Both the position numbers and the translations under genes were made by a program. A DNA stretch of 63,641 nucleotides, the filler included. It is 5 parts of 5 records of this genome, joined end to end, with 100 filler letters (N's around TTAATTAATTAA, not from the genome) between each part and the next. Parts side by side here need not be neighbours in the genome. Positions count along the whole stretch, not along the records: positions 30,688 to 52,731 come from SRR31156797_799; 4 more parts are not named here. The stretch is one strand, 5' to 3'. Each line of letters starts with the position of its first letter. Position 1 is the first letter of the stretch. Below, in pieces: positions 1 through 63,641 of the stretch. Under the pieces are notes generated by a model. It saw nothing but the letters and a program-made list of their open reading frames with translations, did no database searches and was not told the origin of the DNA.

Positions 1-5
1 CTTTT

Positions 6-36
6 ATGAGTTGATGGGATTTTGTATGTTTTGGTA
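6..36 (+). repeat. Direct repeat copy 1, probable promoter
   Basis: atgagttgatgggattttgtatgttt (26 bp) is identical at 6-31 and 1550-1575; each copy lies just upstream of a CDS. Confidence 0.8.
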
Positions 37-62
37 CAGAATTATTTATGCAGAGGTAGTCT

Positions 63-1547
63 ATGAAAAAACTTACAATATTGATTTTATTAGCTTCTGC
101 TCTATTGTCACAAACCACATTTTATAATACTTATGGTAATAAAATCGAGAGACACAAAAATATTGGATATTCGATAATAAATACCAAAGACTCTTGTATT
201 GCAATATGTGGGGTTTGGGGGAGAAGTTATGAGTTTGGTCATCCCTACAAGCATTTTGGGGATGCCTTTTTAATAAAAACAGATACAACTGGTGAACTTA
301 AGTTTTTTAAAACCTATGGAGATTCTCTTACCCGCCAATCAGTTTATGCTTTTGAACAAAATATAGAGGGTGGTTTTGTGCTCCCTACTTATGATATGAA
401 ATACTATAAGTTATGGGTGGTTTATACAAATTTTAATGGAGATACACTTTGGACAAAGCATTATGATTCTTTAGGCTACGTTAAATCCATTGAAAATGTT
501 GAAGATGGTAAATTTGTAATGACAGGAACTTCGGGAAGCAATCCTGAAAAAGTATTTTTTCTCAAAATAGATTCAATGGGCAATGCCGAATGGAAGAAAT
601 ATTATAATAAACCCTCATCTGCTAATGGTCAATATGTAAAGCAGATTATTGATGGAGGCTTTCTGATCGCAGCAACAACTCGATTACCTGAACCAAAAGA
701 AAATGATATTTGGATTATCAGAACGACTACTGATGGTGATACTTTGTGGACATTGACTTATGGTGATAATTATTCTGATACACCATATAGTATTGAGGAT
801 GTAGGCAATAATGAATATATAGTTGTAGGAACCAGTTTATCTCTAGTCTATGGTGGTTTAAAAACAAATATTAATTTGACGAAGATAAATTCCAATGGAG
901 CAATTCTATGGCAAAAAGTGATAGAAAGCAATCTTGATGATATTGTGTATGCCAGCGATCAAACCAGTGATGGTGATATTATTCTAACCGGTAGAAGTGT
1001 AGTACTATCAGATAGTGGGAGATTGCTTGATGGAATACTATTAATAAAAATTGATATTAATGGTAACATTTTATGGTCAAAAACATTGAATTCTGAAGAT
1101 TTTACAGATGAATTAGCCTCTGGTGATATTGATATGTGGGCTCATGACATCGTAATATCACATGATAATAGCATTATTATTACCGGTTATATAGAGAATA
1201 ATTATTCAAATATTGTAGATGTAATCTTGATCAAATTAAATGATGAGGGTGAACTTAAATCAATATCCATTGTCAAAGATCAGATTTCTTATTTACTCTC
1301 CCAAAACTACCCAAATCCTCTAAATCCAACAACAACGATCAGCTATGAACTTCCTGAAGCTCTAAACATCAAACTTCAGATCTTCGACATTACTGGCCGT
1401 TTAGTTGAAACGCTTTATAATGGATTTAAGGAAGCGGGGCATTGGGAAGTAACCTGGAATGCCAGTGATCAGAGTTCTGGTATATATATTTATCGATTGA
1501 CTTATGGTGATAGGCATATTTCCAGGAAGATGTTGGTGTTGAAGTAA
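63..1547 (+). CDS. Secreted beta-propeller-like protein with C-terminal T9SS/FlgD-Ig-type sorting domain
   Basis: Signal peptide; repeated ..KTD..GD.LW.K.YG blades; C-terminal QNYPNP.NPTTTISY...SGIYIYRL...KMLVLK. Confidence 0.8.
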   Translation: MKKLTILILLASALLSQTTFYNTYGNKIERHKNIGYSIINTKDSCIAICGVWGRSYEFGHPYKHFGDAFLIKTDTTGELKFFKTYGDSLTRQSVYAFEQNIEGGFVLPTYDMKYYKLWVVYTNFNGDTLWTKHYDSLGYVKSIENVEDGKFVMTGTSGSNPEKVFFLKIDSMGNAEWKKYYNKPSSANGQYVKQIIDGGFLIAATTRLPEPKENDIWIIRTTTDGDTLWTLTYGDNYSDTPYSIEDVGNNEYIVVGTSLSLVYGGLKTNINLTKINSNGAILWQKVIESNLDDIVYASDQTSDGDIILTGRSVVLSDSGRLLDGILLIKIDINGNILWSKTLNSEDFTDELASGDIDMWAHDIVISHDNSIIITGYIENNYSNIVDVILIKLNDEGELKSISIVKDQISYLLSQNYPNPLNPTTTISYELPEALNIKLQIFDITGRLVETLYNGFKEAGHWEVTWNASDQSSGIYIYRLTYGDRHISRKMLVLK

Positions 1548-1549
1548 CA

Positions 1550-1580
1550 ATGAGTTGATGGGATTTTGTATGTTTGGGTA
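1550..1580 (+). repeat. Direct repeat copy 2, probable promoter
   Basis: 30 of 31 nt identical to 6-36; contains TATGTTTG (1570-1577), matching the Bacteroidota-type TAnnTTTG -7 element. Confidence 0.8.
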
Positions 1581-1608
1581 TTGAATTAATGAGGAACGAT
1601 TTACTGAT

Positions 1609-2106
1609 ATGAAATATTTACCAAATGAAAAATTAAGATTTAGATCAAAGCTTTCTGACAGAGAGATTCTGGATAAAGTAAGTGGAATTATTGACCCTAA
1701 AAGAGTAGCTCTTTTTAGAATGAAAAAACCTGAGGGTGAAAAACCCTATGAAGGTGAAATCAAAGGTAATAAGTTTAAAATTAACAGAATTATTTATTAC
1801 CGTAATTCATTTTTACCTGTAATTAGTGGTGTTGTAAAAAGTGATGGGTATGGAACAATTATTGATGTTAAAATGAGAATGACTTTATTCACATTGATAT
1901 TCAGTATATTTTTATATTTTTTTGCTGGAACTATTTTTTTAAATACTTTATATCTATCGTTGGCTGAAAGTCAATTTAAACTTGAAATAATTATTCATGC
2001 CGGAATGTTAGTATTTATATATGTTTTGTCAATGATTGGGTTCAAACGTGAAAGTAAGAAATCAAAGATCTTCTTAGCTAAATTGTTTGAGAGTGATATC
2101 AATTAA
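1609..2106 (+). CDS. Hypothetical membrane protein (two C-terminal TM helices)
   Basis: 165-aa ORF, GAGG RBS, two hydrophobic segments. Confidence 0.7.
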   Translation: MKYLPNEKLRFRSKLSDREILDKVSGIIDPKRVALFRMKKPEGEKPYEGEIKGNKFKINRIIYYRNSFLPVISGVVKSDGYGTIIDVKMRMTLFTLIFSIFLYFFAGTIFLNTLYLSLAESQFKLEIIIHAGMLVFIYVLSMIGFKRESKKSKIFLAKLFESDIN

Positions 2107-2424
2107 CACTAAAACGTGTGCTAACAGTGACCTTATCCCAATAATCATGATACTCAAGGGGGTTTGTATTCTCAAACCCAAACAATCACCGGTACCTTTA
2201 AACCCTGGGCATAGTGGAAAAATACCCTGGTACCAAGATCGATGAGAGAAGGGTTATTTTTTTTCGCTATAAAATCATGGTTCTCTTGCGAGTTTTGTGT
2301 GATTTTTGTTGGTATTGTGGTGAGTAAATTAGGGAATATTGTCACCTTATTGCCAGTTTATCTAGACCTAATTTTAACTTACCGACGTGCTGAATGGACA
2401 GAGATCAAGGAGAAAGTAGAAGTT

Positions 2425-4800
2425 CTAATAATGAGTATCCAATAAACGGACAATTATTGGATGAAATTCAAAGTAGATATGTGATGGTTCTCCCTTGAGA
2501 ATAATCTTTAATTTTGATGTTGGATCAACTAGATCACCCCATTTAACAACACTATTGTTTTCGTAAATGTAAATGAATTCAATTTTTAACAGAAATGATA
2601 GCAATTGATTCCAATATTCTTCTGGAAATTCTATTTCATCTAAAATATCAAACATTATATTAATAGAAATTTTATTTGCAATATTGTGTTTATGTTTTAT
2701 GATATTTAGAAATTCAGAGAAATTAATCATGTAAGGTAAAGATAATAATTCAGCTTCAATTGATTCATTAATATGCAAAGAATAATATTTTAACGCTTCA
2801 TTGAATATTTTATTATTTATACTATCCCTTTTATAACTTTTTGCTATTTCAATCAAATGGTTAAAAATAAAAATATAATCTCGTGGTCTAGGATAAACAA
2901 ATTTCTCCATTTTTTGGGTAAATTCCCTTATAGTAAATTCTTCACATAATATTTCAGTTAAATGGTCTATACTATTTGATTTTAATCGTAAGCCTATCAT
3001 TCTTAATAATTCTTCATTTGACCATTTAATATTAATTTTATTTACTTTATCCTTTTGAGTTATTTGATCTTTAAATGATTCATATAAGTCATTTCTGATA
3101 AATAGATTTAAGGCATAGTTTTGGGTGCATTTGCTTATTAGGGTTGTACACACTTCGTGTAAATTGAATAATATCAATGAAATAATCTTATAATTCTTCT
3201 GAAAACTTAAATTTGAATCTATACCATCAATATTTAAAATTATCCTAAGATCAGTTCTTTTCAAATACCCTTTAATTGCTTTAATAAGTACTAATATATC
3301 GTTTTCATAAAATTCTTTTTGAATTTCCTTTACCTTTTTTATTCCTTTTTCGTTAATACTCTCTATAATTTCTACTAGATTTTCAGTAATAGTTTTTTCT
3401 TCTTGAATAAAGTCATATTTCTTTAAAAGCTTTAAAAATTCCTCATTTCTCTCATTTATGTAATCACCCTCTCTTTTTTCAGAATTAATCCTATCATAAA
3501 TTGCTCTTGCAACAATTGAGTAAAGAATAAACTTCCAAAAAGCACTTACAATTTTATTTTTATCATTTTCACTTGAATACTTGAGTGTAAGATCATAAAT
3601 ATCATTAAGATTGTATTCATTAAATAGTTTGTTTATAACTAAATCATCAGGATTATGATTTTTTCTTTTACACATTATAAATGAAGCACTTTTACCGGTT
3701 CCCTTTCTTCCAATTACTAATTTATATCCATCCCTACTCAATAAATTAAAATCTGGAGTTTCAATAAAATCAATTTCTAATTGATTAACATCATTTTCAG
3801 CTATATGATCTCCTAATTCAATCTGATCAAATCGTGTAATTTGATCAGAATTAAGTGTAGCTAAGTAAGAATTAATCACTGAAAATGAATTTGAATGATA
3901 ATTTAAGAATTTTGAAACTATATTACGTGCCTCTTTGGGGCTATTATAAGAGCTCATTATTGAAATAATATCAGAGGGTTTTTTTGAATGCTTAGAATTC
4001 ATTATTAGGACTCTTCTACCCGATGCAATTGCTACACCTGCAATAAATGCGCATTTTAAATAATGATTTAAATTATCAGTTTCACCTGAAACTCCTAAAT
4101 CAATAATGACGGCTAATGATTTCTTTATTTGTTTGGAATACCATAATAAACCATTCCTTTCTTCTTGTGGATCGTCTATAATTAAATCAATCGTACTCTT
4201 GGAAATTTCATTTTCAATACTCTCTGACACCTTCGGGTCATCACTATTTTTGAGATATAATAGACAGTTGACAGTTATACCATTGTCTGATGAAATTATG
4301 TCATTTTCTGAAAAACTATAAATTGTTCTTGGGTTGTCCTTTAACCAAAATTCTTTTTTTAATAGTTTATCAGAAAGTTTGTTTCTGTTATATTTACCAA
4401 TTCCAATTCCTAGTAGCGGTGTTATAAATCTTTCAATATTTATAAAATCAAAACCATTATTAACAATAGGATGAATTTTTTTATTTAGGCCTAATGCATA
4501 TCCATATTCAAATAATACATTAAAATTAAAATCTGATAATTCAAGAAGTATTGCTTTTGAAGTAATTATTGATTTGCATATTTCACAAAATACCATTTCA
4601 TTTTCTATTTCAAGTCCATCTTCCCATGTTATCCATTTAATACCTGAATTTGTATTTAAACTTTCAAGCGCTGTATATATTTGATCAACAATTTCCTCAT
4701 TATGACTTGAATAAGCTGCAAAAACCTTATCATCACTAGAAAATGTTTCTATTCCTTTTACACAAAGTCCTTTAGCAATTTCACAGTATTTTAATTTCAT
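2425..4800 (-). CDS. P-loop ATPase (Sll1717/FunZ-like) with N-terminal nucleoside-deoxyribosyltransferase/TIR-like domains
   Basis: Walker A IGRKGTGKS, Walker B ILNIDGID, PRPRD motif; N-terminal NFNVLFEYGYALG. Confidence 0.65.
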   Translation of the reverse strand: MKLKYCEIAKGLCVKGIETFSSDDKVFAAYSSHNEEIVDQIYTALESLNTNSGIKWITWEDGLEIENEMVFCEICKSIITSKAILLELSDFNFNVLFEYGYALGLNKKIHPIVNNGFDFINIERFITPLLGIGIGKYNRNKLSDKLLKKEFWLKDNPRTIYSFSENDIISSDNGITVNCLLYLKNSDDPKVSESIENEISKSTIDLIIDDPQEERNGLLWYSKQIKKSLAVIIDLGVSGETDNLNHYLKCAFIAGVAIASGRRVLIMNSKHSKKPSDIISIMSSYNSPKEARNIVSKFLNYHSNSFSVINSYLATLNSDQITRFDQIELGDHIAENDVNQLEIDFIETPDFNLLSRDGYKLVIGRKGTGKSASFIMCKRKNHNPDDLVINKLFNEYNLNDIYDLTLKYSSENDKNKIVSAFWKFILYSIVARAIYDRINSEKREGDYINERNEEFLKLLKKYDFIQEEKTITENLVEIIESINEKGIKKVKEIQKEFYENDILVLIKAIKGYLKRTDLRIILNIDGIDSNLSFQKNYKIISLILFNLHEVCTTLISKCTQNYALNLFIRNDLYESFKDQITQKDKVNKINIKWSNEELLRMIGLRLKSNSIDHLTEILCEEFTIREFTQKMEKFVYPRPRDYIFIFNHLIEIAKSYKRDSINNKIFNEALKYYSLHINESIEAELLSLPYMINFSEFLNIIKHKHNIANKISINIMFDILDEIEFPEEYWNQLLSFLLKIEFIYIYENNSVVKWGDLVDPTSKLKIILKGEPSHIYFEFHPIIVRLLDTHY

Positions 4801-5200
4801 GATTAAACTCCTTAGAAGTGCTTTATTTGACGAATTTTGTTTAGTATATATAATTACTTTAAAGATAATAATATATTATTTATCATACTTTTCACAGCTT
4901 TTTTTTATTTTTTTATTCTTAGAATTGCTGTATTAATGATAATTATACTAATATTATTTATAAGTAGGAGTACCAATTACATTTTATAGTAGATATGGGC
5001 AGATTAAATTATTTTAACAATTATTTGAAACAGCTATATATATCGAAAATAATTTGCATTCTTTGATCTCTTCTCTCGCGAGTTTTACTCTGTTTACAAT
5101 GGTAGCCTAGTCAGAAGTTTGAGTATTTGTGCCACTAATGAGTGAGTTAATAAACTATTATTAAGATGAAGGTCAAATTATCCTTTTTCAATTCATTTAA

Positions 5201-6139
5201 TTATTTTTTTAGGTAAATATTTTCTTCCTCCATAATATTTACTGCAGCTTCATATAACATTCTTAATCGCTTCCTGTGAATAATTAATTTAGCTGCATTT
5301 GCCATAAAAAGAGTAGCTATGTCTGTTGAAATTAAATTGCGAATATCATCCATACCATATTCTCTTTTAATATTAGTATCGTCTAAGGGTAAATTCCTTA
5401 TAACATATAGAAATGAATGAATCATATCTTTTATTGATTCAAAACGCTTGTTTCGCTTCAGCGTTTCCTCATTCATATATAATTTTCTGTTTACTTCAAT
5501 CATTATTGAGAATACCCGCTTATCTTTATTCAGATATTTTAATGGTACTATTGTACCTGAATAAGGGTCATTAACCTTAACGCTGAATCCCTTTGTTTGG
5601 AAAAACCCCAATGCAGCTTTGATCCAGATTGTTGGAGTATGATAAGGATCCACACCAACGCAGATATCAGGTCTGTCCTTATCTTTGATCAAATCACTAT
5701 TTAGTGGAATACTACCAAAGGAGTGACAATCCACGATTCTTGCTTCACCATATGTTTCTACTTGTGCTTTAATGGCGTTGATCAGAATTGCATGATGCGG
5801 ACGGTAATAATCAGTCAACATTTTCTCTTTTAGCTCAGGAGTCATTTTTCTCATCAATTGACCATCATCAGTATGAGTATATAACGCCCCCCTTCCATAT
5901 TTAGCCATGACCTCTTTTTTCTCATCTTCAAACCTTTCCACATCACAAAATATTCTCGAGAACTCAGCACGTATTGTAATATCATCATCAGATTTGAATA
6001 ACTCGTCAGTATACCTGTCCGTAAGAATGTCCATTTCCTTGAAGAGTTTAATAAAGTCAAGCTCATAACTGCTCATATCAGGTATTTTTGTTGAGTTATG
6101 AGGAATATTAAGTATTAGCCTCCTTTTGTTATTGCTCAT
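5201..6139 (-). CDS. N-formylglutamate amidohydrolase family protein
   Basis: IPHNS, TD.YTD, SR..CDVERF, YYRPHH, DCHSF, RPDICVG, N.PYSG, MIEVNRKLY motifs. Confidence 0.85.
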   Translation of the reverse strand: MSNNKRRLILNIPHNSTKIPDMSSYELDFIKLFKEMDILTDRYTDELFKSDDDITIRAEFSRIFCDVERFEDEKKEVMAKYGRGALYTHTDDGQLMRKMTPELKEKMLTDYYRPHHAILINAIKAQVETYGEARIVDCHSFGSIPLNSDLIKDKDRPDICVGVDPYHTPTIWIKAALGFFQTKGFSVKVNDPYSGTIVPLKYLNKDKRVFSIMIEVNRKLYMNEETLKRNKRFESIKDMIHSFLYVIRNLPLDDTNIKREYGMDDIRNLISTDIATLFMANAAKLIIHRKRLRMLYEAAVNIMEEENIYLKK

Positions 6140-6599
6140 CGTTCTTTTCCCCCACTAGTTTAATAAAGGTCTTATTTTCATTCACAATAATCTCATCAAC
6201 CGGCTTCCTTCCATAAGAGTTATTAATATTTAATCGCTTTTTAAATTTATCGAGCTCAATCAAGGGATCCGTTTTACCGGTTGTAATCATAACTTTCATA
6301 AACTGATCACCCAAGTGGATCTTTTGTTTGTCTATGCGCTTTGCTAAATTAACAGTCTCCTGGAACAGCGTTTGCTTTGAGATAACTTTATCTTTTGCTA
6401 TCGAGCGGGCCAACTTCTTTTTTAATGCTCTTTCAACTCCAGTGTGATCAATTGTGGATTTGATATACATGTTTGCCATAAAATTCCACCCCTCTTTCTT
6501 TAAGGGTGAAAAACTAATTATCCCTATTTTGTTAATTTTGATAGCAACATAGGGAATCTCGTTTTCTGCACCGACTAAGATGACTCTTGGATAGTTCAT
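6129..6599 (-). CDS. Hypothetical protein
   Basis: Start moved to ATG 6599, which follows AAGGAG; overlaps the start of the next gene. Confidence 0.55.
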   Translation of the reverse strand: MNYPRVILVGAENEIPYVAIKINKIGIISFSPLKKEGWNFMANMYIKSTIDHTGVERALKKKLARSIAKDKVISKQTLFQETVNLAKRIDKQKIHLGDQFMKVMITTGKTDPLIELDKFKKRLNINNSYGRKPVDEIIVNENKTFIKLVGEKNDEQ

Positions 6600-6755
6600 T
6601 TTTAGCTCCTTTTTTTGCGTTAAACACCAAAATGTCTTCCGCATTAAGAAGCAAGGGATCTAATTTTTCGGGGAGAAACAAAAAAGCGAAACGTTTTTGG
6701 CCCCGAGGCCCGCATTGCTTTGCCACCGTGGTGTTTCAACTCGGTTGGCACCCAA

Positions 6756-6855
6756 NNNNNNNNNNNNNNNNNNNNNNNNNNNNNNNNNNNNNNNNNNNNT
6801 TAATTAATTAANNNNNNNNNNNNNNNNNNNNNNNNNNNNNNNNNNNNNNNNNNNN
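6756..6855. other. Artificial contig spacer
   Basis: N44-TTAATTAATTAA-N44. Confidence 0.98.
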
Positions 6856-6856
6856 G

Positions 6857-6882
6857 CGTTCCCAGGCGGGAGCCTGGGAACG
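6857..6882. repeat. REP-like palindrome
   Basis: cgttcccaggc-ggga-gcctgggaacg, perfect 11-bp stem at the contig edge. Confidence 0.7.
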
Positions 6883-7054
6883 AGAGAGAAGTGAGTTAAG
6901 CTCCCGAATTTCAACTTGCCCCTACGCAACAATTTATGGTATTTGGATGCACAGGATAAATAAGTGCAGGAGCCTCGATATAAGATGATGCGCCGTTAAC
7001 AGAACTAAATCCAAACCGATAAGCAACAATTGAATATCAAGGCCGTTCGCGGCC

Positions 7055-7170
7055 ATGAAAAACCAGGTTGTTCGGCGGGGATCTGTTCCTTAATGGCTTC
7101 AGAAAAATCATTATAAGAGAGTCTTACTTTTTTATTGGGCCGTTATGGGCAATTCCACCCTAACGGCCCA
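7055..7170 (+). promoter_or_regulatory. Possible leader peptide and attenuator hairpin
   Basis: uORF MKNQVVRRGSVP* at 7055-7093; stem tgggccgtta (7136-7145) / taacggccca (7161-7170). Confidence 0.4.
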
Positions 7171-7195
7171 TACTATTTATTGAAAGGCTCCAAAA

Positions 7196-8710
7196 ATGAC
7201 AGTCAGGGACTTCCTTAGATTTGAAAACGTTTACTTCACTTACGAAACAGCAAGCGATCAGTTGTTATCCGATATAAATATCCATGCACCCAGGGGATGG
7301 ACGGGCGTGGTCGGCCCCAATGGAACCGGAAAAACCACTATTCTTCTCCTGGCCGGCGGTCTGCTTGAGCCCGACCAGGGCAAAATAACCCGGCCTTCTG
7401 TGGCTTGGTATTGCCCTCAACGAACAGACTCACCGCCGGAAGGCGCCGCCGAATTTCTTGCGGCCCGGGACCGGGACGCCCATAGAATAAAGGAGCTTAT
7501 GCAACTGCAAGGCGATTGGCTGCCCAGGTGGTCGACCCTCAGTCACGGGGAAAGAAAGCGATTGCAATTGGCAACAGCTCTATATAAAAATCCCGACCTC
7601 CTGGCTATAGATGAACCAAGCAACCACCTGGATTCATCAGCCCGAGACATGTTGATGGAAGCGCTGTCAACATACAAGGGCGTTGGGCTTTTGGTCAGCC
7701 ACGACCGCCAAATGCTGGATCTGCTATGCCGACAATGCGTTTTTATCGAACCGCCGGTTGTTAAAACATGGCCGGGCAATTATTCGGAAGTATGCGCCCA
7801 AAGAGGAATAGAAGAACTTGACCTGAAAAGGCGGCGAAGCGAAGCAGAAGCCGAAGCTGCGCGTCTCCAAAGAGAATACGCGGGCCGAAAGCATAAAGCT
7901 TCCAGGTCTAACAGCCGAAACACCAAGCGTAAGCTGGCCAAAAAGGACAGCGACTCCAGGGAAAAAATAGACAGGGCCAGGGTGACCGGGCAGGACGGCG
8001 CCCGGGGTAGATTATTGCGCCAGATGAGCGGGCGTATGAAAAGCGCTCAGAGAAAGCTGGAAAACACCCCGTTTAAAAAAGATAACGTAACAGGCATAAA
8101 TATCCTGGGCGACGTTTACCCCGGAAAGTTCTTATTATCCTTGGCTGAAGGGAAAATATCATTAGGCGGTGAACGAGGCCTTTTTCATCCCCTGATCAAT
8201 TTACGTCCCCAAGAGCGCGTTTCCCTGACCGGGCCGAACGGCTGCGGCAAGTCGACTCTGTTTCAACTCGTTCGAAAATCACTTGCCATTCCAGCACACA
8301 GAGCGACCTGTATACCCCAGGAATTGGATAAAGAAGGCTCGAAAAAGCTGCTCGATATGATGCGGCGCCTGCCCAAGGACCAAATAGGTTGGGTGATGAA
8401 CATGGTCAGCCGTCTGGGATCGAGTCCCGAACGTCTGCTGGCCAGCGAAGCCCCTAGCCCCGGCGAGGCCCGCAAGCTACTTTTGGCTTTGGGGCTTCTG
8501 CATGAACCCTGGCTGGTAATGATGGATGAACCAACCAATCATATGGACCTGCCGTCGATTGAAAGTCTTGAAAGCGCCCTGGCCGATTGCCGGTGCGCAT
8601 TGCTTTTGGTCAGTCATGATCGGATGTTCCTGGACAACCTGACCAGCGTCCGTTGGAATATTTCAAAAATGGATCGAGGCGAATCAAGTTATACTCTTGA
8701 TGTCTCATGA
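7196..8710 (+). CDS. ABC-F family ATPase (ribosome-associated, no TM domain)
   Basis: Two NBDs (GPNGTGKT/LSHGE/DEPSNHLD and GPNGCGKS/PSPGE/DEPTNHMD) joined by a long basic helical linker. Confidence 0.85.
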   Translation: MTVRDFLRFENVYFTYETASDQLLSDINIHAPRGWTGVVGPNGTGKTTILLLAGGLLEPDQGKITRPSVAWYCPQRTDSPPEGAAEFLAARDRDAHRIKELMQLQGDWLPRWSTLSHGERKRLQLATALYKNPDLLAIDEPSNHLDSSARDMLMEALSTYKGVGLLVSHDRQMLDLLCRQCVFIEPPVVKTWPGNYSEVCAQRGIEELDLKRRRSEAEAEAARLQREYAGRKHKASRSNSRNTKRKLAKKDSDSREKIDRARVTGQDGARGRLLRQMSGRMKSAQRKLENTPFKKDNVTGINILGDVYPGKFLLSLAEGKISLGGERGLFHPLINLRPQERVSLTGPNGCGKSTLFQLVRKSLAIPAHRATCIPQELDKEGSKKLLDMMRRLPKDQIGWVMNMVSRLGSSPERLLASEAPSPGEARKLLLALGLLHEPWLVMMDEPTNHMDLPSIESLESALADCRCALLLVSHDRMFLDNLTSVRWNISKMDRGESSYTLDVS

Positions 8711-9363
8711 ATAGTTCTTTGCGGGATGTAATTGGTCTTGCCGTTATTAATACTGATTATCTCGGCCGATAGGGCGTCAAGTTCTTCGGCCGAATGACTG
8801 ACATAGAGAACAGGGATTTTAAACCGTTCCGGGATGGAGCCTATCATCTTCAGTATTGCGTTTTTGCGGGAATTATCCACCGAAGTCAGGGGCTCGTCCA
8901 TCAAAAGCAGGCGCGGACTTGTCAACAGGGCCCGACCGATGGCGACGCGCTGTTTTTCCCCGCCCGAAAGATTATGAGGACGGCGCTTGAGTAAAGCCTC
9001 TATGTCCAGAACCTTTACGACATCTTCAAGCGATATATATCTTTTATCTTCGGGAATGAGGTTGCGTCCGTATTTTAAATTGCCGGACACGGACATATGC
9101 GGAAACAGTCGGCCGTCCTGAAATATATAACCGATGCGCCTTTTATAGGGTGGAATATTTACCCTGCTTTTCGCATCAAATAATACCGAATCCCGGATTT
9201 TTATCAGGCCTTGATCAGGCTTCAACAGGCCGGCAATCATGTTGATGATGCTTGTTTTGCCGGCCCCTGAAGGTCCGAACAGGGCTGAAATTCCAGCGCC
9301 GTTCAATTCAAACCGGGCGCTTATTTCAAATTTGCCCAGTGTTTTACAAACATCCACCTTCAA
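8689..9363 (-). CDS. modC: Molybdate ABC transporter ATP-binding subunit (short, no TOBE domain)
   Basis: GPSGAGKT, FQDGRLFPHM, LSGGEKQRVAIGRAL; follows modB. Confidence 0.9.
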   Translation of the reverse strand: MKVDVCKTLGKFEISARFELNGAGISALFGPSGAGKTSIINMIAGLLKPDQGLIKIRDSVLFDAKSRVNIPPYKRRIGYIFQDGRLFPHMSVSGNLKYGRNLIPEDKRYISLEDVVKVLDIEALLKRRPHNLSGGEKQRVAIGRALLTSPRLLLMDEPLTSVDNSRKNAILKMIGSIPERFKIPVLYVSHSAEELDALSAEIISINNGKTNYIPQRTIHETSRV

Positions 9364-9368
9364 ACCAA

Positions 9369-10067
9369 TTAACCTCTAATGATTCCGGCTGTTTTACGGT
9401 TGATCATTTCTGAAAAAACAAGGGATGCAAAAGATACGGCTGCGGCAATCAGGCAGAGCTTCATGGCTCTTGGTTCGCCTCCCGGGACCTGGGTCAGGCT
9501 GTATATGGCGATGGGTATTGTTGTGGTTTCTCCCGGGATGTTGGAGACAAAAGTAATTGTCGCCCCGAATTCCCCCAAGCTGCGGGCAAAAGCCAGGACG
9601 GCGCCGGTTAAAATTCCGGGTATAGCCAAAGGCAGTGTTATGGTGAAAAAAACGCGCAAAGGCCCTGCGCCTAAAACGCCTGCCGCCGCTTCAAGCCCCT
9701 TGTCCACGGAGTCAAATGACAAGCGCACCGCCCGGATCATCAGCGGCATGGCCATGATCACCGAAGCCAATACCGCTCCTTTCCAGTTAAAGGCCAGGCT
9801 TATGCCTAAAAAATCAAACAAGCCGCGGCCGATAACTCCTTGACGCCCCATCAGCACCAATAAGATATACCCGGTGACCACGGGCGGCATGACCAGGGGC
9901 AGGTGCACCAGGGCATCCAAAAGTGTTTTACCGGGAAACGACATTCGGGACAGAACCCAGGCCATGCTAATACCAACGGGCAGGCTGGTCAAAACCGCCC
10001 AGAACGCAACCTTTAGGCTCAGGGTAATCGCTCCGATTTCGGCGGGATTTAGCGACCAAAAATCCAT
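9369..10067 (-). CDS. modB: Molybdate ABC transporter permease
   Basis: HLPLVMPPVVTGY, FARSLGEFGATI. Confidence 0.95.
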   Translation of the reverse strand: MDFWSLNPAEIGAITLSLKVAFWAVLTSLPVGISMAWVLSRMSFPGKTLLDALVHLPLVMPPVVTGYILLVLMGRQGVIGRGLFDFLGISLAFNWKGAVLASVIMAMPLMIRAVRLSFDSVDKGLEAAAGVLGAGPLRVFFTITLPLAIPGILTGAVLAFARSLGEFGATITFVSNIPGETTTIPIAIYSLTQVPGGEPRAMKLCLIAAAVSFASLVFSEMINRKTAGIIRG

Positions 10068-10846
10068 TATCTGACGCTGAAGCCGTATTTTTCAAATATT
10101 TTTCGGGCTTCCGGAGATTTCAATAGTTTGAAAAAAGCGGGTGCTGACTCGGAAGAATCCCCGGCTAACAATGCAACAGGGTAGATTATCGGCGGGTGGC
10201 AATCCGCCGGGAAAATCCCAACGACCTTAACTTTTTCGGATATGGCCGCATCAGTTGCGTATACAACGCCCAATGGGCATTCACCTCGCTCAACCAAAGA
10301 CAGGGCCGCGCGCACGTCCTTGGTCCGGGCGACAATGCCCGCAGTCTTCTCCCAAATGCCTAAGCTCTCCAGGGCCTGTTTACCGTAGATCCCGGCCGGA
10401 ACGTGATCGGGATCGCCCATGGCCAGCTTTCCGTCTTTCAGTAGGTCGAGCAATGGGAAGGATTTTTCTATTTTTACATCGCTTAACGAACTGGAAGCCG
10501 GAGAGATTAAAACGATTCGGTTCCCCAAAAGATCCAACCGGCTTCCTTTTTTTAGCAGCCCTTTATCTTCAAGGTAATCCATCCATTTTACATTGGCGGA
10601 TATGTAGATATCGGCCGGAGCCCCATTTTCTATCTGCTTGGCCAAGGTTGAAGAAGAAGCAAAAGACGGGACCGCCCGCCCTAAATCCTTCCCATTGAAC
10701 AATTCGCAAATGTCGGTCACGGCATTAGTTGTGGATGCCGCGGCAAAGACCATCACTTTTTTCTTATCATTGGCATATGCGTTTTCCAGATCCCAGATTG
10801 ACATCAAAACTAAAAGCAAACTCAGCGCAATAACGGCCTTTTTCAT
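10067..10846 (-). CDS. modA: Molybdate ABC transporter substrate-binding protein
   Basis: VFAAAS, FASSSTLAKQIENGAPAD, DPDHVPAGIYG, VYATDA. Confidence 0.95.
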   Translation of the reverse strand: MKKAVIALSLLLVLMSIWDLENAYANDKKKVMVFAAASTTNAVTDICELFNGKDLGRAVPSFASSSTLAKQIENGAPADIYISANVKWMDYLEDKGLLKKGSRLDLLGNRIVLISPASSSLSDVKIEKSFPLLDLLKDGKLAMGDPDHVPAGIYGKQALESLGIWEKTAGIVARTKDVRAALSLVERGECPLGVVYATDAAISEKVKVVGIFPADCHPPIIYPVALLAGDSSESAPAFFKLLKSPEARKIFEKYGFSVR

Positions 10847-10902
10847 GATTCCTCCAGTTCCGTTTGGTCAGGTCCACATCTAAAAATCAATAGTCAACTT
10901 GT

Positions 10903-10924
10903 AATATGCTAAAAATAGCATATT
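10903..10924. promoter_or_regulatory. Palindromic operator upstream of modA (ModE-like)
   Basis: aatatgcta-aaaa-tagcatatt, perfect 9-bp arms. Confidence 0.6.
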
Positions 10925-11124
10925 GCTCTTGAGGCCGACTGTCAATAATAAATAAAAAAAAGAAACAAGCGGATGCAAAATGGAAGGAAGAGGGGCGCGC
11001 CTCTATAAGGCTTTTCATAAAAAAAGGGAGTTGCTATAGAAAAACCGGGCGGAATTCAATGTTGCGGATTTACCTCCGCCTATCGATCCCGCCCGTTATT
11101 TATGACTTGATTGTTTTTTTTAAT

Positions 11125-14100
11125 TTACCCGACGCCTCCCCCGGCAAGTTCTAAAATGCGCTGTTCGGATAACTGTTCGGTTTCGATCGCGGAACGGCCG
11201 GACTTTATCCATTCGACGCTTTGTTCCCGCACAAAAACAAATTGGCCGACTGTTTGGTTCGGGATGCGCTCCAGGGCCGTTGATTGTCGTTTCCCCATCA
11301 TCGGTTTTATTTTTTCCAGGGCCGTGTTTTCCTTTACCCGTCCGATAAACCATGATTGAACGTTTTCTTTGCAGCGATAATCAAAGTCGCCCGGAGACTG
11401 GGTGGCCAGGAATATTCCCAGGCCCGCGGACCTGGCCCGTTTGAGCAAGTCTTCCATCGGCCCCTTTGTGGCGGGTTTCCTGGTCGCAGGCAGATAAATG
11501 TCCGCCTCGTCAAACATTATCACCGCTTGAAGCCTGTCGGATGGATTTCTGCTTGTCCATCGATTGAGTTCCAATAACAATTGGGCAATGAAAAAATCCA
11601 TGTCCAGATTGTCGCCGATGAACTTGGTGCTGATTATGGATAGTCGTGTTTTCTCCGGTTCGGCATGATCGCCTTTGCCCAAAAGAAGGTTGGCGCTCAG
11701 TTTGGCGCCCTGGCCGCTGAAAAGGCGTTCGCGGCTCGCCCGCATAACTTCGAGTACCTGGGCCAGGTGATCGAAGTTTTTTTCATCCAGCCGCCCCACC
11801 AGGTTAACCAGCCTGGCGTCCTTTTCCGCTACCAGGTCGATTATTTCCTGAAGCGTCACTTCCTCGGGATCGTTTATCTCCGTCAGTAGAAAAATTGCCT
11901 TTTGAAGAATGGCCCGGGCAGCCTTATCCCGGATGCTGTTTTTCAGACCCATTATATCGGCCAGGGCCGCGCAGGCATAACCCGACAACAGTTCGCGGTC
12001 AAACCGGGGCAACAAATGGCTGCCGTCCGGAACAATCGAAACAGATAGCGTACGTCCGTCCGGATGTCCCGGTGTAAAAAGTTTGACGTCCGCGGATTTA
12101 CGCAACTGCTCTCGGCGTTTTTCCATCTCCTGGTCCGGCGCCGGATCATTCCATGCCACGGGATCCGCGTACCGGGATAAGTCCCCTTTGCGGTCCACAA
12201 GTATGACCGGGATTTTTTGAATAAGCAGTTGCTCTATAATGTTTAAAGCCGCGGTTGTCTTGCCGCTGCCTGTCCCGCCCAAAAATGCCGCGTGCCTTTT
12301 CAGGGCGGATAACTCCACGTTCGCAACGGCGCCTCCGGGGTCCGTCAGGCCGACGCGAAGTTCTCCGTTTTCACCTGTTGTTTCAACTGGTTCCGGTTCG
12401 GGCTCATGGACCTCTGGATCCACATCTTTCAGGCCGGTGTCGGCCTGATCCCGTTTTGCTTCTTCAATTCGAGTGAGGAGTGCGGTTTCAAAATCTTCCT
12501 TGCCGATAATGCGTTGAATGCTGGCGTATCGTGTTAATGGATGAAATTTTTTTCTCCAGAGTTCAAACACGGCGTTTTGCCGATGCAGCCCGGCAAACTC
12601 GGTGTAAACCGCCATGGCCTTTATTTCCGTATCCTCAACTACTGCTCGCCTGTTCCCCCTGGCTATGAAGTCTCCTATGTATACGGCTGTTTGGGAATGG
12701 GGATTTCGTGGGAATTCAGTAGTTCTGACAACGACAGCTTTTCCGCCCTTGGCCTGATCTTCGAACTTTTGAATCTGATTTTGCAAGTGGCCGAAATGCG
12801 GCCTTTTGTTGCACACGCCAATGGACAAGGATTCCGGCCCGCCGTTAACTTCAATAAAGCTGCCGATGCAGGCTGCTTCAATGGAATTTGATATCCCTGT
12901 TTCCTCATAGCACCGCGGCAATACCGATGTCAGGAGCCGGGCCAGGTCATTTTCACTCTCAAGCGTCGGCGCCTTCCGCTCATCCATAAATCTAATCCAG
13001 CCGGCTTCAAAAGCTTCGAGGTTTTCAACCTCTTCTTTTATGGCTTCGTCGGCGCCCATGTCCAAACTGTTTGGAAGAATCTGGCTTCTTCTTGCTTCAT
13101 CCTGAAATCGCTTGCAGGCGTTTAAAATATGCCGGGCTTTAAAATTGATATACCTGGCAAGCTCCGGCCCGGGTATGGGATAGGTCCGGTCGTTCTCGAT
13201 ACATTCAATTCCCGCGTTTTCAAACAAAAATTCCAGCCTTTTACCCACAAGACTCGTAATTTCCTGCTCGGTTCCCAAACTCCCGTGAATGACCACCGGG
13301 CTGGGAGGCGTCTGTATTTTGGCTTCAAGCGATGCCGTAAGCAGCTTGCGTATTTCGGTCCAGAAATCTTCCAGGCAACTGATGATGATAAGGCTGGAGG
13401 GTATGGCCGCGGAAAGATCAACAAGGGCGGATAATGCCGAAACGATCCGCTGTTCCTTGTTTTCCAGATAAAGAAGCCCTTCCAACTGGTCAACAGCCAG
13501 AACGAGCACCTCTTCCCGGGCGGCCCACATGATCTTCGCCAGTTCCCGCAGAATCTGCAGGGCGTCAAGGCCCAATGCCGGAGGCAGCAGCTGGACTTCT
13601 TCCTGCTGAAAAGCCGATAAAGGTTCGCCCCTCAGATAATGTAATACAATGTGTTTGATTTTAGGATCCTGCGTTTGAAGGTATAGTAAGGCCGCGGCAA
13701 CGTTTGGATTTATATCCGCGAATCTTTTATCGCTGCTCACAGCCTTGGCGGCCATGCTGACAAGCTTGGCCAGGAGTTTTGAATTCAACAGCCCTCCCCA
13801 ATTTCGCAAGGCTTCTCCGATGCGGGCCCGTTTGGCGCCGCTGGATACATACCACCGACGCATTCCGGCAGGAATTTCGGCCAGTGAATTGGAAAGGCGC
13901 ATTAAACCCGTAAATTCATCCGGTTGACAATAAGGTTGATTCATTGAATCCAGAAAATGGGATAAAATATACCTGCCGTAATCGGGCGCCGGCGAAGTCA
14001 TCTGAAGGTACCCGAAATAGCCTATGTTTTCGTTATGGGTGAAGTTGCGGAAATACCTTAAAAGATGGGTTTTTCCGGCCCCGGATTCTCCCTTGACCAG

Positions 14101-14292
14101 GAGGATTCGTCCCGGTGAAGGTATGTTCCTGGCCTGGAATATAAGTTGACGGAAAACCTCTCGCGCCGGCTGATGAATCATTTCCACATCAAATGGGTCG
14201 TCCCGCCATATTTCAGCAGCGCCGACTGTAGAATAAAACACCTCGGGCGCCTTGGGATGAACAAAAATTTGAAATCTTGGATCCTCGGTCAT
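11125..14292 (-). CDS. Double ATPase: N-terminal AAA-type domain plus C-terminal HerA/FtsK-like (DUF87/DUF853) domain
   Basis: GESGAGKT...VLAVDQLE; RHAAFLGGTGSGKT...VDRKGD...FDEAD...RARSAGLG..LATQSPGD; start 14292 gives an ATGA overlap with the upstream gene. Confidence 0.8.
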   Translation of the reverse strand: MTEDPRFQIFVHPKAPEVFYSTVGAAEIWRDDPFDVEMIHQPAREVFRQLIFQARNIPSPGRILLVKGESGAGKTHLLRYFRNFTHNENIGYFGYLQMTSPAPDYGRYILSHFLDSMNQPYCQPDEFTGLMRLSNSLAEIPAGMRRWYVSSGAKRARIGEALRNWGGLLNSKLLAKLVSMAAKAVSSDKRFADINPNVAAALLYLQTQDPKIKHIVLHYLRGEPLSAFQQEEVQLLPPALGLDALQILRELAKIMWAAREEVLVLAVDQLEGLLYLENKEQRIVSALSALVDLSAAIPSSLIIISCLEDFWTEIRKLLTASLEAKIQTPPSPVVIHGSLGTEQEITSLVGKRLEFLFENAGIECIENDRTYPIPGPELARYINFKARHILNACKRFQDEARRSQILPNSLDMGADEAIKEEVENLEAFEAGWIRFMDERKAPTLESENDLARLLTSVLPRCYEETGISNSIEAACIGSFIEVNGGPESLSIGVCNKRPHFGHLQNQIQKFEDQAKGGKAVVVRTTEFPRNPHSQTAVYIGDFIARGNRRAVVEDTEIKAMAVYTEFAGLHRQNAVFELWRKKFHPLTRYASIQRIIGKEDFETALLTRIEEAKRDQADTGLKDVDPEVHEPEPEPVETTGENGELRVGLTDPGGAVANVELSALKRHAAFLGGTGSGKTTAALNIIEQLLIQKIPVILVDRKGDLSRYADPVAWNDPAPDQEMEKRREQLRKSADVKLFTPGHPDGRTLSVSIVPDGSHLLPRFDRELLSGYACAALADIMGLKNSIRDKAARAILQKAIFLLTEINDPEEVTLQEIIDLVAEKDARLVNLVGRLDEKNFDHLAQVLEVMRASRERLFSGQGAKLSANLLLGKGDHAEPEKTRLSIISTKFIGDNLDMDFFIAQLLLELNRWTSRNPSDRLQAVIMFDEADIYLPATRKPATKGPMEDLLKRARSAGLGIFLATQSPGDFDYRCKENVQSWFIGRVKENTALEKIKPMMGKRQSTALERIPNQTVGQFVFVREQSVEWIKSGRSAIETEQLSEQRILELAGGGVG

Positions 14293-15329
14293 GGCTGGCT
14301 CCAATCAGTCCGAATGAAGTGGTAGGTTATATTAAGATATTCAATTGCGGATTCTGCAATATCTTTGGGATTCATTCGTTCCGGCAGGTCGGCCTGGGCG
14401 AGCACTAAAAGATTTTTTCGATTGGCCTCAATTAGATTTTGCTTAAATTGATGCTCGGTCATTCCTCCCGCCTGGCGCCGTGTTTGAAATCTTCGCCAGA
14501 CGTGGTTTATAAAAACCTTGCTGTCGCCGTAACGGCCGGTCGGCGAATTTTGGGCCGTCTCTAACACCGATTGCGCAAAAATATCCAAATCGAAATTTTC
14601 ACTTTCCAAACTTCTATTGGCTTCCCGTGTTCCTTTCAGTTGCAATGAAGCAGCTTCCCCGCTTTCCAGTAAACGCTCCAGCAAGGTCTGCCTTATGCCC
14701 GGGCCGCCCGGATTCCGGGCTCCGATCCATATGGCCGCCAATTGCTTGTATGCCGCCTCTTCGTTTAATTCCCTACTGGAAGACGTTTGCCGGTTAAACA
14801 ATAGTTTTCGGACAGCTCCCGCGCTGAACGGTTTATCCGAGTCAACTCCCAATACCTGCCAGGCCAAGGCGTTTTTAACCTGGGTTTCAGTGGGTAAGTC
14901 TTTGATTTTCAAATTACGATTTATTTTTACGGCCTGGGCGCGCAGCCGGGCCGTGTCTATTTTTCTTAAATCCTGGCTGGAATTAATTGAAACGCCCAAA
15001 GCCAGGGCCGGTAAATACTTTTCCTTCAAGGTTCGCCACGTAACAGATGCAGGATAATAGCTCCCGGTCAAATATGTCTTCACATGGTCAATTCCCTTGT
15101 CCGTGATGCCGTATACATTCTGCTTGTTCTTTAACTCGACTAGGCCTTCAGCGGCTAATGCTTCCAACAACTCCAAAATTATTTCAGACCAGCCGCCCAC
15201 AGGCATTTTATCCCTGGTAATGGTCAGCAAATCGCCGGCAATTGTTTTTAAAGGCGCCCCTTTATTTTTGGCCGGCCAAAGACGAACCAGAATCAGGTTT
15301 TTCACCGGCGCCATGTTTATATTATTCAT
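14289..15329 (-). CDS. Hypothetical protein with N-terminal winged-helix-like region
   Basis: LEALAAEGLVE...YGITDKG wing-like motif; GGAGGG RBS before ATG 15329. Confidence 0.65.
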   Translation of the reverse strand: MNNINMAPVKNLILVRLWPAKNKGAPLKTIAGDLLTITRDKMPVGGWSEIILELLEALAAEGLVELKNKQNVYGITDKGIDHVKTYLTGSYYPASVTWRTLKEKYLPALALGVSINSSQDLRKIDTARLRAQAVKINRNLKIKDLPTETQVKNALAWQVLGVDSDKPFSAGAVRKLLFNRQTSSSRELNEEAAYKQLAAIWIGARNPGGPGIRQTLLERLLESGEAASLQLKGTREANRSLESENFDLDIFAQSVLETAQNSPTGRYGDSKVFINHVWRRFQTRRQAGGMTEHQFKQNLIEANRKNLLVLAQADLPERMNPKDIAESAIEYLNITYHFIRTDWSQP

Positions 15330-15582
15330 TTTGCCCTCCATCATTACCCATGTAATTTAGGCGCAACCGGACCGCCTCTTTCAAGCGGCCGATAATTCTT
15401 TCCAGGTCCCAAACAACGTCGTCGGCATGAAACCGTAAAACAAAATGACCGTGCTTTTGAAGCAGGTAGTCCTTGGTTCGATCGCGCCGGTAATCTTCTT
15501 TTGACCGAAAATGATAATAACCGTCGATTTCCACAACCAACTTTAATGTTTTTGAAAACAGGTCTACTTCCATTGACCGGTT
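15322..15582 (-). CDS. DUF559/Vsr-like endonuclease domain protein, 5'-truncated by the contig end
   Basis: EVDL....KLVVEIDGYYH....YRRDRTKDYLLQKHGHFVLRF. Confidence 0.85.
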   Translation of the reverse strand, partial: NRSMEVDLFSKTLKLVVEIDGYYHFRSKEDYRRDRTKDYLLQKHGHFVLRFHADDVVWDLERIIGRLKEAVRLRLNYMGNDGGQNE

Positions 15583-15682
15583 NNNNNNNNNNNNNNNNNN
15601 NNNNNNNNNNNNNNNNNNNNNNNNNNTTAATTAATTAANNNNNNNNNNNNNNNNNNNNNNNNNNNNNNNNNNNNNNNNNNNN
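15583..15682. other. Artificial contig spacer
   Basis: N44-TTAATTAATTAA-N44. Confidence 0.98.
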
Positions 15683-15775
15683 GTCAAGGGTCCAGTCAAG
15701 GGTCCAGTCAAGAGTCCGGTCGGTGAGTATAACGACGTTTTTTCTTTCAAGATCAGGAAAATCCTGTCATCATAA

Positions 15776-18205
15776 GTGCATATGACTTCCAACGGAATGG
15801 ATAAGATTGCTGCCCTGAGGCAGGAGATTTCGAATCTCGAGAAGAGCTTATCGGAAAAGAAGAGAGAACTCTCCGGTCTTCTGGCCGAGGCCGGATCCGT
15901 AAGTCCGGTTTATCACAGAGGCGTCAACAGGCGCTCATCTCCGGAAGAGAAGATCGGGCTCTTCCGCTCTCTCTTCATCGGTCGAGACGATGTGTATGCC
16001 AGGCGTTTCGAATCCAGAGTCTCGGGGCAGTCGGGTTACCAGCCGGCCTGTCGGAATGAGTGGAAGGAAGGCGTCTGTGAGAAGCCGAAGGTAAAGTGCG
16101 CCTCCTGTCCCCACAGAGAGTTTCTGCCCCTCAGCGATGAAGTCATCTCCTTCCATCTCAAAGGGGAGGAGCCGCCGGTGAAGAGTTGGCGGCAACCGAA
16201 GCCTTTTGTCATGGGGATTTATCCCTTACTGCCGGATGAGAGTTGCCGCTTTCTGGCCGTTGACTTCGATAAGGAGAACTGGCAGCAGGATGTGTCGGCT
16301 TTTCTGGAGACCTGCGATGAGGAAGGTATTCCGGCGAGCCTCGAAAGGTCCCGTTCCGGCAACGGCGGTCATATATGGATCTTCTTCAGCGAGGCCGTTC
16401 CCGCGCATCAGGCGAGGAACCTGGGCTCCCTGCTACTTACAAAGTCCCTGGACCGCAGACCGGAAATAGGTCTGGATTCATTCGACCGATTCTTTCCCAA
16501 TCAGGACACAATGCCCAGGGGCGGTTTCGGAAACCTGATAGCTCTCCCTCTGCAGAAAAAGGTCAGGGACGAGAATTCAGTATTTATCGACAGGGATTTC
16601 CAGCCCTTTGAGGACCAGTGGGATTATCTGTCGTCCATCCGGACGATGAGCAGGAAGGATCTTGATATTTACATCGCAAGGGCGATGGGTAACCGAAACC
16701 CTTTCCATCCCGTATCCCATGATAAGGAGAATGGCACTCTCCCTTGGGAGAAAACTCCCAAGATGGATCTCCCTGTCATTGATACCCCTCTTCCCTCATC
16801 CATTGAGATCGTTCTCTCCAACCAGATCTTTCTGGATTCAACGGGACTACCTCCCGTTCTCAGGAACAGAATCCTGAGGCTGGCGTCCTTTCTAAATCCC
16901 GAATTCTATCAGGCCCAGGCCATGAGACTGCCGACCTGGAATAAGCCGAGGATACTCTACTGTTACGAGCAGAACGGTTCCTATATCGCCCTGCCTATCG
17001 GATGCCTCGATGACCTTAAAAAACTGCTGAAGCATTATGATATAAAACCTCAGATAGAAGATAAGCGGATCAAGGGGACGGAGATTTCCTATGAGTTCCA
17101 GGGAAAGTTAACAGAGGAACAAATGAAGGCGGCTAATATACTCTCCAGATACAACACGGGAGTGCTCTCTGCAACCACCGCCTTCGGCAAGACCGTTCTG
17201 GCCCTATGGCTTATCGCTCAGCGAGGCGTAAACACTCTGGTTCTCGTCCACCGGAAGCAGCTGATGGAACAGTGGGCCACAAGGGCTCAGCAGTTTCTGA
17301 ATATCCCAAAGAAGGAGATAGGACTTTTCGGGGGCGGACGAAAAAAACGTACGGGCATATTGGATATTGCGGTCATCCAAAGCGTCAGCCGGAAGGGCGA
17401 GGTGGTCGAATGGCTGGATGAGTACGGCCAGATCATCGTCGACGAATGCCATCATATCTCCGCCTTCTCCTTCGAGCAGGCGATCCGGCAGAGTCCGGCC
17501 TACTACAAGTTAGGACTCTCTGCCACACTGACACGCAAGGACGGCCAGCATCCCATCATCTTTATGAATCTGGGAGAGGTCCGGTATTCGGTCAGTGCCA
17601 GGAAGCAAGCAGCCGCCAGATCCTTCAGCCATAAGGTGATCCCCAGAGAAACTGCATTCAATATTGATTTCGCCGAGACCGCATCGGATCGGATTCAGGA
17701 TCTGTTTCGAATTCTGGCAGGCGACGAAAGCCGGAATGATTTTATTCTTTCAGATATCAACAGGGCGATTCAATCGCAGCGAAAGATACTGGTCATCACG
17801 GAGAGAAAGGAGCATCTGGAACAACTGGCGAAGAAGTTGGAAGCGTTGGCTGAGAATCTCTTTATCCTCCAGGGCGGTATGGGGAAGAAACAGATCAAGG
17901 CGGTGATGGAAGGCATCGCCCAGGTCACGGATGATCAGAGCATCGTGATCCTGGCAACCGGCCGCTACCTCGGGGAGGGATTCGATCTCCCCTTCCTGGA
18001 TACCCTGTTCCTTACCTTTCCCGTTTCCTGGAAGGGAACTCTGACCCAGTATGCCGGACGGCTTCACAGGGAATATCATGGAAAGGAAGAGGTTACCATC
18101 TACGATTACGTCGACCCGAATGTTCCCGTTCTGAGCAGGATGTTCCAGAAGCGCGTGAAGGGATACCGCTCCCTGGGTTACACGTTTGATGCTCCAGTGA
18201 AATGA
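15776..18205 (+). CDS. AEP primase-like (TOTE-type) domain fused to an SF2 DEAD/DEAH (ResIII-like) helicase
   Basis: LF.GR.DVYARR, FLAVDFD, ERSRSGNGGHIWIFF, DRFFPNQD..P.GGFGNLIALPLQ; ATTAFGKT, DECHH, LSAT, QYAGRLHR. Confidence 0.85.
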   Translation: MHMTSNGMDKIAALRQEISNLEKSLSEKKRELSGLLAEAGSVSPVYHRGVNRRSSPEEKIGLFRSLFIGRDDVYARRFESRVSGQSGYQPACRNEWKEGVCEKPKVKCASCPHREFLPLSDEVISFHLKGEEPPVKSWRQPKPFVMGIYPLLPDESCRFLAVDFDKENWQQDVSAFLETCDEEGIPASLERSRSGNGGHIWIFFSEAVPAHQARNLGSLLLTKSLDRRPEIGLDSFDRFFPNQDTMPRGGFGNLIALPLQKKVRDENSVFIDRDFQPFEDQWDYLSSIRTMSRKDLDIYIARAMGNRNPFHPVSHDKENGTLPWEKTPKMDLPVIDTPLPSSIEIVLSNQIFLDSTGLPPVLRNRILRLASFLNPEFYQAQAMRLPTWNKPRILYCYEQNGSYIALPIGCLDDLKKLLKHYDIKPQIEDKRIKGTEISYEFQGKLTEEQMKAANILSRYNTGVLSATTAFGKTVLALWLIAQRGVNTLVLVHRKQLMEQWATRAQQFLNIPKKEIGLFGGGRKKRTGILDIAVIQSVSRKGEVVEWLDEYGQIIVDECHHISAFSFEQAIRQSPAYYKLGLSATLTRKDGQHPIIFMNLGEVRYSVSARKQAAARSFSHKVIPRETAFNIDFAETASDRIQDLFRILAGDESRNDFILSDINRAIQSQRKILVITERKEHLEQLAKKLEALAENLFILQGGMGKKQIKAVMEGIAQVTDDQSIVILATGRYLGEGFDLPFLDTLFLTFPVSWKGTLTQYAGRLHREYHGKEEVTIYDYVDPNVPVLSRMFQKRVKGYRSLGYTFDAPVK

Positions 18206-18446
18206 AAATCCGCAGTAGTCCAACTTGATGAAATCTGGTCAGTACTGAAACACGAAATCCCTCCTTTTTCCAACGGCAATAATCTCGGGTATCAGAAAAG
18301 AGAGAACCCATAAAGGCCGGGCCCCTTCAGGGTGCCTCCGGCAGCCTTTACGGAACCTCTCTGTTCTGATTGTGGTGGGGCAAGCCGTTGGCAAAAGGCG
18401 GAAGTTCTTTCGCCGGGAATTGATGATATTTCGGAGGGTAGTTTTC

Positions 18447-18692
18447 ATGAAGAAGAATCATAGGGCGGTGTATACCCCGCAGATGAAAGAAGAGTCGATT
18501 TTCCTGTTACGTCGTGTCGCTTGGGCAGCAGAGCAGCCAATGACGCTCACCCTGGATGACTGTGTCTTGTCCTTAACGGAGCAGCTCGATAGAGATCATC
18601 TCTGTCAGAGCTGCAAGGACAGGCGCTGTAATGAGTGTCCCATGGCGGCGGATCGTTTTCCTGAGTCGTCGATAAGCGAATTGTTAAAGTAA
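18447..18692 (+). CDS. Small hypothetical protein with C-terminal Cys cluster
   Basis: GGAGGG RBS; CQSCKDRRCNEC. Confidence 0.55.
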   Translation: MKKNHRAVYTPQMKEESIFLLRRVAWAAEQPMTLTLDDCVLSLTEQLDRDHLCQSCKDRRCNECPMAADRFPESSISELLK

Positions 18693-18713
18693 GCCGTAAG
18701 CTATCAAGCTTAG

Positions 18714-18756
18714 AATAACGGGAGGTTCTACTATGAGGATCTCCCGTTATTTTTCT
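18714..18756 (+). terminator. Intrinsic terminator
   Basis: aataacgggag...ctcccgttatt followed by a T run. Confidence 0.7.
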
Positions 18757-18897
18757 TTACAGAGTTATTGATCTTTACCTCCTTCCGATGGATTTTTGAT
18801 AACAAGTTTTCAATAATTCTCTGCCACTATCCAAACGGTACAGGGATTTTTACTCGAATGGGGGTAGGGTTTACCCTACCCCTGAACCTTGCTGAGG

Positions 18898-20076
18898 CTA
18901 ACCGACCTTCGGAAAGGGCAGTATTTTCGTCTGAATCTTGCTGACATCGGAGAAGTCGCTGTGCTTGAAATGGGTGTAGTTATCGGTCATCTTATCCGAC
19001 TTGTGTCCGGTCAGTTTCTGGAGCTTGCTGTCGGCTATGTTGTTACTCCGCATCATGGTGTTGAAATAGTGACGCCAGCTGTGGAAGGAGTAGCCTTTCT
19101 CCTTCCTGGTTTTCTCATCGATGTCCAGTTTCCGGAGCGCCCGATCCAGGGACTTGCCCATGCTCCAGTGGGTCACGGGTTTCTTCTTGTCCTTTCCCAG
19201 GCAGAAGAGCATATCCTCGGGGTCTCCGTTGGAGAGCTTCCTGAGCATCGCTTCCAGGGATTCAGGTATGGGGATCTCCCGGTTCTCCTTGGTCTTTGTG
19301 GGAGTGAAGCCCTGTTTGTAGATGTACTGTTTCGTAACGGCGATATACCCGCCCTTCAGATCCTTGAGCTGTACACCGATGACCTCGCTCATCCTCATGC
19401 CTGTGCTGGCCGCCAGAAGGTTCCCCAGGTAATAGACCCTGTTTTCCCAAATCGTCAGCATCGTAGAATAGTCGAACAGCTTATTGACCGTCTCCTGATC
19501 AAAGACGCCCCTGACCTTGGATTTGTTCCGGAGATAGGGAACCTTCAGGGTCACATCCTCGGACAAGAGGTTCCGCCGTACCGCCTCGCTCAGCATGATG
19601 TGAAGGGTCTTCAAACAGCCGTTGATAGTCTTGTTGGCAAGGGGCCGTCCGGTCTTTTTACTGGTTATGGCCTGGAGTTTTCCGACCCAGTTTTCCACAT
19701 CGTAACGGGTTATGTCCTTCAGACGCATGCCGCCGAACCGAGGAAGTATATAGTTGTTGAGATGATGTATCTGGCTTCTCAGATAGTTCTGGGTGATGGA
19801 ACCGCTGCGTCTTCGATACCGGACGTATTCGCATTTTTCATCATCCCACCAGTTAACCGAATAATCAGAAAATAACATCCTTCCCGCTCTATTGGGGATC
19901 AGATCGTCGGCTTTATCCAGCTTCCGGCAGAAGGCGCGGGCGGCGGATTTCGTCGTTTGCCCGGTTGATAAGGCAGTGGTTCTCCGGCCTGATTCGTCGT
20001 AAGTCTGGTAATACCAGACGACTCTGCCGGTTCTCATTTTTCTCGGGAATACCGTGAAAGGCTCTCTGTATCTCAT
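18898..20076 (-). CDS. Tyrosine recombinase / phage-type integrase
   Basis: GMRMSE (R), TKTK (K), HSWRH, GHKS, NYTH (Y); N-terminal arm and SAM-like region. Confidence 0.92.
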   Translation of the reverse strand: MRYREPFTVFPRKMRTGRVVWYYQTYDESGRRTTALSTGQTTKSAARAFCRKLDKADDLIPNRAGRMLFSDYSVNWWDDEKCEYVRYRRRSGSITQNYLRSQIHHLNNYILPRFGGMRLKDITRYDVENWVGKLQAITSKKTGRPLANKTINGCLKTLHIMLSEAVRRNLLSEDVTLKVPYLRNKSKVRGVFDQETVNKLFDYSTMLTIWENRVYYLGNLLAASTGMRMSEVIGVQLKDLKGGYIAVTKQYIYKQGFTPTKTKENREIPIPESLEAMLRKLSNGDPEDMLFCLGKDKKKPVTHWSMGKSLDRALRKLDIDEKTRKEKGYSFHSWRHYFNTMMRSNNIADSKLQKLTGHKSDKMTDNYTHFKHSDFSDVSKIQTKILPFPKVG

Positions 20077-20286
20077 ATTCTCCACTCCATTGGATGCGCT
20101 CACACAAGTGCTGACACACCCTGATCGAAACGATGCAGAGAATATTTTATATTTCCTAACCTGTTATCCTGTATACAATAACACAAACACGATTTGTAAT
20201 CAATGATTATCTCTTATTACAAGGATGCCGGATTAGGGCTTGAGGAGGGCGCGCAGTGAATCGGTCTGAGACCGATGAGGGAAGCG

Positions 20287-20359
20287 AAGTCCCGTCTTTC
20301 GCTTATTTGCAGACCACGTTCGAAAGAGCGTGGTTTTTTATGCCCGAAAGGCGGGACTT
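20287..20359 (+). repeat. tRNA-3'-end-like fragment with terminator hairpin and inverted copy (possible att site)
   Basis: aagtcccgtctttcg (20287-20301) / cgaaaggcgggactt (20345-20359) enclosing accacgttc-gaaa-gagcgtggt plus a T run. Confidence 0.5.
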
Positions 20360-20445
20360 GAACTGGAGAAACGGCGCGAATACATGGAGCGTAGTTGACA
20401 GGAAGCCGGTTTATGCAACGAAATGGGACAGGAGCTCTGTCCCTC

Positions 20446-21486
20446 TCAGCTCGATGTCATCAGTACCCGAAGGCAGTTCAGAATATCCTTATCTTTCCAG
20501 TCGGGAAAATGAGCCTCCACCTCTGGGATTTTAGCAGAGACAGCAGCCCTTAATCCGGCATTCTCCAGGTCATCAAGGCTCCTCATTCCGCCTATCCTTA
20601 CCCCGTAATGAAAGATCCTCTTCTCTTCCTCAGAAAGGGCCAGATAGCGATCGATGCAGGCCAGCATCTCATTTCGGCTCTCCGGAAGATTTCCCCGCAG
20701 CTGCATCAATAGATTCATACTATGATCATTATCATAATAGCTCCGAGCCGTGAGATTCTCCAGAAGGAGGCGTTGTTCCCTGACCATCAGTTCCTCGCTG
20801 CTCATCCGAAATACACCTTTCCGATACATCTCCATCAGCTCAGATCCGGGCTTGATCCTCAAAGACCGGACGCGGATGTAGTCAGGATTTACTTCGTTGA
20901 GTACCTTGGCGCTATCCAGGGCACTCTCCTCCCAGTGCTCTTCTCCTCCCATTCCCATAACAAGAAAATAAGAAAGTTCTATCCCGGCATCCATCAGGTT
21001 TTTTCCCGCCCGTATGAGCATCTCCGAGTTTGCTCCTTTCCTGATGAGACGAAGAACCCGATCCGATCCCGACTCCATTCCGCAGTACACCCGGCTCAAG
21101 CCGGCCTCGGCAAGGATGTTTATCTCCTCGGAACTTTTTTTTGCAATCTGATGAACGATCCCGTAGCAGGAGATCTCCTGCACTCCCGGAAACAGCTCTT
21201 GTACGGTATGAAGTATGTCTGCCAACTCCTTTGTGGGCAGACAAAAAACATCGCCGTCCTGCAGGAAGCAGGTCCTGAAGCTGTCGGGGCCGTACAGTTC
21301 CCGGGCCCTGGCAATATCGGATTTGACCTCCTCGGCCGTTCTCGCGGAGAACTCGATTTGCTTTGATTTATAACTTGTGCAAAAGGCGCATCGATTCCAG
21401 GGGCATCCTCTCGTGACCCTGAGGATAAGGCTTTCAGCCTCGGCCACCGGACGGATAGGGCCCAGTTCGTAATCGGGCATTCTCAT
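20446..21486 (-). CDS. Radical SAM protein
   Basis: CPWNRCAFC; GMESGSD; start reassigned to 21486 to remove overlap with the upstream gene. Confidence 0.85.
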   Translation of the reverse strand: MRMPDYELGPIRPVAEAESLILRVTRGCPWNRCAFCTSYKSKQIEFSARTAEEVKSDIARARELYGPDSFRTCFLQDGDVFCLPTKELADILHTVQELFPGVQEISCYGIVHQIAKKSSEEINILAEAGLSRVYCGMESGSDRVLRLIRKGANSEMLIRAGKNLMDAGIELSYFLVMGMGGEEHWEESALDSAKVLNEVNPDYIRVRSLRIKPGSELMEMYRKGVFRMSSEELMVREQRLLLENLTARSYYDNDHSMNLLMQLRGNLPESRNEMLACIDRYLALSEEEKRIFHYGVRIGGMRSLDDLENAGLRAAVSAKIPEVEAHFPDWKDKDILNCLRVLMTSS

Positions 21487-21530
21487 GAGATATTCCTTAT
21501 ATAATCTGGTAGTAATCGGAGCGGCGGTGA

Positions 21531-22370
21531 TCAGTACCTGTTGTCCACCAGGGCCCGTCTGGATTTGTTGAGATTTGATACGGTCTCGTCCCGGGAGGCC
21601 ATCGCTATCCCCACGGAGAGTACATCTATAATACTCAGCTGAGCAATCCTGGAGGACATAGGCTCCATTTTGAACATGGTCTCGTTTGCAGCGACACACA
21701 AAGAGCATCCCGCTATTTTGGATACGGGAGACTTGGAATGGGTGACGATGGCCACTGTTTCCGCTCCCGCCTTATTGGCAAGCTCTACGGCATGGACCAC
21801 ATCGACAGTTGATCCAGAGTGGGAGATAGCGAAAAAGACCTGTCCCGGTGTCATCATAGAAGCCGCCATAATAGCCATATGGGGATCATTGAACCACTCG
21901 CAGTTGATATTGACTCTGAACATCTTATGATAAGCGTCCATGGCCACCACAGCCGAGCCCCCAAGTCCGAAGAATATGATTCTGGACGAGGAGGCCATCA
22001 GTTTGATCACACGGTCAAGCTCCGGGAAATCCAATATTCTCAGTGAACGCTGAGTTGCGTTCACATTGGCTTCAAACACATTGTTTATCAGCTCAGGAAC
22101 CTCTTCATTCCCCTTGAGTGACTCATGTATATTCTGTATCGAAGGTATAATGGATTGAGCAAGAAAGATTTTAAAGTCCTGAAAGCCCTTGAAGCCGATG
22201 GCCCGGCAGAAACGGATGACCGTGGGTTCGCTGACTCCTACCTTGTCTGCCAGCTCACTGATCGAGCAGTGTATGACATCTCCGGCGTGGGTCCCTACAT
22301 AGTCTGCCACCTTTACTTCCGATTTCCTTAGCCTATGCCGGTGCTCCGTAATAAAGCTCAAATCACTCAT
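21531..22370 (-). CDS. MurR/RpiR (HexR-like) regulator
   Basis: HTH SISELA..GVSEPTVIRFCR.IGFKGFQDFK; SIS domain ISHSG. Confidence 0.92.
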   Translation of the reverse strand: MSDLSFITEHRHRLRKSEVKVADYVGTHAGDVIHCSISELADKVGVSEPTVIRFCRAIGFKGFQDFKIFLAQSIIPSIQNIHESLKGNEEVPELINNVFEANVNATQRSLRILDFPELDRVIKLMASSSRIIFFGLGGSAVVAMDAYHKMFRVNINCEWFNDPHMAIMAASMMTPGQVFFAISHSGSTVDVVHAVELANKAGAETVAIVTHSKSPVSKIAGCSLCVAANETMFKMEPMSSRIAQLSIIDVLSVGIAMASRDETVSNLNKSRRALVDNRY

Positions 22371-22392
22371 CTATTTCCTGCTCAATATGATA

Positions 22393-23325
22393 TCAGCCGA
22401 TGCTGAAATCCCCCTCCGTATACTCTAGGCCGAGTTCTGCAAATCCGTCCTTCAGCCATTTTACAATGGTTCCATACTGGGGAGAGGAGAATTCGGGCAG
22501 GAACATAGGCTTCCTGGGTACTCCGGCTTCAAACCCCCTGGCATAAAGGGCCATATGTGATGCGATAGTGCTATCGGTGAAGTGCATCTTTCTACTCAGA
22601 TCCATCATAACGCAGTAGGCCTTTTCCGCCCGGGGCCAATCCTTTTCAAAGGTCGCCTTCATCATTTCAGTCATGATCTCCGGGGCCCAGTTGTTCATTC
22701 CGGCGATAGCGGCGTCAACGTTCATATGGTGCAGGGGAAGCCATCCCGTAGAGGTTCCTATAATGAGCTGGAAATCTTCCTTCTTAAGCTTGGCTTCATA
22801 GGCGACGGAAGACAGAAAACCGACATTCAGGGGGCTGTCTTTGATCCCCCTCAAGCCACAGTCCTTCAATGTTTGAACAACCTTCATGTTGAAGGTGTAG
22901 CGGGATGTCCCGGGGTTATTGTAGGCAAAGACAGGGATTTCAACTGCATCGATAATATCCTTGTAATACTGGATTACGATATCGTCGGCGTGTTTGTAGT
23001 AGAAGGGGGGGACCGCGCCTATGGCGTCGACGCCCACAGCCTCAGCCGCCTTGGCCAGCTCTACAGTGCTTTTCGTATCGATACAGCCTACATGAGGGAT
23101 CAATACCTTGTTTCTAAACCGATCAGCAACCTTTCGTGCCAGCTTGAAAACCTCGATCCTTTCTTCGTTGCTCATCAGGGGTCCGGCTCCATAGGAACCC
23201 GTCAGGAACAGTCCGTCAACACCTTTTTCAAACATCCAATTCATATGCCATTCGGTCTTCTCAAAGTCTATGACACCCTTCTCGTCAAAAAAAGTTATGT
23301 TAGGTACAAGTGATCCTTTAATCAT
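22393..23325 (-). CDS. DapA/NanA-family class I aldolase or dehydratase
   Basis: GLFLTGSYG, PPFYY, YNNP, GIKDS (Schiff-base Lys). Confidence 0.85.
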   Translation of the reverse strand: MIKGSLVPNITFFDEKGVIDFEKTEWHMNWMFEKGVDGLFLTGSYGAGPLMSNEERIEVFKLARKVADRFRNKVLIPHVGCIDTKSTVELAKAAEAVGVDAIGAVPPFYYKHADDIVIQYYKDIIDAVEIPVFAYNNPGTSRYTFNMKVVQTLKDCGLRGIKDSPLNVGFLSSVAYEAKLKKEDFQLIIGTSTGWLPLHHMNVDAAIAGMNNWAPEIMTEMMKATFEKDWPRAEKAYCVMMDLSRKMHFTDSTIASHMALYARGFEAGVPRKPMFLPEFSSPQYGTIVKWLKDGFAELGLEYTEGDFSIG

Positions 23326-23455
23326 GAAAATACTCCTATAATGCTATCTGAATTATCAGATAAAATATACTATTGTTTATTTATCGTGCTGTGTCTGTAT
23401 AGCGACAATGCAGGTTACATACTCCTGGCTCAGCCTGTCGGCTTTTTGATTTCTC

Positions 23456-24382
23456 TTAAGAACTCATGATCTCGATAATATTCTCAGCGACCTTCATTGA
23501 AACCCGAGAACTCGTTTCTACCGAGGTAGCCGCCATATGAGGTGTCAGGACGATATCCTCCAGGGTTCTCAAGACCGAATCGCCTGGCAGAGGCTCCTCG
23601 CGGAAGGCATCCAGAGCGGCAGAGCACAGCCTGCCGTTACTGATAGCTTCCACAAGGGCTTCGTCATCTACCAGCCCTCCCCGGGAGGTGTTAACCAGTA
23701 CGGCCCTTCTCTTCATCAGGGACAGAGTCCGCTTGTTAACCAGATTTCTGGTCGTCTCAGTCAAGGGAGCCGTAAGCACCAGGAAGTCGGCCTTCCTGAA
23801 AACGTCCTCTACGGCGTCAGCCATCTCAATCGGCCGGCCCTCAAGCCACAGCCAATCGGGATTGACATCAAAGGCGATGACATTAACGGAGAATCCTTCA
23901 AGGAGTTCCACCACCCGTCTGCCGATATTGCCAAGGCCGATGATCCCGACGCAGCTGCCGCTGAGCTCATGTCCGGCCTGCCTCTTCCACTCGCCCCTTT
24001 TCAGGGAACTCATGTGGGGGCCAATGCCTCGGCCCGCCATAAGCATCAGGGCCACGGTCAGTTCTGCAACGGAGTTTTTGTTTACTCCGTTCACATTGGA
24101 AACCCGGATATCTCTGGAAGCGGCGCAATCAACATCTATTCCGTCCAGGCCGGTGCCATGCATATGAATCAGTTCCAGAGAGGCTCCCGCTTTGATGACC
24201 TCTTCGGTAATAGGATCGTTCCCCACAATCAGTATGTTTGCATCCCCGACTCTCGCGGCTATAGATTCCGGTGTTCCGGGTCCGTCCTGAAAGAAATCGA
24301 GCTCAATACCCGAATCCTCAAGCAAACGAATCGCATCGGGACAAAACCTGCCGAAGGACCTCGACGTTATTAGGGCCTTCAC
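23456..24382 (-). CDS. D-isomer-specific 2-hydroxyacid dehydrogenase
   Basis: GIIGLGNIG, VNTSRGGLVD, LDAFREEP, TPHMA. Confidence 0.9.
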   Translation of the reverse strand: MKALITSRSFGRFCPDAIRLLEDSGIELDFFQDGPGTPESIAARVGDANILIVGNDPITEEVIKAGASLELIHMHGTGLDGIDVDCAASRDIRVSNVNGVNKNSVAELTVALMLMAGRGIGPHMSSLKRGEWKRQAGHELSGSCVGIIGLGNIGRRVVELLEGFSVNVIAFDVNPDWLWLEGRPIEMADAVEDVFRKADFLVLTAPLTETTRNLVNKRTLSLMKRRAVLVNTSRGGLVDDEALVEAISNGRLCSAALDAFREEPLPGDSVLRTLEDIVLTPHMAATSVETSSRVSMKVAENIIEIMSS

Positions 24383-25908
24383 CTCTGGCCTCCTAGGACA
24401 GGTTCTATCTGGTGAACAACAATATCAATCAACTTCTGATAAACCATATGAAGCTCCTTGTACTTTTTTGAACTCTCTTTATCTGGCTCCAAAGCCCTGC
24501 GGGACTCTTCATGAGCATCTACAAAGCCCAGGTCGTCCAGGCAGCCCATCCCATAGAGACCCAGGATCCCGGCCCCCCTCAGAGAGGCTTCGGTACTCTC
24601 TCCCAGAAAGATCCTTGAGCCCAGAACATCACAAAGGATTCCGGGGATATAAGGCCCCTGGCAGAGACCTCCGCTGAGGATAATTCTCTTGACCGATTCG
24701 CCCATGCTTTCCAGGATATCGACAATGGATTTCAGGTCATACCCGATGGCTTCCAGCATGGCCCGTACGATATGCCTTGAATCATGATGGGCTTTCATGC
24801 CGAACAGATTGCCTGACAGAGAGGGCTCCCAGTAGGGAGAGCGAGCCCGACGCAGATAGGGCAGGAAGAAGAGCCCCTCAGTCCCGACATCCACCTGGGA
24901 AGCCAGCTGCTCCATAGCACTGCATCCGCTGGTGACACGGCCGCTTTCCAGTATGCCCGGTTTATCTGTCAGGAGATTCTCAACGAGCCACACAAGAGCG
25001 TTGCCCACATTCGAAAGTATCCCGCCGCAGGTCCAGATCGAATCGGTAAGGCAGTAGCACCAAAGCTCTCCTTTGGGAGAGGTCAATGGCCTGTCGCATA
25101 CAATCCTGGCGGCTCCGGAGGTTCCCAGATCGATATTCATCTCTCCAGGCCTTCCTGCTCCGGCTCCCAGGTTTGCCAAAGGCCCGTCCCCCCCGCCCGG
25201 ATAGAGACCGATCTGCTCCGAAAGCCCCCATTCGGCCAGAAGACCTTTATTGTCGATAGCCAGCTTCACTGTTCCCGAAACAGGTCGGGACAGACGCCCC
25301 TCATCCAGCCCCACCGCGTCCATGGCCTCGGGAGACCAGCTGTGCCTGCGAATGTCGAAGAGCCCTGTAGCCGAAGCCATAGAGAAATCCACTATCCTTT
25401 GATCGGACAGGCATCTGAGCACATACTCTTTAATGGAAAGAAACTCGGCAGCTTTTGCAAAGATCTCCGGCATCTCACGTTTTATCCAGGCGATCTTTGC
25501 TATTGGATAGATAGAGCTCATGGGGCAACCCGTCAGGTCGTACAGCCTGTTCCCGTAGCGATCCTTCAGAGCTGCCGCGTCCTCTTCAGCACGGCCGTCA
25601 GACCAAAGAATGCTATTGCAAAGAGGCTTGCCTTCATCGTCAACGGCAAAGATGCTGTACATCTGAGACGAGAAGGAGATCCCTCCGATTTTTTCCCTGT
25701 CTTCTTCACAGGCGTCAAGGCAGCGGGATATGCAATCCAGGACCTGATTGCGAATCTCATCAGGATCCTGCTCCTCAAAATCGGGCCTGGGATTGATTAC
25801 CCGGTATCCTATCTTATGGGAAGCCAGGCTCTCTCCCCTTGCATTCAATACCACTGAGCGAACCGAAGAGGTTCCAATATCAACCGCCAAAATCAACATA
25901 TCTTTCAT
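24379..25908 (-). CDS. FGGY-family sugar kinase, gluconokinase-like
   Basis: DIGTSS, EQDPDE, ILWSDGRA, SIKEYV, DFSMASATG, GGGDGPLANLG, GTSGA. Confidence 0.85.
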   Translation of the reverse strand: MKDMLILAVDIGTSSVRSVVLNARGESLASHKIGYRVINPRPDFEEQDPDEIRNQVLDCISRCLDACEEDREKIGGISFSSQMYSIFAVDDEGKPLCNSILWSDGRAEEDAAALKDRYGNRLYDLTGCPMSSIYPIAKIAWIKREMPEIFAKAAEFLSIKEYVLRCLSDQRIVDFSMASATGLFDIRRHSWSPEAMDAVGLDEGRLSRPVSGTVKLAIDNKGLLAEWGLSEQIGLYPGGGDGPLANLGAGAGRPGEMNIDLGTSGAARIVCDRPLTSPKGELWCYCLTDSIWTCGGILSNVGNALVWLVENLLTDKPGILESGRVTSGCSAMEQLASQVDVGTEGLFFLPYLRRARSPYWEPSLSGNLFGMKAHHDSRHIVRAMLEAIGYDLKSIVDILESMGESVKRIILSGGLCQGPYIPGILCDVLGSRIFLGESTEASLRGAGILGLYGMGCLDDLGFVDAHEESRRALEPDKESSKKYKELHMVYQKLIDIVVHQIEPVLGGQR

Positions 25909-25922
25909 ATCAACTCCCTACC

Positions 25923-27203
25923 TCAATACAGCTTGAAAACGACCTTCGGCAGGAAGGTGATGATACCGGGGAAGACCGCCGTTACGAATAGAACAAGGTA
26001 AACGGCCACAACAAAGGGAAGCAGCTCCCTGACTACCTCAGAGATGGACTTCCCTGAAGTGGAACAGCTTGTATAAATCAAGGTTCCAATGGGAGGCGTT
26101 ATCAGGCCGGCAGTCAGAACGCTACAGAAGAAGACTCCGAAATAGATTGGATCCACTCCAAACGCCAGGATGGGCCCCATGAAGATGGGAGTCAGAATCA
26201 GGATAGCCGGGGTCAGGTCCATTATCATGCCTATTACCAAAAGGATGGCAAAGGTTACGATCATGAAAACGCCCTTTGAGTCGATTCCCGTTACCATGGC
26301 TTCGGTCACTTGCTGGGGAACGCGCTCATAGGTTAGCACCCAGGCCACTGCTGTAGCGGCGCCCACGATGGCCATGACCATGGCTGATCCGTTCATAGCT
26401 CTTTTTATCATCCCGGGGAGATCCCTGAGCTTGCACTCCTTATAGACGAAGGTTCCCACGAACCAGGCATAGACAACGGCGAAAGCAGAGGTCTCGGTAG
26501 CTGTCATAACCCCCGTTACAATGAGAGTGAACACAAGGACAGGGAAGATCAGTCCCCAAGCCAGCCCCTTTGTATCGCCAAAATCAAAAGACTCATTGCT
26601 GCTGCCGTAACCTCTTTTCTTAGAGACCCAGTAAGCTACCAGGACCTCTGCCAGGCAGACCAGAACACCCAGTACGACCCCGCCCGAGAAGAGAGCTCCT
26701 ATGGAGTCGCCAGTGGTCGAGCCGTAAACGATCATGGGAATGGAAGGGGGAATGATGGGGCCGATAATCCCTCCGGCGGCAATAACCGCCGCTGAAAAAG
26801 CCTTTCCGTATCCCTGCTTGACCATAGCCGGATAGAGGATCGCACCGATGGCGATAGAGGTCGCGATCGCAGACCCATTGATCGCCGCGAACAGGGCGCA
26901 GGATATAATGGCAATCATAGCCAAACCGCCAGACAGCCCTTTGACCATGCGGGACACTCCGGAAACGATCCGCCGGGTCATCCCTCCGCCGTTCATAATC
27001 TCACCAGCAAAGATGAAGAAGAACATGGCCGTCAGGCCGAAATTATCCATGGATACAACAAATTTCTGTGCAAAGATCAGAAGATCCATGTTATTTATCA
27101 GCAACAGAATGATCGATGCCACCGCCAGGGACAGGGTAATGGGTACGCCAATGGCGAAGAAGACGCCGAAGAGTCCCAGGTAGGTCATTAAGGTTCCCAT
27201 CAC
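25923..27203 (-). CDS. dctM: TRAP transporter large permease
   Basis: FAAINGSAIA, IIPPSIPMIVY, GLITPPIG. Confidence 0.92.
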   Translation of the reverse strand: MMGTLMTYLGLFGVFFAIGVPITLSLAVASIILLLINNMDLLIFAQKFVVSMDNFGLTAMFFFIFAGEIMNGGGMTRRIVSGVSRMVKGLSGGLAMIAIISCALFAAINGSAIATSIAIGAILYPAMVKQGYGKAFSAAVIAAGGIIGPIIPPSIPMIVYGSTTGDSIGALFSGGVVLGVLVCLAEVLVAYWVSKKRGYGSSNESFDFGDTKGLAWGLIFPVLVFTLIVTGVMTATETSAFAVVYAWFVGTFVYKECKLRDLPGMIKRAMNGSAMVMAIVGAATAVAWVLTYERVPQQVTEAMVTGIDSKGVFMIVTFAILLVIGMIMDLTPAILILTPIFMGPILAFGVDPIYFGVFFCSVLTAGLITPPIGTLIYTSCSTSGKSISEVVRELLPFVVAVYLVLFVTAVFPGIITFLPKVVFKLY

Positions 27204-27712
27204 TTCTCCTCCTTGATGTCAGATGCTGAGCCAGCGGGCCCGATCGCACCTTTCAATTTCTGAAAGAGCCGAACGGCCCCGGTCGCCGCCCATACCGTTC
27301 CGGCAAAAACGCCGGGAAGCAGGAAGACTGATGTGGGAAGGTCCGTACCCGGCAGGGGAACGGAACCGGTAATCCTGTTGTATTTCCAACCGTATACGGC
27401 CATGATAAAACCGACTGCCAGAAGGGTTATGTCGTATGCAAGCTCAGAAATGGCTTTGGTCAATCTGTTTTTCTCCGCCAGTGCGGTGAATCCTATATGG
27501 CCGTTCCTTATGAAGGCCGTGGTGATGGCAAGGAACATAGACCAGACGAAGAGGATGCGGGTCACCTCCTCCGCCCAGGGGAAGGTATATTCGAAGAAAT
27601 AACGTCCAACGGCGTTCCCGAACATGACAACGGTCTCCGCAAGACCGAAACAGGCCAGTATGTAAAGCTCCAGCCTGTTACAGCATTTTATTATCGTTTT
27701 TATACTCTGCAT
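27200..27712 (-). CDS. dctQ: TRAP transporter small permease
   Basis: RY.F....PWAEEVTR..FVW, HI motif, four TM helices. Confidence 0.88.
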   Translation of the reverse strand: MQSIKTIIKCCNRLELYILACFGLAETVVMFGNAVGRYFFEYTFPWAEEVTRILFVWSMFLAITTAFIRNGHIGFTALAEKNRLTKAISELAYDITLLAVGFIMAVYGWKYNRITGSVPLPGTDLPTSVFLLPGVFAGTVWAATGAVRLFQKLKGAIGPAGSASDIKEEK

Positions 27713-27763
27713 GTTAATCTCCAGGCGGCCGATCCGGAGGACGCGGCCGCCACAATGGAAAAC

Positions 27764-28771
27764 TTACTCGGCTGCTTCTGCAAGAAGCTGGTCCAGAAGA
27801 TCGGCATAGGCATCGCCGTACTGTTCGGCGGCCCATGCGTAGGTCTCTTTGGCTTTTTCCTGAAAGGCGGCCTTTTGGGCATCGGTCAGGATGAAAACCT
27901 CTGATTTGCTCTTGATCTCACCCAGGTATTCCTGCTGCAGGTTTCTGCCTCGCTCGCGCTCCCACAGTCTCAGCTCATACACAGTGTTCTTTATCAGTGA
28001 CTGAACATCCTCGGGGAGAGCCTTCCATTTCATCGCGGAGAAATAGACGGGGACGGCAGAATAAACATGGTCGGTCTTTGAGACATAGGCCTGCTGCTCA
28101 TAGAACTTGTTGGTGGCGATCAGAGAGAAGGGGTTCTCCTGGCCGTCGACAACCTTTGTGGCCAGAGAGTTGTAGATCTCTGTGAAAGGAAGGGGAGTTG
28201 GATTGGCTCCCAGGCTTCCGAAGTATTCCATATGCAGCTTATTCTGCATGGTTCTGAGCTTTACTCCATCAAGGTCGGAAGGCTGAAGGATAGGGCGCTT
28301 GCTGTTCGTCAGCTCTCTGAAACCATTCTCCCAGAATGCCAGACCGATCAGCCCCTTCTCCTCAAGACTGTTCAGAAAAATCTCTCCAACAGGACCGTCC
28401 AGAACCTTATCGACCTGCTCCTCATTCAGGAAGACAAAAGGAGATTCAAGAACATAGAATATAGGATCGTACTGACCCAATGGCCCTGTTGTAGTGGGCA
28501 GCATGTCCGTAACGCCGGACTGGAGCTGACCGATAATCTCTCCTTCGGAACCCAGCTGTCCCCCAGGAAAGATCTGGACATCAATCCGGGGATCAGCAGC
28601 TTCAATCCTCTTTTCAAACTCAAGAGCGGCCTCATGGATTGGGCCTCCCGCGGTTCCATAGCCGACCTTTATCTCATAAAACTCCTGCCCGTCTCCGTCC
28701 TGCTGTCCATTGGCGGCAGAGAACGACGCAACCATCAATGCGGTGAATACGACTAACATAAACCTTTTCAT
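27764..28771 (-). CDS. dctP: TRAP substrate-binding protein
   Basis: FPGGQLGSE, ENGFRELTN, KLRTM, VVDGQENP. Confidence 0.92.
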   Translation of the reverse strand: MKRFMLVVFTALMVASFSAANGQQDGDGQEFYEIKVGYGTAGGPIHEAALEFEKRIEAADPRIDVQIFPGGQLGSEGEIIGQLQSGVTDMLPTTTGPLGQYDPIFYVLESPFVFLNEEQVDKVLDGPVGEIFLNSLEEKGLIGLAFWENGFRELTNSKRPILQPSDLDGVKLRTMQNKLHMEYFGSLGANPTPLPFTEIYNSLATKVVDGQENPFSLIATNKFYEQQAYVSKTDHVYSAVPVYFSAMKWKALPEDVQSLIKNTVYELRLWERERGRNLQQEYLGEIKSKSEVFILTDAQKAAFQEKAKETYAWAAEQYGDAYADLLDQLLAEAAE

Positions 28772-28804
28772 AGTGATCTCCTTTACTCCTTTGTAATTCA
28801 ATTA

Positions 28805-29294
28805 TGTAATTTAATTACGTAGATATACTACAACAGCAAAATTCAACTGTCAACATTTTTCTGTAGAATTACTACATTCTGTGTTTTTGGATTAACATAT
28901 TGGGGGGCGGAGATCATAGGGTACGATTTGTATATTCTTAATAGCAATGACATTAGTGAATCTTCGATATGTAAATCATAAATGTAGTATAATTACATAT
29001 TCATGGCTGAGGCGAGTGATGACAATATCTATCCCGTTTTATCTTTCATAGGAACAGCTCTTGTATTCAGTACATATGTTAGTGAAAGAAGCAATGAAAG
29101 CAGAGAGCAGCTAAAGACGGTTTCGCAGGCGGATGAGATGCCATTCAACTGGCGCATTCATGGATTGTCATCAGGTGCTTTGTCACAGGGCTTATGAACA
29201 GGAAAACCCGGACAACCGTGGCAGAGATGAAACCCCTCTCTCCCCGTTTCTTTTTCCCTTCAATATTACATAAAATTACTGTAGAATAATTACA
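28805..29294. promoter_or_regulatory. Cluster of TGTAR-N5-YTACA operators (HexR/RpiR-like)
   Basis: Exact matches at 28862-28876, 28983-28997 and 29280-29294; near matches at 28805-28819 and 28818-28832. Confidence 0.7.
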
Positions 29295-29379
29295 AAATTA
29301 ATTTTATAACATGGGCCTGGGGTGGAAATGTAAGGATTCCGGTAAGAACAGGTCCAGGATAACTGGGCAGGAAAACAAC

Positions 29380-30219
29380 ATGGCAGATCTGAAATTCATT
29401 ACCGAGCATCGACATAAACTGAGGAAATCGGAAGTCAAGGTCGCCGACTTTGTGGTATCCCATGCAAAGGATGTGATTCACTATACCATTAGCGAACTGG
29501 CCGATGGGGTTGGGGTCAGCGAACCCACGGTCCTGCGTTTCTGCCGGGCATTGGGATTCAAGGGGTTTCAGGACTTTAAGATATTCCTGGCTCAATCCAT
29601 TATCCCGTCGGTTCAGAATATCCATGAGTCAATCAATGGGGATGAAGAGGCGCCGGAACTGATACAGAAGGTCTTCGACTCTAATGTAAACGCTATCAAG
29701 AGATCCCTGGGGACTCTGGACTTCGCCGAAGTCGATAAGGTTATCAATCTTATGATAGATACGAAAAAGATCATCTTCTTCGGTCTGGGCGGTTCCGCTG
29801 TTGTCGCCATGGATGCCTATCATAAGATGTTCCGAATCAATATCAACTGCGAATGGTTCAATGATCCTCATATGGCGATTATGGCGGCTTCCATGATGAA
29901 CCCGGGGGATGTTTTCTTTGCCATATCCCATTCCGGCTCCACCGTGGATGTGGTCAAGGCGCTGGAAGTCGCAAACGATAGCGGCGCTGATACCGTCGCC
30001 ATCACTACCCACTCCAAGTCTCCGGTTTCCAATATCGCAAAGTACTCTCTTTGCGTGGCAGCCGCCGAGACTATGTATAAGATGGAACCCATGTCGTCCA
30101 GAATCGCCCAGCTGAGTATCATTGATGTTATCGCCGTCGGTTTGTCCATGCACTTTGAGGATGACACCGTTTCCAATCTGAATAAGTCCCGAAGAGCCCT
30201 TGTGGATAAGCGATACTGA
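29380..30219 (+). CDS. MurR/RpiR regulator, close paralog of 21531-22370
   Basis: Same length (279 aa) with long identical blocks. Confidence 0.92.
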   Translation: MADLKFITEHRHKLRKSEVKVADFVVSHAKDVIHYTISELADGVGVSEPTVLRFCRALGFKGFQDFKIFLAQSIIPSVQNIHESINGDEEAPELIQKVFDSNVNAIKRSLGTLDFAEVDKVINLMIDTKKIIFFGLGGSAVVAMDAYHKMFRININCEWFNDPHMAIMAASMMNPGDVFFAISHSGSTVDVVKALEVANDSGADTVAITTHSKSPVSNIAKYSLCVAAAETMYKMEPMSSRIAQLSIIDVIAVGLSMHFEDDTVSNLNKSRRALVDKRY

Positions 30220-30500
30220 CACCCGGAGGCCGCCCGCGCGCAGCTGCCCTGATTGAATTTCGGTACAAAGCGGAGATCTCTTTTTCATGGCAAAGCTGGT
30301 CGTTAAGTGATAAGCCGCTGTCCGTTTTATGCTATTTGTGAAGATCCGGCGCAGCGATATTGGGATATTTCTTCACGAAATCTGCGAATCGGGCAGATAA
30401 ATGAATTCACTTTTGTTGGATTTTTTATATAATTCAGTCCATATTTTAATTGAACATAGTTATTGAAAACGTCATAAACCCTTTAATGAAGAGGTCATTC

Positions 30501-30587
30501 ATGAGAATCGTATTTGTTATAGACAGCTGGAATCCCGGAAACGGATGTATCGTCGCCACCCACCGCCTGGTCAAGGAACTGCAGGAC
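30501..30587 (+). CDS. Probable GT4 glycosyltransferase N-terminus (truncated)
   Basis: MRIVFVIDSWNPGNG....T.RLVKEL. Confidence 0.55.
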
Positions 30588-30687
30588 NNNNNNNNNNNNN
30601 NNNNNNNNNNNNNNNNNNNNNNNNNNNNNNNTTAATTAATTAANNNNNNNNNNNNNNNNNNNNNNNNNNNNNNNNNNNNNNNNNNNN
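30588..30687. other. Artificial contig spacer
   Basis: N44-TTAATTAATTAA-N44. Confidence 0.98.
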
Positions 30688-30737
30688 GTTCCAGATGGAT
30701 TCTGGAATGATTGATAAATGTCCAACAAAGAAATATA

Positions 30738-30796
30738 TGGTTTAGCCCCCGTAAAATCTCAAATTCAAATTATCCGATTTTACGGGGGCTAAACCA
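30738..30796. repeat. Perfect 21-bp inverted repeat (REP/MITE-like)
   Basis: tggtttagcccccgtaaaatc / gattttacgggggctaaacca with a 17-nt loop. Confidence 0.85.
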
Positions 30797-31639
30797 AGGG
30801 CAACCTATGGTAAACAAGTGTTAAAGCAGCTATCCGAACAATTAACTCTGGAGTTTGGTAAGGGATTCGATGAAAGCAACCTTAAAAACATGCGCATCTT
30901 TTACCATGCCTTCCTAAAACGTGACGCACTGCGTCACGAATTAAGCTGGACACACTACCGCATCCTTTCCAGGGTTGAAAAGAAAAAAGATCGCATACAA
31001 TACATGCAACTTGCGGTGGGCGAAAACTGGAATACCCGCGAACTGGAAAGGAATATCCGCTCCGGGTACTTAGGCTGCATGCTGGAAATGCCGGAAAATG
31101 GCAATAAAAACACGACTCAGTCTTACATAAAAGACCCTTACATTTTTGAGTTCCTGGGGCTGAAACCTGATGCCCGGCATCAGGAAAGTACTATCGAGAC
31201 GGCATTAATTGATCATTTAAAAAATTTCCTGATGGAACTGGGAAAGGGATTTGCCTTTGTCGAGCGCCAACAACATGTTGTTACCGATACCTCCGATTTT
31301 TATATCGACCTGGTATTTTACCATTATCATTTAAAGTGTTTTGTGTTAATCGACCTAAAGGCCGACAAACTTAAGCATGAACATATCGGGCAACTGGATA
31401 TGTATGTGCGCATGTATGACGACCTAAAGCGCGGCGAAGATGACAACCCAACCATAGGCATTATCCTTTGCACAGAAAAAGATGAAACCATAGTAAAATA
31501 CAGTGTACTGGCAGAGAATAAAAAGCTGTTTGCCAGCAAATACCGCCTTTACCTGCCTGACGAAGAAGAATTAAAAGCGCTGATTGACAGGGACAGGAAA
31601 CGTTTGGAAAAGGAATTGTTTCCTGACCGCTCCAGGTAA
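30797..31639 (+). pseudogene. YhcG/DUF1016 PD-(D/E)XK nuclease, apparently missing its N-terminus
   Basis: RATYGKQVLKQLS...LSWTHY...KDPYIFEFL...ELGKGFAFV.RQ...IDL.FYH...GQLDMY...DNPTIGIILC. Confidence 0.7.
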
Positions 31640-32092
31640 AACATATCAAAACAAAAAAAACCAAATGAAAGACAACAATACCATCATTCACAGCACCCTG
31701 GATGAGGGATATGATTTTTACGTGGCTGACAAATGGAACAGGAAATACCATTTTAAATTCGCAACATGAAGGGTGGAACTTTAAATTTCGGATTTTTGAT
31801 GCTGAAACGGCCAACAGGATTGTCACAGATACAGTAAAAGGAGCTGCCGGGTTGTTGCTCCGGCGCAATAAACACCCCGAATCAGAAATCGACAAAGTTT
31901 CTATAAACAGTACCTCGCGGTTATAATCATCATTTACATTAGATGCACGGAATTTTCTGCCACTTCATTACATTTTTTCATTTTCCAATATAATAACCAT
32001 CTATTATATATATAGGTCAGTGCATAAAAAACCGAGTACCCCATAAAGCAGATATCTATTTTAAAATCAGTGTTAAACTGCTGCCCCTATTG

Positions 32093-32115
32093 TTATTTAA
32101 ACTGTATTCAAATTA
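32093..32115 (+). promoter_or_regulatory. AT-rich imperfect palindrome upstream of the cytochrome operon
   Basis: ttatttaaactgtattcaaatta; a TACTTTTG -7-type element follows at 32149-32156. Confidence 0.4.
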
Positions 32116-32212
32116 GAGCACGAGGTTCATGATTTGTGGGTTTTCCACTACTTTTGCTATTAACGCGAATTGGAATACACAGCAATTTTACCAATTTAAA
32201 ACGGATTAAATT

Positions 32213-33082
32213 TTGACCAGAACAGCACATATATTCTACATTACAGTATTGTCGGCAATTGTAATCGTCTCTTTTGTGATACTAATCTACGTGGGCACTT
32301 CATACTACCAGGTACCATTGGAAGAAAGGTATTTTCACGACAGCCACCAGGCATACAAGCCCAGCGGTGTGATCGGGCACGGGCTTGGAATTTTCGGTTC
32401 ACTGGCTATGATTATTGGGGTGAGCATTTATATGGCCCGCAAGCGATTCCGTTCCCTGGCCCGCCTTGGCTTGTTGAAGCACTGGCTTGAATTTCACATT
32501 TTTCTTTGCACCCTCGGCCCTATGCTGGTTTTGTTTCATACTTCCTTCAAGTTCGGCGGTATTGTGGCCATTAGTTTCTGGAGTATGGTAGCTGTATTTT
32601 TAAGCGGGATTATCGGGCGGTTTATCTACATCCAGATTCCCCGTACCATCGAAGGGCGGGAGCTCAGCCTTGGGGAAGTACGCGAAATGAAAAAAGGAAT
32701 TGATGATATTTTAGAAACCAATCGCGACCTGAATGAAGAAAGCCGGAACTACATCCTGAATGCCATACTTGGCCAGGATGATCCGGGCCGGAAAAAAGGC
32801 ATTTTTTCCATTTTCAGTGATTATTTCAATGACCTTGGCAAGAGAAGTAAATTGAAATCAAAATTGAAAAATGCCGGGATAGCAAAAAAGGAAACCAAAA
32901 GGATACTGGGGCTGGTACGAAGTGAAATGTCGCTGAACAGGCGCATCAACCGGCTGAGCCTGATGCAGGAATTGTTCAGATACTGGCATGTGGCTCACCT
33001 GCCCTTTGCATTGGTCATGCTGATAATCATGCTGATACACATCGGGGTAACCATCACATTTGGCGCTCACTGGATCTTTTAA
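32213..33082 (+). CDS. Di-heme b (ferric-reductase-like) membrane protein
   Basis: Two TM His pairs, each 14 residues apart (EFHIF...LFHT and VAHLP...LIHIG). Confidence 0.7.
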   Translation: MTRTAHIFYITVLSAIVIVSFVILIYVGTSYYQVPLEERYFHDSHQAYKPSGVIGHGLGIFGSLAMIIGVSIYMARKRFRSLARLGLLKHWLEFHIFLCTLGPMLVLFHTSFKFGGIVAISFWSMVAVFLSGIIGRFIYIQIPRTIEGRELSLGEVREMKKGIDDILETNRDLNEESRNYILNAILGQDDPGRKKGIFSIFSDYFNDLGKRSKLKSKLKNAGIAKKETKRILGLVRSEMSLNRRINRLSLMQELFRYWHVAHLPFALVMLIIMLIHIGVTITFGAHWIF

Positions 33083-33085
33083 ACC

Positions 33086-34423
33086 ATGGAAGTACTCATC
33101 GAAGAAATATTAACCTATTCAGTTGTCATCCTCCTTTGCGCGGTTGTGGTTTTCATTTACCTGAGAAAACAGCGCAATATTTCCAGGAAAACCGAGGAAA
33201 AAATCAAACAGGCTAAGGAAGAAGGATTGTTTGAACCCGTATCGCTGCACCCGGTGGTAGATAAAAACAGTTGTATTAAAACCGGTGCCTGTATTACAGC
33301 ATGCCCTGAGAAAGACATCCTTGGTATCGTAAACGGGAAAGCTACCCCGGTGAATGCATCACGATGTGTAGGCCACGGTGCATGCTTCCATGCGTGCCCT
33401 ACAGAAGCCATCACACTTTGTATTGGCACAGAAAAGCGTGGCGTGGACCTGCCGCACGTAAACAAATATTTCGAAACGAATGTCCGGGGTATTTTTATTG
33501 CCGGTGAACTGGGTGGCATGGGCCTGATCAGGAATGCCGTTGAACAAGGCAGGCAGGCGGTGGAAAACATCACCAGGGTGGTGAAGGAAAAACATACCGC
33601 CGACTACGACCTGATCATCGTTGGAGCCGGGCCCGCAGGTATTGCAGGATCGCTCACCGCCAAAAAGAACAACCTGAAGTTTCTCACGTTGGAGCAGGAT
33701 TCACTGGGCGGAACAGTTTATACATTTCCACGATCAAAAATTGTTATGACTTCTGCAATGGAACTTCCCATGCACGGAAAAGTGAAAATGTATGAAACCA
33801 GCAAACCAGAATTGCTGGAACTCTGGGAAACAGTACTCCGTAAAAACGATATATCCATCATCGAAAACAATAAGGTAGAGGAGATTACTCCTGTAAACAG
33901 GCACTTCGAACTGAAAACCTCAACCGGCAAAACCTATTCTACCAAATGCGTCCTGGTTTCAATTGGCCGCAGAGGATCGCCACGAAAACTGGCCATCCCT
34001 GGTGAGCAATCCGTAAAAGTTGCCTACAGGCTGCTTGAACCCGAGGAGATCAGCGGTAAAAAGGTCATGGTAGTGGGTGGTGGAGATTCTGCCATCGAAT
34101 CGGCACTGATGCTGGCGGATCAAAATGAGGTGACCCTCTCGTACCGCAAGGATAAATTCAACCGGCTGAAGCCCAAAAACAAGGCAAAAATTGATGAAGC
34201 CATTGATTCCGGAAAGGTCAAAGTAATCTACAATTCAAACCTGGTAAAGATTGAAGAGCCTGCCGTTACCCTAAAGGTAGACGACAAGGAAGAATCACTG
34301 ATTTTGGAAAACGACCTGGTTTACATTTTTGCAGGCGGAGAATTGCCAACACAGTTCCTGAAAAATGCCGGCATCAACATCACCAAAAAATTTGGCGACG
34401 CCATTTTGAAACACGATAAATAG
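33086..34423 (+). CDS. Membrane-anchored 4Fe-4S ferredoxin / FAD-NAD(P)H oxidoreductase (TrxR/YpdA-like)
   Basis: N-terminal TM helix; CIKTGACITACP and CVGHGACFHACP; GAGPAG; GGGDSA. Confidence 0.85.
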   Translation: MEVLIEEILTYSVVILLCAVVVFIYLRKQRNISRKTEEKIKQAKEEGLFEPVSLHPVVDKNSCIKTGACITACPEKDILGIVNGKATPVNASRCVGHGACFHACPTEAITLCIGTEKRGVDLPHVNKYFETNVRGIFIAGELGGMGLIRNAVEQGRQAVENITRVVKEKHTADYDLIIVGAGPAGIAGSLTAKKNNLKFLTLEQDSLGGTVYTFPRSKIVMTSAMELPMHGKVKMYETSKPELLELWETVLRKNDISIIENNKVEEITPVNRHFELKTSTGKTYSTKCVLVSIGRRGSPRKLAIPGEQSVKVAYRLLEPEEISGKKVMVVGGGDSAIESALMLADQNEVTLSYRKDKFNRLKPKNKAKIDEAIDSGKVKVIYNSNLVKIEEPAVTLKVDDKEESLILENDLVYIFAGGELPTQFLKNAGINITKKFGDAILKHDK

Positions 34424-34443
34424 CACACAATCATAATTGATCA

Positions 34444-36036
34444 ATGAAACTGAAAAGCCTGAAAATACTACCAATACTAATTTTTCTCCTGATATGGATA
34501 ACTCCGTTGCCGGGACAGATTTCTCCCGGGGAGTTGGCCCAGGCTCATGCCCATCTTGAAGGGCTTTCAAATTGCACAAAATGCCACACCCTTGGCGAAA
34601 AAGTTACCGATGAAAAATGCCTCGACTGCCACACCGCCATTCAATTTCTGATCGCTAACGACCGTGGATACCATGTTTCGAAGGAAGTTAAAGGCAGGCA
34701 CTGCTATGAATGCCACAACGACCATCACGGCAGAAAATTTCAGATCATCCGCTTCGATCAGGATACCTTCAATCATGACCTGACCGGTTATCGGCTGGAG
34801 GGAGCACATGCAGACAAAGATTGCAAATCTTGTCACAAAAAGGATTACATCGACAACTCGGAGCTACTCAAAAAAGATTTCACCTGGCTGGGCCTTGAGC
34901 AAACCTGCCTCACCTGCCATGAAGATTACCACCAGGGCACCCTGGCAGCAAGTTGTATGGACTGCCACAATTACGATCATTTCAGCCCGGCACCGGGATT
35001 TGATCATGCAAATACTAATTTTCAGTTAAGGGGAAAACATGCCGAAACCGAATGCGTGGAATGCCATGAAATTACTGATCGGAATGGCAGGCAATTCCAG
35101 GTTTTCAGTGGTGTTGCTCACCAAAGTTGTACAAACTGTCACGAGGATGTCCACAACAACAAGTTCGGACAAAATTGCACCTTATGTCACAACGAAACCT
35201 CGTTTCACCAGATTAATGAACTGACTAACATCAATCACGACCAAACGGATTTTCCGCTGGAAGGCAAACATGAAACGGTGGATTGCCGGGATTGCCACGA
35301 AACAGGTTATCTTGAACCCGTTCCCCATAATCAGTGTCTCGATTGCCACGAAGATTTTCATGGAGGTCAGTTTATCAGGGACGGCAAAAACACAGATTGT
35401 TCTGCCTGTCACAGTGTAGAGAATTTCCAGGGTTCTTCATTTACCATCGACCGCCACAGCAAAACACGGTTTCCGCTGGAAGGTGCGCACATGGCAACAC
35501 CCTGCTTTGTTTGTCACAAGCCCGAAAGCGAATGGATATTCAGGGATATCGGCGTGGAATGTATAGACTGCCATGACAATATCCACGAAAGTTACATCAG
35601 TGAAAAATATTACCCCGACAATCAATGTACGGCCTGCCATGAAGTTTCGCGGTGGCATGATGTAAGTTTCGATCATGATAAAACGGCATTCAGGCTTGAA
35701 GGGGCCCATGCAGTTCAAACATGCCGCGACTGCCATTTTGAAGACAGCAAAGGCCGGGAAGTGCAGCGTTTTAAAAGCCTGGATACACATTGTACCGAAT
35801 GCCATCAGGACATCCATTATAACCAGTTTGATGAGGGCGGAACAACTGAATGCCTGGGTTGTCATGGTTATAACAACTGGACAGCTGAAAAATTTGACCA
35901 CAACAATACCCGGTTTAAACTCGAAGGCAAACACAAGGGCGTAGCCTGCGATAAATGCCATTTCGAAAAGAGAATCGATAACAAAATATTCATCCAATTT
36001 AAAATGGAGCGTTTCAAATGCGAAGACTGTCATTAA
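34444..36036 (+). CDS. Multiheme cytochrome c, 20 CxxCH
   Basis: Signal peptide; 20 CxxCH counted by hand; recurring F.H..T.F.L.G.H tri-heme units. Confidence 0.92.
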   Translation: MKLKSLKILPILIFLLIWITPLPGQISPGELAQAHAHLEGLSNCTKCHTLGEKVTDEKCLDCHTAIQFLIANDRGYHVSKEVKGRHCYECHNDHHGRKFQIIRFDQDTFNHDLTGYRLEGAHADKDCKSCHKKDYIDNSELLKKDFTWLGLEQTCLTCHEDYHQGTLAASCMDCHNYDHFSPAPGFDHANTNFQLRGKHAETECVECHEITDRNGRQFQVFSGVAHQSCTNCHEDVHNNKFGQNCTLCHNETSFHQINELTNINHDQTDFPLEGKHETVDCRDCHETGYLEPVPHNQCLDCHEDFHGGQFIRDGKNTDCSACHSVENFQGSSFTIDRHSKTRFPLEGAHMATPCFVCHKPESEWIFRDIGVECIDCHDNIHESYISEKYYPDNQCTACHEVSRWHDVSFDHDKTAFRLEGAHAVQTCRDCHFEDSKGREVQRFKSLDTHCTECHQDIHYNQFDEGGTTECLGCHGYNNWTAEKFDHNNTRFKLEGKHKGVACDKCHFEKRIDNKIFIQFKMERFKCEDCH

Positions 36037-39000
36037 TGGCCCTTATTGGAGTTGCCGTTGTTTTTGCGGCATTTCAGATTACTACCGATTCCCCGCACGG
36101 AGATGAACTCGACATCGACTGTGGCGTGTGCCATACTCCCGAAGGCTGGAAACTGGACAAGGAGCACTATTCTTTCGATCATGGTACTACAAAATTTCCA
36201 CTTACAGGACAACATCATTCTTTTGATTGTAGAAAATGTCACGAATCGCTCATATTCTCAGAAGCTGAAACCGAATGTGTTTCCTGCCATACCGACATTC
36301 ATGAGCAAACGGTTGGTATGGAATGCGGCCGTTGCCACACTTCACAATCGTGGTTGGTGCACAACATCACCGAAATTCACCAGTTAAGCCGTTTTCCGCT
36401 AACAGGCCCGCACGTTACAGCCACCTGTAACGACTGTCACGAATCAGCCAGCTCACTCAGGTTCGAGCCACTGGGTGTGGAATGTATCGATTGTCATGAG
36501 GATGATTACCTTTCGGCCACGAGCCCAAACCATGTTGAAAATGATTATTCAACCAATTGCCTGGATTGCCATGCCATGTATGCTTTTACATGGACAGGTG
36601 CAGGCATCGATCATAGCTTTTTCCCGCTCACACTTGGCCATGACCTGGCAGATTGTTACCAGTGCCACACGGAGGGAACCGACTATGGAAATATTTCCAG
36701 TGATTGTGTGTCCTGCCATGAGGAGGACTTTAACACTACTGCCAATCCCGATCACCAGGAAGCCGGTTTCACAACCGAATGTACCGACTGCCACACCACA
36801 AATCCGGGATGGAATCCTGCCAGTTTCTTTGAGCATGACGTACAGTTTTTCCCAGTTTATTCTGGCGAGCACAATGGTGAATGGAATACCTGTACCGACT
36901 GCCATACTAACCCTGCAGATTATACAATTTTCAGTTGTACTGTTTGCCACGAGCACAACCAGGCTGATATGGATGAGGAGCACAATGAAGTGGGCGGCTA
37001 CGTTTACGAAAGCATGGCTTGCCTCGAATGCCACCCCACAGGCAGCGGCGATGAGGTTTTCGATCACAATGCAACTGCTTTTCCACTCACCGGCGCCCAT
37101 ATCGGTTCAGACTGTATGAACTGCCACTCTGCCGGATTTGAAGGAACACCAACGGAATGTTTTTCATGTCATGAAGCCGAATTCATCGAATCCATGAACC
37201 CGGCACATGACGATCTTGGGCTTTCGCAGGATTGTGGTGAATGTCACTCAACCCTGCCCGGATGGGAACCTGCCACTTTCGAAATTCATTACCAGTTTTA
37301 TGCGCTCATAGGAGCACATGCCAACATTGCCAATGATTGCGCGGCCTGTCATGAGGGCAATTACATCGAAACACCCAATAGCTGTGTGGGATGCCACCAG
37401 GAAGAATATAACCAGACATCAGATCCACCACACGAAACTTCCGGTTTTTCTACCGAATGCCTCGACTGTCATACACAAAGTGAATGGGAGCCTTCCACTT
37501 TCGACCACGACGGACAATATTTCCCGATATACAGCGGAGAACACAACGGAGAGTGGAATGCCTGCATGGATTGCCATTCGGATCCCTCTAATTTCGAAAT
37601 CTTCACCTGTACCGACTGCCATGAGCACAACCAGCCCGATATGGATGAAGAGCATGAAGGCGTTGGAGGATATATTTATGAATCCTCAGCCTGCTTCGAA
37701 TGTCACCCCACCGGTGAATCTGCAGGTTCTTTTAACCACAACAATTCTGCATTTCCACTAACCGGCGCTCATATTACCACAACCTGTGTTGAATGTCACG
37801 AAAGTGGATACCAGGGGACTCCAACAGATTGTTTTGCATGTCATGAACCGGATTACAACGGGTCGGTAAACCCCAGCCATCAGGAACTCGGACTGGAAAC
37901 GGCCTGTGAGGATTGCCATACCACAAATCCCGGATGGGAGCCTGCTACCTTCGAAATCCATAACGATTACTATGAACTCGTTGGTGCGCATGCCGGCATC
38001 TCGAACAGTTGCATCGACTGCCACAATGGCGAATACAACAACACACCGAATACATGTTTCGGGTGTCATGAAGAAGATTATAACCAGACAAACGACCCAC
38101 CGCACTCATCAGCAGGATTCCCGACAGAATGCCTGGAATGCCACACGCAAGAGGTCTGGGAACCATCCACTTTTGACCATGATGGCATGTATTTCCCGAT
38201 TTACAGTGGTGAACACAACAGGGAGTGGAACTCCTGCATAGAATGTCATACGGAGCCAAACAATTTCATGGTGTTCAGTTGTATTGATTGTCATGAACAC
38301 AATCAGCCCGACATGGATGAGGAACATCAGGGTGTTGGCGGCTACCTCTACGAATCATCAGCATGTTTTGAGTGCCATCCTACGGGTGAATCTTCCGGTG
38401 CATTCAACCACAACAGTTCCAACTTTCCGCTTACCGGAGCCCATGCTACCACAACTTGTCTTGAATGTCACGAAAGCGGATACCAGAACACACCTACCGA
38501 TTGCTTTGCCTGTCATGAACCGGATTACAACCAGGCATCAAACCCTAACCACATCAACCTGGGGCTGGGTAACGACTGTGAGGAATGCCACAGCGCAGAA
38601 CCGGGCTGGTCGCCGGCAACTTTCGACATCCACAATGATTATTATGTGCTGCAGGGTGCGCATGTTACCATTGCCAATAACTGCACCGAATGTCATGGTG
38701 GGAATTACAACAACACACCAAACACCTGTTTCGGGTGCCACGAAGAGGAGTACAACCAGGCCAATGATCCACCGCACCAGCAGGCAAATTTCCCCGTCGA
38801 ATGTGAGCTTTGCCACAGCCAGAATGTATGGGAGCCCTCCACTTTCGATCATGATGCACTCTATTTCCCCATCTACAGCGGGGAGCACAACCGTGAGTGG
38901 AATACCTGCTCCGATTGCCATACCAACCCTGGAAACTATGCTGTTTTCAGTTGTTTCCAATGCCACAGCCAGCCTGAAATGGATGATGAACACGATGATG

Positions 39001-39107
39001 TTTCCGGGTATGAATACAACAGTATTGCATGCCTCGAATGTCACCCCAACGGCAATCAACCATTCCATATTGAATCGAATCCAATCCGGGACTTCATAAA
39101 AGAATAG
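36018..39107 (+). CDS. Giant acidic multiheme cytochrome c, 40 CxxCH
   Basis: Signal peptide; 40 CxxCH counted by hand; three 224-aa nine-heme repeats. Confidence 0.92.
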   Translation: MRRLSLMALIGVAVVFAAFQITTDSPHGDELDIDCGVCHTPEGWKLDKEHYSFDHGTTKFPLTGQHHSFDCRKCHESLIFSEAETECVSCHTDIHEQTVGMECGRCHTSQSWLVHNITEIHQLSRFPLTGPHVTATCNDCHESASSLRFEPLGVECIDCHEDDYLSATSPNHVENDYSTNCLDCHAMYAFTWTGAGIDHSFFPLTLGHDLADCYQCHTEGTDYGNISSDCVSCHEEDFNTTANPDHQEAGFTTECTDCHTTNPGWNPASFFEHDVQFFPVYSGEHNGEWNTCTDCHTNPADYTIFSCTVCHEHNQADMDEEHNEVGGYVYESMACLECHPTGSGDEVFDHNATAFPLTGAHIGSDCMNCHSAGFEGTPTECFSCHEAEFIESMNPAHDDLGLSQDCGECHSTLPGWEPATFEIHYQFYALIGAHANIANDCAACHEGNYIETPNSCVGCHQEEYNQTSDPPHETSGFSTECLDCHTQSEWEPSTFDHDGQYFPIYSGEHNGEWNACMDCHSDPSNFEIFTCTDCHEHNQPDMDEEHEGVGGYIYESSACFECHPTGESAGSFNHNNSAFPLTGAHITTTCVECHESGYQGTPTDCFACHEPDYNGSVNPSHQELGLETACEDCHTTNPGWEPATFEIHNDYYELVGAHAGISNSCIDCHNGEYNNTPNTCFGCHEEDYNQTNDPPHSSAGFPTECLECHTQEVWEPSTFDHDGMYFPIYSGEHNREWNSCIECHTEPNNFMVFSCIDCHEHNQPDMDEEHQGVGGYLYESSACFECHPTGESSGAFNHNSSNFPLTGAHATTTCLECHESGYQNTPTDCFACHEPDYNQASNPNHINLGLGNDCEECHSAEPGWSPATFDIHNDYYVLQGAHVTIANNCTECHGGNYNNTPNTCFGCHEEEYNQANDPPHQQANFPVECELCHSQNVWEPSTFDHDALYFPIYSGEHNREWNTCSDCHTNPGNYAVFSCFQCHSQPEMDDEHDDVSGYEYNSIACLECHPNGNQPFHIESNPIRDFIKE

Positions 39108-39111
39108 GGCC

Positions 39112-40722
39112 ATGAAAACATTTATACTGATACTAACCGGAGTGTTGATTTGTTTTTTTGCTTTTGCGCAGGATACCGGGGAGGATTTACGCACAGGAAA
39201 AGTTACCTACCTGAGTTCGCAGAATGTGTATGTGGGATTTGACAAAACCGAAGGGATTGAGCAGGGCGATACACTTTATCTATCGAAAGATGGGATTACA
39301 ATCCCGGCACTCGTTGTAACCAACCTGTCATCCATTTCCTGTGTTTGCCAGCCATTGCCCGGTGTGGATATCCAGCTGGATGACACCGTTCTATTTGAAC
39401 CTCGTGTAGTAAAACCCCCTGAGCCGGAAAGTACTGTGCAGGGGTCCCCCGAAACTGATACGATACCTATTGTAAGTGAAGAAGAAATTACAACAATTAC
39501 AGCGGATTCTGAAACGCAGGAACGTATATCCGGCAGGGTTTCGGTATCTTCTTATGCCGACCTCTCGGATGTCGAAACACGCGATAATTTTAAAATGCGG
39601 TATATCCTGTCGTTAAGCGCTGCCAATATCCGCGAATCCAATCTGTCGTTTGAGAGCTACATTGCATTCAGCCACCGCAGCAACGAATGGAGCGAAATCA
39701 AAGATAACATATACAACGGACTGAAAATTTACAACTTGTCGGTAAATTACAAATTCAGTGAGGATACCAGGCTTTGGTTTGGCCGCCGCATAAACCCCAG
39801 GGTATCAAGTATGGGTGCAATCGACGGGCTGCAACTGGAACATAAGCTGAACAATTTTACCCTCGGTGCCATAGCAGGATCAAGGCCTGATTGGTCCGAT
39901 TACAGTTTCAACTTCAAACTATTCCAGGCCGGAGTATATGCCAGCCATGAATACGCAACTTCAACCCTGAATATGATGAATACCATCGCTGTGGTTGACC
40001 AGGAAAACAACTGGAACACCGACCGGCGCTTCATCTATCTGCAACATACCAACCGCCTTTTTAAAAAAGTATACTTCTTTGGTTCAGGCGAAATAGACTT
40101 GTACGAGAAAGTAGACGGGATACAGAAAAATACCTTCAGCCTCACCAACCTGTACCTTCGTTTACGATATCGTGTGATGCGAAGCCTTTCTTTTTCATTG
40201 TCGTATAGTGCGCGAAACAACCTCATCCTTTACGAAACCTACAAAAGCTATATAGAACGGTTGTTGGAAACCGAAACCCTACAGGGATTTGTTGCGTTAG
40301 TAAACGTGAAGCCCGTCCGCAACATCAACATTGGGTTACGTGCCGGTTACCGCGACCGGGGTGGCGACATCAGGCCATCGAAAAATCTTTACGGATATGT
40401 GAATTTTGCCCGTTTGCCTTTCTGGGATCTGTCGGCCACAGCCACCGCGATTTTCCTGGAAACCAGTTATCTGAACAGCAAAGTATTTGGGCTGCGGCTT
40501 TCACGCGATCTGATCCCGGGAAAACTATTCGGTTCGCTGGGCTACCGAAACATCAATTACGATTATCTGAACCAGGATTACTCCATTGCACAAAACTGTA
40601 TCGAATTCAATCTGAACCTGAAAACCATCTGGAAAATTTATGCCTCACTCAACTACGAAAGCACCTTCGACAAAGACATGAGTTACTACCGGGTTTATGT
40701 GAACCTTTCCAAACGGTTTTAA
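39112..40722 (+). CDS. Putative outer-membrane beta-barrel protein with N-terminal soluble domain
   Basis: Signal peptide, Pro/Thr/Glu linker, alternating amphipathic strands, ends YRVYVNLSKRF. Confidence 0.7.
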   Translation: MKTFILILTGVLICFFAFAQDTGEDLRTGKVTYLSSQNVYVGFDKTEGIEQGDTLYLSKDGITIPALVVTNLSSISCVCQPLPGVDIQLDDTVLFEPRVVKPPEPESTVQGSPETDTIPIVSEEEITTITADSETQERISGRVSVSSYADLSDVETRDNFKMRYILSLSAANIRESNLSFESYIAFSHRSNEWSEIKDNIYNGLKIYNLSVNYKFSEDTRLWFGRRINPRVSSMGAIDGLQLEHKLNNFTLGAIAGSRPDWSDYSFNFKLFQAGVYASHEYATSTLNMMNTIAVVDQENNWNTDRRFIYLQHTNRLFKKVYFFGSGEIDLYEKVDGIQKNTFSLTNLYLRLRYRVMRSLSFSLSYSARNNLILYETYKSYIERLLETETLQGFVALVNVKPVRNINIGLRAGYRDRGGDIRPSKNLYGYVNFARLPFWDLSATATAIFLETSYLNSKVFGLRLSRDLIPGKLFGSLGYRNINYDYLNQDYSIAQNCIEFNLNLKTIWKIYASLNYESTFDKDMSYYRVYVNLSKRF

Positions 40723-40953
40723 ATGTGAATAGATTATTGGCGGAATTGATATATCAGGCGCATTTGTGATTTGAAATCGAATGGCAACAAAGGATCATTT
40801 TGTTGTTGATGGCTCTCATGATATGCGATATTTCCACCTCATTATCAACCCACTAAGCTGACACCTCTTTGACTCACTGTTGCATTTGCCATTGATTTGA
40901 ACTATATTTGTTGGGCATTCCTTAAATTCAATCATATAAAAGCACACAAAGAG

Positions 40954-41760
40954 ATGAAAAAACTATTACTGATTTTAAGTATTGCCTTTATGCCGCAACT
41001 GATATCGGCCCAGTATATTCAGGCCGGTGATTCTCTCAGCCCCGGGGTTATTTTTGTTGATATACCGGATGAGTGGGTTTCATCTTCATTTCCTTCCGGA
41101 ACCGAGGCGTTCAACCTGGATATAAATGGTGATGGCAGCAATGAAATTACGTTTTCGTCGTATAAAAATTCCACCATGTCATCCACAATACAGGTTACCG
41201 GGTGCCAACCGGCAACTGGCTCTTCAACGGAAATTATTGTAACCCCAGACAACGACACATGGGTGGCATCCATTCCCGAAGAAACCTGGATAGGATCTCA
41301 AAGCAACTGGGGTGAAGGAGGTACCTTAAGTGGTGAATATGCCATTAATTATGAGGTAACCCTGACAGGTGTTTTTAGTGAAGGTTTTATTGGATTTAAG
41401 ACCATGATCAACGGACAGCTTACCCATGGCTGGGTGCAGGCTTTTGCATCGCCGGGAAGTGTAGCCATATTTTCGTACGCCTATCAGGATGTTACTACCG
41501 GAATAAACCAGATTTCAACCCAGGAAATAGCGATATACCCAAACCCTGTCGACCAGGATTTGTGGGTCACCATTCCCGAAAACCAAGGGAATCGCCTTAA
41601 ATACTGCATTTACGACCTTACCGGCGCGGAACTTGGCTCAGGCCGGATATCATCAAACAATGGAACTGTAAATTGCCAGCACCTCGCTCCTGGCATGTAT
41701 TACATCAGGATCACCAACCACGATGAAGTGATTTCAGCACACAAATTCATCAAGCAATAA
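40954..41760 (+). CDS. T9SS type A sorting domain protein
   Basis: Signal peptide; IYPNP...YDLTG...L.PGMYYIRI...KFIKQ. Confidence 0.85.
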   Translation: MKKLLLILSIAFMPQLISAQYIQAGDSLSPGVIFVDIPDEWVSSSFPSGTEAFNLDINGDGSNEITFSSYKNSTMSSTIQVTGCQPATGSSTEIIVTPDNDTWVASIPEETWIGSQSNWGEGGTLSGEYAINYEVTLTGVFSEGFIGFKTMINGQLTHGWVQAFASPGSVAIFSYAYQDVTTGINQISTQEIAIYPNPVDQDLWVTIPENQGNRLKYCIYDLTGAELGSGRISSNNGTVNCQHLAPGMYYIRITNHDEVISAHKFIKQ

Positions 41761-41831
41761 CTGACATCAGAATTTGCCTTTTATTTAAAGCCTGACGAAG
41801 ATTTATCGATAAAAAATTAGCGGATTTGCGA

Positions 41832-42626
41832 TTACAGCGCTTTGGATTCATGCCATGTGGCACCTTCCAAAATGGCATCATACTTATATCCGGCTCCAAA
41901 ATCCTTGTCCACACTCAGGGTGCCTGTAAAAGTCACCTCATCTCCAAGGGAGAAGTTAACCGGTTCAAAGGTTGTGATGGTCAGATCGTAATGCTTTCCG
42001 CTTTTGGTCCCGTCCTGGATATGAATCCAGCTGCGGTTCATGATGTTCTGGCTGATTTTAACCACCTCTCCTTTTACAGTAATTGTTTTTCCACCCAGCG
42101 ATTCAAGGTTTCCGTAGATGCTGCCAATGGTTTGGCCCTCGCCTGCAGGTTCTACCTCGATGTGATCATGCATGCGTGTTTTGGTATGGGCGTGAGGGTC
42201 GGATTTTTTAAAGTCAGATGATCCGGCATGTATGGTTTCGGTCTCTGAAAAATTCTGGATAAACATTACCGAATCGAACGTCCGGTTGAGTTGTTTACTC
42301 TCAAAATCCTTCATCATAAGCGCATCTGAAAAGGCATAGGTTTTTCCGATCTCAAGAGGCCTTGCTGTGATCGCCGCCCAAAATTGCTTACCATTTTCAT
42401 CCAGTTTCACATAAGTGTACGTTCCGGCATCTATGGCTTCGAGCGCCACCGCCATACGGTAATTTTTTCCCGGTGAAACCGCATTCCCGGATGAAGTTTT
42501 GTTATCATCTGAAGATAGTTTGTCCATTACCTTATCCAGTGCCTGATAATCCTGAGATGAATTTTCAGAACCATTGTTACAGGATACCAACAATACGAGT
42601 GCAAAAAACCAAATATATTTAAACAT
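41832..42626 (-). CDS. Lipoprotein with two OB-fold-like domains (NrfJ-like)
   Basis: Lipobox LVSC; GTYTYV..WAA, FESKQL.RTF, V.GEVVK...IM.R.WIHIQDG, DFGAGY. Confidence 0.6.
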   Translation of the reverse strand: MFKYIWFFALVLLVSCNNGSENSSQDYQALDKVMDKLSSDDNKTSSGNAVSPGKNYRMAVALEAIDAGTYTYVKLDENGKQFWAAITARPLEIGKTYAFSDALMMKDFESKQLNRTFDSVMFIQNFSETETIHAGSSDFKKSDPHAHTKTRMHDHIEVEPAGEGQTIGSIYGNLESLGGKTITVKGEVVKISQNIMNRSWIHIQDGTKSGKHYDLTITTFEPVNFSLGDEVTFTGTLSVDKDFGAGYKYDAILEGATWHESKAL

Positions 42627-42733
42627 ATGCTACTTCTTTTTTTATGAATAATTTGAACTAAACCGCAATAAACAATTTTTTTCTATTCCACCCAAATGCA
42701 ATTGAGCATCACAGACTAATTTCACAAGATCAC

Positions 42734-43453
42734 TTATCTGCCGGTCGGATATTCTGATTCAACCTTTTTATCATCCACGCCTTTAATCAGCAACCAAAGG
42801 GTAAACGACAACTCACCCACTACCCCGGGCAGCAGCACAATCATCATAAATATGTCGGCATAATTATCATATCCTGCCATCATAAAATTGGCAAAACTGT
42901 CAACGAGGTAGCCAACTCCGGCAATGATCAGTAAAATACCCACAATACCGGGGATGTAATTTGCTTTCCGGATAAGCCATCCCAGGAACACCAGGTGTAC
43001 GCCAAAAAATATCAGTCCGATGAGCCACACAATGTTAAAGGCTTCCAGCGATCGCATCACTTCCATAGCTATCATGTCCTGGCTGGCCCCGGTGAGATAT
43101 CCGCCTCCGCCAGCCAACTGCACAACTTCCACCAGATGAAACAAAGCCACGCCGAAAATAGTGCCGTTCACCAGCCTGAACCAGGCCTGGAACAATGACA
43201 TGTTTTTATTTACGGGTTTGAGGAGCAGGTATAATGCCCAGGCCAGCACCAGATCAAAGATCACCATCAGGATAAAACTTAAGATCCCGATCCGGAACAA
43301 ACCATCCGCCTCCCTGATGTTTTGCAGGGTTGATGCTCCATCGCCCGGAACCACCAGGCCTTCGATAACAAAAAAGTTGGCAAAAATACCGGTGAGAAAA
43401 ATAATGAGATAGCCGACACCTGCCAGTTTGGAAATACTTTTTAATGAATTCAT
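42734..43453 (-). CDS. DUF4386 family membrane protein
   Basis: AGVGYL, GLIFFG.HL, GE..F.LWLLIKG. Confidence 0.8.
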   Translation of the reverse strand: MNSLKSISKLAGVGYLIIFLTGIFANFFVIEGLVVPGDGASTLQNIREADGLFRIGILSFILMVIFDLVLAWALYLLLKPVNKNMSLFQAWFRLVNGTIFGVALFHLVEVVQLAGGGGYLTGASQDMIAMEVMRSLEAFNIVWLIGLIFFGVHLVFLGWLIRKANYIPGIVGILLIIAGVGYLVDSFANFMMAGYDNYADIFMMIVLLPGVVGELSFTLWLLIKGVDDKKVESEYPTGR

Positions 43454-43660
43454 GGTTTCAAAATTGTTTTTCCATTAAGGATTGAAACCGGATTTGGTTC
43501 AAAATAAAAGGATAAAAAAGTTGAACATTGACAACTTACAAGACTAGCCAAATTCAGAACTTTTATCAGGAAATCTACATGGAAAAATCCGGATTATCAG
43601 GAACAGAAACAGGATGCATATTTTGGTCAGTTCGTATTTATATCGTCAACCGCTTCAGAC

Positions 43661-44020
43661 TTACCGCAATATTTTTTCCATCTTTTTGCCTTTAGCCAGC
43701 TCATCCACTAATTTATCCAAATACCTCACCTGCCTGGTTAATGGAGTTTCAATTTCCTCGATTCTGTAGCCACAAATTACGCCTTTGATCAGATGTGCAT
43801 TGGGGTTGAGTTTGGCTTTAGAAAAAAATGTTTCAAATGTCGCCTCCTCATCGATCATTTCCTGCAGTCTGTCATCATTAAAGCCTGTAAGCCATGTTAT
43901 GACCTGATGCAATTCTTTTTTTGTCCTGCCCTTGTTTTCCACCTTAGCAACATAATGTGGATAAACCGAAGCAAACTTCATCATCGCAATTTTACTGTCG
44001 TGTTCCGGAGTTGTATTCAT
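43661..44020 (-). CDS. DUF2200 family protein
   Basis: FASVYPHY..K.E.KGRT..E...I.WLTG; GVICGYR.EEIE; RYLDKLVDELAKG. Confidence 0.9.
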   Translation of the reverse strand: MNTTPEHDSKIAMMKFASVYPHYVAKVENKGRTKKELHQVITWLTGFNDDRLQEMIDEEATFETFFSKAKLNPNAHLIKGVICGYRIEEIETPLTRQVRYLDKLVDELAKGKKMEKILR

Positions 44021-44096
44021 AGTTTCAGAATGTTTAAGTGTATGTTTTACTGATTATTATGCGAAAAAAAACACACAACAGTATATCTTGTTTAGT

Positions 44097-45062
44097 TTAC
44101 CGGGAAATTTCTATGACTACATTCCCCATTTTCTTCCCCGATCGCACGTAACTGTAGGCCTCTCCTATCCGGTCGAGCGGGTAGGATTTTTCGATAACCG
44201 GTTTAAACAGCCCATCTTCCAGCAGTTGCCTGATAAAAAGTACACTGCGCCTGCAATCTACTGGCAGGGGGAACTTTACTTTTTTACCGCCAAATAGCGG
44301 TGAAATTAAAGCCAGGAATGGATTTTGGCCACCGGGACCTAACTCCGACGAAAGGTAAATACCGCCCCGTTTAAGCAATGGCTTGCATTTCCAAAATGTG
44401 CTTTTACCAACCGCATCAAACACGTAATCGTATTTTTCAGGATCCTTTGTAAAATCCTCCCGTTCCCAGTCGATGACCTTGTCCGGGCCCAGGGCCTTCA
44501 CAATAGCTAATCCAGCTGTTGTGGAGGTGGCGGTTACTTCAGCGCCATAATATTTCAGCATTTGAACTGCCGCAGAGCCAATGGCCCCAGTGGCGCCATT
44601 TACAAGCACTTTATGTCCTCTGGCCATTTTCACTTTATTGATGAAATTATAGGCATAATGCGCACCCTCAGCACTGGCTGCGGCCTCTTCAAAAGAAATG
44701 CTTTCAGGGATTGTGGCTATGCCTTTATCTTCAGCAAAGGTCATATACTCGGCCTGGGATTGAATACCGGTGTCATCGAATCCCCAAACCCTGTCGCCCG
44801 GTTTAAAATCCTTAACATTTTTCCCGGCCTCCACAACCACGCCGGCAAAGTCGGTGCCGGGTACCAGGTGTTTTGGTTTGGGCAGGCCTGAAAAAAACCT
44901 GATGATAAAAGGCGTACCCCAAAGAATTCCACAATCAGTGCGGTTAACTGTGGTTGCATGAACCCGGATCAGGACTTCATTTTCCTTTGGAACCGGCTTG
45001 TCAGTTTCTTTAACAGTGATCACTTCAGGGCCACCGTAACGGTTGCGTGTTGCTGCTTTCAT
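44097..45062 (-). CDS. MDR-family NAD(P)-dependent oxidoreductase
   Basis: YGGPEV, PGTDFAG, NGATGAIG, FDAVG. Confidence 0.88.
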   Translation of the reverse strand: MKAATRNRYGGPEVITVKETDKPVPKENEVLIRVHATTVNRTDCGILWGTPFIIRFFSGLPKPKHLVPGTDFAGVVVEAGKNVKDFKPGDRVWGFDDTGIQSQAEYMTFAEDKGIATIPESISFEEAAASAEGAHYAYNFINKVKMARGHKVLVNGATGAIGSAAVQMLKYYGAEVTATSTTAGLAIVKALGPDKVIDWEREDFTKDPEKYDYVFDAVGKSTFWKCKPLLKRGGIYLSSELGPGGQNPFLALISPLFGGKKVKFPLPVDCRRSVLFIRQLLEDGLFKPVIEKSYPLDRIGEAYSYVRSGKKMGNVVIEISR

Positions 45063-45290
45063 GGGGTTGAAGGTTTTTGATATCAGGTTATTGGGTTATT
45101 AGGTTTCTGCTTTATTGAGATACTGGGTTATTGGGTCATTTAGTGATGCAATTCTAAAAATCCAGAATTTACAAAAGAACAATATTTTGATTTACGAGGT
45201 CCATTACACGACCTTGCAACCTGCACTATTTTTGGGGGGGAACTTACACAATGACAGCCCTTTGGCTTAACGTGTAAGGATATTCTTTGA

Positions 45291-46253
45291 TTAATGCGCT
45301 TTGGCGTTGATATATTTCCTGAAAAAAGCCACGATCTCATCCTTAACAGTTTTGGGATGTTTGTGCCCGGTGCCTTCAAGGGTTTTTACGGTAGCGTTTA
45401 CATTTTGCTGCTGATAGATTTCGCGGCATTCCGCCCAGCGGTCGGGCAGCATTTTTTTATCCAACACACGGTAAATCAGTTCCCTTTCTTCCCGGCTGTA
45501 TGCATCATCGTAAGGTATGGCATCGTTTTCGTCCAGCTCGCCCATGAAATAAAACTGTGGGGTTTTCAAAAAAGATTCCCTGTTAAAACCCTTCCCGGTC
45601 AGTGTTTTAAAATCGCCGGTTCCCACAGGAAAAGGAAGCATTTCCCCTTTTAAGCTGTCCAGCGGAAGCATCAGCAGGCCGTTGAGGCCGCCTGCCGCCA
45701 CTGCCAGCACACGGTCGGGGTGCAGCAACGTGAACCGGTTGGCAAACGATCCGGAAGCCGAGAAGCCTGTCATGAAGAACCTGTCGTCCGTTTGGATGTT
45801 GCGCTCTGTAAGCTGCCGGCGGGCATCTTCAAACATGGCGATCAGTTGCAGGTCGATACGTTCAAGATCATTTCCCTGTTGCAGCATTACATCCCGGTCA
45901 AGTGCATGGGCATAGATCCACCACTCACTTTTAGGACGCGGGAAAACCGGTACCAGCAGCGGGACTTTCAGTTCGCGGGCAACATAGTTTCCGAGATAAA
46001 AATCTTTTGTAGCCGTACGTTCGGCTTTGTTAATGTGCTTCTGCAGGGTGTCGTTGGCAAAGCCGGAGTTGTTGGGTTCCACCACCATGCAAACTTTTTC
46101 GGTTTGGGAAACGCCGTCCGGGATAAACAGAAAATACGGAAACTGAAATGCATCCTCCGGGCCGGGTTCGGTAAAGATGAGTTCACCATTGATAGAGTGA
46201 TTACATCCGGCCAGCGTAATGATCAGCGCTGTGTAAAGAAATATTTTTTTCAT
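45291..46253 (-). CDS. Alpha/beta-hydrolase-like lipoprotein
   Basis: Lipobox LAGC; nucleophile elbow GFSASG; C-terminal GH. Confidence 0.7.
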   Translation of the reverse strand: MKKIFLYTALIITLAGCNHSINGELIFTEPGPEDAFQFPYFLFIPDGVSQTEKVCMVVEPNNSGFANDTLQKHINKAERTATKDFYLGNYVARELKVPLLVPVFPRPKSEWWIYAHALDRDVMLQQGNDLERIDLQLIAMFEDARRQLTERNIQTDDRFFMTGFSASGSFANRFTLLHPDRVLAVAAGGLNGLLMLPLDSLKGEMLPFPVGTGDFKTLTGKGFNRESFLKTPQFYFMGELDENDAIPYDDAYSREERELIYRVLDKKMLPDRWAECREIYQQQNVNATVKTLEGTGHKHPKTVKDEIVAFFRKYINAKAH

Positions 46254-46310
46254 CAGATACAAAAATCTATTCATCTTCATTTTAAATTGCATCTATTTCA
46301 TCGGTTGCAA

Positions 46311-46446
46311 TTGTGTAACGTTTTGCAGCTACCCGAAGGTGGCGATTTTTACCATAAATGTTGATGCGGAGAACCAAACTTTGATTAACCACAAATGTGT
46401 CTGCGGAGCACTGAACCGCCACTTTTGGGTAGGTGCTGTTAGCGGC
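46311..46446 (-). repeat. attC-like recombination site
   Basis: Minus strand GCCGCTAAC - 23-bp imperfect inverted arms (19/23) - GTTACAC, directly after the stop of 46500-47213. Confidence 0.7.
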
Positions 46447-46499
46447 TGGTTTATTTCTGTCAAAGTGAGTTAAGGTTTTCATCCTACTAATATATTCAT

Positions 46500-47213
46500 T
46501 TATACCCCAAGTTTACTTTTGGCAGTCAAAATAATGTCCGTTAATGCACTTTCAACCGCTTCCGTTTTTTGTATTAACTCATTTCTAATTGCTTCTAAAC
46601 GGTCAGCTTTTCGTTGGTCGTAATTTTGAAGTTCTTTATTGATGTCTAAACCTGGTTGCAGTCCGTATGTAGGATTTGGTTGAGTTTGGTTGCTTGGATA
46701 CACAAAAAAATTTGTCGCTCTAAAAACAAGATAACTATTCAATTTGTCACGGAGATTTTGTCCCTTGTTAGTGATGGATTTTGTAAGAAATGTGTTTTCG
46801 GGCTGCTCTAAAAAATGCTGAATTTGATATAAATGAGTGCCTTGAGACGATTGGTAATAAAAGTGAGTGCTAATTTGTTGAAGAATATTTCTTGCTTGTG
46901 GAAAGTCAGCAAGAGTTCTAAACTCTTCCCATTTTCCTTTGTCGTGGTTCATAGCTTTTAATGCCGTAAATCCAAGATAAATGCAGTAGAAGCCAATAAC
47001 TAACAAAATAACTCCAACTATAATGTCATAGTTATCTAAAGGTTTGTTGAAGAACTGTTCTGAAACAATTCCCAATGCTACAATTATCCAATTTCCAGAC
47101 AAGGCATTTGCTCCAGCCGTAATTAAAATTGTCCCAATAGTAAATAAGATATTCTTCTGCCATCGAAAGGAAATTTTTATTTTGTCGAGTAAATTAAGTG
47201 AAAGTTCTCTCAT
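46500..47213 (-). CDS. Hypothetical membrane protein (cassette gene)
   Basis: 237 aa, N-terminal TM helices, visibly more AT-rich than its neighbours. Confidence 0.7.
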   Translation of the reverse strand: MRELSLNLLDKIKISFRWQKNILFTIGTILITAGANALSGNWIIVALGIVSEQFFNKPLDNYDIIVGVILLVIGFYCIYLGFTALKAMNHDKGKWEEFRTLADFPQARNILQQISTHFYYQSSQGTHLYQIQHFLEQPENTFLTKSITNKGQNLRDKLNSYLVFRATNFFVYPSNQTQPNPTYGLQPGLDINKELQNYDQRKADRLEAIRNELIQKTEAVESALTDIILTAKSKLGV

Positions 47214-47268
47214 TTTTTTATCGTCAGTTTATGTCTTAAATATTTATGTTGAACGGTCTTCAAAACTT

Positions 47269-47301
47269 GCCGCTAACAGTTTTGTAAACCTATTACGTTT
47301 A
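47269..47301 (-). other. attI-like site / cassette 5' boundary
   Basis: Minus strand TAAAC-gtaatag-GTTTA-caaaact-GTTAGCGGC. Confidence 0.5.
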
Positions 47302-47752
47302 TTTCTCTTTTAGCAGCAAATCAGCTAACACGCACAAGACCAACCACAAAAACGTGTATAAGTGCTTGTAAACATTTACAATCAGATACTTGTAGTTGGG
47401 CTTCATTTGCTTATTATTTTTTTTACAGATCAAATTTAAAAAAAATGCCGGGAAGTGGAAGGCAAATAGATGAGATTAATCGTTTTGAAATTTTCATCCA
47501 TAAAATCCCGTCGGATTTCTTTGCGATGTTGGAGGGGGTTGCAGCCATTATTGCGTTGGATCCGGCATGTTCACCAGAATTTTCAACACACCCCGAAACT
47601 CATTAAAAACAATAATTTTGCGGGGCATGACAGAGATAGGATACAGAAAACCAAATAAGTGACATGCTGAGGTTACCTTAGCAGGCAAAAATCATTTTAA
47701 GATTGCACAATTTCATACCCATTCATTTAAAATACTGAAAAAGCAAGCGCTT

Positions 47753-48685
47753 ATGAAAAAGAAACCCGGCATTGGTAAAATGATCAGGGCACCGTTTCTG
47801 ACCTCAATTATTGCTCCCATCATTTTGGGAACCCTGTTGGCTGTTTTTCTGAATGGCAAACTGGAGTGGCTCAATTTTCTAATTGTGTTGATCATTGGTA
47901 TTGGTTTGCATGTAGCTACCAATGTTTACAACGACATTTATGATACGATACAGGGAACAGATAAAGTGAATGTACACCGCAATGAGTCCAGCGGAGGTTC
48001 AGGGGTATTGCTTGATCATCCCGAACTTATGGGCAGAATGTTCCTGCTGGCACGCCTTGGTTTGATTGTGGCACTGGCCGGAACTATAGCACTCATGCCA
48101 CTTATCGACAAGATACTATGGCCATATTTGTGGGGGTTGTATTTGCTGTCGGCGTTTTTTAGTAAATACTACACGGCACCACCATTTAAGCTGGCTTACC
48201 GGGGTTGGGGCGAAGTTTCCGTATGGTTCGCTTTTGGCCCCATGGCCATTCTCATAGCCGCCGTTAGCCAAAACCTGGGGCTGCATCCTTTGGTGTGGCT
48301 GTTGATGCCTGCTACCGGGCTCAGCACTTCATCCATTTTGCTGGCAGGGCAGATGATTGATCTGGAGGCAGACAGAAAAGGAGACAAACACGGTGTCGCC
48401 TCACGTATGGGCACCAGGTTTACATCAGTGCTATACCTTTTTGTGCAATCAGGAATAATAGCAAATGTAATTTTACTGTTTATTTATTTCCCGGGCAATT
48501 CATGGGTTTTCCTCATTTCACTCATCCCCTACCTGCTTATTTTTCCGAAAGCTGCAAGCATTATTTATAAAAATCATAACAAACCCGACCCAATCAAACA
48601 AGGTGCTAAACTTACTGTGCTCATCCATGTGGCTTTTTCTTTTTTACTAATTGTAGGATTCCTGATATACCTGTTTTTAGGATAG
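47753..48685 (+). CDS. menA: 1,4-dihydroxy-2-naphthoate prenyltransferase (UbiA family)
   Basis: IRAPFL, NVYNDIYD...GTD, GGS, YYTAPP..LAYRGWGE, D.EADRK..K. Confidence 0.8.
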   Translation: MKKKPGIGKMIRAPFLTSIIAPIILGTLLAVFLNGKLEWLNFLIVLIIGIGLHVATNVYNDIYDTIQGTDKVNVHRNESSGGSGVLLDHPELMGRMFLLARLGLIVALAGTIALMPLIDKILWPYLWGLYLLSAFFSKYYTAPPFKLAYRGWGEVSVWFAFGPMAILIAAVSQNLGLHPLVWLLMPATGLSTSSILLAGQMIDLEADRKGDKHGVASRMGTRFTSVLYLFVQSGIIANVILLFIYFPGNSWVFLISLIPYLLIFPKAASIIYKNHNKPDPIKQGAKLTVLIHVAFSFLLIVGFLIYLFLG

Positions 48686-48689
48686 TCTA

Positions 48690-50018
48690 TCAGGTTAGAA
48701 AAATCGCGGACAAAAAAAGGTAAAAAGCAAAGGCCGTGACAGATCCCGTCATATTGATCAGATCGTTGGGTGTGATGGTTTCCGGGGTTTTTGGTTGCTT
48801 AAAATATTGCATCCGAAGCAACTTGTCTTCCACAAAAGCCCCAAGCAGGGAATCCACAAAGCAGGCCAGAAAAGCGGAAACGCTGAGCAGAGCAATGATA
48901 TCCCAATGCCAAAAACCCATAAGTCCGTAGTACGATAAAGATGAGATTATGGTTGCACCAGCAAGTGCGGCCAAACTACCCACGAAAGAAATACCACCAT
49001 TGGTGCCGGCCGGTGCCATGCTCATTGTAGACAAAGAAAAGCATCGCTTACTCAGCAGCGGACCGATTTCACTGGCCCAGGTGTCGGCGGTTACAGCCGC
49101 CACAAAGGCTATAAAAAACAGGATGAATATTTCATTTTGCGTAACCAGGAACAGCGCAGCGCTGCAAACCGCCCATACAATATTGGCTATAACCTGCCAG
49201 GCATTGCGGGCGTTGGTTTTGGTTTGGGAGCCCCGAATGGCATGACGCCATCTTGTGAAAGCTGCAGAGCTCAGAAAGAAGAGCAAAACGGGCATCAGCC
49301 AGGGCCAACCCAGAACGCCTGCAAAATAAAAACCCAACAAAAAGGCAACGAAACTTCCCCGGCGGGTAAGGATAGTGAACTTAAACAACAGAAAACACCC
49401 CGGAACCAAAGCAAGCAGCATTGCGGACAAATACAGGTAGTTAAAATCGTTATGATAAGAAAAATAGAAAAATACGGCCAACCCGGCCGGAATGGTAAAA
49501 TTATCAGAACCACGCATTGAAGCTGTTTCAAGTAAAACTGCCCATAACAAAACAAAAAGGAGGTAAGGGATATCAAAACGCCATGGATCAGGTAAAATCA
49601 GATAGAAAATTAAAATGGCTGAAAGGGCGTAGGCTGCAATTCCGTAAATGCTCTTTTTGTCGTGGAACGGTCTTAACCAGCCGTTGCCTTTGTTTATTTT
49701 GCCTGCAAACCCGGCCAGGGTATCCGAAATGGAGAGCACCAGCAAAGAAGCATGAAAATAATACAGGGGCAGATGATACAAAATCAAAAAGGCCGATAAT
49801 ATCCCAATCGGGTAAAAAACCGTGCCCAGGCTTGTGTCTGCAGATTTGTGTAAGAGGTGAAACTTTTTATGATTGTATGTCAGAAACGCGAAAACTGTTC
49901 CCGCTGTGATCAGGTACAGTAAAATGTTCTTTTCCAAAACATAGCAAAGTGCCCAAATAATCAGACCTAAAGAAAGATGAATGGTTTTCCTGATAATCAA
50001 TCCTTTCTGATAGGTCAT
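48690..50018 (-). CDS. Fused prenol/phytol-kinase-like plus DUF92 membrane protein
   Basis: N-half RKTIH, SDTLAG..G, KKS..G, DN.TIP; C-half RNAWQV.AN, ADTWASEIG, GTNGG.S..G, DSLLGA, ND..N. Confidence 0.8.
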   Translation of the reverse strand: MTYQKGLIIRKTIHLSLGLIIWALCYVLEKNILLYLITAGTVFAFLTYNHKKFHLLHKSADTSLGTVFYPIGILSAFLILYHLPLYYFHASLLVLSISDTLAGFAGKINKGNGWLRPFHDKKSIYGIAAYALSAILIFYLILPDPWRFDIPYLLFVLLWAVLLETASMRGSDNFTIPAGLAVFFYFSYHNDFNYLYLSAMLLALVPGCFLLFKFTILTRRGSFVAFLLGFYFAGVLGWPWLMPVLLFFLSSAAFTRWRHAIRGSQTKTNARNAWQVIANIVWAVCSAALFLVTQNEIFILFFIAFVAAVTADTWASEIGPLLSKRCFSLSTMSMAPAGTNGGISFVGSLAALAGATIISSLSYYGLMGFWHWDIIALLSVSAFLACFVDSLLGAFVEDKLLRMQYFKQPKTPETITPNDLINMTGSVTAFAFYLFLSAIFLT

Positions 50019-50323
50019 ATAGGGCTCTTTTCGGGTTTAAAATCCAATCCTGTAACTACATATATTTTTCCCAAAAGTAGTATAGTTTATAAGCTGCCCA
50101 ACGATGCAAACTAATTACAGGAAATAATCCGCAAAGAAAGCACACTATAGTTATGATCTCGCCCCTGTCAGAAAAAACAGAATCGGATAAAGCCATCTAA
50201 TTTATGGTAAGTTCTTTATCAAGGTTCATCTTGTTGAAATTCCGGTTTTTCATATTATCGTTTTAAATACCCACATTTTAAATGTGATTGCCCTGTGCAG
50301 AATTGATACCTGCAGGCCATTCT

Positions 50324-50572
50324 CTATTTCAAATTTCCTTCATTAAGAAGTTTTTCCAAAGCCGATCTTTTGGTATTATTCCGGCCCGCTATGGGCAGAT
50401 ACACCAAAGGCAAAAAGGTCAGCAAGCCAAAGCCGTTTTTTACCATGCTGTAGATCGCCACGACAATCAGAAAACCAAAGATCACCGCATTGTAAATTTT
50501 CGTGGGTTTCATTTTTTTAGCTTCCCGAAACAATTCCGCATCTGATAATGCTGAAAGTTCTTTTTGATTCAT
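50324..50572 (-). CDS. Small hypothetical membrane protein
   Basis: 82 aa, two TM helices. Confidence 0.6.
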   Translation of the reverse strand: MNQKELSALSDAELFREAKKMKPTKIYNAVIFGFLIVVAIYSMVKNGFGLLTFLPLVYLPIAGRNNTKRSALEKLLNEGNLK

Positions 50573-50758
50573 GATTTGATATAGAATTTACTACTGTTTA
50601 AGTGCCAGCCTGAGTGAAAACAAAGCAACCTTTTAATAAGCTTAAATCTGTCTCATAGCTTCTGGAAGATTGCTTTGCAGCCATTTTATTTAAAATCAAC
50701 CAATTAAAAGTATTGCTTTTGCAGCACGCAAAAAAAAAGATTTGACCGTCCGCTGAAC

Positions 50759-51853
50759 TTATGCTTTTTCGCTTACCGAGAAGAGTTCAATTTGCTCTTT
50801 CCGGCCACGCAGTTCGTTGGTGCCCATGGATTTTACGAAGTATCTCCGGCTTAAATCAAGATGATCAAGCAGGTCGGCCGAAACTAGGAGATCAACACCA
50901 TAATCGTTGCAGAGCGCCTGGATGCGTGCCGTGGCATTGAGGGCATCACCGGTAAAAAGGATATCTTTCTTCACCCTGCCGATTTCTCCGGCGGTAACTT
51001 TTCCAGGGTGAAGGCCTGCCTTAAAAGTCGGGGCAATGCCAAAGTTTTCAAGGTACCAGTCATGCCGCTTGTGCAAATCGTTTTTCATGCCAAAAAAACA
51101 ATGAATAGCATTGTTATTTTCGGCAGAGCTTTTCAGTTTCCACGAAACGATGATCTCATCCCCAACGTACTGGTATATCTCACCGCCATATTTCACCACC
51201 GCATCCGAAAGGTCGTCATAATAAGCTTTCAGCAACTCGAAATACTTTGTGTTGCCCAGTTGCTCGGCATAGGTAGTTGATGATTTCATATCGAGAAACA
51301 TAAAGATGCGCTGCTCCTCAACAGGCTTGTGGTATTTTCCGGTAAAGAATTTCAAGAGGAAATTATTTCCGATCGTATCATTTATCTCGGTGTAGAATAA
51401 TGAAGCAATCAGCGAAACAGTCATTTGCAGCGCAGTACTCAGGTGGGTATAGCTCACCACAAACTCGAGGTAATTATTCAGGATAAGGCGACTGAACACC
51501 GAGGCTTTGTTCTCAATGGCAGAGGCTGCCATAAAAGTAATGAAGATGATCACCGAAAGCAGCGTACTATAAACCAGGAATTTATACAGGAGCTTTTTAC
51601 CAAAGCTATATTTTGAGAACCGTTTGTTCAGGTAGGCCAATTCGATAGTACCGATGATCGTACCCACCAACGACACGGCAAGGCTGGCAAAAATAAAAAC
51701 GTTGATATCTACTTTAACCGCTGAGGATGGCGTGTTTTCGAACCCACCCATGGCGGCCATTTCGATAAACAGGAAAATCCATCCCAGAAACAGCCAAACC
51801 AGGCCAAAGGGGATGATGCGCTGAATGTTCCGTTTTGTTTTTGGTGAAATCAA
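50759..51853 (-). CDS. Class III adenylate/guanylate cyclase with TM region
   Basis: FLDMKSST, YQYVGDE, GLH.G, GDALNATARIQ. Confidence 0.88.
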   Translation of the reverse strand: MISPKTKRNIQRIIPFGLVWLFLGWIFLFIEMAAMGGFENTPSSAVKVDINVFIFASLAVSLVGTIIGTIELAYLNKRFSKYSFGKKLLYKFLVYSTLLSVIIFITFMAASAIENKASVFSRLILNNYLEFVVSYTHLSTALQMTVSLIASLFYTEINDTIGNNFLLKFFTGKYHKPVEEQRIFMFLDMKSSTTYAEQLGNTKYFELLKAYYDDLSDAVVKYGGEIYQYVGDEIIVSWKLKSSAENNNAIHCFFGMKNDLHKRHDWYLENFGIAPTFKAGLHPGKVTAGEIGRVKKDILFTGDALNATARIQALCNDYGVDLLVSADLLDHLDLSRRYFVKSMGTNELRGRKEQIELFSVSEKA

Positions 51854-51956
51854 GGTTTAAGATTTTTACACCCTCATAAACTGTTTTCAGGTGAATCGGT
51901 TCACATTGCTCTAAAATGAAAATATGCCAAAAATGAAAGAGTTCTTTTTCAGCTGT

Positions 51957-52379
51957 TTACGCATGCACGTAGTCACAGGAACAACTAAAACAATTATCCC
52001 GATGTACACTTACCGGTTGTTTACATTCCGGACACAACCACCGATCGTTCTCAAGCTCCAGAAATTTCCCCATCCCTTTATCCCGGATCATCTCCAGGTT
52101 TTCGATCATGCTCATGTGGTATTTTGAGCGGTAGCGTTTGTCGAGTTGTTTGATGCGGCGGCAGGGAAATTTATCACAATCATAGCAGGCATGGGAAGGC
52201 AGGTTTTTCCTGATTTCACAGGTAACCACACTGCATTGCCGGCAGTATTTGGGCTTTTCGCTATCCAGGCCCAGGCAGCCGCCACATTTGTTCTTTTCTC
52301 GCAGAAAAGCCATGCAGGCACCGCAGTTCATGCCGCAGGGGGCAATCAATCCTTTGTATCTGAATTCCTGTTCTGACAT
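51957..52379 (-). CDS. DUF3795 family Cys-rich protein
   Basis: IAPCGMNCGAC, C.GC, C..C..FPC. Confidence 0.8.
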   Translation of the reverse strand: MSEQEFRYKGLIAPCGMNCGACMAFLREKNKCGGCLGLDSEKPKYCRQCSVVTCEIRKNLPSHACYDCDKFPCRRIKQLDKRYRSKYHMSMIENLEMIRDKGMGKFLELENDRWLCPECKQPVSVHRDNCFSCSCDYVHA

Positions 52380-52471
52380 ATTAATCTGTTTTCCGCCAAC
52401 CGAAAGGATCAGGATATTTCAGTAAGCGAAATGCAGTTCAAAGATAAAAGATTATCCTGAAGCGGATAAAT

Positions 52472-52546
52472 CTATTTCCTTCCGGCAATCCCACAACCCA
52501 GCGCCCCGACAATCTGAGGGTCTTCAGGCACCAGCAAAGGTTTTTT
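52472..52546 (-). pseudogene. C-terminal remnant of a CoA-activase (HgdC/BadF-type) gene
   Basis: Reads KKPLLVPEDPQIVGALGCGIAGRK*; REP-like units lie upstream. Confidence 0.5.
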
Positions 52547-52731
52547 GGGTGTTTCTCGTGTAGCAGGCCTTCAGCCTGCGGTTTATGTGTTGGTAGCAGT
52601 TCTTTTTGTTTTTGCAGGCCTTCAGCCTACACCTTCAGTTTGTCTAGCCACAAAACAAAGCCATGCATTTAAAGATAGATGCATCAGCATGATGGGCTGA
52701 GATACCATAATCTTACGGCCAAGTTAGGAAA

Positions 52732-52831
52732 NNNNNNNNNNNNNNNNNNNNNNNNNNNNNNNNNNNNNNNNNNNNTTAATTAATTAANNNNNNNNNNNNN
52801 NNNNNNNNNNNNNNNNNNNNNNNNNNNNNNN
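52732..52831. other. Artificial contig spacer
   Basis: N44-TTAATTAATTAA-N44. Confidence 0.98.
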
Positions 52832-52833
52832 AG

Positions 52834-53196
52834 ACGTCATCTCCGGCTGACCATGAGTGCTGGCGTTTTGTGAACGGCAAAATTGAAATCCATCTGGATC
52901 GCGTGCCGGAACTTGAAAAGGTCGGCGGTGCCGTCCGTCTGGAAGGGAACGGATCCCCTGAAAGGGTCCTGGTCATTCACGGTCGGGATGGTCAATTTCA
53001 CGCCTATAAAAACCGCTGCACCCATGCCGGTCGCAGAATCGATCCTTACAACGAGAGTGAATTGCTCAGGTGTTGCAGTATTTCCAAATCAACCTTTGAT
53101 TATGAGGGAAATGTCATTTCGGGGGCGGCCAAAAAGTCTTTGACCCCCTTTGATGTGGAGCAGGAAGAAGGGAAACTGATGGTTTCCGTCTTGTAG
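52834..53196 (+). CDS. Rieske-type ferredoxin-like protein, probably 5'-truncated
   Basis: N.CTH.G, S.FD..G.V..G.A...L..F; frame is open to the contig edge. Confidence 0.7.
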   Translation, partial: TSSPADHECWRFVNGKIEIHLDRVPELEKVGGAVRLEGNGSPERVLVIHGRDGQFHAYKNRCTHAGRRIDPYNESELLRCCSISKSTFDYEGNVISGAAKKSLTPFDVEQEEGKLMVSVL

Positions 53197-53301
53197 CGCC
53201 TTCATCTACCGTTTAGCACCGGTCTTTCTTTGTGAGCGTTACCGTTTCATGTTGGGGCCCTTTCATTTACGGGTATATGCGGGGTAAAAAACAGTAATTT
53301 C

Positions 53302-56300
53302 ATGATGAAGCGCAGAAAAGTTTTTTATTGGATCGGGAGCATTTTGGGCGGAATCCTGCTCTTGTCATGTGTATTGCTCCTGGCGGCGCCCCTGCTCATA
53401 AACCTCGACAGGGTACATGGAGAGATGAAAGCCCGTTTCAACCGGGAAACGGGCGGGCAAGGCACATTCCAAAAGCTGGACCTTTACTTTCTGCCCCGGC
53501 CCCATGCGGTCATCCGCGGAGGACAGCTTTCTTTTCCCGGAAGGGGTACCGTTGTTTTTGAATCCGTAGCGGTTTATCCAAAGCTTTTGCCGCTGCTAAA
53601 AGGGGAGTTTCATCCGGCCCGGGTTCAATGTTTATCTCCCCGTACTGAAATTGACCTTTCTTCAGCCGGAAAAGAGAGCCCATTCCCACCCCTTTTCTCC
53701 GAAACCGCCGGGAAATTCGAAATGCCCCCGGAATTCCATACCTGGATGAACAAAATCGGCGGCATCATGATCCAGGTTGAAAACGGTCTCTTGAATCTTA
53801 CCGCCAAGGGCCCAATCTTCAAAAACCGGGCATTGTTCCGGTTTAGTGACATTAACATTTCAACCGGGCAAGCAAACGGCAGTCTCTCCATTAACTTGAC
53901 ATGCGCCTCCAACCTTTTTGAAAATATGGCCTTGAAGGTTCAGCTGAAACCGGCTTCCTTAAAAACAAAAGGGACTTTAACCCTTTCAGGCTTCAAAGCC
54001 TGGGAATTACCCAACAAACCGCAACACCATGAGGCCGTACGGCTGGAAGACGGCACCATGGACTTTCACATGGATTTTGAAGGGACGGGTTTAGAAAGCC
54101 TGACAGGCAATGTAAACCTGTCCACCCCCTCCGTGGCGTTTTCACGGGGCCGAAAAAGGATTACCGTTAAAGGCGGGCAAATCCAGGGCAATATCCAGCT
54201 TGGGAAAGGTATTCTGATTACGTCTTTGTCTCACATGACCCTGGACTACCCCCCAATGGATCTGTCCGGAACCCGATTAGAACTGGGCAAAAAGGATGGG
54301 CCGCGGGTAAGCATTCACCTTGAGGGAAAAGATGTGGACGTGCTTGCCGTTCGTTCCTGCGCCCTGGCTTTGGCGGACGATATTTCAGCGGTTAAGGATA
54401 TCTTTGCGGTTATCAGGGACGGGTATGTCCCGGCCATACGGGTCGATGCCCGGGGGAAATCCCTGGCCGATCTGGGCAACCTGAATAACTATAACATTAA
54501 AGGCCATATGCGAAAGGGGAAGATTTCCCTGACAAACCCGAGACTTGACCTGGAAGAAGTAGAGGGTGGCGCCCTGATCTCCCATGGGATTCTCAGAGGG
54601 CAGAGAATCACGGCAAACTTAGGTAAAATCAATGGAAAAAATGGAATTCTTACAGTAGCGCTTGAAGATAATGCGGCCCCTTTTGACCTGAACATACAGG
54701 TGGACGCAGACCTGGCCGAGGCCCATTCCCTTTTGAAACGGCTTGTAACAAAGGGCGATTTTTCCAAAGAGCTGAACCATATCCGTTCAATGGATGGGAA
54801 AGCAACGGCAAGGCTGAAGCTGGATGAAACGGAGAACGGCCTGCGGGTGGACGTGGATTGTTCCTCCTGCCGCCTGAAAGCCTTCTACCGGCCCCTGCCG
54901 TTACCCGTTACCGTTAAAAGCGGCGGGTTTCATTATGGGCGGAATCATATCCGTTTGCGTGAATTGGCGGGCACCTATGGTCAATCCGAATTTCTTCTGG
55001 CATCAGCCCTTTTAGACTGGCAGGATGAACCGCACATGGAAATTGCTTCCGCAAAGGGTACGGTTGTCCTGGAACAGATCCATCCCCTCCTTTCCGCCAT
55101 GGAAGGGGCGGGCAAATGGCTAAAAAAATTGGATGGCGTTAAAGGCCGGTTGTTTTTTCATTCCCTGACCCTGAAAGGCCCCCTTAAAACCCCTGCCGCC
55201 TGGCAGTACCGAACGGATTTCGAAGTTGAGAAACTCTTCCTTGACGCGGCATTTTTGCCGGGACCTCTGAGGGCAAAAAAAGCACGGGTAAAGGCCGGCA
55301 CGGGAGGCATCCGTTTCAGCAACGCCGAGGTCAATATCCTGGATGCATCCTTCAACATGGCAGGTAGATCAGCGGGCCCCGTAACGGATATTCGAAAGTT
55401 TGAAACCACCCTGTCGGGAACCTTAGGGTTTCAAGGGATGCAATATCTCCATGAAACCTGTGCAATGCCCGAAGACTTCCTGCTGCGAACGCCCATGACC
55501 ATTCATTCGGGCCGTGCTCTCTGGGAAAAGAGCACCGGAGTATCCTTTGGCGGGGATCTGCTTTCCCCCGAAGGAGTCGCCGTATCCCTGGATGTCTCTT
55601 ATGGTCCTGAAAAATTGAACATTCGAAAACTGGTGGTGGAAGACCGTACCACGCGGGCGACCCTCGGTTTGCTGGCGCATGAATCGCTGGTGGACATCGA
55701 TTTTTCGGGAAAGCTCCGGAAGTCTACCCTGGACGGGCTGTTTGCAAAAAACCTTATTTTGGACGGTTGGATTGAGGGCGACATATCCGCCCGGATATTA
55801 CCCCAACAATCGTTCAGCACCTCAGCGGAAGGGTTCCTCACCGGAAAGGGCATCCCCATTTACGGGGCGGCGCTGCCGGCAACAATTGAGGACTTTTCTT
55901 TGCGGGCCGAAGGGCAATTGCTCCGTGTTGATTCGGCCCGCATGGCCCTTTATGAAAACAGATTAGCCATGAGCGGAACGGCCGATCTTTCAACGGAAAA
56001 CACCCGCTTTGATGTGGACATTGTAACCGATAACGTTGATCTTGACAAAATCCTGGCATTCCTGAAAGAATCGGACCTGAGAGAACCGGACCTGAGAGAA
56101 TCGGATGGCACCGCCGCAAAGAAGGATGATAAAGGATTCTGGCCTTTCCCCATTCATGGCACGGCACATTTAATGTGGGACAGTTTGAAAATCGGCGGGT
56201 ACACCTGGCACCCTTTTCAAGGGGAAATCACCGTGGACCCCGAAGGCATCCGGGTTGCCGTGGAAAACAGCAGATTATGCGGTATCTCGTCACCGGGTGA

Positions 56301-57018
56301 TTTACGGATTAAACCGGATAGCATTGAACTTGCGTTCCGTTTGAAGGCTGAGAAAAGTGATTTGAACCGATGCATAACCTGTCTCACCAAAAAGCGGGTT
56401 GTTGCCGAAGGCACCTTTAATCTGGACGGAAAAATCGAGGGGAAGGGCAACTGGAACAATCTCATTAAAAGGCTGGCGGGGCCGTTTCTGTTTTCCTCTA
56501 CCGACGGACATGTGAGACAGGATCCGGCATTGGCAGGGGTGATATCGGTTCTAAGCGTCACGGACATCTTTCAAGGCAAGCTTCCCGTATTTGAAAAGGA
56601 AGGGCTCCCTTACGATTTGGTACGGATTAAAGCGAACCTTAAGGATGGAAAAATTCACATCCATGAGGGTGTCATGAACAGCACAGCCATGGACCTTGTG
56701 TTTCAAGGGGATTTGGATCTTTTAAATGACCGGCTGAATCTCAACATCCTAGCCTCCCCTTTCACCCTGACGGATCGCATCATCAGGCTTATTCCGGTGG
56801 CGGGGTACATTCTGGGGGGAACCCTCATTTCCGTTCCCGTCAAGGTGGACGGCCCCATGAAAAATCCGAAAGTTCGTATCCTTCCCCTTTCGGAGATCGG
56901 ATCGGGTGTGTGGGGAATCATGAAAAGAACCTTCGAAGCACCGGTAAGAATGGTTGAACCGCTGGTGGGAGAGGAAAAAAGACCCAAAGACAAAGAAGAT
57001 GAATCGATATTCTGGTAA
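53302..57018 (+). CDS. AsmA-like/YhdP-type envelope protein
   Basis: N-terminal TM anchor, long beta-rich body, AsmA-like C-terminus (IPVAGYILGG...V.G..KNPKV). Confidence 0.75.
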   Translation: MMKRRKVFYWIGSILGGILLLSCVLLLAAPLLINLDRVHGEMKARFNRETGGQGTFQKLDLYFLPRPHAVIRGGQLSFPGRGTVVFESVAVYPKLLPLLKGEFHPARVQCLSPRTEIDLSSAGKESPFPPLFSETAGKFEMPPEFHTWMNKIGGIMIQVENGLLNLTAKGPIFKNRALFRFSDINISTGQANGSLSINLTCASNLFENMALKVQLKPASLKTKGTLTLSGFKAWELPNKPQHHEAVRLEDGTMDFHMDFEGTGLESLTGNVNLSTPSVAFSRGRKRITVKGGQIQGNIQLGKGILITSLSHMTLDYPPMDLSGTRLELGKKDGPRVSIHLEGKDVDVLAVRSCALALADDISAVKDIFAVIRDGYVPAIRVDARGKSLADLGNLNNYNIKGHMRKGKISLTNPRLDLEEVEGGALISHGILRGQRITANLGKINGKNGILTVALEDNAAPFDLNIQVDADLAEAHSLLKRLVTKGDFSKELNHIRSMDGKATARLKLDETENGLRVDVDCSSCRLKAFYRPLPLPVTVKSGGFHYGRNHIRLRELAGTYGQSEFLLASALLDWQDEPHMEIASAKGTVVLEQIHPLLSAMEGAGKWLKKLDGVKGRLFFHSLTLKGPLKTPAAWQYRTDFEVEKLFLDAAFLPGPLRAKKARVKAGTGGIRFSNAEVNILDASFNMAGRSAGPVTDIRKFETTLSGTLGFQGMQYLHETCAMPEDFLLRTPMTIHSGRALWEKSTGVSFGGDLLSPEGVAVSLDVSYGPEKLNIRKLVVEDRTTRATLGLLAHESLVDIDFSGKLRKSTLDGLFAKNLILDGWIEGDISARILPQQSFSTSAEGFLTGKGIPIYGAALPATIEDFSLRAEGQLLRVDSARMALYENRLAMSGTADLSTENTRFDVDIVTDNVDLDKILAFLKESDLREPDLRESDGTAAKKDDKGFWPFPIHGTAHLMWDSLKIGGYTWHPFQGEITVDPEGIRVAVENSRLCGISSPGDLRIKPDSIELAFRLKAEKSDLNRCITCLTKKRVVAEGTFNLDGKIEGKGNWNNLIKRLAGPFLFSSTDGHVRQDPALAGVISVLSVTDIFQGKLPVFEKEGLPYDLVRIKANLKDGKIHIHEGVMNSTAMDLVFQGDLDLLNDRLNLNILASPFTLTDRIIRLIPVAGYILGGTLISVPVKVDGPMKNPKVRILPLSEIGSGVWGIMKRTFEAPVRMVEPLVGEEKRPKDKEDESIFW

Positions 57019-57043
57019 ATACTTTTTCTGGAGGATTTAAACA

Positions 57044-57559
57044 ATGAGAATTGGAAGTATTGTTTTTTGTATGCTGTTGTTTCTGGCAGCCTGTGTACCC
57101 GCAAAAACATGGATCAGCAACCCTTCCACACAGCAGGTGCAGAATGCTGATTTCAGCGCTCGACTCACGCCCCTTAAAAGGGATAAGGAACATTTCGTGT
57201 CATTCAGGCTTTTCATTAACAATAAAACGGACCGGAAGCTGAAAATTGACTGGAACCAAACGCGGTATCTTGTAAATGGAAAAGCCTTTGGCCCGTTTGT
57301 ATTTCCGGATATAGACCCCGCAACCATTAAAAAATCGATCCCACCGGATACGATTCCGGCGGGTGGTACTTTCAGCAAGGAAGTCTTTCCCCTGAAGCTG
57401 GTAGCCTTTGCCCCAATGCGACAGGACATTCTGGATGGAGAGGGCCGGGGACTCTATCCGGGCCCCCTTCCAAAAGGAAAAAACGCCATGGACCTGATCA
57501 TCCATAAAGGAGACCGTCAACTAAAGCAGCGGATTACTGTGGATATAGAGCAGAATTAA
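57044..57559 (+). CDS. Hypothetical lipoprotein
   Basis: Lipobox LAAC. Confidence 0.65.
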   Translation: MRIGSIVFCMLLFLAACVPAKTWISNPSTQQVQNADFSARLTPLKRDKEHFVSFRLFINNKTDRKLKIDWNQTRYLVNGKAFGPFVFPDIDPATIKKSIPPDTIPAGGTFSKEVFPLKLVAFAPMRQDILDGEGRGLYPGPLPKGKNAMDLIIHKGDRQLKQRITVDIEQN

Positions 57560-57650
57560 TTTACCATGATTGGCAATTTACTTGACAAGACCGGAAATCA
57601 ACGGTTAGGAGTAGGTCCAATATATTTGAAAAACAAAGAATACCAGGAGC

Positions 57651-58973
57651 ATGACAATGAATCCCATCGCAGAAGAACTTAACGGAATTATTGAGAACGG
57701 AAACCCTCATGTTTATGACATGCTGAGTAGCGTGGGCAAGAACCTCTTTTTCCCGAAAGGTATCCTTTCACAAAGCGCTGAAGCCAAGGAAAAAGCCCAT
57801 AGATTCAATGCCACCATCGGGATGGCCACGGAAAAAGGGGATACCATGTTTCTCCCGTCCATCATGGGCATGCTCAATGACATCTCCCCCAGGGAGGCTC
57901 TCACATACGCCCCGTCTTTCGGTATCCTGCCCCTTCGCGAGGCATGGAAGGAAGAGATATTCCGAAAAAATCCTTCACTAACGGGGAAAGAGATCAGCCT
58001 GCCGGTTACCTGTAATGCCATTACCCATTGTTTGAGCGTTGTTTCAGATATTTGGGTGGACCCGGGGGATGTCATCATCCTTCCGGATAAAATGTGGGGC
58101 AATTACAACCTGATCTTTGGCGTCAGAAAAGGGGCCGTCATCAAAAATTATACTTTTTTCGGCCCCAATGGCGGTTTCAACATGGACGCCTTTAAAACCT
58201 GTGTGGAAAAAGAAGCCGAAGAACGGAAAAAGATTATTGTGCTGCTCAATTTCCCCAACAACCCCACCGGGTATACCATTTCACCGGAAGAAGCGGACGG
58301 CATTGCCGACATCCTGGCAAATATTGCCAAGAACGGAACCCATGTGGTGGCCTTTACGGATGATGCCTACTTCGGTCTTTTTTATGAAGAAAACGCCATG
58401 AAGGAGTCCATTTTCACACAGTTGAATGACCGTGACCCCAATCTTCTGGCCGTCAAACTGGACGGGGCCACCAAGGAAAACTTCGTGTGGGGTCTACGGG
58501 TGGGCTTTGTCACATACGGCTGTCCCGTCGAGGGAGAATCGCGGCCATTTTATGATGCACTGGAGAGAAAAACGGCGGGCGCGGTCAGGGGGTCCATATC
58601 CAACGCCTCGCACTTGAGCCAGGAGATGGTCCTCAAATCGTTGCACTCGAAGGACTACCTGTCTGAAAAGGAAGAGAAATTTGAAATCATGAAGGCAAGG
58701 GCCCAGGAAGTTAAAAGTGTGCTTGCCGACCCGAAATACAATGATGCCTGGGACGTGTATCCCTTTAATTCCGGCTATTTCATGTGCCTGAACCTTAAAA
58801 CCGTTGATGCGGAACCGCTTCGGGTCCATCTTCTGGATCAATACGGCGTGGGGCTGATCGCTTTGGGCAAGACGGACCTTCGGGTGGCTTTTTCCTGTCT
58901 GGAAAAAGAGGACACCCGGGAACTGTTTGATACAGTGCTCAAAGGCGTGGAAGACCTTTCGGGTGGAAAATAG
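57651..58973 (+). CDS. PLP-dependent aminotransferase class I/II
   Basis: NFPNNPTGY, DDAY, DGATKE...WGLRVG. Confidence 0.9.
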   Translation: MTMNPIAEELNGIIENGNPHVYDMLSSVGKNLFFPKGILSQSAEAKEKAHRFNATIGMATEKGDTMFLPSIMGMLNDISPREALTYAPSFGILPLREAWKEEIFRKNPSLTGKEISLPVTCNAITHCLSVVSDIWVDPGDVIILPDKMWGNYNLIFGVRKGAVIKNYTFFGPNGGFNMDAFKTCVEKEAEERKKIIVLLNFPNNPTGYTISPEEADGIADILANIAKNGTHVVAFTDDAYFGLFYEENAMKESIFTQLNDRDPNLLAVKLDGATKENFVWGLRVGFVTYGCPVEGESRPFYDALERKTAGAVRGSISNASHLSQEMVLKSLHSKDYLSEKEEKFEIMKARAQEVKSVLADPKYNDAWDVYPFNSGYFMCLNLKTVDAEPLRVHLLDQYGVGLIALGKTDLRVAFSCLEKEDTRELFDTVLKGVEDLSGGK

Positions 58974-59133
58974 GGGAAAGGCCCGGGTGGGGGTGAAAAC
59001 CTCTCCTTTTTGCGAATCCGTTAGACGGTGTATCGTTCAATACCGGTAGGGGACCGGCTCTTTGAATCCATAATCCCTTACCGGTTTTTCATGGGGAGGC
59101 TCTTTGGAAGCGCCCGGGACTCCTCTTACCCGT

Positions 59134-60435
59134 CTATGGCTTTGTTTCATCAATGACCCGCTTGGCCTTCCCTTCGCTTCTTGGAATGGTCCCCCCGTCC
59201 AGGATGGTCACCGGAATCTTGATCCCGATCCGTTCCCGAAGGTGATTGCCGATTCTCTTCTCCAGCTCCTCGAGATTATCCCTTCCCTGGAGATAAACCT
59301 CCCGCCTGGCCTCCACTTCCACGGATAACTTGGTCAGGTGTCCCTTTTTGAAGACCCTGATCAAATATTGAGGTTCCGTTTCTTCAAATTCCAACACAAT
59401 GCTCTCGATCTGGGAGGGGAAAACGTTAACCCCTGTGATAATCAACATATCATCGGCTCGTCCCACGATCCGGTCCATGGCAACCAGGGTCTTGCCGCAA
59501 GGGCATTTTTCCCTTCTCAGGGTGCTGATATCCCTGGTCCGGTATCGAATAATAGGCATGGCCCGGCGTTGCAGGGAGGTGAAAACCAGTTCGCCCCGTT
59601 CCCCCTCGGAAAGGGTCTTCCCGGTTTCCGGGTCGATGATTTCCGGGTAGATGTGATCCTCATTGATATGAAGTCTCCCGTTCTCACAGCTTCCGGCAAC
59701 ACCCGGGCCCATCAGTTCCGTGAGGCCGAACATTTCATGGCATTTGGCCCCCATCCTTTCCTGGAGGTCCGTTTTCATCTCTTCACTCCACGGTTCGGCG
59801 CCGAAAACGGCGATTTTCAGGGGTAGGTTTCTCATGTCTACCCCCATGGCTTCCGCCTTCTCCACTACGGTCATTCCGTAGGATGGTGTGCTCAAAAAAA
59901 CGGTGCTGCCCAGATCCTGCATCAAAAGGACCTGCCGTTCCGTCATCCCGCCGCTCACCGGGATGACGGCACAACCGATTTTTTCAAGCCCCTGATGGCA
60001 TCCCGCACCCCCTGTGAAGATGCCGTACGGAACCGCGTTCTGGCAGATGTCTCCGGGCCTGACGCCCTGTCCCCAAAGAATCCTGGCCATACAGTCCGTC
60101 CACTGATTCAGATCGTCCCGGGAATAGGGACCGATAATGGGGTGCCCCGTTGTCCCCGAGGAGGCATGGATTCTGGCCAGATTATCCTTTGAGATGGCGC
60201 ACATGCCGAAAGGATAATAATCCCTCAGATCTGTTTTCACCGTGAAGGGAAGTTCGGCTATATCTTCAAGGGACCGGATGTCATCTGCGCTTATCCCCTT
60301 CTCATCAAATCCGTCTCTGTAAAAGGGGAGCTTGTCGTAGACCCATCTTGCGGTTTCCCTGAGTTTTTTCAACTGGAGCTTCCGCATCTCCTCACGGGAC
60401 ATCGTTTCGATCTTCTCATCCCAGTACCTGTTCAT
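59134..60435 (-). CDS. paaK: Phenylacetate-CoA ligase family
   Basis: LPFTVKTDLRD.YPFG, HASSGTTG, FGAEPW, GL.E.MGPGV, RYRTRD, GR.DDM, GVNVFPSQIE, GKAKR. Confidence 0.88.
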   Translation of the reverse strand: MNRYWDEKIETMSREEMRKLQLKKLRETARWVYDKLPFYRDGFDEKGISADDIRSLEDIAELPFTVKTDLRDYYPFGMCAISKDNLARIHASSGTTGHPIIGPYSRDDLNQWTDCMARILWGQGVRPGDICQNAVPYGIFTGGAGCHQGLEKIGCAVIPVSGGMTERQVLLMQDLGSTVFLSTPSYGMTVVEKAEAMGVDMRNLPLKIAVFGAEPWSEEMKTDLQERMGAKCHEMFGLTELMGPGVAGSCENGRLHINEDHIYPEIIDPETGKTLSEGERGELVFTSLQRRAMPIIRYRTRDISTLRREKCPCGKTLVAMDRIVGRADDMLIITGVNVFPSQIESIVLEFEETEPQYLIRVFKKGHLTKLSVEVEARREVYLQGRDNLEELEKRIGNHLRERIGIKIPVTILDGGTIPRSEGKAKRVIDETKP

Positions 60436-60569
60436 CTTTAGAGGACCTCCTTTTTGGGGCCGGGCCCCTTGCTTGAATTATAAAATTTGTCATTTATACT
60501 GAAAAAAATCCGGCGGATGTTCCCATTCAATCCCCCATGTAATTTTCCTCCCCGATCCGGAATGCTGCC

Positions 60570-61868
60570 CTAAAGATACCCGAAGAGCCGGGGCAACCAA
60601 AGAACGACGCCCGGCATGCAGTTCATGACGATGAGGAGCAAGATCATGATGAGCAGAAACGGTAAAACAACCCTGGAAATATAGAGGATGTTTTTGTTGG
60701 CGACCACGGAGGTTACGTAAAGGCACCCCCCCAGGGGCGGGGTACAGTAACCGATCCCCAGATTCACTGTCATCAGCAGACCGAAATGCATGGGATCCAC
60801 ATTGAATATCCCGAGCATGGGCAGCAGGATGGGCCCCAGAATCAAAGTAGCCGAGATGATATCCATAAACATGCCGATCACGAAAAGAAAGGCATTGACC
60901 GCCAAGAGGAACATCCATGGGGATTGGATGTGTTGCACAATTAAGTCGGTTATCTTAGGAGGAATCGACTCCATGGTCAAAAAGCGGCCAAGGCATGTGA
61001 CACCTGCGACAATGATGAGAATCGAACCGGAAGTGATGGCTGAATTGACCACCACCGACTTCACGTCCCGCAGTTTCATATCCCTATGGACAAAGATCTC
61101 CACGATGAATGCGTAGACGCAGGCCACGACCGCGGCCTCATTGGCCGTAAAGACCCCTGAATAGATGCCTCCGAAGATGATCACAGGGAGGCAAAGGGAC
61201 CATACGGATTCCCTGAATATGGCCCACATCTCGCCTTGGCCTATGCTCCTCTTTTTGACAAACCGTCGTCTGGAAATGAAATAGGTGTAAAGGCAGAAGC
61301 CCAGCATGATCATAATTCCCGGCACGAAGCCTGTGAGAAAAAGGCCCTCAAGGGAGACATTGCTGATAAGGGCGTAAAGGATCATGGAAATGCTGGGTGG
61401 AATGACGACCCCCAGCACGGGGGAGGCGGTCATCACCCCGACGCTGTAGGATTCCTCATATCCCTGTTCCAGAAGGGCCGGGATCATGAAACCGCCGATT
61501 GCGACCACCGTGGCCATGGCGGAGCCCGAAATGGCCCCGAAAAGACCGCATGCGATCACCCCCGCCATCCCGAGCCCCCCGGGAATCCAGTCCACAATGG
61601 CCGTGGCGCTTCGAACCAGTTTCTGAACAATTGAGCCGGCGGTCATGATGTTGCCGCAGAGGATGAAAAAGAGAACGACAATAAGGGGAAACTTGTCTAG
61701 GCTTTTGAACAGGGACTGCATCATCATTTCATGGATCACCGGGCCGGGGAGGGGTGAAAATATCAACATGCCGAAGAGACCGCTTAGGAAAACACACAGA
61801 AAGATGGGCATGGTTGTGCCGAGGGCACCAAAAAAGATAAAAAAAATAATCCAGTAATTCTCACCCAT
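60570..61868 (-). CDS. dctM: TRAP transporter large permease
   Basis: FGAISGSAMA, IPPSISMILY, GYCTPP.G. Confidence 0.92.
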   Translation of the reverse strand: MGENYWIIFFIFFGALGTTMPIFLCVFLSGLFGMLIFSPLPGPVIHEMMMQSLFKSLDKFPLIVVLFFILCGNIMTAGSIVQKLVRSATAIVDWIPGGLGMAGVIACGLFGAISGSAMATVVAIGGFMIPALLEQGYEESYSVGVMTASPVLGVVIPPSISMILYALISNVSLEGLFLTGFVPGIMIMLGFCLYTYFISRRRFVKKRSIGQGEMWAIFRESVWSLCLPVIIFGGIYSGVFTANEAAVVACVYAFIVEIFVHRDMKLRDVKSVVVNSAITSGSILIIVAGVTCLGRFLTMESIPPKITDLIVQHIQSPWMFLLAVNAFLFVIGMFMDIISATLILGPILLPMLGIFNVDPMHFGLLMTVNLGIGYCTPPLGGCLYVTSVVANKNILYISRVVLPFLLIMILLLIVMNCMPGVVLWLPRLFGYL

Positions 61869-61883
61869 TTCCCATCCCTCCCC

Positions 61884-62402
61884 TTAATCCTCCACGGCGG
61901 CTTCATGCTTTTTGGCGGCCAAAGATGTCAATAGAGACATCACGGTCCGCAATCCCATGATGACCCCCATGAGGGGAAGCATCATATAGAGCCAAACATA
62001 GGGAATTTCTAAAATCACGGTGGATTGCCCCCTGATGGACATGGCGGCCTTCCACCCAAAGACGGTGATATAGACGCTGAAGCAGAGCAGTGCAAAATCG
62101 CTGAAATAGCCCAAATGAGCCTTGAGGCGGGGGAAAAACGAGGGCAATACATCTATCTTGAGGGTCGCGCCGGTTTTCACCGCGGCCGCAGCCCCTACAA
62201 AGGTCGTGTACTGAATGGTTTCCCTCACGAGTTCCTCCGGCCATGGCAGGCAGTGACTGAAGCAGTACCTCAGGCACACACTCACAAAAAGACCCAAGAG
62301 GGCGGCCATGACCGCAATGAACAGGGTCCACTCCTCAAAGAACGTCAGGATCCTGTCAAGCCTGTAAAGACCTTTCCATACCATGGGGACTTCCTTTCCC
62401 AA
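61884..62402 (-). CDS. dctQ: TRAP transporter small permease
   Basis: LRY.F...L.WPEELVR, four TM helices. Confidence 0.88.
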   Translation of the reverse strand: MGKEVPMVWKGLYRLDRILTFFEEWTLFIAVMAALLGLFVSVCLRYCFSHCLPWPEELVRETIQYTTFVGAAAAVKTGATLKIDVLPSFFPRLKAHLGYFSDFALLCFSVYITVFGWKAAMSIRGQSTVILEIPYVWLYMMLPLMGVIMGLRTVMSLLTSLAAKKHEAAVED

Positions 62403-62474
62403 ACGTTTTCCCGCCCTTCAAAAATCCGAGCACTGCCGGTCCCAAATCAGAAACCCCTAACCCTTTGCGCCCCT

Positions 62475-63557
62475 CTAGTAGGCGAGAAAATCTTGGACCT
62501 CCTTCAGATAGTCCTTTGGCCGGTAGGTATCATTTTTGTAGAGTCTGTTTACTTGGGGTGAATATTTTTTGTGCACCTCATCCCCCTTTTCTTTCAGATA
62601 GGCCATCTCCTTGTCGGATAGCCGGGTAAAGGTGGTATGCATCTTTTCAAGAGCGATCTTTCTCAAGCCCTCAGCCTGTTTGTAATCTTCCTGTCGGTAC
62701 TGCTTGCACACATCGTGAATGGTTTCTTCGAAGATTTTCTGAAGATCCGGGGGCAGCGTCTCAAACCACGCCCTGTTGAACAGCCACACAAAGATTCCCT
62801 GGGAGTAGTATATCTCGGTGAAGGCCGGCGCGGTTTCGAAGTATTTGAACACGACCCCCACAATCATGGTATGGTCCAACCCGTCGATGACACCCTGTTT
62901 GATGCTCGGGACCACATCGGGCCAGGGCATCACAACCGGGCTAAACCCCCACGAACGATAGATCATGTTATGAAGTTTGGATTCGAGTATCCTTATTTTG
63001 GTCTTCCTTGCTTCTTCCAGGGTTCGGACCGGCTTTTTGGTAATCCAGCCGTACCGGCCGTAGGTACTCACATCCATCCCGATAATACCGAGGTGCTCCG
63101 CCCCGGCGAGATAATGTTCAAAGAGCTTCTTGTTGCCGACAAATTTTTCCAGCTTTTCCTGATCATTGACAAGAAATGGCAGATTCACCATCCCGAACCT
63201 GGGTCCCAGGTTCGTCGCCCCTCCGGTGGATGCCGATATGCCCTGAATGGCGCCGATCCTGACCTGATTCAGACATTCCAGTTCCGCTCCCAGAACGGAG
63301 AGGGGGAGGTATTCAAAATAGATGCGGCCGTTTGTTCTTTTCCAGAGCTCATCCCGGATGGCAAATCCGACGGCCACCCCTTTGGACGCCGGCGTGGAAA
63401 GATTGGAGACCTTGATCTTGTATTTCGCCTTGGAAAAATCAAAATTGGGCTTCCATTTGTCCAGTCCGCCGGAAGATGCGGGACCACACAGAAGAAGGCC
63501 TAAAAACAACATGGAAACACTCAGAAAACCGATTCTTTTCATCATCTTCCTCCTCAT
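62475..63557 (-). CDS. dctP: TRAP substrate-binding protein
   Basis: Signal peptide; LG.E, NLPF, KIR, M.W.DV...KQGVIDG. Confidence 0.88.
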   Translation of the reverse strand: MRRKMMKRIGFLSVSMLFLGLLLCGPASSGGLDKWKPNFDFSKAKYKIKVSNLSTPASKGVAVGFAIRDELWKRTNGRIYFEYLPLSVLGAELECLNQVRIGAIQGISASTGGATNLGPRFGMVNLPFLVNDQEKLEKFVGNKKLFEHYLAGAEHLGIIGMDVSTYGRYGWITKKPVRTLEEARKTKIRILESKLHNMIYRSWGFSPVVMPWPDVVPSIKQGVIDGLDHTMIVGVVFKYFETAPAFTEIYYSQGIFVWLFNRAWFETLPPDLQKIFEETIHDVCKQYRQEDYKQAEGLRKIALEKMHTTFTRLSDKEMAYLKEKGDEVHKKYSPQVNRLYKNDTYRPKDYLKEVQDFLAY

Positions 63558-63641
63558 GATTTTGTTTATTGTTCAAATGAAAAAAACATCCTATTTTTCA
63601 ATGCTTCCGTGCACAGTACAGGGGTCTCGATCGGTGATCTC

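Follow-up and report, generated by a model that had tools for sequence, protein, structure and literature searches.

From which donor would electrons enter a multiheme wire that spans the entire cell envelope? This question is raised by a cassette of five co-directional open reading frames (g1 to g5; Table 1) in a 63,641-nt stretch of DNA (hereafter the window), which the initial annotation described as a candidate electron conduit that connects cytoplasmic NAD(P)H to the cell surface. The cassette looks like a Bacteroidota version, with an extra flavoprotein, of an already known type of predicted porin-cytochrome cluster, PCC3 (He, Barco, Emerson & Roden 2017, PMC5566968; Hoover et al. 2023 preprint, PMC9900912). 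In our judgement, the chances are about even that the cassette specifies a trans-envelope electron conduit of the PCC3 type, supplied with an entry enzyme of its own on the cytoplasmic side.

Gene content of the cassette

The five genes are packed as initially described, with intergenic gaps of 3, 20, -19 and 4 nt, and two of them jointly encode 60 c-type heme motifs.

Table 1. Genes of the cassette (32213..40722); coordinates are positions along the whole 63,641-nt window
Gene	Product	Position	Strand	Remarks
g1	Inner-membrane protein, 'IMP' class of PCC3/PCC4 clusters	32213-33082	+	289 aa, TTG start
g2	Membrane-anchored Fe-S flavoprotein	33086-34423	+	445 aa
g3	20-heme c-type cytochrome	34444-36036	+	530 aa
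g4	40-heme c-type cytochrome	36018-39107	+	1029 aa
g5	Outer-membrane barrel protein (predicted)	39112-40722	+	536 aa

The numbers of CxxCH motifs, exactly 20 in g3 and exactly 40 in g4 as originally counted, are far beyond chance. All cysteines of the two proteins belong to these motifs (40/40 in g3 and 80/80 in g4), neither protein contains CxxxCH or CxxxxCH motifs, and there are 49 histidines in g3 and 87 in g4. Both carry a Sec signal peptide.

The g3 protein matches the Pfam families Cytochrome_C7 and c3, along with a weak HmcA signal (21.9 bits vs the cut-off of 400). Its orthologs have a near-fixed heme number, 20 in 37 of the 43 loci, with 19 in two, 23 in three and one gene that is split. 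Judging only from the signal peptide, g3 is probably periplasmic and would be the counterpart of the 'periplasmic MHC' of PCC3.

In g4, by contrast with the near-constancy of g3, the heme number of orthologs varies from 10 to 67. The N-terminal part of g4 (residues ~7-346) has homologs in relatives in the form of stand-alone 9-13-heme cytochromes; small cytochromes encoded beside the barrel gene there align with this region. Behind it lie three 224-aa nine-heme units (292-515, 516-739 and 740-963) that are 61-75% identical to each other in protein and 64-73% in DNA. The protein is very acidic (172 D+E vs 14 K+R). A Pfam match to domain II/IV of MtrC/MtrF (56.5 bits vs the cut-off of 30) indicates pentaheme units of this type. 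Neither g4 (49.6 bits) nor g3 (27.9 bits) belongs to the DmsE/MtrA family (TIGR03508, cut-off 192.2). Being large, repeat-rich and variable in heme number, g4 resembles the 'extracellular MHC' of PCC3. Neither a lipoprotein signal (lipobox) nor a T9SS sorting domain that could account for a route to the cell surface in Bacteroidota is found in its sequence; the protein may be largely periplasmic, which counts against a surface conduit.

The g5 protein consists of a signal peptide, a small beta domain (27-95), a disordered linker (100-132) and a barrel (138-535) that, in the AlphaFold2 model (mean pLDDT 82.8), comprises 22 strands. A Foldseek search with the barrel retrieves FimD and OccK (E 2e-9), and VIA aligns it to FyuA and the FimD pore (Z 18.1). 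Barrels of TonB-dependent transporters and usher pores are thus among the matches; there is no plug domain inside the g5 barrel sequence. This protein has no Pfam (E <= 0.01) or NCBIfam match, and every named homolog among the 1021 detected in 8000 scored sequences is annotated as 'hypothetical'. The model and the matches to outer-membrane barrels thus bear out the prediction that 39112-40722 encodes a beta-barrel.

Relationship to PCC3 and to other porin-cytochrome conduits

The published PCC3 combines a porin with two cytochromes, one large and variable and the other with ~21 hemes, and with a membrane protein of ~300 aa (PMC5566968). The cassette contains a counterpart of each: a barrel gene that begins directly behind a multiheme cytochrome gene, a repeat-rich variable cytochrome, a cytochrome with 20 hemes and a five-helix membrane protein of about 300 aa; this likeness is drawn from published descriptions of the gene content, motifs and heme counts of proteobacterial PCC3 (e.g., Sideroxydans Slit_0867-0870). 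The pattern of one constant and one variable cytochrome is the same in the published accounts, where the periplasmic cytochrome of Gallionellaceae has 21-27 hemes. Like the cluster described here, PCC3 has been predicted from genomes. The porins of PCC3 are predicted to contain up to 42 transmembrane regions, compared with 22 strands in g5, and the four-gene PCC3 is joined here by a fifth constant member, the membrane-anchored Fe-S/FAD/NAD(P) protein g2. The main text of He et al., so far as it describes the distribution of PCC3, names Alpha-, Beta- and Gammaproteobacteria, and 'Bacteroidetes' is absent from it (PMC5566968). The novelty initially claimed for the cluster is too strong, given the publication of PCC3 in 2017 (PMC5566968) and of a Lentimicrobium porin cluster with 61 + 20 hemes in 2026 (PMC13013709).

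There is also some similarity to the MtrCAB, MtoAB and PioAB systems (Shewanella, Sideroxydans and Rhodopseudomonas, respectively). As in these systems, the barrel gene is immediately preceded by a gene for a multiheme cytochrome; g4 contains the MtrC/MtrF-like units, and in some relatives a separate cytochrome of MtrA size, with 9-10 hemes, is encoded beside the barrel. Unlike MtrB, whose barrel has 26 strands, g5 is predicted to have 22, and it shows no match to the MtrB_PioB Pfam family. The cassette also differs from MtrCAB in having no lipoprotein outer cytochrome and in an input that would not pass through quinol dehydrogenases of the CymA type.

The membrane protein g1 as a candidate heme carrier

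The g1 protein contains five predicted TM helices and a cytoplasmic helical insert of ~110 residues (145-255); in the AlphaFold2 model (pLDDT 72.3), five long hydrophobic helices cover residues 3-33, 53-78, 88-110, 117-141 and 225-287. In an alignment of 42 homologs, H95, H109, H262, H276, W91, W258, S131, G132 and G135 are invariant, and all 42 contain the two WX3HX13H motifs (at 91 in TM3 and at 258 in TM5) and the SGXXG motif (at 131 in TM4), the signature of the PCC3 membrane protein, which He et al. likened to the di-heme ferric-reductase domain (PMC5566968).

Database searches do not place g1 in a heme-b family, with no family match above the cut-off. The DUF4405 profile (PF14358) scores 21.7 bits against the Pfam gathering cut-off of 26.7 and aligns with the last helix only; 30 of the 42 homologs match it at E <= 0.1 (best E-value 0.00025), and hhalign comparison to two true DUF4405 proteins gives a probability of 1.3%. 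The Ferric_reduct family (PF01794) has no Pfam match in g1, and one distant member of the g1 family reaches 20.6 bits (cut-off 28). None of the solved folds matches the g1 model above the noise expected for helical bundles, STEAP1 (Z 7.7, rmsd 6.8, 163 aligned residues, rank 35) included. The initial description of g1 as a di-heme b protein is an inference from the invariant histidines rather than an observation; by its conserved residues, g1 is a candidate di-heme b carrier.

The HX13H spacing and the location of the putative b-heme ligands on helices 3 and 5 are shared with the NOX/FRE/STEAP proteins, heme in g1 being predicted. The logic would be common to these proteins and to MsrQ with Fre, namely, transfer from cytoplasmic NAD(P)H to flavin, on to two bis-His b hemes and out. 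The cassette differs from these systems in that the dehydrogenase, g2, is a separate protein with another fold, TrxR-like with Fe-S clusters rather than FNR-like, and in that the acceptor would be a cytochrome c chain, not O2, an Fe(III) chelate or MsrP. Another parallel is found in the Tmc/Hmc complexes of sulfate reducers, which connect the redox pools of periplasm and cytoplasm through a multiheme cytochrome c in the periplasm, a cytochrome b in the membrane and an Fe-S protein in the cytoplasm, all three encoded together; these complexes, however, employ a NarI-type cytochrome b and an HdrD-like Fe-S protein and lack both a flavin/NAD(P) domain and an outer-membrane barrel. The weak HmcA signal in g3 is the sole resemblance to them at the sequence level.

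The flavoprotein g2 and the entry of electrons

The g2 protein starts with a TM helix (~8-26) followed by a K/R-rich stretch, which suggests that the bulk of the protein is cytoplasmic, and contains a two-cluster ferredoxin domain (55-112; Fer4_10, 38.7 bits) and a TrxR/Bdr-like FAD + NAD(P) region (~120-445; Pyr_redox_3, PF13738, 159.3 bits vs the cut-off of 30). The designation as a ferredoxin-flavoprotein is therefore upheld. The closest solved chains are Bdr/YpdA (7a76, E 1.6e-24; 7a7b, 8.5e-23), and ferredoxin-NADP reductases of the TrxR type (3ab1 and 3lzw) are also near. In all 25 orthologs, C63, C69, C73, C94, H97, C100 and C104 are retained, as are, in the 25 listed, the glycines of the FAD-binding GxGxxG motif (GAGPAG/GSGPAG) and of the NAD(P)-binding GGGDxx motif (GGGDSA); the latter is followed by S/A-Y-R in 24 of the 25. 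With a score above the Pfam cut-off and both dinucleotide motifs present, g2 belongs to the TrxR-like flavoproteins with two dinucleotide-binding domains. It is neither a YpdA equivalog (TIGR04018, 162 vs the required 339.9) nor a thioredoxin reductase (TIGR01292, 93.7 vs 343.45); across the 25 orthologs, the flavin part has no conserved CxxC and no conserved cysteine of any kind.

These features make NAD(P)H a plausible input to the wire via g2. The alternative is that g1 oxidises quinol or reduces quinone, which would place the conduit on the menaquinone pool, with g2 in an accessory role, e.g., redox poising, repair or regulation. To our knowledge, every characterised trans-envelope conduit (Mtr and Pcc/Ext, with CymA, ImcH or CbcL) draws on quinol, as this alternative would have it. 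The membrane protein of PCC3/PCC4 was itself published as a hypothetical quinone-active cytochrome b, with the flow directed inwards to the quinone pool (PMC5566968), and the four-gene accounts of proteobacterial PCC3 consulted here list no flavoprotein. If the membrane protein does exchange electrons with quinones as He et al. proposed (PMC5566968), g2 would be dispensable for the main path. It is, however, retained in 42 of the 45 clustered loci and survives rearrangement of the cassette, and an unrelated NAD(P)H flavoprotein occupies its place beside distant g1 homologs. The latter are short and plasmid-borne, the only g1 homologs seen in Proteobacteria, and in all four plasmids examined (4/4) they are flanked by a gene for an FNR-like FAD/NAD/2Fe-2S protein, the fold of which differs from that of g2, and a gene for a 7-heme cytochrome. 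The company of differently folded NAD(P)H flavoproteins in the g1 family points to entry from NAD(P)H, and the general sequence analysis brought up no quinone-site motif. We consider quinone-based entry quite improbable. The constancy of g2 suggests that cytoplasmic NAD(P)H, and not quinol, supplies the wire; the published passages on PCC3 contain, as far as we could find, no account of such a conserved membrane-anchored Fe-S/FAD/NAD(P) flavoprotein. A search for g1-g2 fusions yields none, which counts weakly against a wire fed by g2, and the one chimeric 418-aa representative looks like a deletion product.

Co-inheritance of the five genes and the direction of flow

All five components occur together in each of the 5 relatives' loci with enough flank, in 19 of the 20 loci of a wider set (the remaining one is cut at the contig start) and in 15 of 19 further genomes, including genomes with a barrel just 19-24% identical to g5. 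The gene order is either g1-g2-g3-g4-g5 or g1-g3-g4-g5-g2, with the same five parts in each, so that the expected joint conservation is observed even after rearrangement. In a sample of 401 genomes of the phylum, g5 is present in 35 and g1 in 44, and all 35 g5 carriers possess g1. Cytochrome c maturation genes, the presence of which had been proposed as a check, are found in 5/5 relatives' genomes, in the form of System II. Homologous clusters do exist under generic annotations, as suspected; one is carried by a plasmid of the cultured Emticicia oligotrophica DSM 17448, with System II heme maturation genes directly upstream.

An exception is genome L072, which has g1-g3-g2 only, with neither the barrel nor a second cytochrome nearby. 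This arrangement counts against the conduit and fits a different function, that of an NAD(P)H-driven envelope reductase involved in neither respiration nor fermentation balance, in which a large pool of reduced hemes in the periplasm or at the surface would detoxify or mobilise metals (Cu, Cr, Se, Te), oxygen species or Fe(III) for uptake, and the barrel would be mainly a substrate channel or anchor. The triads of a short g1 homolog, an FNR-like protein and a 7-heme cytochrome point the same way, being located in copper and heavy-metal resistance settings (multicopper oxidase, CopB, P-type ATPase and a heavy-metal two-component system), as does the plasmid location of the Emticicia cassette. 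Yet almost every genome with g1 has retained both the barrel and the long second cytochrome, 60 hemes and a 22-strand barrel exceed the needs of a reductase of soluble substrates, and within this window there are no metal-resistance genes near the cassette. A reductase of this kind thus appears unlikely.

Emticicia oligotrophica is an aerobe, for which the benefit of an outward electron sink is not evident. This again counts against an outward conduit and favours the same hardware running in reverse, in which Fe(II), Mn(II), minerals or a cathode outside the cell would donate electrons to quinone or, via g2, to NAD(P)+. Multiheme chains are reversible in principle, as Mtr and Mto illustrate. 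FNR-type reductase components, such as the partners of the short g1 homologs, usually donate electrons from NAD(P)H, an argument against uptake; furthermore, the transfer from Fe(II) to NAD(P)+ (about -320 mV) is uphill, and the cassette includes no energy-coupling subunit. In favour of uptake, PCC3 was first found in bacteria that oxidise Fe(II), and its published model is one of electrons taken in and led to the quinone pool (PMC5566968; PMC9900912). The PCC3 clusters of Sideroxydans ES-1 are nonetheless down-regulated on Fe(II) and have no known function (PMC8788666), an observation that counts both against uptake and against the conduit reading in general. Taken together, uptake seems rather unlikely.

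A proposed path of electrons

The reading that we prefer, an NAD(P)H-fed outward conduit, would proceed in four steps. First, g2, held by its single helix with the bulk in the cytoplasm, would oxidise NAD(P)H at FAD and hand the electrons through two Fe-S clusters, one with an invariant His ligand, to g1, with which it would be in contact. Second, g1 would move them over the inner membrane by means of two stacked b-type hemes, predicted to be bound by H95/H262 and H109/H276, independently of quinones. Third, the 20-heme g3 would conduct them across the periplasm. Finally, g4 with its 40 hemes, inserted into the g5 barrel or positioned at it, would deliver them to the cell surface, where metal oxides, humics, conductive particles or partner cells are the likely acceptors.

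Implications

PCC3 has been known from genomes since 2017, and a constant NAD(P)H-type flavoprotein would be a concrete, testable answer to the question of how electrons enter it. A broader proposition, which we put forward tentatively and regard as possible but doubtful, is that PCC3-type wires work as outlets of a NOX-like kind, independent of quinones: electrons of cytoplasmic NAD(P)H would pass through an Fe-S flavoprotein dedicated to this task directly into a di-heme membrane protein and from there to the cell surface. They would constitute a one-cassette, plasmid-mobile electron sink in about one tenth of the sampled Bacteroidota species, fermenters included, and would underlie 'fermentative' metal reduction as well as growth that depends on particles. 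For the conduit itself there is a hint from the field: only incubations with conductive carbon yielded the Lentimicrobium that carries the porin cluster with 61 + 20 hemes (PMC13013709). Emticicia oligotrophica DSM 17448, as a cultured plasmid carrier, is a strain suited to testing the NAD(P)H-fed wire. If the reading of the cassette as such a wire is right, it would account for the way in which Bacteroidota and Ignavibacteria that ferment and do not respire dispose of electrons, be it to minerals, humics, conductive particles or partners, with consequences for the cycling of iron and manganese, for anaerobic digesters and for bioelectrochemical systems.

The cassette and its surroundings in the window

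The cassette encodes an inner-membrane protein (g1), a flavoprotein with Fe-S clusters (g2), a 20-heme and a 40-heme cytochrome (g3 and g4) and an outer-membrane barrel (g5). The initial annotation described five packed genes with cytochromes of these sizes, and this description is correct in coordinates, gaps and CxxCH counts (see the table). The start codon of g1 lines up with residue 1 of 41 homologs. The sequence TACTTTTG at positions 32149-32156, 57 nt 5' of this start, is a candidate match to TAnnTTTG, the -7 promoter motif of Bacteroides. A sigma-70 promoter scan (27 promoter-like sites vs 18.2 expected) is uninformative because Bacteroidota promoters are of another type; a terminator scan (14 terminator-like sites vs 12.0 expected) is uninformative as well. 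No cytochrome maturation genes are found within the window.

Features of the cassette and of other parts of the window
Feature	Coordinates	Strand or orientation	Remarks
T9SS-sorted protein	63-1547		inside low-GC stretch
791-aa ORF without Pfam family	2425-4800	-	inside low-GC stretch
HerA/DUF87-like ATPase	11125-14304	-	in likely mobile defence island
TOTE conflict-system primase fused to helicase	15776-18205	+	PF22548, 324 bits
Phage-type integrase	18898-20103	-	in likely mobile defence island
YhcG/DUF1016 PDDEXK nuclease gene	30818-31639		directly upstream of cassette
g1	32213-33082	co-directional with g2-g5	ORF, 289 aa, TTG start
g2	33086-34423	co-directional with the other four	ORF, 445 aa; gap to g1, 3 nt
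g3	34444-36036	co-directional with the other four	ORF; gap to g2, 20 nt
g4	36018-39107	co-directional with the other four	ORF; gap to g3, -19 nt
g5	39112-40722	co-directional with the other four	ORF; gap to g4, 4 nt
287-aa protein with T9SS C-terminal sorting domain	40897-41760		just downstream of g5
264-aa probable lipoprotein	41832-42626	opposite to 40897-41760	His-rich stretch, no family

The T9SS protein downstream of g5 was rejected as a member of the cluster, a homolog being present in none of the 45 related loci, and the probable lipoprotein next to it has no homolog beside the cassette in related loci. The YhcG/DUF1016 nuclease matches the N-terminal domain profile only from position 49, so that part of the 5' end of its gene may be missing. 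Elsewhere in the window, the region 11125-20103, with the ATPase, the primase-helicase fusion and the integrase, is likely a mobile defence island. Positions 1-6000 have a GC content of 27-32%, whereas values of about 45-53% prevail in the window; this stretch may be foreign DNA.

The membrane protein g1 and the relation to PCC3 clusters

A family search with g1 finds no family above the cut-off; membership in DUF4405 was rejected, the score (21.7 vs 26.7 bits) being under the Pfam cut-off and the match covering the last helix only. The AlphaFold2 model (pLDDT 72.3) shows five hydrophobic helices, all of them long, with residues 145-255 forming a helical insert, and the positive-inside rule, applied to the K/R-rich loop 73-90 and to the insert, predicts an N-in, C-out topology. 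Foldseek identifies no PDB match for this fold below E 0.9, and the best Z in the VIA wide search, 9.2, is inside the noise stated for helical bundles. The g1 profile retrieves 3243 clusters (50% identity) with E <= 0.001; no fused form scored among 3189 longer candidates, which is weak evidence on this point. Several positions do not vary among the 42 aligned homologs, W91, H95, H109, S131, G132, G135, W258, H262 and H276 among them.

Such a pattern has a precedent in PCC3, a predicted type of porin-cytochrome c gene cluster. In the passages that describe it, the PCC3 membrane protein has about 300 aa and five helices, with SGXXG in helix 4 and WX3HX13H in helices 3 and 5, and is likened to the di-heme ferric-reductase domain and proposed to be quinone-active (He et al. 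2017, PMC5566968). Because all three PCC3 membrane-protein motifs are present in g1 and in all 42 aligned homologs, the window cluster is, on sequence grounds, of the PCC3 type, a Bacteroidota member of the predicted kind. The NAD(P)H-to-surface wire that the initial annotation proposed is partly supported, as a PCC3-type set with a conserved flavoprotein, but it is not a novelty as a cluster type, clusters of this kind having been predicted already. According to the relevant passages of other reports, both PCC3 clusters of Sideroxydans ES-1 are down-regulated on Fe(II) (PMC8788666), those of strain CL21 are expressed above the mean (preprint 10.1101/2025.02.27.639646), and an anode-enriched Bacteroidetes MAG contains a cluster of hypothetical multiheme cytochromes with a beta-barrel (2021 paper, PMC8258643). 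The Sideroxydans PCC3 proteins are designated Slit_0867-0870 and Slit_1446-1449 in PMC8788666.

Cytochromes and barrel

The g3 and g4 proteins contain exactly 20 and 40 CxxCH motifs, which use all 40 and all 80 of their cysteines, respectively; the 49 histidines of g3 and 87 of g4 are enough for bis-His ligation of all hemes. Given that the 20-heme MtrCAB chain is about 185 angstroms long, g3 would, by scaling, be about as long as the periplasm is wide and g4 about twice that. The number of hemes is 20 in 37 of 43 g3 orthologs and varies from 10 to 67 in g4 orthologs. The same pattern of one fixed and one variable cytochrome is seen in PCC3, where, according to Hoover et al. (PMC9900912), one cytochrome has 21-27 hemes and could reach across the periplasm, and the extracellular one carries 10 to 35 hemes.

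The N-terminal part of g4 (approximately residues 7-346) shows 55% identity to a 13-heme cytochrome that stands alone in a relative and is followed by three 224-aa nine-heme repeats, which are mutually diverged (61-75% identity in protein, 64-73% in DNA) and hence are not an assembly artefact. Units similar to MtrC/MtrF domain II/IV score above the Pfam cut-off in g4. The protein is highly acidic, with 172 Asp+Glu vs 14 Lys+Arg, and the median Lys+Arg content is 6.55% in g4-like proteins vs 13.8% in g3-like ones. Each of g3, g4 and g5 begins with a Sec-type signal peptide, the hydrophobic core of which stops just before a Gln; this appears to fit the pyroglutamate "Q-rule", a feature of Bacteroidota signal peptidase I substrates. 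None of the three has a lipobox cysteine in position or a T9SS sorting domain. Since g4 lacks a lipoprotein or T9SS signal, it may lie largely in the periplasm and reach the surface through the barrel with no more than its tip; such exposure is proposed, in the pertinent passage of PMC4245776, for two-gene pcc clusters without an outer cytochrome.

The g5 model (pLDDT 82.8) has a small beta domain (27-95) that is joined by a disordered linker (100-132) to a barrel of 22 strands (138-535). Foldseek matches it to outer-membrane barrels at E of about 2e-9, and the top ranks of VIA-align are 22-strand TonB-dependent transporter barrels, e.g., FyuA (Z 18.1, rmsd 5.2, 344 aligned), and a 24-strand usher pore, FimD (Z 18.1, rmsd 4.2, 333 aligned). 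MtrB is absent among the 50 barrel matches listed, an absence that does not exclude likeness. Barrels of the 22-strand size normally need a plug, and no plug domain is found inside the g5 barrel sequence. Among 8000 scored candidates, 1021 are g5 homologs with E <= 0.001, and all the named ones are "hypothetical" proteins from Bacteroidales or Bacteroidetes MAGs.

Conservation of the cassette

Conservation was examined in a first set of 7 loci, 20 wider loci and 20 further stretches from 19 genomes. In the first set, two loci are cut short, and all 5 loci with the upstream flank, one of them from an uncultured Melioribacteraceae, keep the five genes in order. All five genes are found in 19 of the 20 wider loci, the remaining one, cut at a contig start, being without g1 only. 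Of the further stretches, 14 contain all five genes, 2 are truncated at contig ends, one (L072) retains g1-g3-g2 only and one (L073) a broken g1 alone; in one genome, the cassette is divided between two contigs. The gene order is either g1-g2-g3-g4-g5, as in the window, or g1-g3-g4-g5-g2, in which the barrel gene is often directly preceded by an additional cytochrome of 9-10 hemes. That the five parts stay together through rearrangement argues for their predicted function as a unit. In a phylum sample of 401 genomes, g5 is found in 35 and g1 in 44 (E <= 1e-10), including all 35 with g5; most of the 9 genomes with g1 but no g5 hit encode a barrel that is too divergent for detection by the g5 search.

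Clustering of ORFs from 45 loci reveals only one further recurrent gene, encoding a membrane-anchored TPR protein of about 200 aa, which in 22 of the 45 loci lies between g1 and the next gene (e.g., L039:7060-7671) and is absent from the window. This protein scores 27.9-30.5 bits against the CcmH/CycH TPR domain, below the cut-off of 42, and may assist cytochrome maturation or assembly. System II heme maturation (PF01578) is detected in 5 of 5 relatives' genomes, a weak test given that 9 of 14 control genomes are also positive.

In L072 (G133:C1:1101000-1120000), g1, a 20-heme cytochrome and g2 are encoded without a second cytochrome or barrel in the approximately 13 kb downstream. As judged from this locus, the inner-membrane and periplasmic components may be able to function by themselves.

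The flavoprotein g2 and the proposed entry of electrons

In g2, a single hydrophobic helix and a segment rich in K/R precede a two-cluster ferredoxin domain, which is followed by a Pyr_redox_3 flavoprotein domain. The closest relatives of g2 among solved structures are the NADPH-dependent enzymes Bdr/YpdA and ferredoxin-NADP reductases of the TrxR type. Of 25 orthologs, all printed rows preserve the glycine motifs for FAD and NAD(P), and in 24 the NAD(P) motif is followed by S/A-Y-R. All 25 share the Fe-S ligands C63, C69, C73, C94, H97, C100 and C104. At the second ligand position, motif 1 has Thr or Ser in the subgroup to which the window belongs and Cys in the other subgroup, and motif 2 invariably has His; g2 would be expected to contain one 3-Cys cluster and one Cys3His cluster. 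Because no CxxC is conserved in g2 across these orthologs, it is not a disulfide reductase. Residues 126-158, just N-terminal of GxGxxG, weakly match residues 282-313 of 7a76 (conditional E 0.02), the C-terminal FAD-binding segment of Bdr, which hints at a possible circular permutation of the flavoprotein fold. Passages on PCC3-type clusters retrieved by full-text search describe no flavoprotein partner (supplementary gene lists may bear on this point), whereas in the window cluster g2 is a fifth constant component, retained in 42 of the 45 clustered loci.

Distant g1 homologs are encoded next to a flavoprotein as well. Short homologs (242-253 aa; 22-26% identity to g1, E 4e-10 to 3e-4), in which two helices bear HX13H and SGXXG is also present, are found on plasmids of Methylophaga, Alteromonas, Spirosoma and Acetobacter (L091-L094). 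In all four, a gene with the annotation 2Fe-2S or FAD-binding oxidoreductase directly precedes the g1 homolog and a gene for a 7-heme cytochrome directly follows it; in three, this three-gene module lies amid copper or heavy-metal resistance genes, and in Alteromonas it adjoins hydrogenase genes. The upstream gene of Methylophaga encodes FAD_binding_6, NAD_binding_1 and Fer2 domains, which makes its product an FNR-type NAD(P)H flavoprotein, with a fold unrelated to that of g2. The presence of two unrelated NAD(P)H-type Fe-S flavoproteins beside the g1 family suggests that its cytoplasmic partner is a pyridine-nucleotide dehydrogenase, the usual flow being outwards, and this position shared by two unrelated folds is the strongest support for NAD(P)H entry.

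The full cassette is also carried by a plasmid, pEMTOL02, of the cultured strain Emticicia oligotrophica DSM 17448, where a search of the plasmid record shows ccsA preceding it. The first and last of the five proteins are annotated as hypothetical, the second as NAD(P)-binding domain-containing protein and the third and fourth as cytochrome c3 family; the five are 50.5, 61.5, 40.5, 41.7 and 32.5% identical to g1-g5 of the window, and the cytochromes have 23 and 40 hemes. Emticicia is an aerobe; this carrier and the barrel-less L072 weigh against a purely "anaerobic electron sink" reading.

In the proposed path, electrons from NAD(P)H, the predicted donor, would pass through the FAD and Fe-S clusters of g2 to the two candidate b hemes of g1, then across the periplasm along the 20 hemes of g3 and, via g4 in or at the g5 barrel, to the cell surface. 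With g2 as the fifth component, the entry of electrons in this proposal would shift from quinol to NAD(P)H.
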